This document shows, piece by piece, positions 1 to 64,000 of a stretch of 64,000 bases of DNA. Position numbers and translations under genes: made by a program. Numbering within the stretch: position 1 is the first letter of the stretch; every line of letters starts with the position of its first letter. The DNA lies in the NCBI GenBank assembly GCA_965262115.1, contig OZ253496.1:1216001-1280000 (forward strand). Reading direction: 5' to 3'. The notes under the pieces are model-generated. The model was given only the letters and a program-made list of their open reading frames with translations. It was not told the DNA's origin and searched no databases. This DNA comes from Nitrospinales bacterium (GTDB lineage: Bacteria; Nitrospinota; Nitrospinia; Nitrospinales; VA-1).

Positions 1-411
1 AAAACAGTTCATTCATTCCGAGTGGCAACTCTGGCCCTGAGCTTTCTGTTCCTCAACCCATTCTTCATTCACTATTCGCACGAATTAAGGGGATATCCGT
101 CCCTGTTTTTCTTCGCAGTTTGCAGTTATGCATGTTTGTGGCTTCTGTTTGAAAGAAAAAGTCAGTTCGGCCCATGGTGTGGACTTTTTTTATCCCTTTT
201 GGCTTGCTATGTGGCAAGCATTTCATCCTTAATGTTTTTCTTTGTATTTCTTTTCGTGATATGGATTCTAAGGTTGCTTGAGCATTTTTCATATTTTCAA
301 GATCATTTAAAGCTTTTCAACAATATAAATACTAAGCATTTATTTATATTTTCCTTGGTTTTTTCGATTGTTGTCCTTTTTATTGTTTTCAAGGTCGACT
401 ATAAAACTTGA
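1..411 (+). pseudogene. Membrane glycosyltransferase (GT39/ArnT-like); starts upstream of the window and is truncated at the IS30 left end
   Basis: Frame open from position 1; multiple TM helices; YSHELRGY resembles the GT-C 'YSxEaRxY' loop; stop TGA 409-411 lies at the IS boundary. Confidence 0.55.
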
Positions 412-506
412 GTTCAAGTTGTAAGTACAACTTTTATGGTTGATTAAGAGGCAAGCTGGGATAAACTCCACAGCGTTTCTCAAATCGCCAAATCAAAGGA
501 GCGCGG

Positions 507-1618
507 ATGAGAGTTTATGCCCAACTTACCCAAGGACAACGATACCAGATTGAAGCACTCTTAAAAACGGGTCATAACCAAACAATGATAGCCAAAGTAC
601 TTACCGTCCATAAATCAACGATCAGCCGTGAGATCAGACGTAATCGAGGTCGCCGTGGTTACCGGCCAAAACAAGCCCAGGAGAGGGCTGTGATGCGCCG
701 TTTAATCAAATCCGTACCGCGCATCGGTTTTTCTACCTGGACCATGGTGGACTCCCTGATCAAACAAGACTGGAGCCCGGAACAGATCTCAGGCCGTTTG
801 TTCAAAGAACAAGGCATTTCGATCAGTCACGAACGCATTTACCTCTATATTTACCAGAACAAACAACAAGGCGGTGATCTTCATAATCACCTGCGTTGCC
901 AGAAAAAACGCCGCAAACGTTATGGTAAACAAGATCGCCGGGGACGCATTCCCAACCGCATCAGCATTGATAAACGCCCGGCTATCGTTAACAACAAGTC
1001 CAGGATCGGTGACTGGGAAGGCGATCTCATCATTGGCAACGGACACCGGGGGGTCATCGCCACCCTTGTAGAACGCAAAACCAAATATACGGTTCTGGCC
1101 AAATCGAACACCCAACAAGCCCGGTCGGTACGCCAAACCCTCGAACAAGGACTTAGGCCTCATAGAAACAGGGTTCACACAATCACCTGTGACAACGGGC
1201 TGGAGTTTGCCGAACACCAGAAAATGGCGCAATCCCTGTCGGCTAATATCTACTTTGCCCATCCTTATGCTTCTTGGGAACGAGACCTTTGCATAAGTCG
1301 AAAAATCGAAGAATCTAGATGCTTCGACAAGCTCAGCATGACAATACTGGGCCATTTTGTCATTCTGAGAAACAAGGTGACGAAGAATCTCGGGTTATGC
1401 AAAGGTCTCCTTGGGAACGGGGCCTGAACGAAAACACCCATGGACTCATTCGACAATATTTACCAAAATCACCGCCCCTGAATAACATCACCCACAAGAA
1501 ACTGGGCACCATCATGGATCAACTCAATCATCGACCCAGAAAAACACTCGACTTTAAAACACCCTGTGAACTATTCTTCAAAAAACAAACTTTACTAACT
1601 GTTGCACTTACTAGTTGA
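507..1618 (+). pseudogene. IS30-family transposase interrupted by a MITE
   Basis: HKSTISREIRRN HTH, WSPEQI, GDWEGD, DNGLEF; removing 1282-1418 restores YASWERGLNENTHGLIRQYLPK...NHRPRKTLDFKTP. Confidence 0.95.
1282..1409. mobile_element. 128-bp MITE (family A) with 15-bp perfect TIR and 9-bp TSD
   Basis: GAGACCTTTGCATAA (1282-1296) and TTATGCAAAGGTCTC (1395-1409); TSD CTTGGGAAC at 1273-1281 and 1410-1418. Confidence 0.95.
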
Positions 1619-1651
1619 ATCCACCGGTGATTATTCAGCACCAGCAGGAAT

Positions 1652-2167
1652 TTATACTGTTGCGGATTTGATAAACATTTTATAAGCGATGAGGCCAAAT
1701 AGCGTGACTCCTGCCGCAAAAAAAGCGGTTCCTGATGCTTGGGCGATCAGGGCAACCGACTCTTTTGCCGCACCGGTTGACCCCATTCCAGGAGCCAGAA
1801 ACCCGGCCAGCAGCCAGAAAATTCCATAGCCCAAACTTCCCAGCCCACTGAGCAGGGAAACTCCTAATTGCGCGCGGGCCGGAAAACTTAACCAGGCCAC
1901 CAGCAGTGAAAAAGCGATACTGATGACACCCATAGTCTGCGAGTGCAAATGGGCACGTTTCATATAAATCCATGATTTTTTAACCACCTTGTCGGCTTTG
2001 GCCTGATCGCCCTTATAAATCCCGGGCAATGCCTTTTCGGAGCCGGACTTCAAAATATCTTTAATGTTGTCTTCGCAACAACCGAAAGACAAACCCAACG
2101 ACCCTCCGAACAGGATCGCGATCATAGCGACTAAAACTCCATATTTGATGTGCGAAAAATCGATCAT
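1652..2167 (-). CDS. Conserved hypothetical 4-TM membrane protein
   Basis: Four hydrophobic segments and a RAHLH motif; likely ATG at 2167. Confidence 0.75.
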   Translation of the reverse strand: MIDFSHIKYGVLVAMIAILFGGSLGLSFGCCEDNIKDILKSGSEKALPGIYKGDQAKADKVVKKSWIYMKRAHLHSQTMGVISIAFSLLVAWLSFPARAQLGVSLLSGLGSLGYGIFWLLAGFLAPGMGSTGAAKESVALIAQASGTAFFAAGVTLFGLIAYKMFIKSATV

Positions 2168-2274
2168 GGCCTCACCCAAAAGTTTTGTTATCAATGTCTG
2201 CTTAAAGCAGGTCCACTAATGCACCGGTATTTGTCAATTGTAAAATTATTTTTAACAGAGTAGAATTCCCACTG

Positions 2275-3810
2275 ATGAAAAGCGTTAACCATAAAGCCAA
2301 AACAATTATTGCCCTATATGCGCTCTGTTTCTTTCTGGCAGTTCCCCTCCCCGCAAGCGTCGAAGCTAACGAAAAGGGCATCCCCCTGTTCCAGAAGAAA
2401 ATCAAAAAAATCCTTTCCAGTTCCTGTCTGAGAAAAAAAAATTTTGGTATAAAAATTTACTCGCTGGATCGTGGCGAATCCCTTTTCGAATTACGCGGGG
2501 AAAAGCTATTCATTCCCGCCTCGAATTTAAAAGTTCTCACTACTGCCGTTGCGCTTGAAGTCCTTGGCCCAAATTACCGTTTTCCAACACGGCTCTATAC
2601 AGATGGTACCTTGAAAGATGACGTGTTAAACGGCAATCTTTATATCAAGGGTTATGGCGATCCCAAGTTTGTCACAGAGCAAATGTGGCTACTGGTCAAC
2701 GAATTAAAAAATCTTCCGGTGCGTGAAATCACTGGAAACATTATTGGCGACGATTCTTTCTTCGATGACAGGAAACGAGTGAAGACCTGGATCAAGAATC
2801 CAGGCGCAGAGGCTTATGAGGCCCCCTTAGGCGCACTGTCTTTCAACTTCAACACGGTCCAGGCTTTTGTGAGCCCCGGCCCGAAAGCGGGGAGCAAACC
2901 GAAGATCGTTATCGAACCCGATACCGAATACATCACTCTCGACAATCAAGCCAGAACCCTTAAACCCGGCAAACGCAACCGGCTGATTGTCAACCGGTTG
3001 GACCGCAATGGATTTGATGAGATCACGGTTTCAGGAGGAATCCGTCTCGACCAGCCTCGGGCTCAGTATTTCTTAAACATTACCGACCCCACCCTATACA
3101 CCCTGAGCACACTGAAAAAATACCTGGGATATGCAGGCATCCAGTTCCTAGGCAAAATCGAGCAGGGAATAGTTCCTGCAGCAGCGATGGAATTATTAAC
3201 TCACGAGTCAGAACCCCTTACATTGGCGCTTCAGGGTCTCAACAAGTTCAGCAATAACTTTGTGGCGGAACAGATTTTAAAAACCATCGGGGCTGAGAAA
3301 TATGGTCCGCCCGGCACCACCCTGAAAGGTCTTAAAGCTTTTGAAGAGTATCTGACAGAACTGGGATACCGACCGGATCAATACAAGGTTCTCGATGGTT
3401 CCGGTTTGTCCCGGAAAAACCGCTTGTCGCCGCAAATGATTGTTGATGTCCTCCGCTATGTCAAGAACGACCTGGGAGTGTACCCTGAGTTTGTTTCTGC
3501 TTTGGGTGTGATGGGGGTGGATGGAAATGTAAAAAACAGAATGCGTGGGGTAAAAAGTTCGGAGCGAGCACGGGTTAAAACCGGCACCCTGAATTTTGTC
3601 AGCGCGCTTTCCGGTTATTTTCAATCCCGGGACGGAGAAACTTTTGCTTTCTCTATTTTAATGAATGGCTTGAAATGCTCTAACGGCAGGATCAAAAAAC
3701 TACATGACCAGATCATCCGGGAAGGGTTGCACTTTCGACGCATTCCTACCGGCAGTGTCATTTCCGAAAAACAGGGAAACCCTCCACCTACTTCAGATCC
3801 AGCTCTTTAA
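2275..3810 (+). CDS. dacB: D-alanyl-D-alanine carboxypeptidase/endopeptidase (PBP4, peptidase S13)
   Basis: Signal peptide; SxxK (PASNLK), SNN, DGSGLSR and KTG motifs. Confidence 0.95.
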   Translation: MKSVNHKAKTIIALYALCFFLAVPLPASVEANEKGIPLFQKKIKKILSSSCLRKKNFGIKIYSLDRGESLFELRGEKLFIPASNLKVLTTAVALEVLGPNYRFPTRLYTDGTLKDDVLNGNLYIKGYGDPKFVTEQMWLLVNELKNLPVREITGNIIGDDSFFDDRKRVKTWIKNPGAEAYEAPLGALSFNFNTVQAFVSPGPKAGSKPKIVIEPDTEYITLDNQARTLKPGKRNRLIVNRLDRNGFDEITVSGGIRLDQPRAQYFLNITDPTLYTLSTLKKYLGYAGIQFLGKIEQGIVPAAAMELLTHESEPLTLALQGLNKFSNNFVAEQILKTIGAEKYGPPGTTLKGLKAFEEYLTELGYRPDQYKVLDGSGLSRKNRLSPQMIVDVLRYVKNDLGVYPEFVSALGVMGVDGNVKNRMRGVKSSERARVKTGTLNFVSALSGYFQSRDGETFAFSILMNGLKCSNGRIKKLHDQIIREGLHFRRIPTGSVISEKQGNPPPTSDPAL

Positions 3811-3822
3811 AGACCCTCTGAC

Positions 3823-4578
3823 TTAACCGCCAAAAACCTTGCGGTTTTCCTTGCGGTCTTCTTCCAGAATTTTTTTCCAATCCCTTTTCACATGGGGAGC
3901 TGCTAGAAAATCCTCATAAATGGATTTCGCCAGTTCCATGCGGTCAATGCCTTCCGGCGCGACTTGGATATCCAACTGCGCCAGGGCCATGTCAAAGTCC
4001 CGATCCAATAAGGAAGCGGAATCCATATCACATTCTTTCAGCGCCTGACGAACGGTCGCGGGGTCCTGACCAAAACGTCTTGCCACTTCATTGAGGTTGG
4101 AAGGCTTATATTCTTTTTTAGGTCCAATGCCCAAATGATAGGCACAGAACAAGCTGAAAGCATCCAGATTCCCGGTCAATGGCTTTTCCGAGACAGACGG
4201 ATTTTTCGCCGCGGAGGTCTCAACAGGCCGCCTTGAAGTCGGCGCCGTTCTTCCATTGCCCCTGCCAGATCTTTCCTGATAGGGTGGTTTTTGCCCATTC
4301 GGGTTACCGTCATTGTTGCGTTTTTGGCGATACGGATTCTTGCCGGTTTGCGGTTTGCGGGTATTGCTGGAACCCGACTTGTTTTTGCTAGCTATGCTGA
4401 TGTGAGAAGTCAATGCCTGGGAAGAAGAAGGACTAGAGGAAACCCATGGATGGATTCCGCCTTTCCTCTGCCCAGAGTTTTGGTTTTGATTTCTTCCGGA
4501 GGCGTTGCCCTGGCAGTTTTGATTTTGAGGTTTCCGCAGGTTGCTCCCGTTTCTTCTAAATGAGCCTGTTTTTTTCAA
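3823..4578 (-). CDS. Hypothetical protein: low-complexity N/Q/R/S-rich N-terminus plus folded C-terminal domain with an HTH-like segment
   Basis: 251-aa ORF from TTG; C-terminal LFCAYHLGI...NLNEVARRFG; start uncertain. Confidence 0.7.
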   Translation of the reverse strand: MKKTGSFRRNGSNLRKPQNQNCQGNASGRNQNQNSGQRKGGIHPWVSSSPSSSQALTSHISIASKNKSGSSNTRKPQTGKNPYRQKRNNDGNPNGQKPPYQERSGRGNGRTAPTSRRPVETSAAKNPSVSEKPLTGNLDAFSLFCAYHLGIGPKKEYKPSNLNEVARRFGQDPATVRQALKECDMDSASLLDRDFDMALAQLDIQVAPEGIDRMELAKSIYEDFLAAPHVKRDWKKILEEDRKENRKVFGG

Positions 4579-4660
4579 AACGCTATTCCTTTAAATATGG
4601 GGTGGAGTTTCATGGTTCTAATCATCCTCTTTGTTTTGGGGTAAGGGTTAAACATTTTTG

Positions 4661-6469
4661 CTAATGGGTTAGGTGCTCGAGCTCATCCACCAAGCTGGAA
4701 AATTTTGCCAAAGCGGTTCTAACCGGTACGGGTGAAAGCATATCCACCCCTGCAGACTTCAGCAGGTCGATCGGGTATTTTGATCCCCCTGATTTCAAAA
4801 AGCCCAAATAGTCGCTCAACTCTGCTTCTCCACCGGAAAGAACCCGGTTGGCCAAAGCATAAGCGGCGGAAATGCCTGTGGCATATTTATAAACATAGAA
4901 ACTGAAATAAAAATGTGGGATGCGAAAACATTCCAAGGACAGGCAATCATCCAGAACCACTGCTGGACCGAAATAAAGTTCCAGAAGATTCCTATAAATC
5001 TTTTTGAAGGGTTCCAGTGTCAAAGGCTCATTATTCTCCATTGCCTTATACACCTGATATTCGAATTCGGCAAACATGGTCTGCCGGTATAACGTACCGC
5101 GGAAATTACCAATCTCCCGGCAAATGAGATAAATTCGCATGTCCGGGGCAATATCCTGGCCCAAAAAATGCCGGGTCAAAAGAGCTTCGTTAAAAGTGGA
5201 AGCCACTTCCGCCACAAAGATCGTGTAGTCGGAATACAGATAAGGCTGATTTTTTCTTGAATACAACGAGTGCATCGAATGCCCCGCTTCGTGCGCAAGA
5301 GTGTAGGCGCTGTTGATATTGTCTTCCCGGTAATTCATGAGAATGAAGGGATTCGAATCGTAGCACCCGGAGGAATAAGCCCCGCTCCGCTTGCCTTTGT
5401 TTTCATAACGGTCTGTCCAGCGGTCTTCCGACAACCCGCGTGTCAGTTGTTCGACATACTCCTCACCTAAAGGATTCAGGGCAGACCGAATCTCTTCTAC
5501 CGCCTGCTCGAAGGGCATGTGCCATTTCATATCCTTCACCAGCGGAACACCGCAATCATACATATGCAATTCGTCAAGTTTTAACAGGCGTTTTCTTAAA
5601 TCAAAATATTTATACAGCGGGTCGAGATTCTGATGCACCGATTCGATCAGATTGTCATAAACCTCCACCGGGATATTTTCAGAAAACAACGCCTTGGCCC
5701 GGTAACTGAAAAAGTTTTTGGCCCTCGAGTAAAACAAATCCTTTTTTATGCTTCCGGCAAGCAAAGTGGAATAGGTATATTGATGGGATTCGTAAGCCTT
5801 GTAATAGGTATTAAAAGCATCCTGCCTGACCCTGCGGTCATAATTCTGCATAAGGCTCTGGAAATTGCCGTGAGTGAGAGAAACCGTTTCACCGTTTTCA
5901 TCCTCAATCTCCCCCAGTTGAAGGTCGGCGTTATCGAGCATATCGAATGCGTCCCGCATGCCCCGCCCCATTTCGCCGGACGCGGCTAAAAGCGCCTCCT
6001 CTTTTTCGGAGAGCGTGTGATCCCGGTAACGCAAAACCTGTTCCAGATGGAATCGGTAAAACTCCAGTTCCTTATCGGCCAAAAACGCAGATATCTTATT
6101 ATCAGGGATAGACATAATTTCTGACCGGATGAAACTGGAAGCTCGGCTTGCTTCATTGACCAGCCTCATGACCTTTTCAAAATTCCCCTGATAAAGACTA
6201 TTGGTTTTATCCTCATCATTTTTAAGATGGGCAAACGTGTAAAGCTTTCCCAACTGGCGGGAGAGGTTCATATCAAACTCCAGGCAAGCCTTGAGTTTGA
6301 GGGCAGACTCCGCCAACGTGCCGACAAAGGAAGCGTATTCATTAATACCCGCTTCCAATTCGGTCAACTCGGTGTTCCAGACATCATCGGATGAATACAA
6401 CCCTGTCAAATCCCATTGGGACTCTACAGTCACTTCATCGCGTGCCAGGGTTCCTGCTTTGGCATCCAT
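4661..6469 (-). CDS. pepF: Oligoendopeptidase F (M3B)
   Basis: WDLTGLY start; GKRSGAYS; HEAGH zinc motif; AEVASTFNE; YVYKYATG. Confidence 0.97.
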   Translation of the reverse strand: MDAKAGTLARDEVTVESQWDLTGLYSSDDVWNTELTELEAGINEYASFVGTLAESALKLKACLEFDMNLSRQLGKLYTFAHLKNDEDKTNSLYQGNFEKVMRLVNEASRASSFIRSEIMSIPDNKISAFLADKELEFYRFHLEQVLRYRDHTLSEKEEALLAASGEMGRGMRDAFDMLDNADLQLGEIEDENGETVSLTHGNFQSLMQNYDRRVRQDAFNTYYKAYESHQYTYSTLLAGSIKKDLFYSRAKNFFSYRAKALFSENIPVEVYDNLIESVHQNLDPLYKYFDLRKRLLKLDELHMYDCGVPLVKDMKWHMPFEQAVEEIRSALNPLGEEYVEQLTRGLSEDRWTDRYENKGKRSGAYSSGCYDSNPFILMNYREDNINSAYTLAHEAGHSMHSLYSRKNQPYLYSDYTIFVAEVASTFNEALLTRHFLGQDIAPDMRIYLICREIGNFRGTLYRQTMFAEFEYQVYKAMENNEPLTLEPFKKIYRNLLELYFGPAVVLDDCLSLECFRIPHFYFSFYVYKYATGISAAYALANRVLSGGEAELSDYLGFLKSGGSKYPIDLLKSAGVDMLSPVPVRTALAKFSSLVDELEHLTH

Positions 6470-6520
6470 AACTCAGGATAGGACGGGAAACACGGGTTTC
6501 CAAAAGGTGATTAACATTCT

Positions 6521-9172
6521 CTACCGGATTGCCTGCTGTATCGTTTTTAAATGAATTTCAAGTTTAGCCTGTTTTTCAGAAAGGGTAGTTTTCCTTTTCT
6601 CGTCTTTTTCGATGACTTCGGCAGGCGCTTTCTTCACAAAATTCGGGTTGGAGAGTTTCTTATCTAAAAATATGAGGTCTTTTGCAATTTTTTTCAACTC
6701 TTTTTCTATGCGGTTCCGTTCTTCGTCAAAATCCATCAGGCCCTCAAGAGGGATAATCAGGTCCATTTCTCCCAATACCGAAGATGCCGAGACCTTCGGT
6801 TTCTCAATATCAGGACCTATGGTTATTTGATCCACTCGGGCTAATGCACGGATAAAACCGGCATGTTTTTTCAAAACAGATTCCAAATCGGCATGTCGGG
6901 TTTTGACTAATGCGTTTAATTTCAACCCCGGATTCAGATTCATCTCGCCACGGATATTGCGTATGCCTGTAATGACTTCCATCACCTTCCCCATTGCTTT
7001 TTCCACATCGGGTTCGCTTATGGCGGCATCAAATTCGGGAAAAGCGCTGACCATGATACTGTCTCCGCTTTTGGGTAATTTCTGCCATATCTCTTCTGTG
7101 ATAAATGGCATAAATGGATGCAAAAGCTTCAGGGCCGCTTCCAGCACATGCACGAGAACATTTTGCGCGGCTATTTTTTCAGAGCCCTCCACCTGCAAAC
7201 GGGGTTTGGCAAGTTCGATGTACCAGTCGCAGTATTCATTCCAAATGAACTTGTAAACCGCGAGAGCGGCATCGTTGAACCTGAAAGTTTCCAGAGCCTC
7301 ATTAACTTCCCGCGTGGTGTTGTTCAGTCGACTCAAAATCCACCGGTCAGCGATGGACCTGTCTGCCTTTTCATCCGGTTGACAGTTTCCCTGATAACCC
7401 TCCAGATTCATAAACACAAACCGGGAAGCGTTCCAGAGCTTGTTGCAGAAGTTCCGGTAACCTTCGATGCGATCTTCGTCCAGTTTAATGTCCCGGCCCT
7501 GAGCGGCAAAAGCCGCCAGCGTAAACCGCAACGCATCCGTTCCATATTGTTCCATGACAGCCAAAGGATCGATCACGTTCCCCTTGGTCTTGCTCATTTT
7601 CTGTCCTTCCGCATCACGAATCAGGGCATGGATATAAACATGGTGGAAGGGCACATCGCCCATAAATTTGATCCCCATCATGATCATGCGCGCCACCCAG
7701 AAAAACAGGATGTCAAATCCGGTACAAAGAACAGAGGTGGGATAAAACCGTTTAAGCGTTTCCGTTTTTTCAGGCCAGCCCAATGTGGAAAATGGCCAGA
7801 GCGCGGAACTGAACCAGGTATCCAGCACATCGGTCTCCTGCTCCAGATATGTCGAAGAACAGGCCGAACATTTTTTTGGGGTTTCCCGGACCACAGTAAT
7901 TTCGCCGCAACCCTTACAGGTCCATGCGGGAATCTGGTGCCCCCACCAGATTTGCCGGGAAATGCACCAGTCACGGATATTTTCCATCCACTCAAAATAG
8001 GTGTTCTCCCAGAATTTCGGGACAATTTTTATAGTGCCATCTCTCACCGCCCGTATCGCCGGTTCCGCCAAAGGTTTAGCTTTGACAAACCATTGTTTGG
8101 ATAAATAAGGCTCAACCACTGTTTTGCAACGGTAGCAATGTCCGACTGAATGATTCAGGTCTTCTATTTTCAGCAGGACTCCCGCATCTTTTAAATCTTT
8201 CACCAGTTTCTTGCGGCATTCAAAACGGTCCAGCCCTTCATAAGCCGGACCGGCCTCGGCATTCATAGCGCCATTGGGATCCATCACATTGATCGATGCA
8301 AGGTCATGCCGCCGTCCAATTTCAAAGTCATTCGGATCATGGGCAGGAGTCACCTTTAGAGCGCCGGTGCCAAAAGAGGTGTCAACATAACTGTCTTCGA
8401 TGAGTGGGATCTCTCTGTTCACGACAGGCAGCATCAACGTCTGACCTTTGTATTTCGTGTAGCGCTCATCCTCCGGGTTGACCGCCACAGCTGTATCTCC
8501 CAACATGGTTTCCGGTCGGGTGGTGGCAATGATGAGCAAACCCTCGCCCTCTTTAAAAGGATATTTCAAATGATAAAGATGGCCCTGAGCATCCTGATGT
8601 TCCACTTCCAGATCAGAAAGCGCCGTATGGCAACGGGGGCACCAGTTAATGATATAGTCGCCTTTGTAAATCAACCCTTCTTCATAAAGCGTGACAAAAA
8701 CCTCGCGCACCGCCTTGGATAACCCCTCGTCCATGGTGAAGCGGTCCCGCTCCCAATCCAGTGAGCTGCCCAGTTTTTTCAACTGCTCATTGATGGTTCC
8801 TCCTGATTCGTTACGCCACTTCCACACCCGCTCTACAAACGCCTCTCGACCCAGCGCCTGCCGGTCGGTCCCTTCCGCATGCAATTGCCGCTCAACCACG
8901 TTCTGAGTGGCAATTCCAGCATGGTCTGTGCCCGGTTGCCACAGGGCGTTGAACCCTTGCATGCGTTTCCAGCGAGTCAGAATGTCCTGCAGGGTATTGT
9001 TGAAGGCATGGCCGATGTGCAAACGCCCGGTAATATTGGGAGGCGGTATGACTATGGAAAAAGGCGGACTGTCAAGCGTCTCATCAGCGTGATAAAAGTT
9101 CTTTTCCTGCCAGAACCGTCCCCAGCGTTTTTCGACTTTTTCTGGCTCGTAATGCTTATCCAATTGAATCAT
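6521..9172 (-). CDS. valS: Valyl-tRNA synthetase
   Basis: PPPNITGRLHIGH; DWCISRQIWWGH; KMSKT; C-terminal coiled coil. Confidence 0.99.
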   Translation of the reverse strand: MIQLDKHYEPEKVEKRWGRFWQEKNFYHADETLDSPPFSIVIPPPNITGRLHIGHAFNNTLQDILTRWKRMQGFNALWQPGTDHAGIATQNVVERQLHAEGTDRQALGREAFVERVWKWRNESGGTINEQLKKLGSSLDWERDRFTMDEGLSKAVREVFVTLYEEGLIYKGDYIINWCPRCHTALSDLEVEHQDAQGHLYHLKYPFKEGEGLLIIATTRPETMLGDTAVAVNPEDERYTKYKGQTLMLPVVNREIPLIEDSYVDTSFGTGALKVTPAHDPNDFEIGRRHDLASINVMDPNGAMNAEAGPAYEGLDRFECRKKLVKDLKDAGVLLKIEDLNHSVGHCYRCKTVVEPYLSKQWFVKAKPLAEPAIRAVRDGTIKIVPKFWENTYFEWMENIRDWCISRQIWWGHQIPAWTCKGCGEITVVRETPKKCSACSSTYLEQETDVLDTWFSSALWPFSTLGWPEKTETLKRFYPTSVLCTGFDILFFWVARMIMMGIKFMGDVPFHHVYIHALIRDAEGQKMSKTKGNVIDPLAVMEQYGTDALRFTLAAFAAQGRDIKLDEDRIEGYRNFCNKLWNASRFVFMNLEGYQGNCQPDEKADRSIADRWILSRLNNTTREVNEALETFRFNDAALAVYKFIWNEYCDWYIELAKPRLQVEGSEKIAAQNVLVHVLEAALKLLHPFMPFITEEIWQKLPKSGDSIMVSAFPEFDAAISEPDVEKAMGKVMEVITGIRNIRGEMNLNPGLKLNALVKTRHADLESVLKKHAGFIRALARVDQITIGPDIEKPKVSASSVLGEMDLIIPLEGLMDFDEERNRIEKELKKIAKDLIFLDKKLSNPNFVKKAPAEVIEKDEKRKTTLSEKQAKLEIHLKTIQQAIR

Positions 9173-9327
9173 TCGATCAAAAATTTTCCTTTACACCCAA
9201 ATATAAAAAATACTCCCCCTCTGCCTGTAACGCACAAGGAAAGCTTAAAATGGTAACGGTCTTTATATATCACTAATAATGAGGAATGAATTTCTTTAAA
9301 AAAGAGCGGTTCGTAAAGCGGGGCCTG

Positions 9328-10782
9328 CTAAACCATGTCCTTCTTTTTGATTTTTTCTATCTCTTCCCGGATCACCTTGCGGGCAATTTCCGGAGTGACC
9401 TCTCTCACCACCTCACGGATGGTTTTTAAAATCACATCAGACAATCCGGAAACCTCTTTTTCCAGCGAAGTGCCCAACGATCTTTTCAATACCTGCTTAA
9501 CCTCTTCGGCAATGGCTTGAGTGAAGCGGTCATCCTCGGAATCATACTGCCAATTTCTCGAAGGAAAATTGCGCGGATCCAAATCCCGGTCCTGATCGGA
9601 AAATCCGGGAATAGCATCCAGATTTTCTTTTATGTCTTCTGGAGTTGCAGGGCGTTTGCCCACCTCAGAAAACGCACCCGGCGCTATATGCTTTAAAAGG
9701 TCTTCCGGCTCCGGAACAATGCCTCCCAGCGATGATAATGCAGGGGGCTTCTCCTCACGAGTGGCCGAATCTGGCCTGCTCCCCATGGCAAGTTCCTTGA
9801 ACGCAGAATCCAATTCATCCATATTGTCCATTCTGCGTTTGCCCACTTCGGCAAAGATCTCCGGCCCATCTGTATAGCCCAGATCTTCCGGTTCATCCGC
9901 ACCGGACTCCGCAAAAGGAAAAGCCTCGGCCTCTTCTGCGGCTGGATCGGGAGACTGAACAGACTCTTCAAGCTCTTCAACACCACGGATCATTTGATCC
10001 ATAATGTCATCATCATTCTCGGATTGCAGGGTGGGCACTTGCAGTTCTTTGTCTGGTGCAAGAGGATCATCCAGAAAATCAGAGAGCTCCATCGGTTCCA
10101 TCAAACCTTCTCCGGACAAATCCAAAGCCCGATCATCCGCCGGCGACTCCACAGACTCAGGAAGTGCCAGTTTTTCATCCACCAACGCGGGAACTTTATC
10201 TTCGAGCGATTCCCCTTCATCCACCAAATCTGAAATTTCCGTTCCATCTATCGAAAGTTTTTCAACCGAATCCAATAACTCCTCAAGACTGGGTTCCTCT
10301 TGCGATTCCGGCACTTTCAGGTTGCTTAAAATTTCTGCAGCCTCCTCTGTTTCTTCCACCGGCTGTCCGACGATTTCCGAGTCGGAAAGCAACGCGGCGT
10401 CTTCATCGCCGGATGAACCTTCCAGCAGACTTTTGACCATGGACACAATATCGTCCGACTTGAATGGTTTCGAGATATGGTTATCCGCACCGCAAGCCTG
10501 GTAGCGCTGTTCATCAAAATCTTCAAAGTCGCTGGCCAGCAGCAGAACTTTGATGCCCCTCGTTTCCGGAGCTTCTTTAATTTTCGCGCTCAACTCAAAA
10601 CCATCCAACCCCGGCATACCAACATCGGCCAAAACAATATCGGGATTAAATTCCGCAATTCGATCGAAAGCCTCCTGGCCATTGCTAATGCCCTCAACCT
10701 CCATGTCCTCATTTTCAAAAGCCATGGAAACAATTTTTTGGATGGTGATGCTATCGTCAGCAACTAGAAGTCTGGATGCCAT
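9328..10782 (-). CDS. Response regulator: receiver, long acidic linker and RomR-like C-terminal helix
   Basis: LLVADDS...DVGMP...KPF receiver; ~300-aa acidic linker; IREVVREVTPEIARKVIREEIEKI tail; directly upstream of valS. Confidence 0.85.
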   Translation of the reverse strand: MASRLLVADDSITIQKIVSMAFENEDMEVEGISNGQEAFDRIAEFNPDIVLADVGMPGLDGFELSAKIKEAPETRGIKVLLLASDFEDFDEQRYQACGADNHISKPFKSDDIVSMVKSLLEGSSGDEDAALLSDSEIVGQPVEETEEAAEILSNLKVPESQEEPSLEELLDSVEKLSIDGTEISDLVDEGESLEDKVPALVDEKLALPESVESPADDRALDLSGEGLMEPMELSDFLDDPLAPDKELQVPTLQSENDDDIMDQMIRGVEELEESVQSPDPAAEEAEAFPFAESGADEPEDLGYTDGPEIFAEVGKRRMDNMDELDSAFKELAMGSRPDSATREEKPPALSSLGGIVPEPEDLLKHIAPGAFSEVGKRPATPEDIKENLDAIPGFSDQDRDLDPRNFPSRNWQYDSEDDRFTQAIAEEVKQVLKRSLGTSLEKEVSGLSDVILKTIREVVREVTPEIARKVIREEIEKIKKKDMV

Positions 10783-10865
10783 GAAACTCAACCCTTCGGG
10801 ATTTGGAAAAGAACTTCGGATGGGACCGGCGGCTCACTCCCGCCCACTAGCGAGCCCACTCCCGT

Positions 10866-11056
10866 GGGAGGGAATATAGCAAGAACATTTAGGCCGAGAT
10901 AACTCTTTCTTGCCAAATAAGGCTATTGCTCACTGGATCCAGCGTCACGCTGGCACCGAGTGGCTACTCGCCGCAGGGGCAACTGGCAAAGCTCGTTAAG
11001 CCGAGACAACTCTTTCTTGCCAAATAAGGCTATTGCACACTGGCCCCACGCCTAGC
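10866..11056. repeat. Two tandem copies of repeat family B (44-bp near-identical core at 10893-10936 and 11000-11043)
   Basis: GCCGAGA(T/C)AACTCTTTCTTGCCAAATAAGGCTATTGC(T/A)CACTGG twice; inverted homolog at ~47856-47935. Confidence 0.9.
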
Positions 11057-11239
11057 GGGGAAAACCATTCAAACTCAACCAGTTGAGTATACCATAAAAT
11101 TTCTGACCCTGAAAAAATTTAGGATCTGCCCTCATTTAGACCCTGAAATTATCGATAAGTTTTAGATAGAGTGTGTCCGAACTCTATGTTTTAATAGAGA
11201 TAATATTTTAAGGATCAGATAGTTGGAGGTTTTCAGGCT

Positions 11240-13003
11240 TTGATTCGTTTGCTGCGGGTTTCCCATTCCATAAAAAAACTTGTACCGCGATGCGGGGGCA
11301 CCCTGGTTTTGCTCGGCGCCTTGTTGACCGTATTCCCTTCCAGTGCATTAGCTCTTTATATTCAAGTTGATGGAGTCGCTGATATCAAGTCCAACTTCAG
11401 CGAAGGATGTTCGTCCATCACCGATATTGCCAATCAGGCGGAACGCCAGAAAATAGATGTGGTCTTGTTTGGGGACTTTGCCCGCAATTCCATTGAATTC
11501 GGAATCAAACCGTTTGAAAGGATTTTTAAAAATATCACCCATGGGTCTTCGGTGCTCGACCGGGGAGTGGGGGGGTATTTATCAGAAATCAAGGATAACG
11601 ACCGCCAGTTTGAACGCACTTTGTTGATTCCCGGAGTGGAAACTATCCCCTTTTATTTCTGGACCGGAAGCAACTACGATAAAAACCTTACGGCCCATAA
11701 CTGGGACAAACATCTGCTGGTTTTCGGAATGGATTCCGCTGAAGATTACGAGCAGTTGCCCTTGCCCAACAGTAATTTCTCCAAAAAATATACCCATGAG
11801 CTTCTCAATAACTTCATAGTTATCGGGTTCATCTTTATGGTGATGGTCGGGGCCGTCTACAAAGGTCTTTTTCGCAAAATCACAGTGCCACTCATGTTGC
11901 TCTTCGCCCTGCTGACCTTGAACAACCATCCCTTTCAAAGTTCTCCTTTTGATCCTTATAATGGAGATCAGGGCATGGAGCCTTATCAAAATTTAATAGA
12001 TTTTGCCACCTCCAAAGGCGCGTTGGTTTTCTGGAATCATATGGAAACCGCTTCCGGTATCAGCCAGAAAGGCACTACCGTTCTGGAAACCCTGCCCTAC
12101 CCGGATGATCTGTTAAAAACACAAAACTATACCGGGTTCCAGGCCGTGGGTGACGAACCGATCGGTCAAACCGATCCGGGCCAGCAATGGGATCAGGTGC
12201 TCATGGAATACCTGAATGGAAATCGGGAACAACCGGTTTGGGGTTTTGGCAGTAATGATTTTCTTTGCGAAAATCAAGAGGGAGATGGCCTGGGATCCGT
12301 GCGCACCATTTTTCTAGTGCGGGAAAGAAACAGCGACACCGTACTTGATGCGATGAAAAAGGGAAGAATGTACGCCGTCCGCCAGGCCGATGCCAACCGG
12401 CTCTCGCTCGACGAGTTTGTCGTCGAAGACCAGAACGACAACCAGGTCACGATGGGAGAGGAACTGGTTGCAACCGACTTCCCCGCCATCAATTTGAAAC
12501 TTCGCTCTGTAAAGGGAGGAAACAAGACCGCCCAAATTCAGATCATCCGCAATGGGGTTATCGTTAAAGAAGAAACCGTTTCCCTGCCCTCTGAATTGAC
12601 TTGGAGGGATGTCGGCATAGACCGAAAAGAACCCGTTTATTATCGAGTCATGGCAACGGTCTCCCCGCAAGACCATCTGGTTTCCAATCCTATTTTTGTA
12701 AAGTTTGCAGATAATATAGGGGTGGAGATCGCTTCGGCCCCAACATCCGCGCCTGCTCCCGCACCTCCGGCAAAACTCCTGACGGTCATGCTTGATGGAG
12801 TGGAAATGAAAAAAGGGCCGGGAGAGATTTTCCCCAACATCACCAAACTCCGCAAAGGTCAGGAAGTCAGTTTCGTGAGAAGAACCAATATCGAGCTCAA
12901 CCACAGGAACTGGCTGGTGGTCAAGTATATGAACCGCTCCGGCTACATCTGGGAAGGCGTTCTCAAATGGTCCGGCGACCAGCATGACGCTGGACTCAAT
13001 TAG
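11240..13003 (+). CDS. Exported/membrane PHP-like domain protein with C-terminal SH3b-like domain
   Basis: Signal-like N-terminus; PHP-like pattern (D..SEG, IPGVE, WNH, GSND); two internal TMs; Pro/Ala linker; MKKGPG...WLVVK...GYI. Confidence 0.7.
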   Translation: MIRLLRVSHSIKKLVPRCGGTLVLLGALLTVFPSSALALYIQVDGVADIKSNFSEGCSSITDIANQAERQKIDVVLFGDFARNSIEFGIKPFERIFKNITHGSSVLDRGVGGYLSEIKDNDRQFERTLLIPGVETIPFYFWTGSNYDKNLTAHNWDKHLLVFGMDSAEDYEQLPLPNSNFSKKYTHELLNNFIVIGFIFMVMVGAVYKGLFRKITVPLMLLFALLTLNNHPFQSSPFDPYNGDQGMEPYQNLIDFATSKGALVFWNHMETASGISQKGTTVLETLPYPDDLLKTQNYTGFQAVGDEPIGQTDPGQQWDQVLMEYLNGNREQPVWGFGSNDFLCENQEGDGLGSVRTIFLVRERNSDTVLDAMKKGRMYAVRQADANRLSLDEFVVEDQNDNQVTMGEELVATDFPAINLKLRSVKGGNKTAQIQIIRNGVIVKEETVSLPSELTWRDVGIDRKEPVYYRVMATVSPQDHLVSNPIFVKFADNIGVEIASAPTSAPAPAPPAKLLTVMLDGVEMKKGPGEIFPNITKLRKGQEVSFVRRTNIELNHRNWLVVKYMNRSGYIWEGVLKWSGDQHDAGLN

Positions 13004-13125
13004 AAAAAATTTTCTCGGCTTAAGAAGATTTACCTCTTTCTAAAACAGGGCCGGAATGATTTACATTCAGTGGTTTGTGTTCTCTTCATGTATCAAGCTT
13101 AATCCAAAAATGCGAGAACATGCTC

Positions 13126-13171
13126 ATATCCCTTCCCTTCATAGGGAGGGGCAAGGGGAGGGTTTGCTGGT
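13126..13171 (+). repeat. REP-like palindromic repeat, left arm of the inverted pair around the PLD gene
   Basis: 41/46 identical to the reverse complement of 14462-14507; third copy near 51375-51416. Confidence 0.9.
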
Positions 13172-13237
13172 CTCTGATTTTTTTAACTATGCCCTTCTGG
13201 AAAAATAATCTCAAAACTGTCAAGGTTTGTTAGCATA

Positions 13238-14405
13238 ATGAACTTCCAACTAATCGACTCTGAGTGGGACGACTTATTTAGAAGATCTCTGACTAAAAAC
13301 CATTCTAAGCTTAGAATTATTTGTCCTTTTATCAAAAAGAGTGTCGCTGAATGGCTTTTAACATTTGGGAAACCCCAGGTTCTTCAGATAATCACTCGCT
13401 TCAATCTTAGGGATTTTTGTGGTGGCGTCAGTGATGTATCGGCCCTCAGGTTGTTATTGGAAAATGGCGCGGAGATTCGGGGAGTCCGTAATCTTCACGC
13501 GAAGGTTTATCTCTTCGATAAGGACAGGGTAATTGTTACATCTGCGAACTTAACTAATGCCGCTTTAAGGAAAAATCATGAGTTTGGTTTTGTTTCTGAT
13601 GACTCAAAAATCCATCATACCTGTATGAAATATTTCCAAAATCTATGGAAACGAGCTGGTTCTGACTTATCCATAGATCGTTTGGCGGAATGGGAAAGCA
13701 AGTTGAATAGTGTTGTCATCGCTGGTTCGCGGCCTTCCTTATCGGGCAGTTTGCCTGATGAAGGTGCCGATGCAGGTGTGCCTGCGCCCCCTTTTGTTGC
13801 CCCCTCATTAGTAGAAGAAGCTTCGCAGGCATTCGTAAAATTCTTTGGTACTAGTGCTACACGATCTCTACGAACGACACTCATTTTTGATGAAGTTAAG
13901 AGATCAGGCTCTCATTGGGCATGCACTTACCCCCTGGGAAAGCGTCCCAGGCAAATCGCGGATGGTGACGTCCTCTTTATGGGAAGGTTGGTGAAAGAGC
14001 CAGATGACATTATTATATATGGTCGGGCAATAGGCATACGCCACCAAGAGGGGCGTGATGATGCAACATCTGATGACATATTATATAGACCCTTTAAGAA
14101 GAAATACTCCCATTATAAGAGTTCATCACGCTGAATTTATGGCAGGCGAACTAGAAAATGGTGTGTCGCTCAACAGATTAATGCAGGAACTCCAAGATTA
14201 TTCATTTGCATCGACGAAAAGGAACTCTGAAGCGGGAAAAGGCAATACCAATCCCCGTAGTGCGTATTTACAGCAGGCAGGGGTAAAGTTATCTGACGAG
14301 GGGCACAACTGGCTGAAAAAAGAGTTGGAAATTGTATTCGAGAATTACGGAATGCTGGGGCGAAAAGAACTTGAGAAGTTAGACTGGCCCGAGGTGCCTA
14401 AATGA
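13238..14405 (+). pseudogene. Phospholipase D-superfamily (HKD) nuclease, restriction-endonuclease-like, frameshifted near 14117
   Basis: LHAKVYLFD and TSANLT...NHEFG motifs; reading continues in a second frame (IRVHHAEF...WPEVPK). Confidence 0.85.
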
Positions 14406-14461
14406 CTATTTGCAATTGAGCAATCAACCCCACTTAACCACACGACTAATGAAAACCTCAA

Positions 14462-14507
14462 ACCATCCAACCCTCCCCTGGCCCCTCCCTATGAAGGGGG
14501 GGGATAT
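14462..14507 (-). repeat. REP-like palindromic repeat, right arm
   Basis: Inverted copy of 13126-13171. Confidence 0.9.
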
Positions 14508-14545
14508 TCGAGCCAAAACCCCTGGCGGTCAATCACCCCAGCCCT

Positions 14546-14667
14546 TGTGATATTTCTTCCTCAACTTTCATGCCCGGTACGGGTACTTTGTAAAAGAGGG
14601 GTTCATTGAAGCTCCCCCTTCTATGAAGTATCCGTTCTGGGCACGAGGGCCAGGGTTAAATATCACG
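14546..14667. repeat. Two oppositely oriented copies of the ~39-nt mini-element (14546-14585 +, 14629-14667 -), each interrupting a palindrome
   Basis: TGTGATATT...TGCCCGGTACGGGTA; removing 14629-14667 restores the perfect stem CCCCCTTC-TAT-GAAGGGGG. Confidence 0.85.
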
Positions 14668-14708
14668 GGGGTTTGGGGGGATTTGATTTTCCTGCTTTTC
14701 TCAAAGTA

Positions 14709-16706
14709 TCACTCCGCGCTCTCAATTCCTTCTATCGCAACTGTCAATTCGTCCCATTCCTGCATCAGGATTTTCTCCTCCGCCTTTAGCGTTTTCTGTT
14801 CCTGCAAAGTTTCCAATAAAAAGGTTTTCTGGTCTTCCTCATAAATACCGACATCGGTAAACCGCGCTTGCAGGGCTTCATTCGTGGACATTAAAACCTC
14901 TAATCGGGACTCCACTTTAGCTAATCTCGTTTGCAGGGGTTTCAGGTTTTTATAGCGCTGGTTGCGTTCTTCGGCTTCCTTTTTTTTTCGCTCCCTGTTC
15001 AACTGCGACGAAGAAAGTTCCTTCCCCGGGCCTGAAGAAACTTCAACATCCTGAACCTCTTTTGATTTCGCCCATTCATAGTCACTGTAATGGCCGGGAT
15101 ACTCCTTAACCGCTCCCCCTTCCACTTCCCACACCCGGTTGATAAATCCATCGAGAAAAAACCTGTCATGAGAAATGACGACCAGACTGCCTTCATAATC
15201 CGAGAGCACCGCCGCCAAATGTTCACGCGACCGCATATCCAGATGGTTGGTCGGTTCATCAAACAAAATCAGTGAAGGCGGAGAACCGCCGCCGGTAACT
15301 GGCAAAGACTTTTTACCGCTAGTAACCATTCTTCTCGGCTTAACAGGCTCTTGCAAGTTGCCACCGCACAACATTCGCGCCAGGGCCAGCCGGGAGCGCT
15401 CCCCTCCTGACAGGACAGAAACTTTTTTCTCCACATCCTCCCCGGTAAACAAAAACGCCCCAAGAATATTTCGTTTTGCAGTGAGCAGGAGCCCCGGCGC
15501 AGACTCTTCCAGTGATTGAAAAACCGTATGGTTGAAGTTCAACGTCTCGCCCTGGTGCTGGGCAAAATAGGAACGGGAAACATTAGCACCAAGTTTTATT
15601 TCCCCTTCATCCGGATGAAGAGCACCTGCCATCAGTTTCAGGAGGGTGGATTTCCCCGCGCCGTTCTCACCCACCAGCGCCACTTTCCAACCCCTTTCCA
15701 AATTGATGAAAAAATTCTGGTATACATTGAGGGACCCATAACTTTTGCAGACCTCCTTCACCTCCAGAACATGACGCCCTGTTCTCACCGGCTGAGGAAA
15801 ACGAAAGTGAATCGTTTTTGTACCCTGGGTCGTTTGTACCCGCTCCATTTTTTCCAGCATTTTTATCCGGCTTTGCACCTGGGTGGCCTTGGTGTTTTTG
15901 GCGCGAAACCTTTCTATAAACCGTTCCACCTCGGCAATTTTGCGGCCCTGGTTAGCAGCCTGGGACTCCAGCAACTCCGCCCTCTCCTGCTTCTGCTTTT
16001 CGTAGTCATCATAATTTCCGCTATAAACCGAAAGCGATCCACGGTCCAACTCAATGATCCGGCTTGCCAGGGAATTTAAAAATCTGCGGTCATGAGAAAT
16101 GAGCAAGACACTGCCCTCATAAGATTTCAGAAACGATTCCAGCCAGACCACCGATCGCAAATCCAGATGGTTGGACGGCTCGTCCAGCAGCAGGACATCG
16201 GGACTCTGCAACAACAAACGCGAAAGCTCGCACCGCATTCTCCAGCCACCGGATAACTGGTCAAGCGGTTGATCCCACTTTTCAGGTTTGATTCCCAGTC
16301 CCAGAAGGATGATTTTTGCCCGAGCCTCTCGATCATAGCCTCCCAGACGTTCAAACTCGTGTTGCAGGTCTCCATATCGTTCATGATAAGTCTGGTCCGA
16401 TTCCAACCGCTCCATTGCAGTTTTTACTTTAAGAAAATGTGGATCGCCCAGCACCACCCTTTCGAGAACCGTTTCGCTTCCCCCTTCCAGTTCCTGTTCC
16501 AGCAAACCAAAACGCAGGCCCTTTCTAAGAGTCACCTTGCCTGCGTCCGGCAGGGTTTTTCCTGTTATCACTTTAAAGAGCGTGGTCTTGCCGGTACCAT
16601 TTTCACCCACCAGCCCCACCTTCTCCTTGGGACGCAGGTGGAAACTGACCTCCTCAAAGAGCACCTTGGAACCAAATTGTAAAACTACTTTCTCAACAAA
16701 TATCAT
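14709..16706 (-). CDS. ABC-F family ribosome-associated ATPase (YheS/Uup-like) with an in-frame repeat insertion
   Basis: Two ABC domains (GENGTGKT, LSGG, DEPSNHLD; GENGAGKST, DEPTNHLD); inter-ABC linker; no TM; C-terminal coiled coil. Confidence 0.95.
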   Translation of the reverse strand: MIFVEKVVLQFGSKVLFEEVSFHLRPKEKVGLVGENGTGKTTLFKVITGKTLPDAGKVTLRKGLRFGLLEQELEGGSETVLERVVLGDPHFLKVKTAMERLESDQTYHERYGDLQHEFERLGGYDREARAKIILLGLGIKPEKWDQPLDQLSGGWRMRCELSRLLLQSPDVLLLDEPSNHLDLRSVVWLESFLKSYEGSVLLISHDRRFLNSLASRIIELDRGSLSVYSGNYDDYEKQKQERAELLESQAANQGRKIAEVERFIERFRAKNTKATQVQSRIKMLEKMERVQTTQGTKTIHFRFPQPVRTGRHVLEVKEVCKSYGSLNVYQNFFINLERGWKVALVGENGAGKSTLLKLMAGALHPDEGEIKLGANVSRSYFAQHQGETLNFNHTVFQSLEESAPGLLLTAKRNILGAFLFTGEDVEKKVSVLSGGERSRLALARMLCGGNLQEPVKPRRMVTSGKKSLPVTGGGSPPSLILFDEPTNHLDMRSREHLAAVLSDYEGSLVVISHDRFFLDGFINRVWEVEGGAVKEYPGHYSDYEWAKSKEVQDVEVSSGPGKELSSSQLNRERKKKEAEERNQRYKNLKPLQTRLAKVESRLEVLMSTNEALQARFTDVGIYEEDQKTFLLETLQEQKTLKAEEKILMQEWDELTVAIEGIESAE

Positions 16707-16715
16707 GAGGTGTCC

Positions 16716-17687
16716 TTAGCGGGTTGATCTCAGTTTCGGGTTGAACACTTCGCGCAGCCCTTCCCCGCAAAGATTGAAGGCCAGCACCACAAACAGGATG
16801 GTGAATCCAGGAATGAACGTCAGCCAGGGAGCATCGAACAGAAATGTTTTGCCATCGGCGAGAATATTGCCCCAGGTCGCATCCGGAGGTTGCACGCCGA
16901 AACCCAGAAAACTCAAGCTCGATTCGGTCAGGATGGCCGTGGCCACACCGATGGTGGCCGAAACCAGGACCGGGGCAATGGCGTTAGGCACCATATGGAT
17001 AAAGATGATCCGCCATTCAGGAATCGCCTGGCTTTTGGCGGCGACGACAAAATCCTGATCGCGCAAAGACAAAAATTCTGCCCGGACGAAACGGGCTATT
17101 CCCATCCAACTGGTCAGGCCAATCACGATCATGATGTTGTAAATGCTCGGCGGCAATAACGCGACCACCGTCAAAATCAAAAAGAAACTGGGGAAACAAA
17201 GCATGATATCGACAAAACGCATGATCAACGTATCCACAGTGATGAACCCCAGTTTCACCCTGCCATAAAATCCCGCCAGGCCACCCAGGAAAATCCCCAC
17301 GGTCAGCGATATACCCACCGCCACGAAGCCCACCGTCAGCGAAACAAAACTGCCTTCTATCATACGGGCAAACACATCCCGGCCCAGTTCGTCTGTACCC
17401 AATAAGTAGATACCCAAAACCGGCGCATCTTCTTTGGGAGTGATCTTACTCGTGTAGGGAGTGAGTGGAGGCAAAAACTTTTCTGACAACCTAACAATTT
17501 TTGGATCAAAAACAACGATGTTCTGCGTAAAAATTTTACCCATTATGGCCAGAGCAAATAATGCCATTAAAAACCAAAAACTGGCATAGGCCATGCGGTT
17601 GCGCTTGAGAAGTTCCCAACGCTCCTGGAACAAGCCTGTGGAGGGCGGCAAGGCGTAGGCTTCCAGGCTGGCGATCTGTTCGTTCAT
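16716..17687 (-). CDS. Peptide ABC transporter permease (OppC/DppC-like)
   Basis: LGTDELGRD; FVVAAKSQA EAA-loop; ESSLSFLGFG. Confidence 0.95.
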   Translation of the reverse strand: MNEQIASLEAYALPPSTGLFQERWELLKRNRMAYASFWFLMALFALAIMGKIFTQNIVVFDPKIVRLSEKFLPPLTPYTSKITPKEDAPVLGIYLLGTDELGRDVFARMIEGSFVSLTVGFVAVGISLTVGIFLGGLAGFYGRVKLGFITVDTLIMRFVDIMLCFPSFFLILTVVALLPPSIYNIMIVIGLTSWMGIARFVRAEFLSLRDQDFVVAAKSQAIPEWRIIFIHMVPNAIAPVLVSATIGVATAILTESSLSFLGFGVQPPDATWGNILADGKTFLFDAPWLTFIPGFTILFVVLAFNLCGEGLREVFNPKLRSTR

Positions 17688-17795
17688 AAAATTTTCCTAA
17701 GAGGGCCTCTGATCATTCGATCTTTCCCATTGGGCAAATCGCTACCCTTATTTTTAAGGGCCGCTCGTGGCCAAAAACAGTTTTTAAAAATGCCT

Positions 17796-18755
17796 TTAAA
17801 ATTTTATGCGCGGGTCTGCCACGCCGTATAAAATGTCAGAAATCAGCGTACCCACCAAAACCAGAACGGCTGAAAAAAAAGTCAGTGTCAGAATGACCGG
17901 AAAATCCCGCGCCAGTATGGCTTCGAATCCCAATCGTCCCATCCCCGGCCAGGCAAAAATGGTTTCAAAGATCACCGAACCGCCAATCAACCCGGGAATG
18001 GCCAAGCCAAACATGGTGATGAAAGGCAGGAGAGCATTACGCAATCCATGACGGTAGATGACCTGATCCTCGGGAAGTCCTTTAGCCCGAGCAGTGCGCA
18101 TATAATCCTGATGAATCACTTCCAGCATTTGCGAACGGACGTAGCGCGACAAGACAGCCATTCCACCTATTGCCGAAATCATCGCGGGGAGTGTCAAATG
18201 CCACACTCTGTCCATGGATCGGAATAATAGCGGAGCGTCTTCCAGACCAAAGGTTCTCATTCCAATAACAGAAACATCAAAAGTTTTGACGATGAAAATG
18301 ATTAACAAGTAAGCAAGAAAAAAACCAGGAATGGAAATCAGCGCGTAAGAAATAAAAGTGCTGGCTTTATCAAATGCCGAATTACGGCTTAAGGCCGCTT
18401 TAATTCCAATAGGAAAGGCTAGAAACCAGATCATCATCATGCTGACAATGAATAAGGGAACAGAATTGAGGAACCGGTCCCAGATTTTTTTCAAAACCGG
18501 CTGGTTATCTTTGAAGGATTTGAGTTCCCCGGTAAACAGGTCTCTCACCCAAAAAACATATTGTACGTGGAGCGGCTCATCCAAGTGGTAGGCTGCCCGA
18601 ATACGCTGAATGTCTTCCGCTTTCATCCTCGGGTTGGAAGGATCCACCAACTCCGGTTCTCCCGGAGCCAGATGAATCACCGAGTGTGAAATAATGGAAA
18701 TAAAAACCAGCAGGATAACCCTCTGCCAAATGTTTCGAATAATAAAGTTGATCAC
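17796..18755 (-). CDS. Peptide ABC transporter permease (OppB/DppB-like)
   Basis: DYMRTARAKGL; ETIFAWPGMG; DPRI; start uncertain (18755 GTG or 18776 TTG). Confidence 0.95.
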   Translation of the reverse strand: MINFIIRNIWQRVILLVFISIISHSVIHLAPGEPELVDPSNPRMKAEDIQRIRAAYHLDEPLHVQYVFWVRDLFTGELKSFKDNQPVLKKIWDRFLNSVPLFIVSMMMIWFLAFPIGIKAALSRNSAFDKASTFISYALISIPGFFLAYLLIIFIVKTFDVSVIGMRTFGLEDAPLLFRSMDRVWHLTLPAMISAIGGMAVLSRYVRSQMLEVIHQDYMRTARAKGLPEDQVIYRHGLRNALLPFITMFGLAIPGLIGGSVIFETIFAWPGMGRLGFEAILARDFPVILTLTFFSAVLVLVGTLISDILYGVADPRIKF

Positions 18756-18794
18756 TATTGCCTCTACCGTCAACAAGAAGTTATAATTTCGGTC

Positions 18795-19544
18795 ATGGAC
18801 ATTCTACAACTCAGCAACTATCTGGACAACCTTTTGGACATCCCGTCCATTAGTGATGCACCCAACGCCGTTAACGGACTGCAGGTGCAAAACACCGGCG
18901 AAATAAAAAAAATAGGACTGGCAGTAGATTTGTGCCAGGCCACCATTGACCTGGCCATCAAAAAAAACTGCCAGATGATGTTCGTGCATCATGGAATTTT
19001 CTGGGGCGGACTGCAACCGCTTCGCGGTTCATTTTATGAAAAAATCTCTTCCATGATGCGTGCCAACCTGGGGCTGTATTCGGCCCACATTCCCCTCGAC
19101 CTGCATCCGGTACTGGGTAACAACCGGGCTTTGGCTGATTTGATCGGGGTGGAAAACCTGGAGCCATTTGGCGAATATGGCGGCATCAAAATTGGTTTCA
19201 AGGGCACGATCAACAAAAAATCCGCTGAAACCCTGGCGCAGGAATTGACAGAGAAACTGGGTTCATCCGTAAAAGTGATCGGTGCGGGAGAGGTTGAATC
19301 CATAGGACTGGTGACCGGTGGGGCGGCGGATATCATCCAGCAGGCCAGCCAAGAAGGGCTCGATGCCTACATCACAGGGGAAGGGGCCAACCACCATTAC
19401 CACGAAGCCATTGAAGGCCAATGCGTATTGATTTTCGCCGGCCATTACGCCACCGAAACTGGAGGCGTGAAAGCGGTGGGCCTTCATTTAGAACAAAAGT
19501 TTCAACTCACCACGGAGTTTCTCGACTACCCAACCGGCCTCTAA
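18795..19544 (+). CDS. Nif3-like dinuclear metal center protein (YbgI family)
   Basis: NGLQV, VHHGIFW, HIPLDLH, ITGE and AGHYATE motifs. Confidence 0.95.
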   Translation: MDILQLSNYLDNLLDIPSISDAPNAVNGLQVQNTGEIKKIGLAVDLCQATIDLAIKKNCQMMFVHHGIFWGGLQPLRGSFYEKISSMMRANLGLYSAHIPLDLHPVLGNNRALADLIGVENLEPFGEYGGIKIGFKGTINKKSAETLAQELTEKLGSSVKVIGAGEVESIGLVTGGAADIIQQASQEGLDAYITGEGANHHYHEAIEGQCVLIFAGHYATETGGVKAVGLHLEQKFQLTTEFLDYPTGL

Positions 19545-19559
19545 AAACTGCGGTCGCAC

Positions 19560-20456
19560 TTATAACTCTTTAAGCAAAGCACTCAAGCCTAAGCGGTAAT
19601 CGGGATACCGCAATTTCACTCCCAGTTCCTGCTTAATTTTTTTGTTCGAGATCCGCTTGTTGGTGGTGTAAAAACCCCGGGCGGTGGGAGAAAGATCGGC
19701 TTTCTCATAAGGCACCAATGGCGGCGGTTCCACATCTAATAAACTGCAAGCATATTCCACCGCTTCAGCAGGAGGGGAAGGACAGTCATCACTGACGTTA
19801 TAGATCTCACCAGGCCGGGGCTTTTTCATCGAGGCTTCCAGCGTTTGCGCAAGATCCTCAGAATGAATGCGGGAAAAAACCAAACCGGGTTTATCAATGC
19901 GCCGGGCGCGGCCCTGCCTTACAGAAACCAGAAGGTTCCTGCCCGGCCCATAAATACCTACGCAACGAAAAATCATCACCGGCAGGCCATGGCCTATCTT
20001 GAGCCAGGCCGATTCCACTTCGATGCGGCGGAGATTACGCTCTGTAGAGGCCAGTAAGGGCGAAGACTCATCCACCCACTCTCCCTTCGCATCACCATAA
20101 ACCCCGGTTGAAGAGATGTAACCGATCCATTGCAAATGCCGGGCTTTAGAAATTTCTTCGCCAAAGTTTTCCAGCACCACATCGCCAGAAGGTTGGGGAG
20201 GTATCGTGATTAAAAGGTGGGTGGCGCGGGAAATAGCCTCAGAAATTTCTGCGGTAGGGTGGGAACCATTAAAAGGGCAGACTGAAATATTTTCCGCCTT
20301 GATTTCATCTTGCTCGCCCCGCATGGTTCCAGAAACATCCCACCCTTGGGGTAAGAGCCTTTTAGCCAAGGCCTGTGCAGAGAAACCCAGACCAAAACAA
20401 AACAATCTGTCGGTATGGAGGAAATCCGGAATGTCTTTTATTTCGGAAGAATTCAA
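19560..20456 (-). CDS. NAD(P)-dependent atypical SDR oxidoreductase/epimerase
   Basis: CFGLGFS; YISSTGVYGD; GIYGPGR; SRIHSED. Confidence 0.9.
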   Translation of the reverse strand: MNSSEIKDIPDFLHTDRLFCFGLGFSAQALAKRLLPQGWDVSGTMRGEQDEIKAENISVCPFNGSHPTAEISEAISRATHLLITIPPQPSGDVVLENFGEEISKARHLQWIGYISSTGVYGDAKGEWVDESSPLLASTERNLRRIEVESAWLKIGHGLPVMIFRCVGIYGPGRNLLVSVRQGRARRIDKPGLVFSRIHSEDLAQTLEASMKKPRPGEIYNVSDDCPSPPAEAVEYACSLLDVEPPPLVPYEKADLSPTARGFYTTNKRISNKKIKQELGVKLRYPDYRLGLSALLKEL

Positions 20457-20506
20457 ACCATCCCTGGAATTATTTTTTCAAAGGAGTGTGGCAACAACGC
20501 ATGCAC

Positions 20507-20642
20507 TGGCTGCTGAAAAACTCACCGTGATGAGATTCGATGTCATGCTGAGGTTCTCGAAGCATACACCCTATGGGTTTATCACCCTTCAAGGGCCTCA
20601 GGGTGACATTTTTTTCTGTGCAAAATAGTTTTTCAGCAGCCA
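20507..20642. mobile_element. 136-bp MITE (family C) with 16-bp perfect TIR
   Basis: TGGCTGCTGAAAAACT and AGTTTTTCAGCAGCCA; internal inverted pair of TGTCA..CTGAG..GAAG REP-like units; no TSD recognised. Confidence 0.85.
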
Positions 20643-20707
20643 ACCAGTTGGGAAATGCTTTACTAATAAATCCGGAGCTTCCAAATAATTTAAAACCTGT
20701 ACACTTA

Positions 20708-20830
20708 TTACTTGCGCGCTTCCCTTCGATATTTTTGCCGGACAGGAACCCGATTGTCCGAAAACAAAAGAAGCAACGCAGCCAGAATTCCCATTCCGAC
20801 CGGATAAACCCAATTCATTTCAGCAGCCAT
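20708..20830 (-). CDS. Small 40-aa single-TM protein (below the ORF-track cutoff)
   Basis: MAAEMNWVYPVGMGILAALLLLFSDNRVPVRQKYRREARK; GAGG RBS; begins 13 nt after the upstream stop. Confidence 0.6.
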   Translation of the reverse strand: MAAEMNWVYPVGMGILAALLLLFSDNRVPVRQKYRREARK

Positions 20831-20843
20831 AATAACCTCGCGA

Positions 20844-21674
20844 TTAAAAAGTAAATCGATATTTTTCAAATAATTCGAGCGTTACAACTTCTTGCCCTTC
20901 TTTAGAGATCTCTTGTTCAATACGCTTCACCGCCATATTACGTATAAAAGGGATAGGAATGCGGGAAACCTTTTTCAATGCATCGTCCTCCCATTTCAGG
21001 GAAAATTCCATCGGCGCTTCCTTATCCTGACCGATCTGCTCATCGCGCTTGAGGTCCTCTTCGGTCACTTCCATTCCCATTGCCTCTTTAGCCGATGCAG
21101 GCATGATACTGGTGAACACCTCATCAATGATAGAAGGGGTGATCATCTTATCTCCCCGCTGGCGGGCGCGGCCCTCAATGGTCTGTTTAGCCATGCCCAG
21201 AACAAAGGGAGGCACCTTCTCCATTTTCTCCAACGCTTCTTTGCTCCAAGGCATGCCCTGAGGCTCGGCGACTTCCATATAGTTTTTGAATTTTTCAACA
21301 ATTTCGTCTTTTTTCTCGGTACGCATAGAAAGAAAATCTTCGATTTCCTCGATCACCTCCACCTTGCGCGGACTTTGCCGCATTTTTTCCTTCGCCACTT
21401 CGAAGGCATCCATCGTCAGCTCCTCGAAACCAAATCCCTTGACCCTTTTGGACACCAACATCATGGACTCATTACGAATTTCGGTCAGGTAATCAGAGGT
21501 CACTATTTTAAAACCCCTTTTAACGCACCGCTGAACCATCAGCTTGCGGATGCCCGGACGTACAAATTCCGGAGCGTGTTTCACCCTCTCCCACGCATCT
21601 TCAGACCACTCAACGCCATTTTCCCTGGCATAAGGGTGATCGACGTCAGCGATTTTTATTTCTTGCGTTCCCAT
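20844..21674 (-). CDS. PCP-reductase-family (PCP_red repeat) protein
   Basis: Three W(S/E)xxAxxxxxxxPxF(V/I)...(V/I)T repeats. Confidence 0.85.
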   Translation of the reverse strand: MGTQEIKIADVDHPYARENGVEWSEDAWERVKHAPEFVRPGIRKLMVQRCVKRGFKIVTSDYLTEIRNESMMLVSKRVKGFGFEELTMDAFEVAKEKMRQSPRKVEVIEEIEDFLSMRTEKKDEIVEKFKNYMEVAEPQGMPWSKEALEKMEKVPPFVLGMAKQTIEGRARQRGDKMITPSIIDEVFTSIMPASAKEAMGMEVTEEDLKRDEQIGQDKEAPMEFSLKWEDDALKKVSRIPIPFIRNMAVKRIEQEISKEGQEVVTLELFEKYRFTF

Positions 21675-21930
21675 AAGCCCCACCAAAAATTGAATCTATT
21701 ATATTTATTGGGTCATGACCCTATTTATTTTTTAGATGTAGGACAAGGCTTCAGCTTCGCTGGCTCGTAAACCTGAAGGTTTACCCTCGCATAAAACTTA
21801 TCCTGAATCCACAAGGAGGCACCCCCATTCTACAATTTCTCAAATTCTTTATCAATCTTATAGTACCTCTGACAGCTACAAGATCCGGTAAACATGGAAC
21901 CGTTTTCAAACTACCAAAACAGTTTAATTT

Positions 21931-21939
21931 TGTTATAAT
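21931..21939 (+). promoter_or_regulatory. Extended -10 sigma70-type promoter candidate
   Basis: TGTTATAAT about 45 nt upstream of the 21983 ATG. Confidence 0.5.
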
Positions 21940-21982
21940 CCTTCCACACTTACAATCCTGTATTTTTTAAGCCTTATCCTTT

Positions 21983-23896
21983 ATGCCCCAGCCGAACTGG
22001 AAATTCCGGATGATGACCAGAGGAGAAATGAACGCCGACCCTATCGAAAGCGAGTTTTTCTCCACCGAGCACTTGGACAGCGTAGCAGATGCCTTGGTTC
22101 GCGAATCCATCCAAAATTCTCTCGATGCCGGGTTACCGGAACAGACGGTTCGGGTAGTCTTTCGTCTGTTTACGGAAAATTCAGATATAAACGGGAACAT
22201 GGTCCATTACCTTGAGGGCCTCCATTCGCATTTAAATGCCGAGCAAAATGGATTGATCAAAGCCCCCTCCATTCAGGCTCCCAAAACCTTTTTAACTATT
22301 GAGGATTACGGCACACGGGGCCTCGAAGGGGACCCCGCCCAAGACGATGATTTTCAGTCCGCCAACAGACTCGATAAAAACGATTTTTTCTATTTTTGGC
22401 GCAATACAGGGCGATCCAAAAAAAGTGGTACGGAGCGGGGTCGCTGGGGTTTAGGGAAAACAGTATTTCAGGCCACTTCCCGAATCAATTCATTTTTTGG
22501 GATGACAGTCAGACAAAGTGATGGATGCCCTTTGTTAATGGGCCATTCCGTTTTAAAGACCCATTTGGTGGAAGGAAAGAAATATTCACCCTATGGATGG
22601 TACGGAATTTTTAGTGAAGACTTTGCTTTGCCGATTGAAGACAAACTCTATCTCAAAAAGTTTTCATCCCAGTTTCAGATCAAGAGATTAGGCAAGGCAG
22701 GCCTTTCGATCATTATCCCTTATCCAGATCCGTCTGTGAAAATTGAAACCATCCTTTCCTCTGTGCTGCTTCATTATTTTTTTCCGATTCTATCCAAAGG
22801 CTTGGTGGTTGAGCTTTATGAGGGCGAAAAACATCTCATAATCGATGGTCAAAAAGTAGATGAACTTTTACAATATGTAGACTTCTCAAAATCCCGACTA
22901 ACCAAAGAGAATTTTCAACACTTGTTCAATTTTACCCGTTGGATACACTCTCTCTTGCCTACTGCCTTCGTAAAGCTCAATCTGCCACCCACACAAGGGG
23001 CTCCCAAATGGAACGAGACTCTTTTTGACCCCGGGGTTTTATCAAAATTACAGGAACAATTTGATCGCAGGGAACGGCTGGCTATTAGAGTTCCTTTGAA
23101 AGTCAAACCCAAAGATAAGACCACGGAAGAAACGTATTTTGATATTTTTATGGAGCGTGATGACCGGCTGGATAAAGTGGAAGATCATTTTATACGGGAG
23201 GGTATCACCATTTCAGGGGTTAGCACTCTCAAACAAAAAGGAATTCGGGTAATTGTTTCAGTCAACGACAAGATCTTGTCCGCGTTTTTGGGGGATTCAG
23301 AAAATCCCGCGCATACCGAATGGCAGGAACGTTCTCCAAAACTCAAGAATCAATACAAACATGGAGTTTCTTGCCTGCGATTCGTCAAAAATAGCCCCAG
23401 AGAAATTGTTCGTTTTTTGAATAAACCCGCTTTGGGCATTGATAAAAAACTTTTGTAAAATTTTTTTTCTGTCGAACCGCCTTCAAATAAGGGCCATGAA
23501 GGAACTTCCGGCGGCAACCAAAAAGATCCGCAAGGTGAACCCCCTGTTCCTCTGGAACTGATAGGTCAAAGCAAGGAGTTTCGGCTTCTTCGTAAGCAAG
23601 GAGGGTTTAGAATCTTATCAAACCCAGAGACCGTTCCTTTACCCAGGGGAATACTCGTTACCGTAGCTTATGAGACAAGGAGGCAAAATCCATTTTCTAA
23701 ATATAGCCTCTTTGATTTCGAGATGGATAAAACCCCAATCAAAATACAAAACATGGGAGCAAACATATGTGCCAAAAGTAAAAATAAGCTCCTTATCCAA
23801 ATAGAAAAGCCGGGGTTTTTTGTAGAAGTCACCGGCTTTGATTTGCATAGAGATTTAAGAGTAAAAGTTGAGCCCGTCGGATCAAGAAATGATTAG
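21983..23896 (+). pseudogene. GHKL/MORC-like ATPase-fold protein (637 codons) with one in-frame TAA at 23456-23458
   Basis: LVRESIQNSLDA (N box), IEDYGTRGLEG (G1), GRWGLGK (G2); the same frame stays open for 145 more codons to TAG 23894-23896, overlapping the next ATG. Confidence 0.8.
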
Positions 23897-24668
23897 AAAA
23901 CTAAATTTTACAGGCAGAAAGAAAATCCCGCGAAGCAGGGTACCCGTGACCTTATTAAACGTGGATAAGCATCCCCAATCTTTCGATGTTCAGTTTGATT
24001 TGTCCGACCTGAATCTACCGCCGAAAGCTACGGTTTTTGTGGAAACATATAAACGGACTTCCTACATGCGTTTCCGATTCGGAACGATTGGCAAATGCAC
24101 GATTCCACCAGATCGTAACCTTGTAGATATCGAACCGAAAGTTACCCCTCTGTTCCGCGTAAAGGTGGTAGACGAAACTTCTCAACAAGGCCGGATTATT
24201 GCTCTTGCGGACAAAATTTTACCGAGAGGGATTGACCAAGGTACGCGAGAAAAAATCAGTCTGTTGCATGTCGAGTTTTCGGAGGATTTGGAAGGGCAAG
24301 TCTGGAGGTTGGATTTGAGCGGAGAATGGCCTGTTATTCAAGTGAATAGTCAAATTGATTTGATTAAAGAAATTGCCAAGTCGGATAGGGCTTTTATTGC
24401 TTTAGTTTATCCAGAAGTTGTCCGGCAAATTTTAAATCATATTATTGAGTCGGATGAAACTGACCCTGAATTAGACGAAGAGGATTGGCCTGGCATGTGG
24501 TTAAATTTTGTTGGTCGTATGCCAGGGGTAGGGTCTCCACCCTTCGGCAGAATAGCGTCCATTAAAAATGACCAAAAGGAATGGATAGAATCGGCTGTGA
24601 TGGCTTTTAGCTACAAATGGCAACTTTTAGATCAATATCAAGAACTACACAAGCGAGAGCAAGAGTGA
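23889..24668 (+). CDS. Hypothetical protein (MIRKLNFTGRKKI...), second gene of the operon
   Basis: ATG overlaps the restored stop of the upstream gene; 259 aa. Confidence 0.85.
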   Translation: MIRKLNFTGRKKIPRSRVPVTLLNVDKHPQSFDVQFDLSDLNLPPKATVFVETYKRTSYMRFRFGTIGKCTIPPDRNLVDIEPKVTPLFRVKVVDETSQQGRIIALADKILPRGIDQGTREKISLLHVEFSEDLEGQVWRLDLSGEWPVIQVNSQIDLIKEIAKSDRAFIALVYPEVVRQILNHIIESDETDPELDEEDWPGMWLNFVGRMPGVGSPPFGRIASIKNDQKEWIESAVMAFSYKWQLLDQYQELHKREQE

Positions 24669-25387
24669 TGGCTCAGGTACGCAGGCTGAATCCCCAAGGA
24701 ATCGAGCGGTTCAGAGAATATTTGCAAGCCCTCAAGGAGAACCCTGGCGTGGCACCGCCGGTTGGGATTTTGGACGATCCTGATTATTCTGATGTGTTGC
24801 AAGATCAAGTAGAAATTGTAAAAGTGGAATTCAAAAATCGGACTCACATGGTCAAGTATTTGTCTACGGCTTTAGAAAACTTGAACACCCAATTAGGAGC
24901 AGAAAATCAAGGATTATGGAGTTGGTTATCCCTTTTTTATTTTGATCAGGTTTGCCCGGAGGATTTGAGCGGATGCCGAAAAGCTGGCATGGATTATCGA
25001 CATATTCTGGAGAAGGGATACCGACACCGACACCGACACCGACATCTCTTAGCGGGTCCATACATAACCTATCAAATGTATAGAGAAAAGGCTCGATTGC
25101 TCTTGCATGGTCTACTTCATCAGGAAAATAAAATTCATCATGAACTTGCGGCAAGGCAGGAGTTTATTACAAATCGAAGCATTATAGAAGCAACCGACAC
25201 CCTTTATTTTGATAAGGATAAAAATAAACCCAAAGCGGGGATTCTATCGAAAACCAGAGCGGACTCATTATTACGGTTTGTTGACGTAATACAGCAATTA
25301 GAATTAAATTATGATCTTTACAGCATGGAGGCTCAGGAAATCATTTCCCTTTTGCCGAATGAATTTAACGGGTCGGGGACTGTTTGA
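24668..25387 (+). CDS. Hypothetical protein (GLWSWLSLFYFDQVCP...RHLLAGPY), third gene of the operon
   Basis: TGATG coupling; 239 aa; contains (ACCGAC)4. Confidence 0.85.
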   Translation: MAQVRRLNPQGIERFREYLQALKENPGVAPPVGILDDPDYSDVLQDQVEIVKVEFKNRTHMVKYLSTALENLNTQLGAENQGLWSWLSLFYFDQVCPEDLSGCRKAGMDYRHILEKGYRHRHRHRHLLAGPYITYQMYREKARLLLHGLLHQENKIHHELAARQEFITNRSIIEATDTLYFDKDKNKPKAGILSKTRADSLLRFVDVIQQLELNYDLYSMEAQEIISLLPNEFNGSGTV

Positions 25388-25545
25388 TTATCAACCCGGC
25401 AATTAAAACCACAATTTTTCCAAAACCCGTTTGAATGCGAATCCAGGCTTTAGCCGGTTGCCAGACAGTACCAATGGTTTTGAATGCAAAAGAATTCCCC
25501 TTAGCTTGTTGCTACGGAGTTTCCTCTAATTTTCCCCTTGTTAAT

Positions 25546-25650
25546 GAGGCCTTTGCATACAGTTAGATCCCATTGACCAAGGCGGATATCCTTCTGCCGA
25601 AAGCTCACCAAGATGACAATACAAATGTCCCTAGGGTGTCATTCCGCTAT
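25546..25650. repeat. Degraded family A MITE (left end only)
   Basis: GAGGCCTTTGCATA preceded by CCCCTTGTTAAT; internal ATGACA...TGTCAT remnants. Confidence 0.55.
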
Positions 25651-25704
25651 GAAACAGACGATCTACTACTACCCACCAACATGGTAAAACGTGTTTAATT
25701 GCCT

Positions 25705-28700
25705 ATGCAACGTTCTCCTGTCATTTATTTTTTATTTTTCATTTCCGGCATCACCGCGCTGACTTATGAAATCGTCTGGACCCGGATGCTGACTCTGGTG
25801 TTCGGGCATACCGTGTTTTCTGTATCGGTAGTGCTGGCAGCATTCATGGCAGGTTTAGGTCTGGGCAGTTACCTGTTCGGCTATGCCGTCGACCGGTTAC
25901 CGGAAACAAACGGTTCAGGAAAAGCCGCTCTCCTTCTCTATGGCTGGATAGAAATCCTGATTTTTGCCAGTGGGGCCCTGCTCTCTCTCTTATTCGCCAA
26001 TTTTTCGGGAATCTATGCCTCCCTGCACAGTTTCATCCCCGAATCGATTCCCTTGCAGAATTTGATAAAAATGTTGTTCGCCTTTGGGATGATGCTGATC
26101 CCCACCACCTTCATGGGAGCAACCCTGCCGATCATCAGTAAATACTGCGTTACCGATGACAGCCGGATGGGAACTCAAGTGAGCCTGCTCTATGCGCTCA
26201 ACACCCTGGGCGCCGCAGTCGGTTGTCTGATGACCGGATTCTTCCTGATGGGCACGTTCGGAGTTCTGCAAACCGTTCTTCTGGCAGCAGGGGCAAACCT
26301 GCTGATCGGGATCAGCGCACTGAGAATTTATCTGGAAACCGTTCCCGGCGCCGACTGGAAGTTTCGACTCCCGCCCTTACGGGTACCGCGCATCGACTTG
26401 AATGCGGACCAGAAATTCTGGATGGGCATCAGCTTTATCTGCGGATTCACGGCTTTGGCCTATGAAGTGTTATGGACCCGGCTACTGGTGTTCAGTATCG
26501 CCAGCACCGTCTATTCCTTCAGCATGATGCTCACGGTCTTTCTTCTGGGAATCTTTTTGGGAAGCCTGTTGTTGATCCCTCTGGCATCGCGGATCCATAA
26601 CATCCGCACCGCCTTGTTAATCCTGCAAGCCAGCGCCGGTCTTTACGCGATCGGCTCCCTGTACGGACTCGAGTCCATCCTTTCCGCTCCCTGGAACGGC
26701 TACAACTTGACCGATCCGGCCACAGCGTTTTTGCGCTACTTCAAAGATTCCGCCGGACTCATGCTGATACCCACCCTGCTGTTGGGCATGTGTTTTCCCC
26801 TGTTGATAAAAATAGTTTCCGGCGGACATCAAAACGTCGGCAAGGCCACCGGCCAGATCTATTCGGCAAATACACTGGGGGCGATTTTCGGATCGTTATG
26901 CGCGGGCTTCCTGTTGCTGCCAAATCTGGGAAGCCAGGTCAGCCTGACCCTGATCGCCACCCTGAACATGCTGACCACGGTTTTACTGTTCCGCACCGGA
27001 AACTATATGACCCCGGCAGTGCGCAAGGGGTTGACCGTCGTGTTCACGGCACTGATCCTCTTTGTCAACATGGCTATTCCCCACGATTTATTAAATCCGT
27101 TTTTCATGCGAGACAGCGCCGGCAAACGCAACATTAAAAAGCTGATGTATTTCGAGGAGGGCCTCTCTGATACTGTGGCCGTGTTCAGAGACGATTATGG
27201 CGTTCTCGACCCGACTGCAAAGCGGTTGATCACCAACGGCATTTCCATGTCTGCCTCCAACCTGATCGCAACACGCTACATGAAACTGTTCGCCCATGTT
27301 CCCATCCTGTTGGTGGATCAACCCGATGACGTGCTGGTGGTCTGCTTTGGAACCGGGCAAACCACAGGCGCGGCGGCCATTCACCCGCGCGTCAAATCCG
27401 TCGACAGCCTGGAACTGTCTACCAGTGTCATCAACGCGGGAAAAATGTTTGCCGACCAGAACCATCAGGCGCTTGACAACCCCAAAATAAATTTTGTCAT
27501 TCAGGATGGCAGGAATCACCTTCTGACCACCCACAAACATTACGACGTCATCACTTCCGAGCCACCGCCTCCCCGCACCGCGTTCACCGTAAACCTGTAT
27601 ACCCGGGAGTATTATGAGCTCCAGAAAAGTCGCCTGAAACCAGGAGGAATCGCCGCGCAATGGATTCCCCTCCACAGTCAGGGAGAAGAAGAAGTGGATA
27701 TGCACTTCAGAACCTTCCAATCCGTTTTCCCCTACACCATGGGCTGGCTTTCGGTGGCGAACGAAATTCTTATTATCGGGTCTGATCAACCGATCCGAAT
27801 TGATTTTGAAAAACTTAAAGTCCGCCTGGAAGAACCCGAAATTAAAAAAGCGCTGGCTGATATTGAAATCCCCAATATCTTTTCCTTTCTCAGCAATATC
27901 TGGCTGCTGGATGAACAAATTCAGGCTTTAGGCAAGGGTCACCCCCTTATCACCGACAACCATCCCGCTATTGAGTTTTATCTCGACCTGGGGAATGTGA
28001 TCGACGTGTCCGGAAGAGAGAAATATGTATTCAACCGGGCTTCTTTCGATCAAATTGCCAACCATGTGGAGAATCTTTCCGCGACAGACCGTATGACTCT
28101 GAGGACCTATTACCAGGCCATGGATCTTTATCAACGCGGTGTCATGTACAGCAACCGGGGACAACTGCTTAAAGCATTGAGCTTGATAGAAGACAACAAT
28201 CTCGTTCGCTACCATCTGCAGGCGGGCAAAGATCAGATGGCCCGGCTGATCAAACAGGTGGAGCAGAACCCTGAAGTGATCGAGAACCTGCTCAACCTGG
28301 GCCACAGCTATTATCAAGTCGGCGAATATGAGAAAAGTGCTGAAATCCTAAAAATGGTTTTGGCAAAACATCCGAAATTGAGTTTCGCCCACCTGTACAT
28401 GGGGTACAACCTTTTGGAACTGGGGAAAAAAGAAGAAGCCCTGAACTATTTCAAGAGCACGGCAAAAAATGACCCGCGCCAAATGGGAACCGTGATGCGG
28501 GAAATTGGACTGGTCAACCTGCTTCAGCAAGCGGAAAAAAAATCAGACGACAAGAGTCTCCAGCGATCGGTGGCCGAATTTTACAATATCAAAAATGAAT
28601 ATCTGAAATCTCTGGAATACTCCCTCAAATCTCTTGAGGAAGACCCTATGAATCTCAAAGTTTTGCAAAGCATCGTTTTCAGTTACCGAGGTCTGGGCGA

Positions 28701-28917
28701 AGCCAAAGAAGTGCTTATGTATGGCAACCGCTACAGCCTGATAGACCCCGATGAAATTCACCTGCAGTTCATCATGGGAGAAATTTATACCAAGCTCCTT
28801 AAATGCCAGAAAGCCATCCCACTACTGAAAAATGTTTTGAAAAAAGACGACACCTACCGCAACGCCCAAAACCTTTTGGACTCCTGTGAAAATTCCACAG
28901 AAACACCAGATATTTAG
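25705..28917 (+). CDS. Fused MFS-like membrane domain / spermidine-synthase-like SAM methyltransferase fold / TPR protein
   Basis: Duplicated SGxxALxYEvxWxR...YxxNTLG membrane repeats; VVCFGTGQT, DGRNHL, YDVITSEPP; C-terminal TPRs. Confidence 0.9.
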   Translation: MQRSPVIYFLFFISGITALTYEIVWTRMLTLVFGHTVFSVSVVLAAFMAGLGLGSYLFGYAVDRLPETNGSGKAALLLYGWIEILIFASGALLSLLFANFSGIYASLHSFIPESIPLQNLIKMLFAFGMMLIPTTFMGATLPIISKYCVTDDSRMGTQVSLLYALNTLGAAVGCLMTGFFLMGTFGVLQTVLLAAGANLLIGISALRIYLETVPGADWKFRLPPLRVPRIDLNADQKFWMGISFICGFTALAYEVLWTRLLVFSIASTVYSFSMMLTVFLLGIFLGSLLLIPLASRIHNIRTALLILQASAGLYAIGSLYGLESILSAPWNGYNLTDPATAFLRYFKDSAGLMLIPTLLLGMCFPLLIKIVSGGHQNVGKATGQIYSANTLGAIFGSLCAGFLLLPNLGSQVSLTLIATLNMLTTVLLFRTGNYMTPAVRKGLTVVFTALILFVNMAIPHDLLNPFFMRDSAGKRNIKKLMYFEEGLSDTVAVFRDDYGVLDPTAKRLITNGISMSASNLIATRYMKLFAHVPILLVDQPDDVLVVCFGTGQTTGAAAIHPRVKSVDSLELSTSVINAGKMFADQNHQALDNPKINFVIQDGRNHLLTTHKHYDVITSEPPPPRTAFTVNLYTREYYELQKSRLKPGGIAAQWIPLHSQGEEEVDMHFRTFQSVFPYTMGWLSVANEILIIGSDQPIRIDFEKLKVRLEEPEIKKALADIEIPNIFSFLSNIWLLDEQIQALGKGHPLITDNHPAIEFYLDLGNVIDVSGREKYVFNRASFDQIANHVENLSATDRMTLRTYYQAMDLYQRGVMYSNRGQLLKALSLIEDNNLVRYHLQAGKDQMARLIKQVEQNPEVIENLLNLGHSYYQVGEYEKSAEILKMVLAKHPKLSFAHLYMGYNLLELGKKEEALNYFKSTAKNDPRQMGTVMREIGLVNLLQQAEKKSDDKSLQRSVAEFYNIKNEYLKSLEYSLKSLEEDPMNLKVLQSIVFSYRGLGEAKEVLMYGNRYSLIDPDEIHLQFIMGEIYTKLLKCQKAIPLLKNVLKKDDTYRNAQNLLDSCENSTETPDI

Positions 28918-29254
28918 GCCTCAATCCTTTGAAATCCTGGGGTAGTTCTCCTCACAGGCTGCATTCAAATTTAGGGAACCAAACGTTCGTCAATGCCCCT
29001 ACGCTTGACCAAAATAATTTGGAAATCCAAATATCGAGGTGTTTTCGTCCTAACTTAATTTAGTTCCATAGAATGAGTCACTTAAAACCATCCAAACCCC
29101 TATATCCCTGGCATCCCCCCTCAACTAAAATAGAAACCAAAAATTAAAGGGTTATGCAGATTAATGAGGAAGAAGTTAAACCGCATATAAAACGATTTAC
29201 CCCTTACCCTGGGTAAAATAAATACTTTTGGGCATAAATATAATATTTACATTA

Positions 29255-29449
29255 GACAAAACCATGCAGATCATTGAAGATGGCAGTGGAAAAGATTTTG
29301 AGCCTAAACTCGTCGAGGCTTTCAAAAAAGCACTCCCAAAAATGATCCACATCGTCAAAGAACTTCCAGACGACGAACCCGCGGACATTCTCAAAGTCTA
29401 TCGCATGACCGACAACAGCCGTCTTGCAGAACAATCCATGGTCAGGTAA
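29255..29449 (+). pseudogene. C-terminal remnant of an HD-GYP domain protein
   Basis: IIEDGSGKDFEPKLVEAF resembles the G.G..FDP..V.AF tail; no HD or GYP motif upstream. Confidence 0.55.
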
Positions 29450-30650
29450 GACCGGGAATAAATTTACGCAAAAATCTGGCCATCGAAACCGCCAACTGGA
29501 AAAACTGATTTTTAGCCCAGGCTTTGCGGTCGAATAATTCTTTGTGTGTCTCTTTCAACAGGTTTGGAATTTCCAGCTTTTCCGGGCAACGCGGCAAACA
29601 ATCCCCACATTCCGTACATTTAGAAGCAAAGTTTCCCGGAAACCAATGCCCTTCGCCCTCGAACATGTTGTAGCGGAACCTGCCGTAGTCCACCATTTCA
29701 TAGGCTTTCAGCAAGTTGCGGAAACGTAACACTTCGGGAATATTTATTTCTTCAGGGCAAGGTAAACATTCTGTGCACAATGTGCAAAGACCAGATATCT
29801 CGGAAAGCGGCGCATCCATCTTCGCCAGAGTCTCACTCATCGCCGAAGAACCCTCATCATTCAGGATGGAAAGGTTTTGCCTAAAATGCTCCGGTTCATG
29901 AATCCCCATACTCAAAGTCGTGATTTCTGGATGGCTCAAACAAAACCGTCCGTTAAACTCAATCGCGGTAAAAGGGTGACAGGTCTCCTCGACCTTTCGT
30001 GAGGGTTTCCACAGCAGGCCTCCCTTTTCATTGGGAGAAATGATGAACACGCCGATATCTTTCTCCCCCGCCAATCGCACTGCGGTAAGGTTGCGCTGGA
30101 AAAAATAATAATAATGCAGGTTCACAAAACTGAACAGATCGGTATTCAGGGCCTGAAGAATGATATCCAGAGGAGCATGCGTGGAAAAACCAATATGCCT
30201 GATGAGTCCCTCTTCGCGCAGTCGATGCAAGACCTCCACCGGCCCTCCCGGCTTAACCGCCGCTTTCAGCCTCTCTTCATTATTGATCCCATGCCACCCA
30301 TAAAAATCAAGGTAGTCCAACTTTAAACTGTGCAATTGCTCTTCAACCAGTGCGCGGGTTTCCTCCCCGGTCATCGGAGCCCCCTTGGTCATCATCTTAA
30401 AACTCTCGCGAGGCACGCCCAACTCTTTAAGCGCCACGCCATAAAGGTTTTCACTTTTCATATAGCCATGAGCCGTTTCAATATGGTTGATCCCAAGCTT
30501 AAGGGCCTGACGCGTGATTTCAATACAGTTTTTAACCGACTCCAAAGGAAGATGCGCGTGTGGAGGATTCCACCCATTTTTAAAACGCATTCCCCCAAGG
30601 GTGATCACCGAGATATTTTCTTCTGTTTTTCCGAACCGACGATATTCCAT
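29442..30650 (-). CDS. Aldo/keto reductase with C-terminal 4Fe-4S dicluster
   Basis: GINHIETAHGY; HIGFSTH; CTLCTECLPCP and CTECGDCLPRCP. Confidence 0.93.
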   Translation of the reverse strand: MEYRRFGKTEENISVITLGGMRFKNGWNPPHAHLPLESVKNCIEITRQALKLGINHIETAHGYMKSENLYGVALKELGVPRESFKMMTKGAPMTGEETRALVEEQLHSLKLDYLDFYGWHGINNEERLKAAVKPGGPVEVLHRLREEGLIRHIGFSTHAPLDIILQALNTDLFSFVNLHYYYFFQRNLTAVRLAGEKDIGVFIISPNEKGGLLWKPSRKVEETCHPFTAIEFNGRFCLSHPEITTLSMGIHEPEHFRQNLSILNDEGSSAMSETLAKMDAPLSEISGLCTLCTECLPCPEEINIPEVLRFRNLLKAYEMVDYGRFRYNMFEGEGHWFPGNFASKCTECGDCLPRCPEKLEIPNLLKETHKELFDRKAWAKNQFFQLAVSMARFLRKFIPGLT

Positions 30651-30834
30651 AGTTAATAGGATGGTTTTTGGCTCAATTCGTTGCCAACCTCTTCCTTAAA
30701 AGGTTTTACGGGGCCAGACTCACCAGAAAATCATTGAGGCGGCAAAACAGACGGTCTATACTATTGAAGTATCTAGCTTACAACCCAAAGAGCAGAAGGG
30801 CCGAGGCTGAAACACAGCCTGGCAATAATATATT

Positions 30835-32094
30835 ATGACTGCTTTTCGTTTTATTCACTGTTCCGACCTCCATATTGACAGCCCTTTCAAGGGCCTGGCA
30901 TCTCAGGTGCCGTCTCTCACGGAACGACTGCGGGAATCCACCTTCCGATCTTTCCACAATATCGTGAAACTGGCCGTGGAAGAAAAGGTGGATGCTGTTC
31001 TGATCGCCGGGGATATTTTTGATGGCGCCGATCGAAGCTTGCAAGCACAATTAAAATTTCGTCGCGGCCTGCTGGAACTGTCCGAGAAAGGCATTCCTTC
31101 TTTTATTGTACATGGCAATCACGACCCTTCTAACAGTTGGTCCCACATGTTGGATTGGCCGGAGAGCACCACTATTTTCCCCGGGAATAAAGTGGAGCGC
31201 ATCCCGGTAATCCGGGAAGGTGAGACGCTGGCCTGGATTTACGGAATCAGCTATCCTCAGAGAGAAGTGAACGAAAACCTGGCGTTAAAGTTCAAGAAAG
31301 ATCAGGAGCAGGGTTTTGCAGTGGGGCTCCTGCACGCGAATGTCGGGCAACATCCCGGACATGATAATTACGCCCCCTGTAGTTTGCAGGATTTAATATC
31401 CAGCGATTTTGATTACTGGGCTCTGGGCCATATCCATGAATTCAAAATTCTGCGCGAGAATAAACCGTGTATCGTTTATTCCGGCAACACCCAGGCCCGG
31501 CATCTCAAGGAAACCGGCCCTAAAGGCTGTTGTCTCGTCACCCTGAATTCCAGCGCGTCCGCCAATATACGGTTCGTCGCCACCGATGTGGTGAGCTACC
31601 GTTCCGCCAAAGTGGATGTCAGCAACGCCTCCAGTATTAATGAGGTATTGCAAGCCATTCAGTCGCAGGTGGAAGATCTCGCCAAAGAATCGTTGACCCG
31701 CGAAGGCCTGGTAGTACGACTGGTTTTAACAGGACGAACTGCGGTCCACAATGAATTGCAAAATCCCGGGGCCACCAAAGCTCTGGCCGAAGAGATCCAT
31801 GCATTTTTTGAAGGACATTCGCCCTGGATTCTGGTGGACCTTTCCACTCAAACCGCAGGCACTTATGACATTGACTCTCTGAAGGACGGCAAGGATTTTA
31901 TCGCCGACCTTTTAAATCTTTGCGAAGACGACCAGGACAAACAACTGCAAAGCAAAATTCAGGAAGCCATGAAACCTGTATTCGAATCCTGGGCAGGAAG
32001 AAAATATTTGGAAGACGGTGAAAATATTCAGACCATCACTCTGAAAGCTCGCAATCTGGCGCTCGATCAACTGGTCAACCGCGAGAACCCATAG
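30835..32094 (+). CDS. Mre11/SbcD-like metallophosphoesterase nuclease (YhaO family)
   Basis: DLHID, AGDIFD, GNHD, LLH, DYWALGHIH. Confidence 0.95.
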   Translation: MTAFRFIHCSDLHIDSPFKGLASQVPSLTERLRESTFRSFHNIVKLAVEEKVDAVLIAGDIFDGADRSLQAQLKFRRGLLELSEKGIPSFIVHGNHDPSNSWSHMLDWPESTTIFPGNKVERIPVIREGETLAWIYGISYPQREVNENLALKFKKDQEQGFAVGLLHANVGQHPGHDNYAPCSLQDLISSDFDYWALGHIHEFKILRENKPCIVYSGNTQARHLKETGPKGCCLVTLNSSASANIRFVATDVVSYRSAKVDVSNASSINEVLQAIQSQVEDLAKESLTREGLVVRLVLTGRTAVHNELQNPGATKALAEEIHAFFEGHSPWILVDLSTQTAGTYDIDSLKDGKDFIADLLNLCEDDQDKQLQSKIQEAMKPVFESWAGRKYLEDGENIQTITLKARNLALDQLVNRENP

Positions 32095-32102
32095 GAAACG
32101 CC

Positions 32103-34792
32103 ATGCAATTACGCGAAATTCATATTGACGGCTTCGGAATATTCGCCAATAAGCGGATCACCGGGCTGGCTCCCGGAATCAATATCATTTATGGCAAAAA
32201 TGAATTTGGCAAGACCACCCTGCTCGAATTCATCCGGCGAATCCTGTTCGGGTTTCCCACCAAAAGGGATAACACCAACCTCTATACTTCCGTGCAGGGA
32301 GGGTCGCTGGGCGGTAGTTTGAAGGTGATACTGCAAAACGGCGAGGGTCTGATCATTTCAAGGAGCCCCGGCACGCATGGAGGAATGGTGAGGATTTCTA
32401 CACCCGGCGAAGTCCTGCAGGGGCAATCCGCTTTGAATCACCTTCTCGGAAACGCCTCCAAGGATATTTATAGAAATATCTACGCTTTCACCATTGATGA
32501 ATTGCATGACTTCAACACTCTCAACAGCGATGAGGTCAAAAACCGCATCTATGGTGCTGGACTGGGTCTCGGCAATGTTTCGCTGAAAGAAATAGAAAAA
32601 GAACTGGAAACTCACTGCAAGCAGATTTTTAAATCGCGTGCCCCTCGCAAATGGGAGACCTGCTGGAAAAAATAAAAACCAACGAGCAGGAAATTCTGCT
32701 GACCCAGAAAAACCTGACTCTGTTTGACGAGTTGCAGGAAAAACTCGGCAGATTGCTGACAGAAAAACTCAGCGTGCAGAATTCCCTGGAAGACCTGGAA
32801 TCGGGCAAAAGAACCCTGGAAACCCAGGTCCGGCTTTATGAAGACACCATCCAGTTCCTGGAAGCCAAAAATAAACTGGCAACACTGGAAGACCTCTCGC
32901 AGTTCCCTGAAAATGGATTGAAGACTTTTGAGTCCATGAAGCAGGAAAAGAAAAACCTGATCCTGCGTATTGAAGAAGAACAGTCTGCCCTGCAAACGCT
33001 GAAAAATAACCGCGATGCCCTGACCGTAAACCATGACCTGCTTGGACAGGAAGAAAATGTTCATCGACTGCAACAGTCCACCCAATCCGTTCTATCTGCC
33101 CTGCAGGACCTGGACAGAGTGCAGTTCGAACGGGAAAACATGGACATGGATATTGCCGAAGAAATCAAATCCATCGACCGGGACTGGGATGAAAAAACCG
33201 TAATGGCTTTTGATTTAACAGAAGCGGAAAAAGGCCAGATCGACAGTTTTTATGACAGCTTTGAGAGTTTGAGAAAAGACCGGGACTTGTATCAGGACCA
33301 TCTGGAGAGCCACCGCAGGATAAAAGCTGAAAAAATGTCAGAAGGCTGGAACATTCCCGATTGGTTGAAATTATTTTATTACGGATTCACCGCAACCGGC
33401 GCATTGGGAGTGATTCTTAGTGGGTACTTTATGAACATCCCTCTTTTAGCCAGCGCCCTGCTTCTTATTGCCGGAGGTATCTTTCTTTTCAAGATGACCA
33501 CAAAAAGCACGGACGATTTCACCAAGGAAGACCTTACCGAGAAAAATCTTGCCCACCAATGGGAACAAAAAGAAAAAGAATTGAACGATAAGTTTGGTGA
33601 ATGGCGAGAGTGGCTGAAGGAACGGAGCCTGGATCCCAGCATTGCCCCCATCACCACAAAAAACATCGCCAAAACCGCCCGACAGGTCAAAACCATGCTC
33701 GCTCAGCGGGCAAGGCTCGATGAACGTATCCTGCAAATGAAAACCCTCTGCAAGGAAACCCGGGAAAGTGTTCTCTCACTCGAACCCATGGTTGAAAACG
33801 TTTCATTGAAAAATAACCTCCCTCTAAATATCGAGATCATCGGCCATGCTTTTGATGAGAGTAGAGCCAACCGGGGAAAAAGCAACCTGCTGGAAAACCA
33901 ATACCAGAATCAGGCCGACAAACTCACGCATCTTGAAAATCAACTGGAAAACATTTCCAACGACCTGGCACAGTTTATTCGTTCATCGGGAGCCGCAGAT
34001 TCTATGGATTTTCTGCGCAAGCAATCCATTCTGGATGTTCGAAAATCCCTGCAAGAAAAAATCGCGCAGAAACGCGGAATCATTCAATCCAATATCGGGC
34101 TGGGCTCGCATTTCGATAAATTTATTAAAGCCATACAAACCGCTCCGCTTGAAGAAATCAAACAAAAGCTAAGCCGTCTTCAGGTTGAGCTGAAAGAACT
34201 GCACGGCGGCCGCGAACAATTGTTACAGAACATCGGCGAAACCCGCAACGAAATTGAAAAATTGGCCTCCAACAACGACTTGATCGCAAAACAAACGGAA
34301 CTGGAGTTTCTGAAACAACAACTGCAATCCCTAGGGCAAGAGTGGGCCGCTTACCGTGGGGCTCTGGTTCTCCTTGATGCCGCCAAGCAGGAATATGAAA
34401 AAACCCGGCAACCCGAGGTGATCCGCTCAGCGGAAAACCTGTTCACTCAAATCACCGGTTACCGTCGCATTATCAAAACCATCAATCAGGATGAAGTGCT
34501 GATAGAAAACGACCAGCATCAGAGAAAAGGAGTGCTGGAAATGAGCCGGGGAACCCGCGAACAACTCTATCTGGCCATGCGGTTCGGCCTGATTAATGAA
34601 TATGAAACCCGCTCCGAACCGCTCCCTGCGGTGATGGACGATATCTTAGTGAACTTTGATGATGAACGCAATGAACGCATCATAAAAATTCTCAGCAAAT
34701 TCAGTAAACAGCGACAGGTCCTGGCCCTCACCTGCCACAAACGCTCCCTCAAAGCCTACAAAGACATCGGCGCTACTACTATTACGGTCTAA
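32103..34792 (+). pseudogene. YhaN-family SMC/Rad50-like ATPase, frameshifted near 32640-32645
   Basis: Walker A GKNEFGKTT in the first ORF; coiled coils, TM hairpin, MSRGTREQLYLAMRF and MDDILVNFD in the second ORF. Confidence 0.9.
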
Positions 34793-35696
34793 CCAGGCCA
34801 ACCACGCCGACAAGCCGCAGGGAACGTGTTGGAGAACAAGCAAAAAACAAATGCAGGTGTGGCTGAAGGGAAACCGCATTTTCTTTCCTCTGGGAGGTAA
34901 AAGTGTTCCGCGGCTAAAGCGTTATTTGAAAGAGGTGCAACAAGGCATAGTTCCTTTGACCATCTGGACTTATGATGAGGTAGGACATACGGATGGCACC
35001 CGTAAACTCCTGAAGGAGATTTTCAGCGACCAGCAGTTACCCTTCGACAACCCGAAGGCGTTGGGATTGTTGCAGAGAATATTAACCATAGCGGCGGATA
35101 AAAACGCTATCATTCTCGATTCCTTCGCCGGTTCCGGCACCACTGCCCACGCCGTCCTCGCACTGAATAAAGAAGACGGCGGCAACCGCAGGTTTATTCT
35201 GGTGGAGTGTGAGGATTACGCCAGCAAAATCACCGCCGAGCGTGTTCGCCGCGTGATAAATGGTGTGCCAAAAGCAAAAGATGAAAACCTGAAAAATGGG
35301 CTTGGTGGCAGTTTTGCCTATTGCACCTTGGGCGAGGAAATGAGCATTGAAAAAATGCTCACGGGCAAGAACCTGCCGGACTACGAAACACTGGCCCGCC
35401 ATCTGGTCTATATGGCAACCGGGCAATCGCCGGACAAACTCCGCAAAGCCAAAGGAAAAGACGGGTTTTTCCATGAAACCAAAGACCGACTGTTCTACCT
35501 CATCTATGAACCGAACCTTGATTTTCTGCGTAGCATGGGTTCCGCCCTGAACAGCATCCGCGCCGAACGCATTGCCAAACAAGTAAAGACAAAAAATAAA
35601 ACCGCAGTGGTGTTCGCCACCCACAAGTTTATCGGGCAGAAAGAATTGACGGAAATGGGGATCGTATTTTGCGGCTTGCCGTATGGTACATTATGA
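34793..35696 (+). pseudogene. mod: Type III R-M Mod (DNA methyltransferase), 5'-truncated
   Basis: FDNPK and ILDSFAGSGTTAHAV...NRRFILVE present; DPPY catalytic half absent. Confidence 0.88.
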
Positions 35697-35765
35697 TAAA
35701 CGGCGGTGAGCGAAGATATAGCAGGCAACCCAAACTACTTATGATCAATATACCGAGAGGCAATC

Positions 35766-36830
35766 ATGACCAACATACTTGCTAATTCACAGATAGACCT
35801 AAATCGAGTTAAAGGTTTACTAGATAAAGGCAGACCTCCGGTTTACAGGAAAGCATATAGCGATAGAACCGCTTGGGCTATGGCTTGTCTGTCGGAATTA
35901 GCCTATATCAGATTCAATCCGATCTTTTCCCACGATCAACATAAAAAGCATTTTCTCGATAATTTATCGAAATTGATTGATGAAAATAAGCAATCGTCTC
36001 TACTCAAATTAATTGATTTGCTAGGATATGACCATCTCGCAGAGAAGAAAAAGCTAAACACGGAATTGGATGTTTTAGGAGTCAATCTTATTGAAACATT
36101 TGACAGCAATGGAACTCAAGCCATATTAGTCTCAAATGATACGTTCATTGCCTTAGCATTTCGGGGTACTGAGGCGACGAGCATAAAAGACATTAAATCA
36201 GATATGAAAGCACAAACCATGCAATGTGAAACAGGCGGGAAAATTCACACCGGATTTAAGAAGGCCTTTGACGAGGTAGCCTTGGATATTCAAAACACGT
36301 TAAATGAAGAGGCATTAAGAGCCAAGCCTTTATTTATCACCGGGCACAGCTTAGGTGGCGCGTTGGCGACTGTTGCCGCAAAAAAATTGTCACATAAAGG
36401 CGGTATCGCCGCGTGTTACACCTTCGGATCACCGAGAGTGGGCGATGAGGAATGGATAGCTGATATCAAGACACCTGTCTACAGGCTGGTTAATGCGGCT
36501 GATTGCGTGACCATGTTGCCACCTGGGACAGAACTTATGACCATGTTTAGCTGGATATGTCAATTTATTCCATCAGTCGGGGAAGCCATTAGCTCCAAGG
36601 TATTAAAATTAAGCGGCTATATCCATGGTGGCAATATGCGATACCTGACAAACTGCTCTAGTGGTCAATATAATGATGTAAGACTGCTGTATTCTGTAGG
36701 GTTCCTGTACAGAATAAAAGGATGGGTAATGAAGAAGCTGCCATGGGGGAAATTTCTTTCAGATCATTCCATAACAGTATACAGAAAAAAACTTATGGTC
36801 ATTGCGGAAAAACGCAATCAGACAATATAG
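35766..36830 (+). CDS. Class-3 lipase (alpha/beta hydrolase)
   Basis: LAFRGTE, IHTGF, ITGHSLGGALA, YTFGSPRVG, NAADCV, SDHSI; no signal peptide. Confidence 0.93.
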   Translation: MTNILANSQIDLNRVKGLLDKGRPPVYRKAYSDRTAWAMACLSELAYIRFNPIFSHDQHKKHFLDNLSKLIDENKQSSLLKLIDLLGYDHLAEKKKLNTELDVLGVNLIETFDSNGTQAILVSNDTFIALAFRGTEATSIKDIKSDMKAQTMQCETGGKIHTGFKKAFDEVALDIQNTLNEEALRAKPLFITGHSLGGALATVAAKKLSHKGGIAACYTFGSPRVGDEEWIADIKTPVYRLVNAADCVTMLPPGTELMTMFSWICQFIPSVGEAISSKVLKLSGYIHGGNMRYLTNCSSGQYNDVRLLYSVGFLYRIKGWVMKKLPWGKFLSDHSITVYRKKLMVIAEKRNQTI

Positions 36831-36834
36831 GAAA

Positions 36835-37138
36835 ATGCAACTCAAAAACTACCAGCAACAAGCCATTGAGCAGTTAGACCGCTGGCTTGACGCGCTCAAG
36901 GACGCACGGCTGAAAGGTGAAAAAGTGGGCAAAGTCCTTGAGGAATCTGGGGTTGATGTTCCCGAAACATTAAAAAAATTATCCGAGTGCCGCATGGCGA
37001 GAATTGAAAGACCAAAACAGCCTCCCCGGTATTTCACAAGACGGTAATATCGCAATTCCCGAATACATCTCCCGCACTGCGGCATCCGGTGAACCAATTC
37101 CGCATGTCTGCCTGAAAGTGCCGACCGGCGGCGGCAAG
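36835..37138 (+). pseudogene. res: Type III R-M Res subunit N-terminal remnant (frameshifted, truncated)
   Basis: MQLKNYQ Q-motif; frameshift in the A7 run near 36972-36978; then PHVCLKVPTGGGK (Walker A), where similarity ends. Confidence 0.88.
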
Positions 37139-37231
37139 TTCAAATATCTGTTTCTTGCGGACAAAAGTGTTGGTTGCTAATCGGGCTATTGCCCAATTGC
37201 TTCCCACGCTAGTGGGTGGTATAAATGGAGC

Positions 37232-38545
37232 ATGGCACTACAACTTTTGTCACGAATTTTTTTAGCGTTTTGGGTGGGGTTCTTATTTATTCCACCTCCT
37301 GCTACCGCTAACGCGTTTCACTACCTCCTTGAAGAAAAGCAGGCGCTGGAAAAACAATTCGGCGTACAAACGCTTGAGTGTTTCCCTTTTATAAAGAAAA
37401 TAGGTTTCACGGAAGACCAGATTCCACTTATCAAACAGTGCCTGACCGGCACTCGTATCTTGAAGGAAGCTTTCGTCAATTCCAGAAATTCCACTTATAA
37501 AGTTATTGGCATCAGCAATCAGTTTTTAAAAACTGCCGGGTTTCACACCATCTTGATCCCCTGGAACGCCACTAAAGATGAAATTATTCAATTCCTAAAC
37601 AATCGGCCAAGTCATGAAGAGCAAACAGCCTTCCTGGATAAAATCCGTGGATTGAAACAGGACATTTCCAGAAAGCTCAAGATAAAACAGTTTTATTGTT
37701 CGCAGGAAATTTCCAACAACGATTGCTTGAATGGATACGAAAATCTGGCCGCGATGAGACTCCCCGATAGACTCAAAACCATCGGCTGGCAGGAAATCGT
37801 CATCACTCACTCCCACACTGCGCCGGACAGTCCTAGAAAACTGATTCTGGGCTTTAACGATTCTCCTGCCAAGATGAGGGAGCACCTGCTAAAAGATCCG
37901 TTTAAGACTTGGAATCCCCGGCAAAAAATGTATGAAAAAATTCAGGAAAAATATGGCACGGTTTTTAAAAACAAACTGCAATTGGAAAATCTGATCTGCG
38001 CTGTAGATATTTCAATGGACGAATGCGAACAGGGAGCCAGCAACCTTGCCCAAGCCAGCCAGAGCACCGATTTCAGGATGCGGCATTGGGGACAGGTTAC
38101 CCTCAACCGCTACAACACGCTTATTCAGGACGATTTTCACGCCTTCATCCGGTACGATCTACCGCCGGAAGAAATCCGGAAATATTTTTCCCGCAAGGCG
38201 CTCAAAACCCAGGCAGCGAAAAAAACTACGTTGGCTGTAAAACTTGAAGGGCAAACCAAAAATAATTCGACTCAACTAAGAGCGGTCTGCGATCTGGAAG
38301 GTCTGCGGTCATATCTTTGCGCCAGTTCTTTCGAAACCTTCATTCGCTTCGTGAAGAAGAACCGCGACTACCGGGTGCAAGCGCCTTGGGACACCCTCAT
38401 GTTTGTCGATGGCATGCAACTGGACAGGGTCAACTTCGCCCTTAATTCCAGTTCCCGCAACACCTACCTCTATATAGATGCCAACAGCGATGACACGCAA
38501 CTGGCCGCCTACCTGAACCAGCGGCGAGCCGTCGCTACCAAATAG
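37232..38545 (+). CDS. Exported hypothetical protein with four Cys-pair repeats
   Basis: Signal peptide ending ANA; repeats such as FYCSQEISNNDCLNG and LICAVDISMDECEQG. Confidence 0.8.
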   Translation: MALQLLSRIFLAFWVGFLFIPPPATANAFHYLLEEKQALEKQFGVQTLECFPFIKKIGFTEDQIPLIKQCLTGTRILKEAFVNSRNSTYKVIGISNQFLKTAGFHTILIPWNATKDEIIQFLNNRPSHEEQTAFLDKIRGLKQDISRKLKIKQFYCSQEISNNDCLNGYENLAAMRLPDRLKTIGWQEIVITHSHTAPDSPRKLILGFNDSPAKMREHLLKDPFKTWNPRQKMYEKIQEKYGTVFKNKLQLENLICAVDISMDECEQGASNLAQASQSTDFRMRHWGQVTLNRYNTLIQDDFHAFIRYDLPPEEIRKYFSRKALKTQAAKKTTLAVKLEGQTKNNSTQLRAVCDLEGLRSYLCASSFETFIRFVKKNRDYRVQAPWDTLMFVDGMQLDRVNFALNSSSRNTYLYIDANSDDTQLAAYLNQRRAVATK

Positions 38546-38733
38546 CAACAACTGTAACGGTTATTTTGACATCTTCATTAATTTTGATTCTTTCGCCAAT
38601 TTTTCGGGTGAGAACAAGCATGGGCGGGGTCCGTTCCAGGTTTGCTTATAAGGAAAGCTGATAAAAATCTATTACAAACTCCATTATAGCAAAAAAGCTC
38701 TGAAAAAATAATAATTTACAGCCCCAATCCCAA

Positions 38734-38763
38734 TTGACAGGGTTGGGGCGATTGTGTTAATTT
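38734..38763 (+). promoter_or_regulatory. Sigma70 promoter of tRNA-Phe
   Basis: TTGACA 38734-38739; TGTTAATTT -10 region about 30 nt upstream of the tRNA. Confidence 0.7.
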
Positions 38764-38793
38764 TCGCTCTTTTGATTGCAACAAAATCGTGTT

Positions 38794-38869
<76 letters not shown>

Positions 38870-39492
38870 CTTTTTCTTTGCCGGTCAAACCTGCCCCCCA
38901 CGATTACTCCTTTGCGTTACCACTTTTTTTACTCTCAATCCAACTAGGGAAGTTTCCAATAGGTTTGCTTCGCAAGGCAGACTTTAGGATCGCCAGGGAT
39001 ATAATTCCCTGACAAAATATCAACTCGGTTGTAGTTCCCTCTCTCACCCCGGTATGCTACAATCCGGTGATACGGAAGACCCTTTAGAAAAGGTAGTCGC
39101 TGATGACTCCAACGAGCAAGTTAAGCCAGCGTGCTAAACAACCGGCGACAAAACCTTCGTCCAATGGATTTGCGAAAATCGCACAACCGATTTCTGGAAT
39201 CTCAGCACGCCGGCGTGGGCTTTGCTGATCCCTGCGAAAGACACCAAAAGCGGAACGGACGAAATGATAAAGTGGTCGCTGGACATGGCAGAACTTACAG
39301 AGTGGACAAAAAAAGCGCAGGCCGCGGCAAAAGAAAATCAAAACTTGGGATATGATAAATGAACGAACTATCGCAAAGATCAAACAGCGAAAAACGATAC
39401 GGCGGAGTCCCAAAACCCTCGGTTGGGGCATTCTCGAAACACTCAAACATTATCTCAGTAAAGAACAATCATTAAATCAAAAGTAACGCAAA

Positions 39493-40041
39493 ATGGGATA
39501 CAGGTTATTCGCCAACATGTTTTCATACCATGCTTGTATTGTTTGTGGGCGAGAAATTAAAGCTCATTACACCAGATGTTACCGGTGCAATGAGGCTCGA
39601 AAACGTGGTGGATGGCATAACCCAGAAGATCATTCCGTTTTTGAAAATTCTGATGCACAGCATAACCGCCCATTCTATGTTTACATTCTTGAAACCGATT
39701 ACGGACATTATGTCGGGCACACAGGAAATATAGAAGCCCGGATTCGCACACATTTAGCAAACGGTTCACCTCAGACTGCTAGCGGCTATCTAACGAAAGT
39801 ATGGCAATCAAGCCCATTTAAAACACGCGAAGCCGCCGCCCATTATGAGGCTGTGCTTAAGTGCTGGCGCGACAAAAGAGACTATCAGTTCGAAGAAAAA
39901 ACCAAAATGAAACCGAAGCCATTTAAAAACCCAAACATTGTCCGACACGAAGCTGCTGACGGCTGGGTAGCAAGTCTATTCACAATTCTTATCACATGTA
40001 TTTTACTGTTTCTATTTCTGGCATTTATTTTTAAGCTATGA
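39493..40041 (+). CDS. GIY-YIG nuclease with N-terminal CxxC-CxxC finger and C-terminal TM helix
   Basis: CIVC...CYRC; YVYILE...YVGHTGNIEARIRTH...AAHYE; hydrophobic C-terminus. Confidence 0.85.
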   Translation: MGYRLFANMFSYHACIVCGREIKAHYTRCYRCNEARKRGGWHNPEDHSVFENSDAQHNRPFYVYILETDYGHYVGHTGNIEARIRTHLANGSPQTASGYLTKVWQSSPFKTREAAAHYEAVLKCWRDKRDYQFEEKTKMKPKPFKNPNIVRHEAADGWVASLFTILITCILLFLFLAFIFKL

Positions 40042-40065
40042 TGAACAAAAACCCGGTTTAAAACT

Positions 40066-40251
40066 ATGGAATTGCTTAAAGAAATCGACACCATTATCGA
40101 GGAAGTGAAAGAGGAGGCGGAAAATTTAAAGGCCGCCGAATCTCCTGCGGAGGAAGTCGAAGCGTTAAAGGAAATGTTGGACGCCCTGATGCGGGGCGCC
40201 CGCCAGGTGCAGGAAAAAATAGACCAATATAACGACCGCCGGTATCGTTAA
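40066..40251 (+). CDS. Small helical hypothetical protein
   Basis: 61-aa acidic amphipathic-helical ORF. Confidence 0.7.
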   Translation: MELLKEIDTIIEEVKEEAENLKAAESPAEEVEALKEMLDALMRGARQVQEKIDQYNDRRYR

Positions 40252-40285
40252 CAACCCTGCTCTGTTCTTAAAGAAACCTTTTTTA

Positions 40286-41167
40286 TTATTCCAGTTCCAA
40301 CCTCTTTAAATTCGGCAGGCTCGGATTTTTGGCGATCTCATCGGCTTTTTCCAGATCAATCTCGTTGCGCACCAGAATGAGCATCTCCAGACTCTTGAGA
40401 TTTTTGGATTGCAATAGAGCCTTCATTCCCTTTGTGGTGATGCGGTTGTTATAAAGATCCAGCCTTTTCAGGTTGGAAAATTGAGGAGAGTTGGCAATCG
40501 CCAAAGCTCCACGGTCACTGATCTCGTTGGCACTAAAATCTACAAAGGTCAAGGCTGAAGAATTTTCCGATGCGGCCAGTGCCTCCACCCCTTCATCGCC
40601 TATCTGGTTGCGGGTCAGCTTGAGTTCCTTCAGGTTCTTCATATTGGGCGACTCGGCAATCATCTTTGCTCCTTGTGCAGAAACCTTGTTGCCCCACAAA
40701 GAAAGATTCTCGGTATGCTTGAAGGTTTCCGATGTGGTGAGAATACGCACTCCTTCATCCCCCAACTTGTTTCCCTGCAACGCCAGAGACCTCACATTTT
40801 TCAATTCCGGCATGTCAGCGAGAATCTGCATCCCCTTCACACCGATCAATGACCGGTTTAAATTGATCTTTGTGCCCTCCTGATCCAACTTCCCCATGAT
40901 GTGAGCCGGGATATCTGCAGGCGGCCCCTTTGGTCGGCCATAACCATGTCCGCTATGTTTTCCCCCGCCACCATGTCCTTTTTTTGCCGCATCATCAGGG
41001 CCACCGTGTTGTTCCGAATCATGCTGGTTGCCTTCATGAGGCGAATGATTCCCCGCCCCAATTGCGGGTAGAGACCAGACCAACCAACCCAATACCAAAA
41101 CTCCCTGTACTACTTTTTTATGAATCAACACGATAAAATTCTCCTTTTTTATTTCGAGGCCACGCAA
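40286..41167 (-). CDS. Exported leucine-rich-repeat protein with His/Gly-rich N-terminus
   Basis: About seven LxLxxNxIgdxG repeats; start uncertain, probably downstream of 41167. Confidence 0.88.
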   Translation of the reverse strand: MRGLEIKKENFIVLIHKKVVQGVLVLGWLVWSLPAIGAGNHSPHEGNQHDSEQHGGPDDAAKKGHGGGGKHSGHGYGRPKGPPADIPAHIMGKLDQEGTKINLNRSLIGVKGMQILADMPELKNVRSLALQGNKLGDEGVRILTTSETFKHTENLSLWGNKVSAQGAKMIAESPNMKNLKELKLTRNQIGDEGVEALAASENSSALTFVDFSANEISDRGALAIANSPQFSNLKRLDLYNNRITTKGMKALLQSKNLKSLEMLILVRNEIDLEKADEIAKNPSLPNLKRLELE

Positions 41168-41970
41168 CGAAACCCAATATAATTTTTTTTCTGATCTGGA
41201 AACGCTTTACCACGAACCGCAGGGCGAGCCAGGTCCAAATTGGAATTCCACGATCCGCCCTTGATCACTTTAAATTTTTCGCCGTAGAAATCGTTCGAAT
41301 GTTCGTTATCCGGATGCGGTTGATACCAGTTTTCAGTCCACTCCCAGACATTGCCTGACATGTCCATCACCCCATAAGGGCTGGCCCCTTCCGGAAATTT
41401 GCCTCCCGGACTGGTATTGCGATAACTGTCCCCCTTGCCACGAATATTGGTATTGAGCGCATCCGCTTCGTTGCCCCAGGGATAATGCCATTTATCGGTG
41501 CCCCGTGCCGCCTTTTCCCATTCCGCTTCTGTTGGCAGACGTTTCTTCGCCCAACGGCAATAATCTTTCGCATCCTGCCAGGAAACACTCACCACCGGCT
41601 GGCGAGGATGGTTCAAACGTGAATTCTCAAACTCACGTGGAGGCGGCTTGCCCGTGGCTTCCATATATACCGCGTAATCCCTAAAGGTGACCTCATACTT
41701 GTCAATCTGGAATGTGGGCAGAGTCACACTATGCGCCGGGGTTTCATCGCGGTACCAGTCCAGCGATTCGGAATGAAATTTCTTCACCGCCCACAGGATA
41801 TCTTCCTCAGAACTTCCCATTATGAAGGGACCTTCAGGAACCTGAACCATCTCCCCCGCTTCCGCCTTTAAAATTCCGGTGACACCGGGACCTAAAAGTG
41901 GAAAAACCAACAGAAACAACCAAGTCTTGAATACAGAATTTTTAAGGGTTTTTTCAGAACCCACTTTCAT
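41149..41970 (-). CDS. FGE-sulfatase domain (SUMF1/EgtB/PvdO family) protein
   Basis: FIMGS; YEVT; RLPTEAEWEKAARG; DMSGNVWEW; IGFRC. Confidence 0.93.
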   Translation of the reverse strand: MKVGSEKTLKNSVFKTWLFLLVFPLLGPGVTGILKAEAGEMVQVPEGPFIMGSSEEDILWAVKKFHSESLDWYRDETPAHSVTLPTFQIDKYEVTFRDYAVYMEATGKPPPREFENSRLNHPRQPVVSVSWQDAKDYCRWAKKRLPTEAEWEKAARGTDKWHYPWGNEADALNTNIRGKGDSYRNTSPGGKFPEGASPYGVMDMSGNVWEWTENWYQPHPDNEHSNDFYGEKFKVIKGGSWNSNLDLARPAVRGKAFPDQKKNYIGFRCVASK

Positions 41971-42046
41971 CTGCGGGGTACCTCCGCTAGTAACTTGCAA
42001 TGGTTTTATCTGTGGGCAAACGGTCTTTCGGCCCAACTAGCTATTG

Positions 42047-42628
42047 CTAGCTGCCCCCACGGCTAGTGGATGGGATCATTCCCGTTTTCCGGGCATACTC
42101 AAAAATATCACCCGCTTCGATAATCTCAATCACCTCACCCAGCGATTTCAACCCATAAGTTTTACTGGCGGAACGGTTGGTGAGGGTACTTGCATTCAAA
42201 TCAATGACCAGATCATCCCCCGTTTTGATCTCTTCGACCATGCGTGTGACACATTCAAACGGAATGAAGAATCCACCATCCACCGAATTGCGGTAAAAAA
42301 TACGCGCGTACGATTCCGCAACGACCGCACGAACCCCGGCGATCTCCATACAAGCCGGAGCATGCTCGCGGGAGGACCCGCAACCAAAATTTTTCCCGCC
42401 TACGATGATGGAATATTTCGACTCGCTCTGCCCATTTTCAGTAAAAGGAACTTTTCCATCCGGCAGGCCTGCCTGGTCAACAGGCACTCCTGACAAAGCA
42501 AACTTGCCATAGTTCTTGCGTTCTTCAGGGTCACTCAAGCTGTACACCAGATGCTCGGCGGGAATGATCTGATCCGTATCAATATCATTGCCCAGGACAT
42601 AGGCAATACCTTCAATCACTTTATCCAT
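42047..42628 (-). CDS. leuD: 3-isopropylmalate dehydratase small subunit
   Basis: DIDTDQIIPA; NFGCGSSREHAP; ARIFYRN. Confidence 0.9.
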   Translation of the reverse strand: MDKVIEGIAYVLGNDIDTDQIIPAEHLVYSLSDPEERKNYGKFALSGVPVDQAGLPDGKVPFTENGQSESKYSIIVGGKNFGCGSSREHAPACMEIAGVRAVVAESYARIFYRNSVDGGFFIPFECVTRMVEEIKTGDDLVIDLNASTLTNRSASKTYGLKSLGEVIEIIEAGDIFEYARKTGMIPSTSRGGS

Positions 42629-42643
42629 TTTGTTTTTATGGTT

Positions 42644-43945
42644 TTAATTATTGATAAATTCTGCAGGATTGGTAATGTGCCCGGTCAGAGCAGAAGCCGC
42701 TGCCGTATAAGGCGAAGCCAGATAAACATGCGCCTGCTTGGAACCCATGCGTCCGGGAAAGTTCCGGTTGGTGGTCGAGATCACCACCTGATTGTCCTTG
42801 GCCCGACCGAAGGTGTCTTTGGGTCCGCCCAGACACGCTGCGCAGGAGGGGTCGCCCAGGTAGGCCCCGGCATTTTTGAAAATGTCTATCAGCGTTTCAC
42901 CGTCCATTTTTTCCTTGTGTAAATCCTGCTCAACTTCACGGGTCGCGGGTACGATGAAAGTATCAATCTTTACTTTCTTGCCTTTCATGAGCCGGGCCGC
43001 CGCCATGAAATCGGTGAGCTTGCCACCAGTACAAGACCCTATATAAGCCCGGTCGAGTTTCACATCGACACAATCGCTGACCTTGGCCTTGTTGTCAGGA
43101 GAATGCGGCTTGGCCACAATCGGTTCCATCTCGCTGGCATTGTAGGTTTTTTTGAAGAAATACTGCGCGTCGGTATCAGACTTATAAATTTTGTAAGGCG
43201 CATCCGTTCTCTGCCGAACATAGTCGAGAGTCACATCATCGGCTTCGATGATGCCATTTTTCCCGCCTGCTTCAATCGCCATATTGCACAGAGTCATGCG
43301 CTCTTCCATCGAGAGGCTCATGACCGCGTCACCTCTCCATTCCATCGCCCGATAGGTCGCGCCATCCACCCCGATGTCGCCAATAACATTGAGAATCACA
43401 TCCTTAGCCATGACATGTTCGGGAAATGTGCCGGTAAATTCAAAGCACATCGTCTCCGGAACCTTGACCCAGAGCTTGCCGGTACCCAGAATAAACGCCG
43501 CATCGGTATTACCGATGCCAGTGGAAAACATGCCAAACGCACCGGAGGTGCTGGTATGGGAATCCGTACCAAACAACACTTCGCCGGGCCGGTTAAAACC
43601 TTCCTGGGCCAGAGCGAGATGGCACACGCCTTTATAATTATCCGTCCCAACATCATAATAATGCGGCAGGGACTGCTCCTTCACAAACTGGCGAAGGATG
43701 TCTATATTTCTGTTGGCATGGGTGTCTTTGGTAAAGATAAAATGATCGGGAATGATCACCACCTTATCCCGGTCCCATACTTTGGCATTTTCGCCAAACT
43801 GCTTTTTAAAAATCGCGAAAGTACCCGGACCGCAAACGTCGTGCGTCATCAACACATCCACATCCACCCAGATATTGTCGCCGGGCCGAACAGACTCTTT
43901 ATCCGCATGCGCAGCCAAAATCTTTTCTGTAATCGTCATTTCCAT
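42644..43945 (-). CDS. leuC: 3-isopropylmalate dehydratase large subunit
   Basis: DH; GTDSHT; NMAIEAG; IGSCTGG; CAACLG; TNRNFPGRMG. Confidence 0.92.
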   Translation of the reverse strand: MEMTITEKILAAHADKESVRPGDNIWVDVDVLMTHDVCGPGTFAIFKKQFGENAKVWDRDKVVIIPDHFIFTKDTHANRNIDILRQFVKEQSLPHYYDVGTDNYKGVCHLALAQEGFNRPGEVLFGTDSHTSTSGAFGMFSTGIGNTDAAFILGTGKLWVKVPETMCFEFTGTFPEHVMAKDVILNVIGDIGVDGATYRAMEWRGDAVMSLSMEERMTLCNMAIEAGGKNGIIEADDVTLDYVRQRTDAPYKIYKSDTDAQYFFKKTYNASEMEPIVAKPHSPDNKAKVSDCVDVKLDRAYIGSCTGGKLTDFMAAARLMKGKKVKIDTFIVPATREVEQDLHKEKMDGETLIDIFKNAGAYLGDPSCAACLGGPKDTFGRAKDNQVVISTTNRNFPGRMGSKQAHVYLASPYTAAASALTGHITNPAEFINN

Positions 43946-44421
43946 CAAACAAGTTCCTCCAAAGCGGAAATAGCTCCGCAAGGTGCTTCAGTTTTTCTTT
44001 TAAACTTCCGCAAAGGCTATGAATAGGTAAGATACCATTGAAAACGACCAAACCATATAAAATTTTTATTTCACGGTTTTTTGTGCGTAAAATGAATCTA
44101 TACAGGCCTCAACAAGCCGCCTGGACAACCCCTTCGCGGGAAACCAAATGATCGGACTCATCAAAGAAATCCTCGACCGAATACGCATAAAATTCCACTG
44201 TGGCACCTGCAGTTTGTAGATGATCGATCAGGTCCCTTCAGGCACCGAACCCGCAAAACCCAAACCTGCCAGTTTGCCAGACCCCCTACTGGTAAAATAG
44301 GCCTTCGACAAAAAACAGCATTTATCCTGACCGCAGGTAAGTTTATTATAGCTCTTTAACTATCAACCGGTTATCATCGCTAGCTGAGCTTGTTTTCAAG
44401 GTCTAACCTTTTTAAATTGTC

Positions 44422-45876
44422 ATGACCGATTCCCAATCAAATAACCCGCAGATCATTATCGATAGACGCCCTCTATGGATCATACTTTTTGACCGTCTGC
44501 GCCGCTACTTTTTACTGGCCCTGTTTTTCGGTACTTTTGCCCTGTTGTTAGGACTGGAAGGCCCCAGCGACCTGTCACCGGAAGGCTATAAAGTTCTCTG
44601 CCTTTTTATTCTCTGTGTCTTTCTTTGGTCGACCAATCTCATTCCCCTGTCGATCACCAGCCTGATGGCCATCGCCGCAGTTCCGCTACTGGGAATCATG
44701 GAAGCCACCCAGGCTTACAGTTATTTTGGTAACAAAGCGGTTTTCTTTATACTGGGGGTCTTCATTCTGTCAGCGGCAATGATCGCCTGTGGACTCAGCA
44801 CCCGCATTTCCATCTGGGTCATGGAACACTGGAGCGACACACCCGGGCGACTGGTCACCTCTACCTATTGCTTTGCAGCAATCAGCTCGTGTTTCATGTC
44901 CGAGCACGCGGTGGCCGTCATATTATTTCCAATCATCCATGAAATCGTGCAGTCCTTGAATTTAAAACGCGACAATTCCGTCTTTGGCAAGTCTCTGTAC
45001 TTTGCCATGGCATGGGGATGCATCATCGGTGGGTCCATGACTGTGCTTGGCGGGGGACGCGTGCCGCTCGGCGTAGAGATGCTGGAAAAAGCCACCGCCG
45101 GACAACAAACCCTTGGCATTCTGCAATACACCCGGTTGAGTTTCCCGCTGGTGCTACTCCTCTTCGCAGTTGGGTGGGCGGCCTTGAAAATTTTGTTTCC
45201 CCCGGACATTCAGAACATCGATCAAGCGCGAAAAGCGCTGAAGCAAAAAGCTGTGGTCATGGGGAAGTTGACCTTTCAGGAAAAGGGCATCGCCCTGGTC
45301 ATGGGAGCCACACTTTTTTGCTGGTTTGGCTATGGCGACCAGTTGGGCATCGCCAACATCGCCATCATTTCCATCGTCCTGTTGTTCGTGTTCAACCTCA
45401 TCACCTGGAAAATGGTAGAAGGCCATATAAACTGGGCCATTGTCCTGATGTATGGAGGCGCCATCTGCTTGGGAGAAGTCATGTCGGAATCGGGAGCGGC
45501 CCTATGGCTGGCTGAACAACTATTTTCGGGACGGGTTGAATCGGGCACCGTTTTCCTTTTGGTCATCGCGTTGTTGTCAACCCTATTCACCACTTTCATG
45601 AGCAATTCAGCGGTCATCGCCATCCTTCTGCCCACGGCTATCAGCATGAGTCCGGCCTACGGCATTAATCCAGCGCTGGCCACCATGACGGTGATCCTGC
45701 CCAGCAACTTTGCCTTCATTTTACCGATCGCCACCCCCGCTTCGGCGCTGGCATATTCTTCAAGGTTTCTGACTTTGAGGGAAATGATCTGGTCAGGAAG
45801 TATCCTCAGCTTGCTGGGCATGGCTTTCTATCTGCTACTTCTCATGTTCTACTGGCCGATGGTCGGTTTTCAGTAA
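44422..45876 (+). CDS. DASS/SLC13 sodium:anion symporter
   Basis: Many TMs; FMSNSA; ILPIATP. Confidence 0.9.
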   Translation: MTDSQSNNPQIIIDRRPLWIILFDRLRRYFLLALFFGTFALLLGLEGPSDLSPEGYKVLCLFILCVFLWSTNLIPLSITSLMAIAAVPLLGIMEATQAYSYFGNKAVFFILGVFILSAAMIACGLSTRISIWVMEHWSDTPGRLVTSTYCFAAISSCFMSEHAVAVILFPIIHEIVQSLNLKRDNSVFGKSLYFAMAWGCIIGGSMTVLGGGRVPLGVEMLEKATAGQQTLGILQYTRLSFPLVLLLFAVGWAALKILFPPDIQNIDQARKALKQKAVVMGKLTFQEKGIALVMGATLFCWFGYGDQLGIANIAIISIVLLFVFNLITWKMVEGHINWAIVLMYGGAICLGEVMSESGAALWLAEQLFSGRVESGTVFLLVIALLSTLFTTFMSNSAVIAILLPTAISMSPAYGINPALATMTVILPSNFAFILPIATPASALAYSSRFLTLREMIWSGSILSLLGMAFYLLLLMFYWPMVGFQ

Positions 45877-45884
45877 TCACGCCG

Positions 45885-46223
45885 ATGCCTTCCGTCCAAC
45901 AACTGCAAGCGATTGAGCTGAAAAAGAAGCTGGATAACGGCGAAGACATTTTTCTGCTCGATGTGCGAGAACCTTGGGAGTTCTCCCTCGCCGCCATTGA
46001 TGGATCGGAAAATTTTCCTCTGGCCGAGGTCATTGACCGACAGCAGGAATTTATCTTTGAAGAAGCAATTGTGGTGATCTGCCACTATGGCGAGCGTTCG
46101 CAAAGAGCCGCCAGCGAATTGATCGAAAGCGGATTCAAAACTGCCCACAACCTGGTCGGCGGCATCGATGCATGGTCACAGGTGGTCGACCCAACCGTGC
46201 CCCGCTACCGATCCTCAGGTTAG
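45885..46223 (+). CDS. Rhodanese-domain protein
   Basis: LLDVREPWE; ICHYGERS; NLVGGIDAW. Confidence 0.93.
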   Translation: MPSVQQLQAIELKKKLDNGEDIFLLDVREPWEFSLAAIDGSENFPLAEVIDRQQEFIFEEAIVVICHYGERSQRAASELIESGFKTAHNLVGGIDAWSQVVDPTVPRYRSSG

Positions 46224-46227
46224 CCCC

Positions 46228-46348
46228 CACTCGGCGTGGGGCCGACTGGCAAGAGCCCGTAAAACCGAGAGCATCGTTGCTAGCGGTCGTGATATTCTTC
46301 CTTAACTTTCGTGCCCCGGAGGGGTAAAAAAAGCTATTGCAAGTTACC
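46228..46348. repeat. Family B element carrying a 39-nt mini-element (46288-46326); overlaps the aroDE stop codon
   Basis: Imperfect TIR GGCCGACTGGCAAGAGC and GCTATTGCAAGTTACC. Confidence 0.85.
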
Positions 46349-47800
46349 ACCGGGCATTGCCCGGCGCATAATGTCGATGGGAGCGGGTTGGCCAGTCCAC
46401 AGCTCAAACTGGCGTGCCGCCTGATTGATGAACAACTCACTACCAGGAATAACCTTGCACCCGGCAGATTTGGCTTCGCGCAAAAGTTTTGTCTCTAGAG
46501 GATTATAAACTGAGTCGAACACCACCATGCCTTCTTTGAAATCTCTGGCCAAAAACGGGGTTTCGTTGATGTTCGGACTCATACCGACCGGCGAACAATT
46601 GATCAACACATCTATGGCACAGGTTCCCGCCTCACGCGCATGGATCAACTCGCAGTCCAACTCCTTTGCCAGGCTTTCGCCCTGTTCTTTATTTTTATTA
46701 TAGGTGACGGTCAACAGGCCGCCTTTTTCTTTCACGCCAAAACCGATGGCCTTGGCGGTTCCGCCGGAGCCGATGATGAGAACATTTTTACCCTGCAACG
46801 ATGTGCAGGCTTCAAGAGCTGAAATAGCACCGGAGCAATCAGTGTTATAGCCCACCCAGTCTATCCCTTCTTTCACCACCGTATTGACCGCGCCGATTTT
46901 TTTGGCCGTTTCATCGACCCTGTCCAATAGGGGCATGATCTGTTCCTTGCCCGGCATGGTGACACTCAGTCCGTTAAAGAAATCCTTAAAATCGTTGAAA
47001 AAATTTTCCACATTGTCGACCAGAAAAGAAACGTAAATGTCTAGAGAGGCCTTTTCCTGAAAAGCCCGGTTATGCACCAGATAGCCCAGGCTCTTCGATA
47101 CCGGATTGCCAATAACACCATAAATTTTAAAATCAGAACGCTCGGTGTTGACTCGGTAAATATCTTTGAGCGTTGTTGCGGGAATCTGACCCGGAGCACT
47201 TTCCTGTCCGCTTTCTAGACTGCCAAAGGTCAGGTATCCGCCAAAGAGAGGTGAAAGGATACGGCTGATTTCCCCGAGGTCACCCATGCAGAGTCCGATC
47301 AGTTTTTGCTTTTCCTGCCGGGCGCGTTTAAGCAGTTCAAACATTTTCAGGTTGTCACTAAGGTCTCGGGCGTAGGTGACGATCTTGATGATCTCTCCCG
47401 GCAGTTCGCGCATGGTTTCATAAAGCGGATTGAAATCTTCAGGCGTGTGCGAGAAGTCGTGATAAGAAATAATAATTTTTGAGGGGTCGCCTTCTTCCAG
47501 GAAGGGTTGCAAATATTCCCGGGGCGTGGAGACTTCAATATCCACATAATCGACTCCGGCATTCAGGGCATTGCGAAGCAACTGCACGCGGTCTTCCTCC
47601 GTCCCCTTAAATTGTCCGCCATCGTGTTTGGAACGGTTGGTGACAATGACCGGCAATTGGGCCGAATGGAGCAACGGGTTCAGGTCGGGAGTCTCTATCA
47701 AATCCAGACGCAGTTCCAGAATATCGGCGATCGCAGAGGCCAACGTGATCTGCTCGATGGCTTTGGACATGGAGGGGCCAACAATGGGGACACAAATCAT
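46334..47800 (-). CDS. aroE: Bifunctional type I 3-dehydroquinate dehydratase / shikimate dehydrogenase (AroD-AroE fusion)
   Basis: ELRLD, YVDIE, ISYHDF, SAPGQ; then SVTMPGK, GAVNT, NTD, GSGGTA. Confidence 0.95.
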   Translation of the reverse strand: MICVPIVGPSMSKAIEQITLASAIADILELRLDLIETPDLNPLLHSAQLPVIVTNRSKHDGGQFKGTEEDRVQLLRNALNAGVDYVDIEVSTPREYLQPFLEEGDPSKIIISYHDFSHTPEDFNPLYETMRELPGEIIKIVTYARDLSDNLKMFELLKRARQEKQKLIGLCMGDLGEISRILSPLFGGYLTFGSLESGQESAPGQIPATTLKDIYRVNTERSDFKIYGVIGNPVSKSLGYLVHNRAFQEKASLDIYVSFLVDNVENFFNDFKDFFNGLSVTMPGKEQIMPLLDRVDETAKKIGAVNTVVKEGIDWVGYNTDCSGAISALEACTSLQGKNVLIIGSGGTAKAIGFGVKEKGGLLTVTYNKNKEQGESLAKELDCELIHAREAGTCAIDVLINCSPVGMSPNINETPFLARDFKEGMVVFDSVYNPLETKLLREAKSAGCKVIPGSELFINQAARQFELWTGQPAPIDIMRRAMPGGNLQ

Positions 47801-48067
47801 AGAGGAAACCGATAAAAAATATTCTCAAACCATAAGGAAGGATAGTACCACACCAACTCGGCGTGGGGCCAATATGCAATGGTATTATTTAAACAAGAAT
47901 AGAGTTATCTCGGCTGAAAAATTCTTTGCTATCGGCCGCACTGAATCGATTTCTTTAAAGGGGGACTTGACCCTCTTATCCCGAAATGATATTAAATACT
48001 CTCCTGACAAGAGAAGTATCATTAAAATTTATTGTCGTTGTCTATCGTTTAATTTGGAGATTAACCT

Positions 48068-48268
48068 ATGGAAGTCAATGAAATTAGAGTGGAGATCAGA
48101 AAACATCACGTGACTCCCGGGGTCAATGTACTGGATCTTGTCATTGACGCCGATGGGGAACAAATCCGCAGGCAAACCCAACATAAAGACGATGACAAAG
48201 CCTTCGAAAAATTCGTCAAAGATATCACCAAAGTCGCACAAGAACTCGCCAACGCCCGCATCGAATAA
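48068..48268 (+). CDS. Small hypothetical protein
   Basis: 66 aa; GGAGA RBS. Confidence 0.7.
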   Translation: MEVNEIRVEIRKHHVTPGVNVLDLVIDADGEQIRRQTQHKDDDKAFEKFVKDITKVAQELANARIE

Positions 48269-48281
48269 TCCCTTAGCAAGG

Positions 48282-48801
48282 ACGGGCAGATAGCAATAGC
48301 CCATTGAGCCTAAAGCATCTTTGCTAGCTGTATGTGATATTCTATCTAAACCTTCGTGAGCCTGTGATATCCCTTCCATAAATTTCATGCCCGGAACGGG
48401 TAGCAGAGGTAAAGACAAATAATAAGCATAACTCGCAGAATTCAACAGCAAAACCTTCTAGATTGCTTCACTCCGTTCGCAATGACGACTTATGCAAAAC
48501 TCTCCCCGACAAGGGGAAGTTATTAAAGTATTGCGCTTGAGGGCTTATTCTGCTTTACGGGCAATGCAGTGCTGGCCCCACGCCTAGCAGGGTGCTGAAA
48601 AACTCCCGAAGTTGTCATCATCGAGGAGCCGAAGGCGACGAAGGATATCGAAGTCCCTTATAAATCAAAAGACGGGATTCTTCACTCCGTTCGCAATGAC
48701 GACTTATGCAAAACTCTCCCCGACAAGGGGAAGTTATTAAAGTATTGCGCTTGAGGGCTTAGTCTGCTTTACGGGCAATGCAGTGCTGGCCCTCCGCCTA
48801 G
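48282..48801. repeat. Repeat cluster: family B, nested 39-nt elements and a 122-bp direct duplication (48466-48587 / 48680-48801)
   Basis: 119/122 identical copies, each holding a family A right end; family C left end GGGTGCTGAAAAACTC between them. Confidence 0.9.
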
Positions 48802-49850
48802 GAGGGGTTGGTGATTTTTAGTTTTTTGAGTTTTTCGACCAGGGTGGTGCGGTTGAGGTTCAACAAAGTTGCCGCCTTGTTTTTGACCCAACCGGTTTTT
48901 TCCAACGCTTCGATGAGAAGTTCCTTCTCGAAATCTTCCACCAGTTTTTTCAGGTTGATGCCTTCATCGGGGATGCCTACATGGAAGGATTGCTTGAGCG
49001 ACTGTTGCAAAATCTGAGCGGGATTCCCTTCCGGCTGAGATTTTTCGGCAAGAGGAGTCCACTTTTCTCTGGGGACTTCACCCAGAACTTTATCCGGCAA
49101 ATCTCTTGGGGTGATGGTAGAGCCAATGCTCAGCACAACCATGCGTTCAACGAAATTCGCCAACTCGCGAATGTTTCCCGGCCAGGAATAGTTCACCAGT
49201 ACGTTCATCGCTTCATCGCTAATGGTTTTAGGGCTGCCCGACCCATTGAACTGCGCAAGAAAATGCTGGGCCAAAAGCGGAATGTCTGTTTTCCGGTCGC
49301 GCAACGGGGGAAGGTTGAGGGGAATGATGTTGAGCCGGTAATACAGGTCTTCCCGGAACCGGCCTTCTTCAATCGCAACTTCCAGGTTCTGGTGCGTGGC
49401 GGTGATCACCCGGATGTCGATCGGCGTGGACTTGGTACTGCCAATGCGGTCGATCTCCCTTTCCGCCAGAACTCTTAATAACTTTACTTGCAAGGTCGGA
49501 GGCATGTCGCCGATTTCATCGAGAAAAACGGTTCCCTGATTCGCCAGTTCCAGCCGACCGATACGGATATTCACAGCGCCCGTGAACGAGCCTTTTTCAT
49601 AACCAAATAATTCACTCTCCAACAAGTCATGAGGAATAGCGGCACAGTTGACGGCAATGAAAGGTTTGGAGGCGCGCGGACTGTTGAAATGTAATGCCCG
49701 GGCAATCAGTTCCTTTCCCGTTCCACTTTCACCATAAATCATCACGGTGCTTTGCGAACCTGCGGCCCGGCCCACAATGTCAAAAACCTCGCGAATTTGT
49801 GGACTTTCACCAATAATGCTGAAACTGTCTGTGTCGAGTTTTATCTTCAT
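48798..49850 (-). CDS. Sigma54-dependent enhancer-binding protein lacking an N-terminal sensory domain (FleQ/FlrA-like tail)
   Basis: [14 protein letters not shown]...[32 protein letters not shown]is-HTH. Confidence 0.93.
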
Positions 49851-50012
49851 AACAGGCCCCATTATAACCAAAACAGAAAGACTATCAAATTTTTTAAGAG
49901 TTTGTGATGGTCTCGGTGAGAGCAAAAAACGTCAAACATTCAACATTAGCCCAAAAACTGTTGATTTTAAAAGAAACACAATATGATGGATAGTTTGACG
50001 TAGGCAGTCTGG

Positions 50013-50408
50013 CTACTGATTATACGGCACGACATTCTCGTGCTCATTGGGGTCGTTGCGTGAAACAATCGCCAGGGCCGGTTCACTGTCGGACAGGTTC
50101 ACCGGTTTATGCGGCACCCCGGGAGGGATGAAAACAAAGTCGCCTTCTTCGTTGATCACCGATTCTTGCAGGTTTTCACCAAACCGTGTTTCCACCCTGC
50201 CCTTCAGCAAATAAATCGCCGTTTCGAAATCTTGATGGTAATGCGCCTTGGGCGACCCGCCCGGAGGAATCACCACCAGGTTCATCGACAGCCCCACCGC
50301 CCCTACCGTTTCTGTGGAGATGCCGACATAATAAGGCAGGTTCTGTTTGGTCTCAATAGTTTGATCGGGACGCACGGTCACCACTTTTTTGCTTAAGTCC
50401 AGGCTCAT
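50013..50408 (-). CDS. Cupin domain protein
   Basis: AHYHQDFETAIY; GDFVFIPPGVPH. Confidence 0.92.
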   Translation of the reverse strand: MSLDLSKKVVTVRPDQTIETKQNLPYYVGISTETVGAVGLSMNLVVIPPGGSPKAHYHQDFETAIYLLKGRVETRFGENLQESVINEEGDFVFIPPGVPHKPVNLSDSEPALAIVSRNDPNEHENVVPYNQ

Positions 50409-50446
50409 GACACACCTCTTTGAAAAAGAAAAAATATTTAAGCAGC

Positions 50447-50482
50447 TGGATCGCCACGCCGCGTCGCGGCTCGCGATGACAG
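50447..50482. repeat. REP-like palindrome
   Basis: GGATCGCCACGCCGCGTCGCGGCTCGCGATGACA. Confidence 0.65.
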
Positions 50483-50498
50483 ACAACGCAGAAGGGAA

Positions 50499-50822
50499 CT
50501 AAATCTCAATATAAAGACCGTCTTCTTCGATGGCAACTTTATAGGTGGGGGTGGTGTCGGAGCGGTTGAATTTGCAATATCCTTTTCTAATATTCCAGCC
50601 GCATTCCTCTTTACCGCAGAAAGCAAACATTCCCTTCAACACACCCAGTCCTAGACTGCCTTCGCAACAGCGACACTGGTCGGTGAGGCAATAAAATTTG
50701 CCTTCGACCTGAAACAACGCGAGAACGTAGTCAATCTCTGTATAAAGGTGCTTAAAATGAATTTGTTTGCCGGTCCCTTCTGGCGGAGCATCGTTGAGCT
50801 CTGAAACCTTGAGTTTAGACAT
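50499..50822 (-). CDS. Rieske-type ferredoxin-like protein with non-canonical ligands
   Basis: ALFQVEGKFYC.DQCRC-x16-CGKE...WNIRKG...TYKVAIEEDGLYIEI follows the small-Rieske layout. Confidence 0.75.
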   Translation of the reverse strand: MSKLKVSELNDAPPEGTGKQIHFKHLYTEIDYVLALFQVEGKFYCLTDQCRCCEGSLGLGVLKGMFAFCGKEECGWNIRKGYCKFNRSDTTPTYKVAIEEDGLYIEI

Positions 50823-50824
50823 GA

Positions 50825-51097
50825 TCAGTCCTGAGGCAGGTATGGACCAAAACGGTCACGATAATATTTTTCCAGATCCCAGCGGAACCTTCCCTTCAGG
50901 TGAGGGAGGTCTTCGGCGACCTGGTGGTCAAACGCCACATAGTCCTGTGATTTTTTCTCGATGTCCTCTTCCCTTTTCACATTAGGGTCTAAATAGGAGT
51001 CGCCCAACGCCGAAGTCCCTACAATGAGTTTCTGGCCTTTTTTAATCCACTGGCCCAGCATGAGCCTTTCTTCATCTGTTCCTGGTTCTATTGCCAT
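50825..51097 (-). CDS. Hypothetical protein
   Basis: 90 aa from ATG 51097; stop 2 nt before the Rieske-like start. Confidence 0.75.
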   Translation of the reverse strand: MAIEPGTDEERLMLGQWIKKGQKLIVGTSALGDSYLDPNVKREEDIEKKSQDYVAFDHQVAEDLPHLKGRFRWDLEKYYRDRFGPYLPQD

Positions 51098-51165
51098 AAC
51101 AACATTTCCTTGGGGGAAAACAAAATCACGGGTCTTTTCAAACCTCCTCAATCCCCCTTGTCAGG

Positions 51166-51519
51166 GAGAGTTTTGCGTAACCCCGGATTACCCCTACGGG
51201 GCACAAAGTTTAGGGAAAAATATCACGTCTTCGTCACGTTGTTCCTCAGAATGACAAAATGGCCTTGCGCTGTCATTCTGAGGAACAACGTGACGAAGAA
51301 TCTGAGAAAAAGGGGGACAACCTGAAACCTTCTGGTTGTAACCCCAGCCCTCTCTGAAAAAGGCGGAAGCAGAAATCCCCCCTCCCTTCACAGGGAGGGG
51401 CCAGGGGAGGGTTGGATTATGAATTCCGTAAAAATAATCCACACCCCTCCGCGGCTACGCCTTGCCTCCCCTCATGAGAGGGGAGGATCAATGAGAATCT
51501 CAGGTTATGCAAAGCTCTC
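51166..51519. mobile_element. 354-bp composite family A MITE with 9-bp TSD
   Basis: GAGAGTTTTGCGTAACC and GGTTATGCAAAGCTCTC; TSD CTTGTCAGG at 51157-51165 and 51520-51528; perfect 29-bp stem 51228-51256/51271-51299. Confidence 0.93.
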
Positions 51520-51657
51520 CTTGTCAGGGGGAGGTTTAAACACTGGCCCCACGCCGAGTGGTTGCAATGTGAGTGGGCAATAAGGTAGCATAAGTACCGA
51601 TCCATTATCAATTTTGTCGTTAACACCGTTAATTTTTTAGAAAGTTAGAGGAGATTT

Positions 51658-52188
51658 ATGTCGTCAGAACAGCAAGCGGAAAAAACTGCGGAAGAACATT
51701 TTAATGATGGCCTGGCATTCAGCAAGCTGGGTGATGACCGCAGAACTTTCGAATCTTACAAGAAGGCTATTGAGCTCGATCCCAACCATTTTCTGGCCTA
51801 TTTCAATATTGGAATACGTTATGGAAAACTGCGGATGAACCTGGAGGCCGCGCAATACTTTCGCGAGGCGTTGCGTTTAAAACCCGAGGCTCCGATGGTT
51901 CATTACAGCCTGGCTGTGGTCAGCAATTTCATCGGCGAGATGGAAGAAGCCTTCAAGCATTATAAAGAAGCCCTTCGCATCAACCCAGATTTCGGCAGAG
52001 CCCACAGCAATATTGCCATGCTCTATTATGGAATTAAATCCGGTAAAGAAACCATTCATCATCTTACCAGGGCGGCGGAACTTTTTAAGGGGACGGGCGA
52101 TGAGTTTATGGAAAAAAATGCCCACGACCTCATTCAGGAATGCGGCAGGGAATTCAACCTGACCCCTGAAGACTGCCAAACTCTCTAA
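51658..52188 (+). CDS. TPR protein
   Basis: Three to four TPR units (KAIELDPN, EALRLKPE, EALRINPD). Confidence 0.9.
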   Translation: MSSEQQAEKTAEEHFNDGLAFSKLGDDRRTFESYKKAIELDPNHFLAYFNIGIRYGKLRMNLEAAQYFREALRLKPEAPMVHYSLAVVSNFIGEMEEAFKHYKEALRINPDFGRAHSNIAMLYYGIKSGKETIHHLTRAAELFKGTGDEFMEKNAHDLIQECGREFNLTPEDCQTL

Positions 52189-52195
52189 AATTTAT

Positions 52196-53572
52196 ATGGA
52201 TTTTGATGTCGCCATTATTGGCGGAGGTTCGGCAGGTTATTCCTCCGCTTCCACCGCCCAGTCGCTGGGAGCCCGGGTGGCCATTATTGATCCCGGCCCT
52301 TTGGGAGGCTTATGTATTCTCAAGGGATGCATGCCGACCAAAACCATCCTGCGTTCCTCCGACATCATGTCGTTGATGCGCCGGGCCAAGGAATTCGGCA
52401 TCCAGCCGGTTGACCCGCATGCCCACCTTTCTGACATCAACGACCGCAAAAATAAACTCATTAAAGAATTTGCCGATTATCGAATCGAACAACTGAAAGA
52501 CTCCCGGTTCACCCTCATTCAGGAACCGGCCCAGTTCATCTCGCCTCATGAAATCCGCGCCGGAGACCAAACCCTCAAATCGAAATTCTTCATCATCGCC
52601 ACCGGTTCGGTGGTGGCCGACTATCCGGTTCCGGGCCTTGAGGAAACCGGCTTCGTCATCAGCGATGATGTTTTAAAAATGCGAGAGGCACCCGAGTCGA
52701 TCATTGTTCTGGGTGCCGGGGCGGTGGCGGTGGAACTGGCCCAGTTTTTTTTGCGCATCGGCGTCAAGGTAACGCTCCTGCAAAGAAGTCCGCACATTTT
52801 ATCGAAAGGCGATGAAGATCTGGCGCGCCCGGTCGAAACCCGGTTTCGCGAAGAGGGAATGGATCTTTATACCCAAACAAAAATCCTCCGGGCGGAGAAG
52901 GAATCGGAAGGCTCTGCTATTTATTTCCAGCATGAAGGAAAAGAAAAACAAGTCCGTGCCCAGATCATCCTTCAGGCTTTGGGACGAAGACCCAATATAG
53001 ACGGACTCCAACTGGAGTCAGCAAGGGTCGAAGTCCAAAAAGGCCGCATTCCTGTCGACGCAAAAATGAAAACCAATCAACCGCATATTTTTGCTGTCGG
53101 TGACGTGAATGGAGTTCATGAAGTGGTGCATATCGCCATTCAGCAGGGGGAGGTGGCAGGTTTTAACGCCATGCATCCCAAAAGTGAGCGTGAGGTCGAT
53201 GACCGGCTCAAGGCCTCAGTGGTTTTCACCGACCCGGCAGTCGCCAGCGTGGGGTTGAGCGAAAAAGAATGTCAGGTCGGCAATATCGCTTATCTGGCGG
53301 CGTCCCATTCTTTTGACGATCACGGTAAGTCGATGTGCCTGGGAGAAACGCATGGCCATGCAAAATTACTCTGCGATCCTGTTTCGGGAGAAGTGTTGGG
53401 GGGACATATTGTCGGCCCGGAAGCGGGGGAACTGATTCACGAGATCATCACCCTCATGCATTTTCGCGGCACGGTAAAAGACCTTGCAGCAATACCGCAT
53501 TATCACCCTACCCTGGCAGAAATCCTGACCTATCCTGCTGAAGAACTGCTTGAACAATTACCCGACCATTGA
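52196..53572 (+). CDS. Pyridine nucleotide-disulfide oxidoreductase (dihydrolipoamide dehydrogenase-like)
   Basis: GGGSAG; GGLCILKGCMPTK; HYHPTLAE; no C-terminal Cys pair. Confidence 0.9.
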   Translation: MDFDVAIIGGGSAGYSSASTAQSLGARVAIIDPGPLGGLCILKGCMPTKTILRSSDIMSLMRRAKEFGIQPVDPHAHLSDINDRKNKLIKEFADYRIEQLKDSRFTLIQEPAQFISPHEIRAGDQTLKSKFFIIATGSVVADYPVPGLEETGFVISDDVLKMREAPESIIVLGAGAVAVELAQFFLRIGVKVTLLQRSPHILSKGDEDLARPVETRFREEGMDLYTQTKILRAEKESEGSAIYFQHEGKEKQVRAQIILQALGRRPNIDGLQLESARVEVQKGRIPVDAKMKTNQPHIFAVGDVNGVHEVVHIAIQQGEVAGFNAMHPKSEREVDDRLKASVVFTDPAVASVGLSEKECQVGNIAYLAASHSFDDHGKSMCLGETHGHAKLLCDPVSGEVLGGHIVGPEAGELIHEIITLMHFRGTVKDLAAIPHYHPTLAEILTYPAEELLEQLPDH

Positions 53573-53575
53573 CAA

Positions 53576-54922
53576 CTACATCGCTTCCAGATTTTCGGCC
53601 AAGCGGTCCATTTCTTCGCGGCTGTTCAATTCCGTCACGCAAATCAGCAGGCAGTTTTTTAAATCCGGGTAATAGGACTCCAAAGCATAACCCCCGATGA
53701 TGCCTTCCTGTTTCAAAGCGTTTAAAACTTCCTCTACCGGGCGGGGACATTCGAGAACAAATTCATTAAACGTGTCGGCGGAGAAACGGATCTTAAAATT
53801 CGGCACATGAGCCAGCCGGTTTTTTAAATAGTCGGCTTTTCTCAAGTTCAGCACCGCCAGTTCACGAAAGCCCTGCTTTCCCAGAGTAGACATAAAAATG
53901 GCCGTGGCCAGGGCGCACAGTCCCTGATTGGTGCAGATATTGGACGTGGCCCGCTCGCGCCGAATGTGCTGTTCCCGGGTGGACAGGGTCAGGACAAAAG
54001 CACGTTTCCCATTCTGGTCCACGGTTTCCCCGGCCAGGCGTCCCGGCATTTGCCTTAAAAATTTTTCGCGTGTGGCGAAAAATCCAACATAAGGCCCGCC
54101 ATAAGAAACCGGCAGTCCCAGCGACTGCCCTTCACCCACAACGATATCCGCACCATGCGTTCCCGGCGCCTGTAGAATCCCCAAAGACAAAGCCTCTGCC
54201 ACAGCAACGATCAGGAGCGTTCCATTTTCCGCGAGTTTTTCTTTTAACGAGGCATATTCTTCCACCGTTCCCAAAAAGTTTGGCGATTGCAGAACAACGG
54301 CAGAAGTGTTCTCGGTCAAGCTCTCGGTGATGGCAGAGAGATCGGTTTTCCCTTTTTCGTCAAAAGGGATTTCTTTGAGGTTGAAGTTGCTTCGGCTCGT
54401 ATAGGTCTGGGTCACCTTACGGTATTCGGGGTGGACCCCTCGTGAAACTAGAAATTCTGTGCGGCGATTGACCCGGTTAGACATCACCACCGCTTCGGCG
54501 AGGGCCGAAGCCCCGTCATACATCGAGGCATTGGCGATATCCATCCCGGTTAACAGACAGATCATCGTCTGAAATTCATAAATGGCCTGAAGAGTTCCCT
54601 GGCTGACTTCCGGTTGATACGGCGTGTAACTGGTGGAGAATTCGCCACGCAAAATCAGATGATCGATCAATACGGGAGAAAAATGGTGATAGGCTCCGGC
54701 ACCGAGAAAGATAGAATGGTCCTCGGCGGTGGCATTTTTTTTCTGCAGTCGTTTCAGGTATCCGGTCAGCTCGCTTTCGGACAGACTCTCAGGCAGTCCC
54801 AGCAGGCTGTCTCCCAATTGTAAGGAATCGGGAATGCTGTCGAACAGTTCATCGATATTCTGCACGCCGATTTCGGCAAGCATCAGCCTGATATCCTGTT
54901 CTGTATGGGGGATATACCTCAT
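53576..54922 (-). CDS. gcvPA: Glycine dehydrogenase subunit 1 (P protein alpha)
   Basis: YTPYQPEVSQG; NASMYDG; REQHIRRERATSNICTN. Confidence 0.97.
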   Translation of the reverse strand: MRYIPHTEQDIRLMLAEIGVQNIDELFDSIPDSLQLGDSLLGLPESLSESELTGYLKRLQKKNATAEDHSIFLGAGAYHHFSPVLIDHLILRGEFSTSYTPYQPEVSQGTLQAIYEFQTMICLLTGMDIANASMYDGASALAEAVVMSNRVNRRTEFLVSRGVHPEYRKVTQTYTSRSNFNLKEIPFDEKGKTDLSAITESLTENTSAVVLQSPNFLGTVEEYASLKEKLAENGTLLIVAVAEALSLGILQAPGTHGADIVVGEGQSLGLPVSYGGPYVGFFATREKFLRQMPGRLAGETVDQNGKRAFVLTLSTREQHIRRERATSNICTNQGLCALATAIFMSTLGKQGFRELAVLNLRKADYLKNRLAHVPNFKIRFSADTFNEFVLECPRPVEEVLNALKQEGIIGGYALESYYPDLKNCLLICVTELNSREEMDRLAENLEAM

Positions 54923-54940
54923 AGGCCGGGAAAAGGGGTT

Positions 54941-55330
54941 TTACTCCATCTCCTTTTGGCATTGTTCGCTGTAAGCATCCGCATCGAGAAGAGATTTAAG
55001 ATTGGTTTCGTCAGAAAGCTCGATCTCAACAATCCATCCCTCGCCGTAGGGTTCGCTGTTGACCTTTTCCGGGTTGGTCTCCAAATCCTTATTCACAGCG
55101 GTGACCTTACCGTCGGCCGGTGCATAAAGGTCGGAAACGGTTTTCACGGACTCCACAACTCCGAAGGGACTTCCTTGTTCAACCTGGCTACCCACTTCCG
55201 GCAGTTCGACAAAAACAATATCTCCCAATTGCTCCTGGGCAAACTCGGAGATACCGATCACAGCTTTCTTGCCGTCAACGCGGATCCATTCATGCTCCTG
55301 CGTATACTTTAAATCCTGGGGAACCTCCAT
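54941..55330 (-). CDS. gcvH: Glycine cleavage H protein
   Basis: HEWI; ESVKTVS lipoyl-Lys; PYGEGW. Confidence 0.98.
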   Translation of the reverse strand: MEVPQDLKYTQEHEWIRVDGKKAVIGISEFAQEQLGDIVFVELPEVGSQVEQGSPFGVVESVKTVSDLYAPADGKVTAVNKDLETNPEKVNSEPYGEGWIVEIELSDETNLKSLLDADAYSEQCQKEME

Positions 55331-55351
55331 GACGCCTCCGTTAATTAGCGA

Positions 55352-56473
55352 TTAATCTTTTTTGACACGGGTCGGTAAAAAAGGCGGCTTGACGACCTCA
55401 GTGGGCACGCTCAATTTCCTGATCTCCACTTCCAATTCCGTTCCGGGTTTCGCATATTCAGGGAATACATAACATAATCCGATCCCTGTATTCAAGGAGG
55501 GGGAAAAAGTTCCACTGGTCAGTTCACCAACGGGAGCCCCATTTTTTAACACCCGGTAATGCGGGCGCGGCACTCCCCGCTCCAGCAGACGAATCCCTAC
55601 CAACTTGCGTCTATTCCCCGCATCTTTTTGTTTTTTAAGCTCTGCCTGCCCTATGAACTCCTGCTTTCCCAGCTTGATGACCCAACCCAACCCAGCCTCC
55701 AGCGGCCTGGATTCCTCATTAATTTCGTTACCGTAAAGGGCGTATCCCATTTCCATTCTCAAAGTATCCCGGGCTCCCAAGCCAATAGGCTGAAGGTTAA
55801 ACTCTTTGCCGGCATTGAGTATGGCCCTGAAAACAGTTTCAGCGTGGACCGCATCGACATAAATCTCAAAACCATCTTCACCGGTGTATCCGGTTCGCGC
55901 GATGATACTTGCAAAATTGTAGATTTTTTCTTCTTTAAAATGGTAGTATCTGATTTCGCTCAAAGGGGCTTCACATAATTTTTGCAACAGGGCCTCAGAG
56001 TGTTTCCCTTGTATCGCCAGTTGCGCGGTTTCATAACTGGTATTTCGAATGGTGGCATCGCAAGACCCGGTATTTTTTAAAATCCATTGGAAATCTTTTT
56101 CCGTATTCGCAGCATTCACACAAAGGAAATAATGATCTTCAGAAAAACGGTGGACCAGCAAATCATCCACCACACCGCCGTTCTCCAGACACATCAGGGT
56201 ATAAAGGGCCTGATTGTCCTGCATTGAGTCAATATCATTGGTCATCAGTTTTTGAATCAGGCTCTTGGCAGAAGGTCCCTGGATCTCGATCTCGCCCATA
56301 TGGCTGACATCGAATATGCCAACGCCATCGCGGACGCATTGATGTTCCTGAATGACCCCTTGAAACTGAATGGGCATTTTCCATCCCGCAAAAGGAACCA
56401 GCTTGCCCCCGAGCTCTTTATGGGTATTGGTCAAAGGGGTGGTTTTCAGGCTTGAGGAAGTTTCTTGAGACAT
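55352..56473 (-). CDS. gcvT: Glycine cleavage aminomethyltransferase
   Basis: FDVSHMG; RTGYTGEDGFE; GLGARDTLRME. Confidence 0.98.
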   Translation of the reverse strand: MSQETSSSLKTTPLTNTHKELGGKLVPFAGWKMPIQFQGVIQEHQCVRDGVGIFDVSHMGEIEIQGPSAKSLIQKLMTNDIDSMQDNQALYTLMCLENGGVVDDLLVHRFSEDHYFLCVNAANTEKDFQWILKNTGSCDATIRNTSYETAQLAIQGKHSEALLQKLCEAPLSEIRYYHFKEEKIYNFASIIARTGYTGEDGFEIYVDAVHAETVFRAILNAGKEFNLQPIGLGARDTLRMEMGYALYGNEINEESRPLEAGLGWVIKLGKQEFIGQAELKKQKDAGNRRKLVGIRLLERGVPRPHYRVLKNGAPVGELTSGTFSPSLNTGIGLCYVFPEYAKPGTELEVEIRKLSVPTEVVKPPFLPTRVKKD

Positions 56474-56579
56474 GTTCAAAAAATCTGGTATTTTGGATGA
56501 AGAACATAAACTCTGTGTATAACCAATTTCATTAGAGAGCGCAAGGTATTATAGTCGAAAGAGAGAGGATTCTTATTGT

Positions 56580-57617
56580 ATGAGTTCAACGAACGGCCAT
56601 AAAAAATATGACGTGGTCCTGGTTGCAGGAGAAGGAAAATCCAGCTACAAGGTCCATCATCAGAACAAGGCTTTTTTGACCATCAATGGAAAGTGCATTG
56701 TTCATTACATCGTCGAGACTCTACAACAGGTAGAATCTATTCAGGATATTTATGTCGTGGGTCACAAAGAAAAACTGCAACAGGTTTTTCTTTCGGGACG
56801 GGTCGACTTGGAATCTCCCAAGCGTATTCACATTGTCGAACAAAAAACCAATCTTTACGAAAACGTCTGGCATACTTTCCTGCAGTCCTTAAAGGATGAA
56901 AATGGGAAAGCGCCGAACACCGAGTCCCATCGCGATCGAGCAATCCTGATTGTACCTTGTGACGCTCCGCTGATGACCCCGCAGGAAGTGGAGTATTTTG
57001 TTTCCCATGCGGACATGGAAAATCACGATCACGTTTTGGGATTGGTTTCTCGTGAAAAGCTGAAATATTTTTATCCGCAAAAAAAGAAACCGGGTATAAA
57101 AATGGCCTACCTTCATATTAAGGAAGACAGCTTCCGGATTAACAATCTGCATCTGGTTAAACCCTTGCGCATTGAGAACCGGGAATATATCCAGAAAATG
57201 TATCAGTACCGCTACCAGAGAAATTTTAAAAACCTGGTGCTTTTTGCTTTATCGCTTTTTGGAAAAGGCAAGGTTCAGCATTACAAAAACTATATCGGCC
57301 TGCAATTATGCCTGTTTTTTACCAGCCTCGGGCTCGATTTCCTGGTCGATTATTTTCGCAACTTGAATCCTAAAAAAGAACTGGAAGAAAGCATCTCCAC
57401 TGTCATGAAAACCCGTTTTGTAGCTTTGGAAGTTCCCTACCCGGCAGCGGCTTTGGATATTGATAACGCTAAAGACTATGAGGCTATGAAGACCCGTTTT
57501 GATGAATGGTGGAAATATTTGCGAGAAAATAAAAAATCCCCAACCTTTACCGAAAATTACGAGGTTTCCCGCACCACTCCCACTGAGGAAATAGCGCGAC
57601 CTTCTCCCACGCACTGA
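56580..57617 (+). CDS. MobA-like nucleotidyltransferase family protein
   Basis: VLVAG...NKAFL; VPCDAPL; LDIDN. Confidence 0.8.
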   Translation: MSSTNGHKKYDVVLVAGEGKSSYKVHHQNKAFLTINGKCIVHYIVETLQQVESIQDIYVVGHKEKLQQVFLSGRVDLESPKRIHIVEQKTNLYENVWHTFLQSLKDENGKAPNTESHRDRAILIVPCDAPLMTPQEVEYFVSHADMENHDHVLGLVSREKLKYFYPQKKKPGIKMAYLHIKEDSFRINNLHLVKPLRIENREYIQKMYQYRYQRNFKNLVLFALSLFGKGKVQHYKNYIGLQLCLFFTSLGLDFLVDYFRNLNPKKELEESISTVMKTRFVALEVPYPAAALDIDNAKDYEAMKTRFDEWWKYLRENKKSPTFTENYEVSRTTPTEEIARPSPTH

Positions 57618-57619
57618 CT

Positions 57620-57755
57620 GCTAACCGCAGAGGCTGTGATATTTCCAGCATTAACTTTACCCTTTCAGGGCATGAAGACAAATAAAGAGGGCATCACACG
57701 TATACCCCGCAAGGGTAAAAAAGCTATTGCAAATTACTAGCGGAGGTTCTCCGCA
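57620..57755. repeat. Family B end plus nested ~39-nt mini-elements
   Basis: TGTGATATT...CCCTTTCAGGG; CCCCGCAAGGGTAAAAAAGCTATTGCAAATTACTAGCGGAGGTTCTCCGC. Confidence 0.75.
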
Positions 57756-57808
57756 CCGGCATGCCATCCCGAGTGGATTGAGCATGCTTTTTGGATATTA
57801 AATACGTT

Positions 57809-59611
57809 ATGACACAGGACCGATTAAGAAATTTTTCCATCATTGCCCATATTGATCACGGCAAGTCCACCCTGGCCGACAAGCTGATCCTAGCCACCTC
57901 GGCGATCCCCCTGCGGGAAATGAAAGAACAGGTGCTGGACAATATGGATTTGGAACGGGAACGCGGGATCACCATCAAGGCTCAAACGGTACGCCTGAAA
58001 TACAACGCCAAAGATAAACAGGGTTATGTGTTCAACATGATTGATACTCCGGGTCATGTGGATTTCACCTATGAGGTATCCCGCAGTCTTGCCGCCTGCG
58101 AAGGGGTATTGCTGGTCGTGGACGCAACACAAGGCATTCAGGCACAAACTATCGCCAACCTCAACCTGGCCTTGCAACATGACCTGACCGTCATACCGGT
58201 GATCAATAAAATCGACCTGCCCAGCGCAAACCCGAACTTTATAAAAGAACAACTGGAAGATGTCTTGCAGATAGAATCCACAGATGCCGTTCTGGTCAGT
58301 GCCAAGGAAGGAATCGGGATCGATGAATTGATGGAAGCCGTGGTTCGGCAGATTCCTCCACCGACCGGGGACGCTTCCGGAAAATTGCAAGCCCTGCTCT
58401 TCGACGCATGGTATGACGCGTACCGGGGGGTTATCATCCTGGTCAAGATACAGCAGGGGAGCCTGAAGACGGGTGAGGAAATAATGATGATGGCAACGGG
58501 AAACCGGTTCATGATCGAAGAGCTAGGCACGTTCAATCCCAGGGAGGAGAAAAGCACCGAACTCCGGGCGGGAGAGGTGGGCTACCTGGTCGCCAATATC
58601 AAAGAACTGGATCAAACCAAGGTGGGAGACACCATCACCCATTCCAGGAACTCCGCCGAAGAACCCCTGCCCGGTTACAAAGAAGTTAAACCCATGGTTT
58701 TCAGCGGACTGTATCCGATCAGCGGTGACGACTATGAAGATTTGCGCGATGCGCTAAAAAAACTCACGTTGAACGATGCCTCGTTTTCTTATGAGGCAGA
58801 AACTTCCACGGCCCTGGGTTTCGGGTTCCGTTGTGGATTCCTGGGTTTACTGCACATGGAAATTATTAGGGAACGAATTGAACGTGAATACAAGGTTGAC
58901 CTTCTCACTACCGCGCCCACCGTCATCTATAAAATTATCACCGCTGATGGGAAAACGTTGATGATCGACAACCCTTCCAAACTGCAAGAACAAAAAAATA
59001 TCGACCATTTTGAGGAACCTTACGTCTTAGGAACCATCATCGTTCCGGAAGAATATATCGGGGTGGTGATGGCACTGGTCCGCGACCGCAGAGGAGTCCA
59101 GAAAAAAATGGAATACATGAACCCGGAAACGGTCCTGCTGGAATATGAACTGCCTTTTAACGAAATCGTCCTGAATTTTTATGACCGTCTCAAATCAGAC
59201 ACCAAAGGTTACGCTTCGTTCGACTATGAATTTATAGATTTCAGGACATCCAATCTGGTAAAGTTGGATGTTCTTTTGAATGGAGAGCTGGTCGACGCAC
59301 TATCTTTGATCGCCCATAAAGATAAAGTGTTTTATCAGGGCCGCGACTTGGCTAAAAAACTCAAGGAGCAGATACCGCGTCAAATGTTCGAGGTCGCAAT
59401 TCAGGCGGCGATAGGCAGTAAAGTCATTGCGCGTGAAACGGTTAAGGCGCTCAGGAAAAATGTTCTGGCAAAATGTTACGGTGGTGATATCACCCGCAAA
59501 CGCAAACTACTGGAAAAACAAAAAGAGGGTAAGAAGAAAATGAAACAGGTGGGTAGCGTGGAAATTCCCCAGGAAGCCTTTCTCGCAATATTGAGGACTG
59601 ATGACAAATAA
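57809..59611 (+). CDS. lepA: Translation elongation factor 4
   Basis: [38 protein letters not shown]. Confidence 0.99.
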
Positions 59612-60278
59612 AACCCACCCTGACGCTCCGGCCGCAGAGACCAAAGTCCAAGCAAAAAGCCTGACCCGCGAGTATACCGAGGCCATTTTAATCGCCCTGC
59701 TTCTGGCCTTATTGATCCGCACATTTATTATCCAGGCATTTAAAATTCCTTCTGGCTCCATGGAAACCACACTCCTTATCGGTGATCACATCCTGGTTTC
59801 CAAGTTTCCTTATGGCACGCATATCCCTAACGAAATCCCTTTCCTTAATATCAAACTGTTTGACGATATAGTCTTTTTTACAAAAGTTCCTGAAAGAGGA
59901 GACATCATCGTTTTCAAATACCCTAAGGATGAAACCCGGGATTTCATAAAACGCGTGATCGGCCTGCCAGGGGACTTGCTGGAAGTACGGCGGCAAAAAG
60001 TTTATATCAATGGCAAGCCTTATGAAGATACCCATGCCCGCCATACCGAATCACCCTCAGACAGTGCATTGGTGCCTCGGGATGACTTCGGCCCCATTCC
60101 TATTCCGGAAAGCCATGTCTTTGTTATGGGCGATAACCGGGAGAATAGTCATGACAGCCGCTATTGGGGTTATTTGAATGTTAAAAAAATTCGCGGCAAG
60201 GCACTTATGATTTACTGGTCCTGGGATCGAATTGAAAGCTGGGTTCGGTTTGAACGGTTCGGAAAAATTCTGGAATAG
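59601..60278 (+). CDS. lepB: Signal peptidase I
   Basis: [27 protein letters not shown]. Confidence 0.98.
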
Positions 60279-60284
60279 CCCGGC

Positions 60285-60977
60285 ATGACAGAACCTTCCA
60301 CATTAAAAAGCAGGCTGCATTCCCTGCTCACTCACTGCAAGGCCACCATTCTCGACTTTGACGGATTGCTGGCCGATTCGGAACCTTACCACTACCGGGC
60401 TTATAACGAAGTTTTTGAACGGTACGGACACACCCTGAATCAGGAAGAATATTGGGTGGAATGGACCTCGAAAGGAAAAGGCATAGCCGGAGAGATCGAA
60501 CGCCACAACCTTAAACTGGATGTGGACCCGGTCGGCTTGAGAAATCAGAAATTCGAGGTGTATTCCCGTTTTTGCAAGAGTGGAGAGATCAAATTGTTTC
60601 CGTTGGCACAGAGCATGGCAGAAAGCCTGTCGGTCAATCACAAGCTTGCCATCGCCTCGGGGTCCTGGGCCAAGGACATTCGCGCTATTCTCAAAAATGC
60701 TGACGCATTGAAGCTGTTCCCGGTTATTCTGGGAAAGGAATCGGCGATCCGGGAAAAACCACATCCCGATATTTTTTTAAATGCCGCAGAAAAACTGGGC
60801 TGCACTCCCAGTGAATGCTTCGTTCTGGAAGACGCACTAAAAGGACTCAATGCAGCTAGAGAAGCAGGAATGCCCTGCATCATTCTCAGAAATCCCTTGA
60901 ATCGCAATATAAATTTTGACGGCGCAGAACTGATCTTCGAAAGTCTTGAAGATTTCAGTTCTGCATTGAAAACCTGA
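60285..60977 (+). CDS. HAD-family phosphatase (beta-PGM-like)
   Basis: DFDGLLADSE; KPHPDIF; LEDA. Confidence 0.93.
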   Translation: MTEPSTLKSRLHSLLTHCKATILDFDGLLADSEPYHYRAYNEVFERYGHTLNQEEYWVEWTSKGKGIAGEIERHNLKLDVDPVGLRNQKFEVYSRFCKSGEIKLFPLAQSMAESLSVNHKLAIASGSWAKDIRAILKNADALKLFPVILGKESAIREKPHPDIFLNAAEKLGCTPSECFVLEDALKGLNAAREAGMPCIILRNPLNRNINFDGAELIFESLEDFSSALKT

Positions 60978-60999
60978 AACCTTCCTCCGCATTCCGTTT

Positions 61000-61923
61000 T
61001 TAGACTTTCTCTTTTTCCAGTTCCGCTTTGAATCCTGCAAACAATTTCTGAATGGGGGGAATGATCTTTTCCTTCAATTCATCGGGCACCCAGTTAATTT
61101 TTTCCACCGGCCAGCTTTCCAAATTATGGATATCGAGACCGGCTTTTGAAAAGGGCCCTTCCAAACTTTCCTCAAAACCATAAATCAACGCGTTTTTAAA
61201 TACCCTCTCATAAAGCTCAACGATTTCCCCTGAATCATGCAAACCTGCCATAAACCGTTCCATCATTTTTGCGATGATCGGGTTGGCGTGTTCCTGAAAA
61301 TCTTCGCTGCAGGCATTTTGCAGAGTACGGTAAATAATAATTATGTCCTGAAGAAGGTATTTGATCTCTTTTGGATCTTTTACGATCGGGCCTTTATCCA
61401 GATCAAAAAATTCTTTATATTCCTTGATGATCCTTGCTGTATCACTGATGATCGACTCCTCCCAAGGCACATGGTTCCAGACGAAGAACACTCTCAGCCA
61501 CCTCACTGTTTCGGTGGCGTCTTCCATGTGTAGAGTCAGGCTGGGCTTGATAGAATTGCTGAAAGGAAGGCGCCCGCCCCACATTTTCAGTTTTAACTGC
61601 AACTGCGGAGAAAACGCCTCTGTGAACACATCACAATAAATTGAGACCAGCCTCTCCAGGTTCTGATGTTTATCCAAGGGGGTGTTTTGCGGAAGGTTAA
61701 CAATGCAATAAAGCCTCCAGATGCGCCTTCTAGACAGGCCGTTGGGCCGGGCAATAAGATAGGTGCCGCCCCAGATTCCTGAAGTGATGGGAATATCAAT
61801 CTGGTGAGCTTCCCGCATTCGCCGGGAAACTTCCGTAGCCACGTTCTGATACAACTCGTTCAAGTGGTACAGGTTGATCAAGTTGTCGTCCGCAAAGACT
61901 GGAGTTTTAATCAATTCTGACAT
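61000..61923 (-). CDS. Hypothetical protein
   Basis: 307-aa ORF from ATG 61923; no motif recognised. Confidence 0.8.
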   Translation of the reverse strand: MSELIKTPVFADDNLINLYHLNELYQNVATEVSRRMREAHQIDIPITSGIWGGTYLIARPNGLSRRRIWRLYCIVNLPQNTPLDKHQNLERLVSIYCDVFTEAFSPQLQLKLKMWGGRLPFSNSIKPSLTLHMEDATETVRWLRVFFVWNHVPWEESIISDTARIIKEYKEFFDLDKGPIVKDPKEIKYLLQDIIIIYRTLQNACSEDFQEHANPIIAKMMERFMAGLHDSGEIVELYERVFKNALIYGFEESLEGPFSKAGLDIHNLESWPVEKINWVPDELKEKIIPPIQKLFAGFKAELEKEKV

Positions 61924-61980
61924 TGTCTTCTTATAAACCTGAAGGTGGAACTCAATGGTGTTTAATACAACCTTAGAGAC

Positions 61981-62023
61981 AAAAAAACAAAAAAATTCCA
62001 CCCCCGAATTGGAGGTGGAATTT
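61981..62023 (-). terminator. Rho-independent terminator after the DUF4399 gene
   Basis: Stem AAATTCCACC...GGTGGAATTT followed by a T-run on the minus strand. Confidence 0.8.
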
Positions 62024-62046
62024 CCCATTAAATCTATTACTCCGAA

Positions 62047-62493
62047 TTAATTTGTACCCACCACGGTAACAGTTACGGAATCCATGACCGGCGGATTATA
62101 AGAAACGTGGTTACCCTGTGCAAAAAGAGCCGTGATGGTGTGCTGGCCCTTGGTCAGGTTGATGGTTTTACATTTAGACCCGTCACCCATGTGAATATGA
62201 GTGTCATCCTTGGCAATCGAAATACTCAAATCCGCAGGAATTTCTTCATCAATGAGCAGGTGATGATGGCCTTTACCGGGATTCACACCATTTTTAGCAG
62301 GTTCTACGGTGTAGCCATTGGTTGCCATACAAACTTGTAACGGACTGCTGACGTTAGACAACGTAGCCGGTTTAGTGATCGATAATGCTTTGCCCGTACT
62401 GGAAGTCGCCGTACTGCCGCCTCCGGTCTGAGCCGCACAACCCGCAAACAAAGCCATCACCAACAATGCCATAACTCTAGAAATGATCTTCAT
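62047..62493 (-). CDS. DUF4399-like lipoprotein
   Basis: Lipobox FAGC; GHHHLLID; HIHMGDG; GQHTITA. Confidence 0.85.
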   Translation of the reverse strand: MKIISRVMALLVMALFAGCAAQTGGGSTATSSTGKALSITKPATLSNVSSPLQVCMATNGYTVEPAKNGVNPGKGHHHLLIDEEIPADLSISIAKDDTHIHMGDGSKCKTINLTKGQHTITALFAQGNHVSYNPPVMDSVTVTVVGTN

Positions 62494-62918
62494 AAATTCC
62501 TATTGAAAAAAATAAAACATTAATGAATATAATACTCTCGAAAAAACCCCAAAAAAAACCGGCCGGATTAAAAATTCGACCGAAAAAATTCCAAATAAAG
62601 TACGTACAAAAAAATATTTTGCCTCAGCCCATCATTCGCCCCAGCCCCTCACACGATGAACTGAATCACAGCTAATCAACAAGTTCAAGTAGGGGTAGAT
62701 TCGTTTATTATGGCGGAAAATATCGATAAAATCAATCGAACCTTTGCAAAAAAAACGTTATTTGAATCCAAAATTCAGCGGTTTATCAAACCAAGCCAGC
62801 GGTTTAAAGGGAAAAATCAGGGACAACCCGGAGAATGAAGGCTATAATTCGTTCCGCCTGATTACAGGTCCGGCTTCCTCCTGAGAGGGCGGTTAAATTT
62901 TTCTACAAATGTTTTACG

Positions 62919-63784
62919 GTGGAGCCAAAAACCTTGAAACGTTTCCAATATCTGCTTATTCCAGTTATCTTTTTGCTTGGGACTATAACACTGACGGTCA
63001 GCCCGGAAACCCCTGAATCCGCAGAGTCTTCTGCCTGGAGAAACCTTGAGAAAGGTTTGGAACTAGGCATTTTCAAGGCTCCGAAAAAATCCGCCTTGGG
63101 CGACTCGTTAATTCGTATTTTAAGAGCGGACACCAACTATTTTTCTTTGCGGCTGTTAAACGCCACGTCCAAGGATCAGGGCAAACGCCGGTCCATGAAA
63201 AACTTGGTCAACAAGAACGGGCTGGTTGCCGCCATAAACGCAAGCATGTACCAAAAGAACATGATGTCCAGTGTTTCTTATATGAAAACCCGGCAACACA
63301 CCAACAGCACCTGGGTTTCCAAGGATAAAACCATCCTCGCTTTCGATCCTACTGATAAAAGCCTGCCCCCGGTGCGAATCATTGATCGGGATTGCGAAGA
63401 TTTTGATAAGCTCAGAAAGTTATATGGCACCTTGATCCAGAGTATTCGCATGGTCTCCTGTCAGGGGGAAAATATGTGGAGACGCAAACAAAAATGTGGA
63501 GCACCGCCGCCATTGGGTTGGATCATCAGGATCGGGTATTGTTCATTCATGTTCGGTCGCCATACACCACCCACGACTTGATCAATATGCTTCTCAAACT
63601 TCCCATCGGCCTGAAACAGGCCATGTATGTTGAAGGCGGGGCCGATGCCCAGTTGTACATCAACACAGGAAAAGAGAAGCACGAATTCATCGGCAGTTAT
63701 TCCAGCGGCTCCAGGGAGCATGACGAAAATACTTTTCCCCACCCGGTCCCGAACGTGCTGGGTCTGGTGCGTCTTGAAAAATAG
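62919..63784 (+). pseudogene. Phosphodiester glycosidase (NAGPA-like) family protein, frameshifted near 63483
   Basis: AAINASMY in the first ORF; WSTAAIG...AMYVEGG...VPNVLG in the second ORF. Confidence 0.75.
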
Positions 63785-63796
63785 AAGAGGTGCAAT

Positions 63797-64000
63797 TTGC
63801 CGGAGAAAAAGAAAAATTCAGTTCGGTCCCGGTTCCGAATAATGGCCGGAGATTTGATCGCTCTGGGACAAGGGAAAGTCGATTTGCTCGAATCGATTGG
63901 CCGGGAAGGGTCCATCTCCCAAGCGGCCCGGGAAAGGCATCTGAGCTACCGGCGTGCCTGGAACATGGTGGACACCATGAACCAGTGCTTCAAGGAACCG
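63797..64000 (+). CDS. modE: ModE-type winged-helix regulator, N-terminal part (runs off the window)
   Basis: TTG start with GAGG RBS; ALGQGKVDLLESIGREGSISQAARERHLSYRRAWNMVDTMN. Confidence 0.85.
   Translation, partial: MPEKKKNSVRSRFRIMAGDLIALGQGKVDLLESIGREGSISQAARERHLSYRRAWNMVDTMNQCFKEP

Follow-up and report, generated by a model that had tools for sequence, protein, structure and literature searches.

Bacterial genomes carry REP-like and other very small repeats, and how such sequences spread is a long-standing open question; as far as the available sections of one REP study go (PMC8266576), the mechanism of REP spread has not been elucidated. The window, a stretch of 64,000 nucleotides from a Nitrospinales bacterium, raises this question for a unit of 39-41 bases. 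The sequence-only reading described it as a minimal non-autonomous element without terminal inverted repeats (TIR), which enters other repeats as well as copies of itself and makes no target site duplication (TSD), and these features are supported. Is the unit mobile in its own right, and how could it move?

All seven copies claimed for the window are present, two of them nested (Table 1), and the strict pattern gave four matches in it against 0.03 expected from shuffles. The copy placed at about 48332 (+) is real, but it is an outer unit of 48333-48411 split by an inner one, and the copy placed at 57635-57672 (+) is likewise real but extends over 57635-57717, split by an inner unit in reverse orientation. 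Moreover, the four empty sites proposed from the letters can be read within the window. Deleting 14629-14667 yields CCCCCTTC-TAT-GAAGGGGG, a stem of 8 bp, and the three other empty strings are listed in Table 1. A contig from run X1 skips 14629-14674 and has 8 other letters instead (43 letters on the shorter side). Besides the copies, an IS30-like ORF at 507-1427 of the window has its 3' end broken by a repeat module (about 1282-1410), and a place similar to this ORF in the relative G013 also carries the unit.

Table 1. Unit copies in the window and related features in its genome, G000 (contig C1). Window positions are given for the unit copies and their empty forms; a slash marks the insertion point.
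Feature	Position	Strand	Details
Unit	14546..14585	+	40 nt; first base T, partner A; G-C closing pair, GTA loop; inside CCCT/CTTT hairpin repeat; empty form 51341-51353
Unit	14629..14667	-	39 nt; first base C, partner G; within 8-bp stem of a repeat like those flanking DUF559 genes
Unit	46288..46326	+	39 nt; C/G type, C-G closing pair, GGA loop; just beyond the 3' end of a - strand gene; empty form 15310-15322 (-)
Outer unit, 5' part	48333..48362	+	ends TGAGCC; free units have TGCCCC
Inner 40-nt unit	48363..48402	+	inserted right before the loop of the outer unit
Outer unit, loop and 3' arm	48403..48411	+	completes the outer copy 48333-48411
Unit	51189..51227	-	39 nt; in a GTCATTCTGA-type repeat, at GAAGA/ATC; similar repeats flank small GIY-YIG genes; empty forms 1377-1389 (-) and 51290-51302 (-)
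Outer unit, 5' part	57635..57657	+	site empty in G015, G001, G003, G002; filled in G013, G019, G007
Inner 41-nt unit, reverse orientation	57658..57698	-	T-A closing pair; missing from G013 and G019 (copy there uninterrupted)
Outer unit, 3' part with hairpin	57699..57717	+	bases beside the inner junction altered
Exact empty orthologous sites	1807998, 2496677, 1074704, 2081146, 1335846		equal length
Exact empty orthologous site	1953690		unrelated indel 5 bases away
DUF559 genes	C1:2140509, 1034378, 377385, 1589978, 735444, 1582297, 660936		bracketed by repeats
IS110 copies, examples	C1:657570-658770; 1834461-1835640		from a set of 26 IS ends

The window's genome (G000) is one contig of 2.68 Mb. 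The genome-wide search that the sequence-only reading had proposed gave 322 whole copies by iterative removal (286 + 35 + 1), of which 36 became visible only once an inner copy had been removed; the reversed genome gave 6, so that a few of the 322 are false. Another 45 right ends stand alone (control 1). The other high-copy genomes are G007 and G013, the latter a 95%-identical relative, with 358 copies (control 6) in the 2.4 Mb of it that were compared. The length is 39, 40 or 41 nt in 755 of 776 unit records: the initial figure of about 39 nt holds for 434 of them, but 204 have 41 nt and 117 have 40.

The full pattern was found in 21 of the 23 genomes of the genus and in none of the 18 others sampled, and all the full-pattern loci listed (at least 80, from 14 of the 64 parts of the genome collection) come from Nitrospinota records. 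The hairpin half occurs patchily in the phylum (38 of 120 genomes, 7 of 30 genera). Phage-like contigs also carry the unit (L136, L475-L478, L485-L487, L503), and one viral contig of 50 kb has six hairpin matches; most hairpin-only matches in viral contigs have no 5' end and were for that reason treated as chance. In the plasmid and phage collections no match covered 80% or more of the unit. On one phage-like contig, a copy overlaps the final codons and the stop of a 166-aa ORF. Furthermore, a genome from a different family (G048, L508-L510) has four copies that start with CAAG and not CGTG; they occupy the same site of a GTCATCGCGAG repeat and likely derive from one founder. In L508 of the same genome, a head-to-tail array with a unit of roughly 60 bases lies at about 3615-3975, directly 3' of the stop codon of a gene.

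The anatomy of the unit consists of a fixed 5' end (X-GTGATAT), a variable and pyrimidine-rich middle, and a fixed 3' end (TTC-Y-TGCCCN-GNA-N'GGGTA). The 5' part lacks a conserved stem. A hairpin of 6 bp, with TTC(A/G/T) as its foot and GNA as its loop, makes up the 3' end; it had been described as subterminal, but its stem and the unit end on the same base, and the hairpin is therefore terminal. The first base, X, can be C or T as first read, and also A.

Covariation was counted with a pattern that left both variable pairs and the loop unfixed, and all of the counts are inflated by relatedness among units. With this reservation, X pairs in Watson-Crick fashion with Y, the base preceding the hairpin, in 132 of 149 distinct units (T-A 75, C-G 45, A-T 11, G-C 1), at a spacing of about 23-25 bases. 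The closing pair N:N' is also Watson-Crick in 132 of these units, and the loop is GNA in 134. Among 615 distinct units from many sources, X:Y is paired in 523 (274 expected) and N:N' in 558 (319 expected), and where close neighbours differ at X, both pairings are kept in 142 of 250 pairs of units.

Owing to the X:Y pair, joining the 3' end to the 5' end lengthens the stem from 6 to 8 bp by the addition of X-G. In fact, the end-to-start junction folds into an 8-bp stem in all five common units that were folded, the opposite strand being weaker. The pairing and the joined stem point to a circular or head-to-tail single-stranded intermediate, and selection may thus act on the end-joined single strand, be it a circle, a tandem junction or a looped-out fold. 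Hairpin-primed synthesis copying X from Y would give the same pattern and also requires the ends together. Head-to-tail tandem junctions amount to 48 in G000 plus G013, all 48 downstream copies starting with T, and the unit type tracks the target. No circle was seen among the assembled contigs, which drop rare variants. In the CAAG copies of G048 the X:Y pair is kept and the second pair is lost, there being no G at position 2.

The fold also bears on the possibility that the unit spreads through an RNA copy, which a reverse transcriptase would write into nicked targets. Template-directed synthesis could give tandem additions, flank carry-over and no TSD, and a study of cyanobacterial small dispersed repeats (SDRs) reportedly suggested RNA-mediated spread. 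DNA hairpins with GNA loops are stable, however, and the three-base GNA loop with its covarying closing pair is a DNA-type fold. Moreover, the unit has no Rfam match at the gathering score, and the only reverse transcriptase match in G000 is broken (C1:50216-51029, two stops). Hence, this route appears very unlikely.

Mobility itself could be judged from orthologous sites. The relative G013 spans 67 of the 322 copies of G000; 39 are shared, 16 are otherwise different and 12 are near-empty in G013. Six of these 12 sites are without exactly the unit (Table 1), two differ by one more base and the remaining four align poorly. Conversely, 80 of the 358 copies of G013 are spanned, and one of six near-empty sites is clean. 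The presence/absence polymorphism that had been proposed as a check is thus observed, and the unit is almost certainly mobile, with exact ends. Polymorphism between genomes of 95% identity implies that the activity is recent. At the copies covered in runs X20, X21 and X23, no excised allele was seen among assembled contigs, which drop rare variants.

The same comparison speaks to the objection that the unit is a mere passenger in larger repeats and not itself mobile. Some composites do spread as blocks, as in an IS3 family in which 15 copies with 12 left flanks carry nearly the same unit. A passenger would always have the same flanks, but the 279 good copies of G000 fall into 133 target clusters, self-insertion took place at five or more positions within the unit and in both orientations, and the orthologous empty sites are exact. 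The passenger view can be considered refuted, with next to no probability left to it.

Regarding the targets, 197 of 289 copies lie in repeated DNA, compared with 297 of 2000 non-coding controls, and the commonest host repeats resemble those flanking small GIY-YIG and DUF559 genes. Target preference is weak: over 158 clusters, G stands at -5 in 59%, a purine at -3 in 72%, A at -2 in 6% and A or T at +2 in 77%. A search for a base-pairing code between the unit, including its middle, and the target or flank gave nothing above a z of about 3, and neither a fixed position relative to target hairpins nor a target resembling the unit's end was found. Flank duplications of two or more bases match the shuffles (44 vs 39 of 645). 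One-base flank matches are in excess (281 vs 177); both bases are present in empty sites, and this excess is therefore not a duplication.

It had also been suggested that an element of 39 nt would preserve reading frames. Only 434 of 776 records have that length, none of the 754 junctions tested lies within host coding sequence, and no in-frame insertion into a host gene was found; 16 protein matches at junctions are repeat-derived ORF extensions or the end of an IS30.

The genes beside the host repeats deserve mention on their own. G000 has seven full DUF559 genes, scattered over the contig and each bracketed by CCCCTCCC/GGGAGGGG-type hairpin repeats, an arrangement reminiscent of a system made up of a nuclease and its repeats. 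In L172, L171, L176, L173, L177 and L180, small GIY-YIG genes have repeats of the GTCATT type on both sides, as in the Ssn system.

Insertion had been called precise. This is correct for the length of the insert, but the flanking bases are not always unchanged. In G000 and 2.4 Mb of G013, TGAGC is found at 21 of 30 filled loop sites and in 0 of 455 free units, TGG(C/T)AGCA at 19 of 23 filled and 1 of 105 empty sites, GTAGC at 15 of 17 filled sites and in 0 of 40 free units, and C at +2 at 36 of 52 filled and 0 of 29 empty sites. Loci from the collections, some of which duplicate places in the genomes used, do not enter these counts. In three orthologous pairs, representing two unrelated targets, positions -4/-3 read CC where the unit is absent and AG where it is present. 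Each filled-only variant resembles the natural flank of the unit in another repeat, an example being five filled GAGGAGCC/ sites in G013. Furthermore, near-identical units in unrelated targets are alike above background at bases -5 to +3 (0.30-0.57 vs 0.24-0.40); a sharper flank-identity signal seen at first was mostly due to one repeat family and became smaller after de-duplication. The simplest reading is a carry-over of a few donor flank bases, either at insertion or by later conversion. In two of the four target families, the spread of a whole composite fits as well.

These changes are an argument for a process without a dedicated transposase, in which a single-stranded unit with a few donor flank bases would anneal to a similar empty site. 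The X:Y fold would join the two arms and loop the unit out, and Ssn-like GIY-YIG and DUF559 nucleases might free the pieces. Filled-only variants that look like flanks from other repeats, the CC and AG alleles, the shared bases around near-identical units and the position of the host repeats beside nuclease genes all speak for annealing. Nevertheless, the flank sharing is modest, near-identical units stand in very different sites, the ends are exact at 133 target clusters, and conversion after insertion accounts for the same variants. SsnA, according to the portion of the source available (PMC11893778), cuts just upstream of its own repeat, whereas the unit lies inside repeats. The genes do not track copy number cleanly either: G007 has 87 hairpin matches and no DUF559 match, G004 (62 matches) and G012 (25) have no Ssn-like match in assemblies that are both fragmented, and Ssn-like genes occur in genomes without the unit. 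Annealing without a dedicated enzyme is a possible but less likely route.

The reading that we prefer, with about even confidence, is that of a non-autonomous unit of 39-41 bases that neither adds nor removes target bases, is moved in trans, as a single strand with its ends joined, by an enzyme that cleaves and joins single strands, and is then reshaped by recombination among copies. The written strand would fold as DNA, with its GNA triloop and a G-T wobble. X-G would then pair with C-Y and stack the 5' end on the 3' end, so that a circle of 39-41 nt or a tandem junction would be the selected unit. The GGGTA/XG junction would be cut open and linked to single-stranded DNA that is exposed, for the most part within other hairpin repeats, with a weak preference for G at -5, a purine at -3, a base other than A at -2 and mostly A/T at +2. 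Finally, recombination or conversion between copies would carry a few flank bases, make chimeras and collapse nests. The first interpretation of the element is partly supported in this respect, as the covariation argues for a single-stranded hairpin as the probable substrate.

By analogy with IS200/IS605 and RAYT, the chemistry would most likely be HUH-like. In the IS200/IS605 family the guide-paired bases lie 5' of the cut. The XG of the unit lies 3' of it, and this counts against the preferred reading, as do the filled-only flank variants, which clean strand transfer does not predict, and the X:Y bases that are unpaired in 92 of 615 units, together with the CAAG copies of G048. Nor was an enzyme found, and G009 has a Y1 domain and no copy of the unit. 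On the other hand, a hairpin, a guide and the absence of a TSD have their precedent in IS200/IS605 and RAYT, to judge by the parts of the literature available (PMC3333891, PMC8266576). According to the first of these, also seen in part, IS608 and ISDra2 prefer the lagging-strand template (PMC3333891); the unit is spread over the replichores without bias (167 vs 155 copies, with origin and terminus taken from GC skew), another point against the preferred reading.

In G000 the enzyme was sought through selected Pfam and NF families, a motif scan and the genes flanked by the unit. The HUH mobiliser first proposed was not borne out, since PF01797/NF047646 (Y1_Tnp, RAYT) has no match in G000 and no Y1_Tnp was found in G007 or G013. 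The IS91 families (PF04986, PF14319) gave nothing over the cut-off and one broken match below it, in a search whose positive controls were equally silent. The tyrosine recombinases of G013 are only two, of XerC/D size. A scan for HUH motifs left 20 HUH-like proteins common to G000 and G013, but Pfam identifies no transposase among them, and those that it leaves without a family, 10 in number, have the look of shadow frames or of unrelated proteins. NifU was the sole recurring candidate among genes flanked by the unit or by repeats and was rejected. Long versions enclosing an ORF had been suggested as something to look for, and none was found: the orphan ends led to decayed, nested or IS110-split copies instead, and the DNA between two copies of G048 holds no enzyme-like ORF. 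The enzyme may be a divergent or a housekeeping protein.

A RAYT or IS200/IS605 Y1 enzyme could also have made the insertions and have since been lost, or have been supplied by phages. The four bases of the hairpin foot that pair with an end resemble the Y1 guide rule, the unit occurs on phage-like contigs and as the six hairpin matches of the 50-kb viral contig, and it is scattered unevenly over the phylum (38 of 120 genomes, 7 of 30 genera). Against this, the activity is recent, yet the three best-assembled high-copy genomes have no Y1 domain, and the unit flanks none of the Y1 genes examined, among them the seven Y1 loci of relatives whose flanks were inspected. A lost or phage-borne Y1 enzyme is accordingly improbable. 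As a separate observation, six relatives have Y1 genes of 320-330 aa (L139-L144) flanked by GGGGTCAAGTC-type inverted repeats unrelated to the unit, without a match in G000 or in the stretches of G013 examined; with these repeats they resemble TIRYTs as described in the accessible part of PMC3733652.

Concerning known systems, no description of the unit family was found in the literature searched, which covers few subscription journals and no supplements. The unit works like hairpin-guided single-strand elements (IS200/IS605, REP-RAYT) but lacks several of their defining features. The closest in behaviour appear to be the cyanobacterial SDRs. Elhai et al. (2008) reportedly described SDR1-8 of the Nostocaceae as very small (21-27 nt), dispersed, lineage-restricted, nested and inside other repeats, with a structure inferred from compensatory changes and a mobiliser said to be unknown. 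The unit shares with the SDRs, as so described, the very small size, dispersal, nesting, location in other repeats and compensatory structure, and differs from them in length (39-41 nt against 21-27) and in host. To our knowledge, end-to-end pairing, flank carry-over and a loop-aimed IS110 have not been described for SDRs. SDR5 inserts in HIP1, according to the part of the source available (PMC5861425).

As far as the available parts of the sources describe them, REP, REPIN and BIME sequences with RAYT share with the unit an extragenic hairpin, four conserved bases at the 5' foot, a single-strand logic, hundreds of copies and their role as IS targets (PMC8266576, PMC3333891, PMC3116915). The unit differs in having TTC(A/G/T) as its foot and no GTAG or CGTC tag, in its hairpin being the very end, in the lack of a RAYT gene in G000, and in being a singlet with fixed ends and head-to-tail arrays and not an inverted doublet; it is singlets, not doublets, that were gained at orthologous sites. 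With IS200/IS605, in the section of PMC3333891 at hand, it shares the absence of TIR and TSD, a hairpin and an end that pairs with hairpin-foot bases, and the single-strand circle known from the family may be a further likeness. It has one terminal hairpin and not subterminal hairpins at both ends, no fixed target of 4-5 bases (the best position being G at -5, 59%), no replichore bias, and neither TnpA nor a parent element was found. The NTS, dRS3 and CGTC REPs of Ssn (GIY-YIG) systems, in the parts of PMC11893778 and PMC3733652 available, are similar as single-stranded hairpins with a G-M-A loop and no dedicated transposase known. Repeats of such a look are the unit's commonest hosts here, but the unit has no CGTC tag, brackets no nuclease gene and inserts inside those repeats. 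Finally, it is not a TIR-type MITE, since it has neither TIR nor TSD.

Since the family has exact ends, alleles with and without the insert, and two base pairs that covary, the smallest substrate required can be specified and put to the test. Should the end-joined intermediate prove real, few mobile DNA units would be smaller, and the enzyme responsible would be one that places short DNA in a target without leaving a scar.

Two insertion sequences are associated with the unit in G000. In an IS3 family of 15-17 copies (e.g. C1:1392020), the unit lies directly after the slippery site in 17 of 17 orfB-side motifs; the 15 copies with 12 different left flanks have it at one position, eight also hold an IS110 inside the unit, and no IS3 copy without the unit was found among the fetched loci. 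With the insert of 41 bases, the -1 frame acquires a stop, and the usual fused IS3 transposase presumably could not be made.

The second is an IS110 with 24 transposase matches (PF01548), a specific target, a DEDD domain and an upstream non-coding region with two target matches, the features of that family. Of its 26 right ends, 25 lie within the loop of the unit, with the unit's hairpin arm coming next. The two guide-like segments of the upstream region match the target, and they change in step with it: 21 copies fit a GAA loop and two a GCA loop, each as in its own site, and three left ends have no such segments. This pattern is that described for seekRNAs in the portion of PMC11187229 available, and is read here from sequence only. 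In the parts available, REP-targeting IS110 elements (ISPa11, PMC11187229; ISPpu9, PMC12288879) likewise have an upstream non-coding region with two short target matches and land in dispersed hairpins; they resemble the resident IS and not the unit. The resident IS110 is thus a parasite that targets the unit.

An IS110-type mobiliser was among the enzymes first proposed, and some points speak for the resident recombinase: it has 24 matches, its family inserts without TSD, and its site is 1-3 bases from the self-nesting hot spot. Its guide-like segments, however, match the unit's loop as a target, the IS junction is unlike that of the unit, and one guide cannot specify 133 target clusters. In addition, the IS110 domain occurs in 6 of the 23 genomes of the genus; G013 has one copy and it was not found in G019, G022, G018 or G004, all five genomes having 55 or more hairpin matches. 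Its absence from the searches of the last four argues that IS110 is not the mobiliser, a role that is largely refuted and hardly credible now.

What is measured in detail here is the end-to-end pair, the orthologous empty alleles with their flank changes, and an IS110 guide that tracks the loop. The family also shows parasitism in three layers: host repeats and an IS3 harbour the unit, and the unit in turn is the target of an IS110 with a guide that keeps in step with the loop. A bolder version of the preferred reading, which we put forward tentatively as possible and not as probable, is that elements of roughly 40 bases exist as dumbbell single-stranded minicircles, selected for their own end pairing and driven by a cleave-and-join activity outside the known transposase families, and that they became abundant enough for an RNA-guided IS110 to be programmed to land in them. 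A short remnant of an IS110 left end also stands beside the unit in a metagenome contig (L367, about 2000-2070).

Follow-up and report, generated by a model that had tools for sequence, protein, structure and literature searches.

The closest described relatives of the locus reported here are the paraMORC2 ATPases and the candidate defence system PDC-M33. The sections of Iyer 2008 (PMC2292703) that deal with paraMORC2 describe it mainly from cyanobacteria and Gram-positive bacteria, in restriction-modification (R-M) neighbourhoods that also encode helicases, methylases and Vsr, and name as its hallmark an ExxxH motif that is strongly conserved in the C-terminal portion of the S5 domain. The restriction role put forward in 2008 for prokaryotic MORC and paraMORC proteins is still called a proposal in the pertinent passages of bioRxiv 10.64898/2026.09.30.754977. 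Membership of the PDC set was based on a position inside BREX, DISARM or type I R-M loci, and in the text of Payne et al. that introduces them (bioRxiv 10.1101/2024.01.29.577857) its members figure as candidate systems. The term 'M33' is absent from the main text of that preprint, whose supplement may describe it, and the main text of PMC12418389 contains no M33 passage. A full-text literature search returned no paper on PDC-M33 or DUF6339, and no experiment on any member of the family was found in the literature searched. PDC-M33 comprises three genes, alike in order and size to those reported here (627 positions for M33 A, 289 for B and 247-346 for C), and its C matches genes annotated DUF6339.

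Layout of the locus and relation to PDC-M33

The locus consists of three genes on the same strand, A, B and C, with a backbone gene on either side (20844-21686 and 25699-28917) in the 64-kb window, by which we mean the whole stretch of DNA analysed. The 5' part of gene A (21983..23458, + strand) encodes 491 aa and ends at a premature TAA at codon 492. The 3' part past this stop (23459..23896, +) runs for 145 codons to a TAG at 23894-23896, and holds a Pro/Gly linker and a beta-rich C-terminal domain, both of which full-length homologs possess. Gene B (23889..24668, +; 259 aa) and gene C (24668..25387, +; 239 aa) meet in a TGATG at 24666-24670. The operon arrangement and the sizes of B and C agree with a preliminary description of this DNA, which had also reported an 8-nt overlap between A and B and a beta-rich region after a Pro/Gly linker in A. 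The letters of the overlap (ATGATTAG, 23889-23896) are present and the C-terminal region is encoded, but the former exists solely on read-through of the TAA and the latter lies solely beyond it.

A promoter of its own had likewise been claimed for the operon, and a perfect match to the extended -10 element, TGTTATAAT, is found at 21931..21939 (+), 43 nt upstream of gene A, where it forms a putative promoter-like element. Counting both strands, the 2.68-Mb genome has 84 occurrences of the pattern (0.03 per kb), a loose version lies upstream of 5 of 64 homologs, and a sigma-70 scan gave 11 sites versus 6.9 +/- 2.6 in shuffles. The trio has a GC content of 43.1% compared with 46.8% for the genome, below approximately 90% of same-size windows, and the third-position GC of its genes is 0.41-0.44 versus 0.51-0.62 in three backbone genes; the AT-richness noted earlier is therefore real but modest. 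Repeat remnants said to flank the operon were not recovered: no direct-repeat pair stands out around the trio, and its flanks have just two short matches elsewhere in the genome (34 and 25 nt, E ~0.005), which is chance level.

GHKL ATPases are marked by an N-box (ExxxN), a DxGxG-like G1 box and a G2 box (GxxGxG). Gene A carries motifs of this type in order at E41/N45, D108 and G153-G156-G158-K159, as the preliminary description had recognised, and E41/N45, D108-G113 and G153/G156/G158 are invariant in 122 sequences of the clade to which the window trio belongs and conserved to at least 81% among 16 distant sequences. E440 and H444, which form an ExxxH, are present in all 36 aligned A proteins (20 clade, 16 distant), and from its position we infer that the region around them has an S5 fold. 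By its motifs, gene A likely encodes a GHKL/paraMORC-type ATPase, with ATP hydrolysis predicted. We had also considered the idea that the ExxxH is the MutL switch loop; hhalign gave this no support, and aligned the N-box alone between A and MutL (E 0.004-0.017). Pfam and NCBIfam scans gave no match for A, B or C, and the A profile had none among PDB sequences. In the ESM Atlas A falls in unnamed clusters and C had no usable match, and searches of viral contigs with two patterns found no A relative.

PADLOC matched A to PDC-M33A (E 3e-21, over positions 24-301 of the 627 in the model). Neither the window genes nor any of 120 B and 144 C members matched PDC-M33B or PDC-M33C (E 0.05). Distant A matches on plasmids are followed by a second gene of ~235-355 aa and then by a gene usually annotated DUF6339. 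The genes of such canonical trios match PDC-M33A, B and C to varying degrees, and further genomes from the phylum of the window also carry trios of canonical type. Profile-profile comparison by hhalign with 14-15 canonical trios aligned A with A at 99.85% (E 1e-30), C with C at 92.6% (E 5e-7, 178 columns) and B with B weakly, at 59% (E 9e-5, 103 columns), while all six off-diagonal controls had E > 0.1. Genes B and C thus appear to be remote homologs of canonical PDC-M33 genes two and three, the relationship being strong for A, moderate for C and weak for B. In a quick tree of 38 A proteins, from which one partial canonical row was excluded, 23 rows of the clade fell on one branch (SH-aLRT 99), whose sister is a protein from a Rhizobium plasmid, and on these sequences the clade is a well-supported group separate from canonical PDC-M33. 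The trio had been presented as a candidate undescribed system. This goes too far, since A matches a named model and B and C are remotely homologous to the same system, although PDC-M33 is itself a candidate and B and C escape its models.

The premature stop in gene A

Full-length homologs of gene A are 620-650 aa long and have Glu at the position of codon 492, where the window has an in-frame TAA (23456-23458). The TAA is present in contigs from runs X1 (depth 3), X2 (depth 274) and X5 (depth 6.5), which belong to three studies and of which X1 and X2 may be the source of the window DNA. Because contigs from three runs in three studies carry it, sequencing error was ruled out as its cause; a recoded stop was ruled out since the homologs and the strain in run X6 have a Glu codon. 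The nonsense codon is real. P0012, encoded on another contig, terminates where window A does.

The X6 copy, ~97% identical to the window, is intact at codon 492 (GAA) and has instead a one-base insertion after 24703, a frameshift near the start of C, which also occurs in X7 (from the same sample as X6) and in part of the depth of X9. In X8, a two-base insertion lies after 24628, near the end of B (one contig, depth 5.4). We compared gene A codons of the window and X6 within 21555-24224. Before the stop (1,473 nt) there are 11 synonymous and 11 non-synonymous codon differences, and after it (430 nt) 7 and 18. Comparison with outgroups assigns derived changes to each of the two lineages, so both copies appear to be decaying. 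In 6 of the 61 loci that span the whole trio a gene is split or truncated; some of these cases may be assembly errors. In one locus (L014) B is interrupted by a gene that we take to be transposase-like. Since the stop removes the conserved tail of A and breaks its coupling to B, the window copy is very probably inactive, and it is a poor choice for functional work.

This repeated inactivation, with 6 of 61 loci lesioned and three sister strains each lesioned differently, would fit a costly system such as an abortive-infection switch, in which a phage protein binds the Ig-like domain of B or the tail of A, and the ATP cycle of A would then release C as a toxin of new fold that arrests the cell. 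The clade-invariant polar residues of C described below are in keeping with such a switch, which would also require no self-mark. However, B and C are intact in the window strain while A is truncated, so full-length A would be no essential antidote unless the stop is polar on B and C, and the close relation to trios linked with methylases suggests that the substrate is DNA. We regard an abortive-infection switch as improbable.

Distribution and methylase linkage of the clade

Homolog searches returned 1,789 A, 180 B and 537 C proteins, and a C profile matched 1,864 representatives (clusters at 50% identity, E 0.001). In species genomes searched from A, the order A-B-C, together with its coupling, was found in 31 of 36 loci, the others being three cut by a contig end and two remnants (L035, L036). 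In metagenomes searched from C, it was found in all 50 loci with at least 1.3 kb upstream among the best 80 of 183 matches; 48 of these passed a scripted rule and the other two, which show A and B, failed it on overlapping envelopes. The three genes therefore co-occur in order as the unit that had been proposed. Named hosts of the clade are Nitrospinota, Nitrospirota, deltaproteobacteria and Acidobacteriota records, and the nearest named homologs are mostly from Nitrospinota MAGs, which makes this the likely phylum of the host.

Strong A matches occur in 7 of 61 relatives, this genome included, and among 22 congeners in a single one, at a different site. The window trio occupies a variable insertion slot (21710..25700). 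In 16 of the 22 congeners the genes flanking this slot are 100-300 bp apart, in five the slot was unresolved, and in the remaining one (G013) they are 1.3 kb apart with an HNH gene between them (Pfam E 4.5e-8). The slot is one that takes variable cargo of a nuclease-like kind, and the best explanation for the trio is a mobile three-gene cassette, patchy in distribution and inserted at unrelated sites.

We looked for DNA methylases near 26 clade loci, some of them near-duplicates, whose flanks extend 4 kb to either side. One of these loci had a methylase of any type within 4 kb, compared with 11 of 15 canonical loci. Anywhere in the available flanks, 5 of the 26 had one, always of the adenine/N4 type, and 21 had none. 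The methylase seeds came partly from canonical loci and the set is non-random, and most hits are also annotated or evident methylases. HMMs derived from annotated dcm and vsr genes detected dcm in 1 of 54 loci of at least 9 kb, a Rhizobium outlier (L037), and vsr in none. Canonical trios adjoin dcm, vsr, restriction enzymes, Abi or Shedu genes, so the earlier suggestion that similar trios sit beside dcm and vsr holds for the distant relatives. As the clade as a whole is without dcm and vsr, their absence at the window locus is its normal state. The earlier interpretation of the trio as a restriction module that had lost its methylase finds no support on this ground, and no recognisable nuclease or other effector domain was found in A, B or C by Pfam, NCBIfam and profile scans.

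Mobile cassettes usually travel with the partners that they need. This bears on the possibility that the trio is an R-M accessory motor, which loops DNA or recruits nucleases encoded elsewhere and does so in trans in the clade. The linkage of canonical relatives to dcm, vsr and restriction enzymes argues for it, as do the lack of a visible nuclease in the trio, the clade loci that abut type III or Eco57I-like/SNF2 clusters (L013, L014, L016, L061), and the unlinked methylases elsewhere in the window genome, which include C5 enzymes (two full-length matches) as well as N6/N4 ones. DNA looping and nuclease recruitment are also what Iyer 2008 (PMC2292703) proposes for paraMORCs in the passages on their function. 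However, the 21 well-flanked clade loci without a methylase in their flanks argue against such dependence, and the partners, where present, vary between loci. We consider an accessory motor rather unlikely, if less so than an abortive-infection switch.

We also examined the neighbourhood for other defence genes. At a PADLOC threshold of 1e-6, 30 of 147 neighbours in 33 metagenome loci had a match versus 6 of 43 window genes, in a comparison whose control is a single window that itself has defence remnants. By our own judgement, ~11 of the 30 and two of the 6 were convincing, the ~11 being type I and III restriction enzymes, SNF2 helicases and other PDCs. This comparison shows no enrichment of the kind expected of a defence island, and many clade loci in genomes lie among housekeeping genes (136 neighbours, 24 of 36 loci). 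Both results would suit a mobile GHKL complex with a non-defensive role in DNA repair, chromosome handling or chaperone-like functions, and Iyer 2008 (PMC2292703), in its passages on non-R-M contexts, suggests that some paraMORCs may serve repair. Against this stand the sporadic occurrence of the trio (in the 7 of 61 relatives), its unrelated insertion sites, the slot shared with an HNH nuclease and its R-M-linked relatives, and we think a non-defensive role improbable to about the same degree as abortive infection. The inference that the trio serves defence draws on this kinship, patchiness, shared slot and repeated inactivation.

Genes B and C and a candidate mechanism

The model of gene B (pLDDT 91) has an N-terminal Ig/FN3-like beta-sandwich (~residues 8-116) and an alpha/beta C-terminal part. 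The best VIA match of the sandwich had Z 8.1 and rmsd 3.1 over 98 aligned residues, and the arrangement is a common one. For the homologs P0004 (A) and P0131 (B), a complex was predicted with a score of 0.47 against 0.00 for the best control; at least 70% of contacts were shared between runs and partner pLDDT was at least 74. The band of scores up to 0.60 holds 18 of 157 solved complexes and also both passing mismatches among 215, and docking of B on A as an adaptor is accordingly only weakly predicted by these models.

Gene C is modelled as mostly helical (pLDDT 94). Foldseek gave no match for C in PDB and BFVD at E 0.001, which is not proof of a new fold, and the best VIA match had Z 4.2 and rmsd 3.6 over 64 aligned residues. 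Among 150 diverse members of the clade, conservation reaches at least 95% at the polar residues R125-H126, R203, Q210, D216 and E232. Canonical DUF6339 proteins lack this conservation; what they have in common with C is mainly a tryptophan-bearing helix. The Pfam DUF6339 model (PF19866) did not match window C, and among 144 members it matched two, with E values of 0.004 or weaker; a single precomputed DUF6339 match, for P0299, was not reproduced at E 0.01. The motifs LWSWLSLFYFD and RHLLAGPY singled out earlier are both present. The N-terminal extension of the C homolog P0418 has what we took to be a B3-type look, and was rejected as a B3-type DNA-binding domain as it had no Pfam or PDB support.

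We propose, with a probability of about 0.45, that this divergent paraMORC2/PDC-M33 clade acts on its own as an ATP-driven sensor, which would detect foreign DNA without requiring a self-methylation mark. By analogy with GHKL biology in general, and with the paraMORC passages of Iyer 2008 (PMC2292703), A would dimerise on ATP and clamp or loop DNA. B may dock on A as the adaptor suggested by the complex prediction. C might then recognise a feature of the invader DNA, such as a modified base, an end or a replication intermediate, and might block or damage that DNA under control of the ATP cycle of A; this step is the weakest. The unlinked C5 and N6/N4 methylases of the genome speak against the proposal, as they could provide a mark in trans. 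A stronger form of this proposal is unlikely, ranking between the accessory motor and the abortive switch in probability: a self-sufficient immune system without a self-mark, in which A switches on C as a DNA-acting effector with an undescribed fold and an active site of its own, formed by the conserved polar residues. If true, this would provide a minimal model of MORC-type discrimination between foreign and self DNA that the PADLOC B and C models miss. Methylase-linked trios confound a test of the core function, as the neighbouring R-M genes could do the work, and the 3.4-kb clade cassette that travels alone offers a clean system for the function of the three-protein core. A structure of C would also be new, given that its fold found no match and that its profile extends over so many clusters.

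Several described systems resemble the trio in part. The Mza system of Gao reportedly combines a MutL-like ATPase with Z1, DUF4420 and AIPR proteins, and is alike in that a GHKL ATPase forms part of a defence operon. Two canonical trios are preceded by an MzaD-like gene and an AIPR gene. However, no Mza model matches A, B or C, and Mza-type partners are not conserved beside the clade. Tiamat, a GHL ATPase with a DNase, likewise places an ATPase of this kind in anti-phage defence. In the passages of its preprint on relationships (bioRxiv 10.64898/2026.09.30.754977) it is reported as a clade apart from MORC and paraMORC with its own nuclease activity, and the TmtA model of Tiamat matched none of A, B or C. 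With paraMORC2, as described in the sections of Iyer 2008 (PMC2292703) devoted to it, gene A has in common the N-terminal GHKL motifs, the late ExxxH and a mobile, sporadic occurrence, whereas the hosts of the clade differ and its loci are mostly without helicases, methylases and Vsr, a neighbourhood that is typical of paraMORC2 but does not define it by sequence. Compared with these systems and with PDC-M33, what appears to be new is a separate clade that lives without a methylase, and whose B and C genes lie outside the PADLOC models.

Variation in gene C and at the B-C junction

Gene C of the trio contains a run of CACCGA-type hexamers (25019-25042) that encodes RHRHRHRH and adjoins the conserved RHLL motif. 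The sister-strain copies of the trio assembled from sequencing runs X6-X9 have one 6-nt unit fewer, indicating that the run has expanded in the window strain. Among homologs of the C protein, P0418, P0375 and P0441 carry either an additional N-terminal domain of 130 aa or a C-terminal linker and zinc ribbon. At five other trio loci (L051, L055, L056, L063 and L066), genes B and C are uncoupled, being separated by non-coding spacers of 150-300 nt, some of which contain palindromic repeat-like elements.

The slot in a congener and other genes of the window

In the congener genome G013, the slot that holds the trio in the window genome is occupied by an HNH endonuclease gene (L190:378-1169). Elsewhere in the window, the gene at 507-1427 was labelled by eye as an IS30-like transposase, and a small gene at 39493-40041 encodes a GIY-YIG nuclease. 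The window also holds a PLD-domain nuclease-like gene (13238-14405; PADLOC DrmC model, E 2e-84), which lies in two frames split near 14055-14134 and is an isolated, probably broken defence gene. A type III methyltransferase is represented by a C-terminal fragment (34851-35696; E 3e-87), which adjoins a putative metallophosphoesterase and SMC-like ATPase pair (30835-34792), labelled by eye, and the putative ATPase gene is also in two frames, split near 32651-32675.

Trios on plasmids

Related trios were observed on plasmids. Halorussus plasmid NZ_CP119808.1 (L038) has one dcm gene between two divergently oriented A-B-DUF6339 trios. An outlying member of the clade from a cultured strain, on Rhizobium plasmid NZ_CP140867.1 (L037; 9902-13434), retains the ExxxH hallmark of paraMORC2 and has dcm 2.6 kb downstream. 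The conjugative dairy plasmid NZ_PP589888.1 (L131) of Lactococcus carries a canonical trio (7935-11560) flanked by an AlwI-family nuclease on one side and AbiG on the other, in a host that is tractable for testing.
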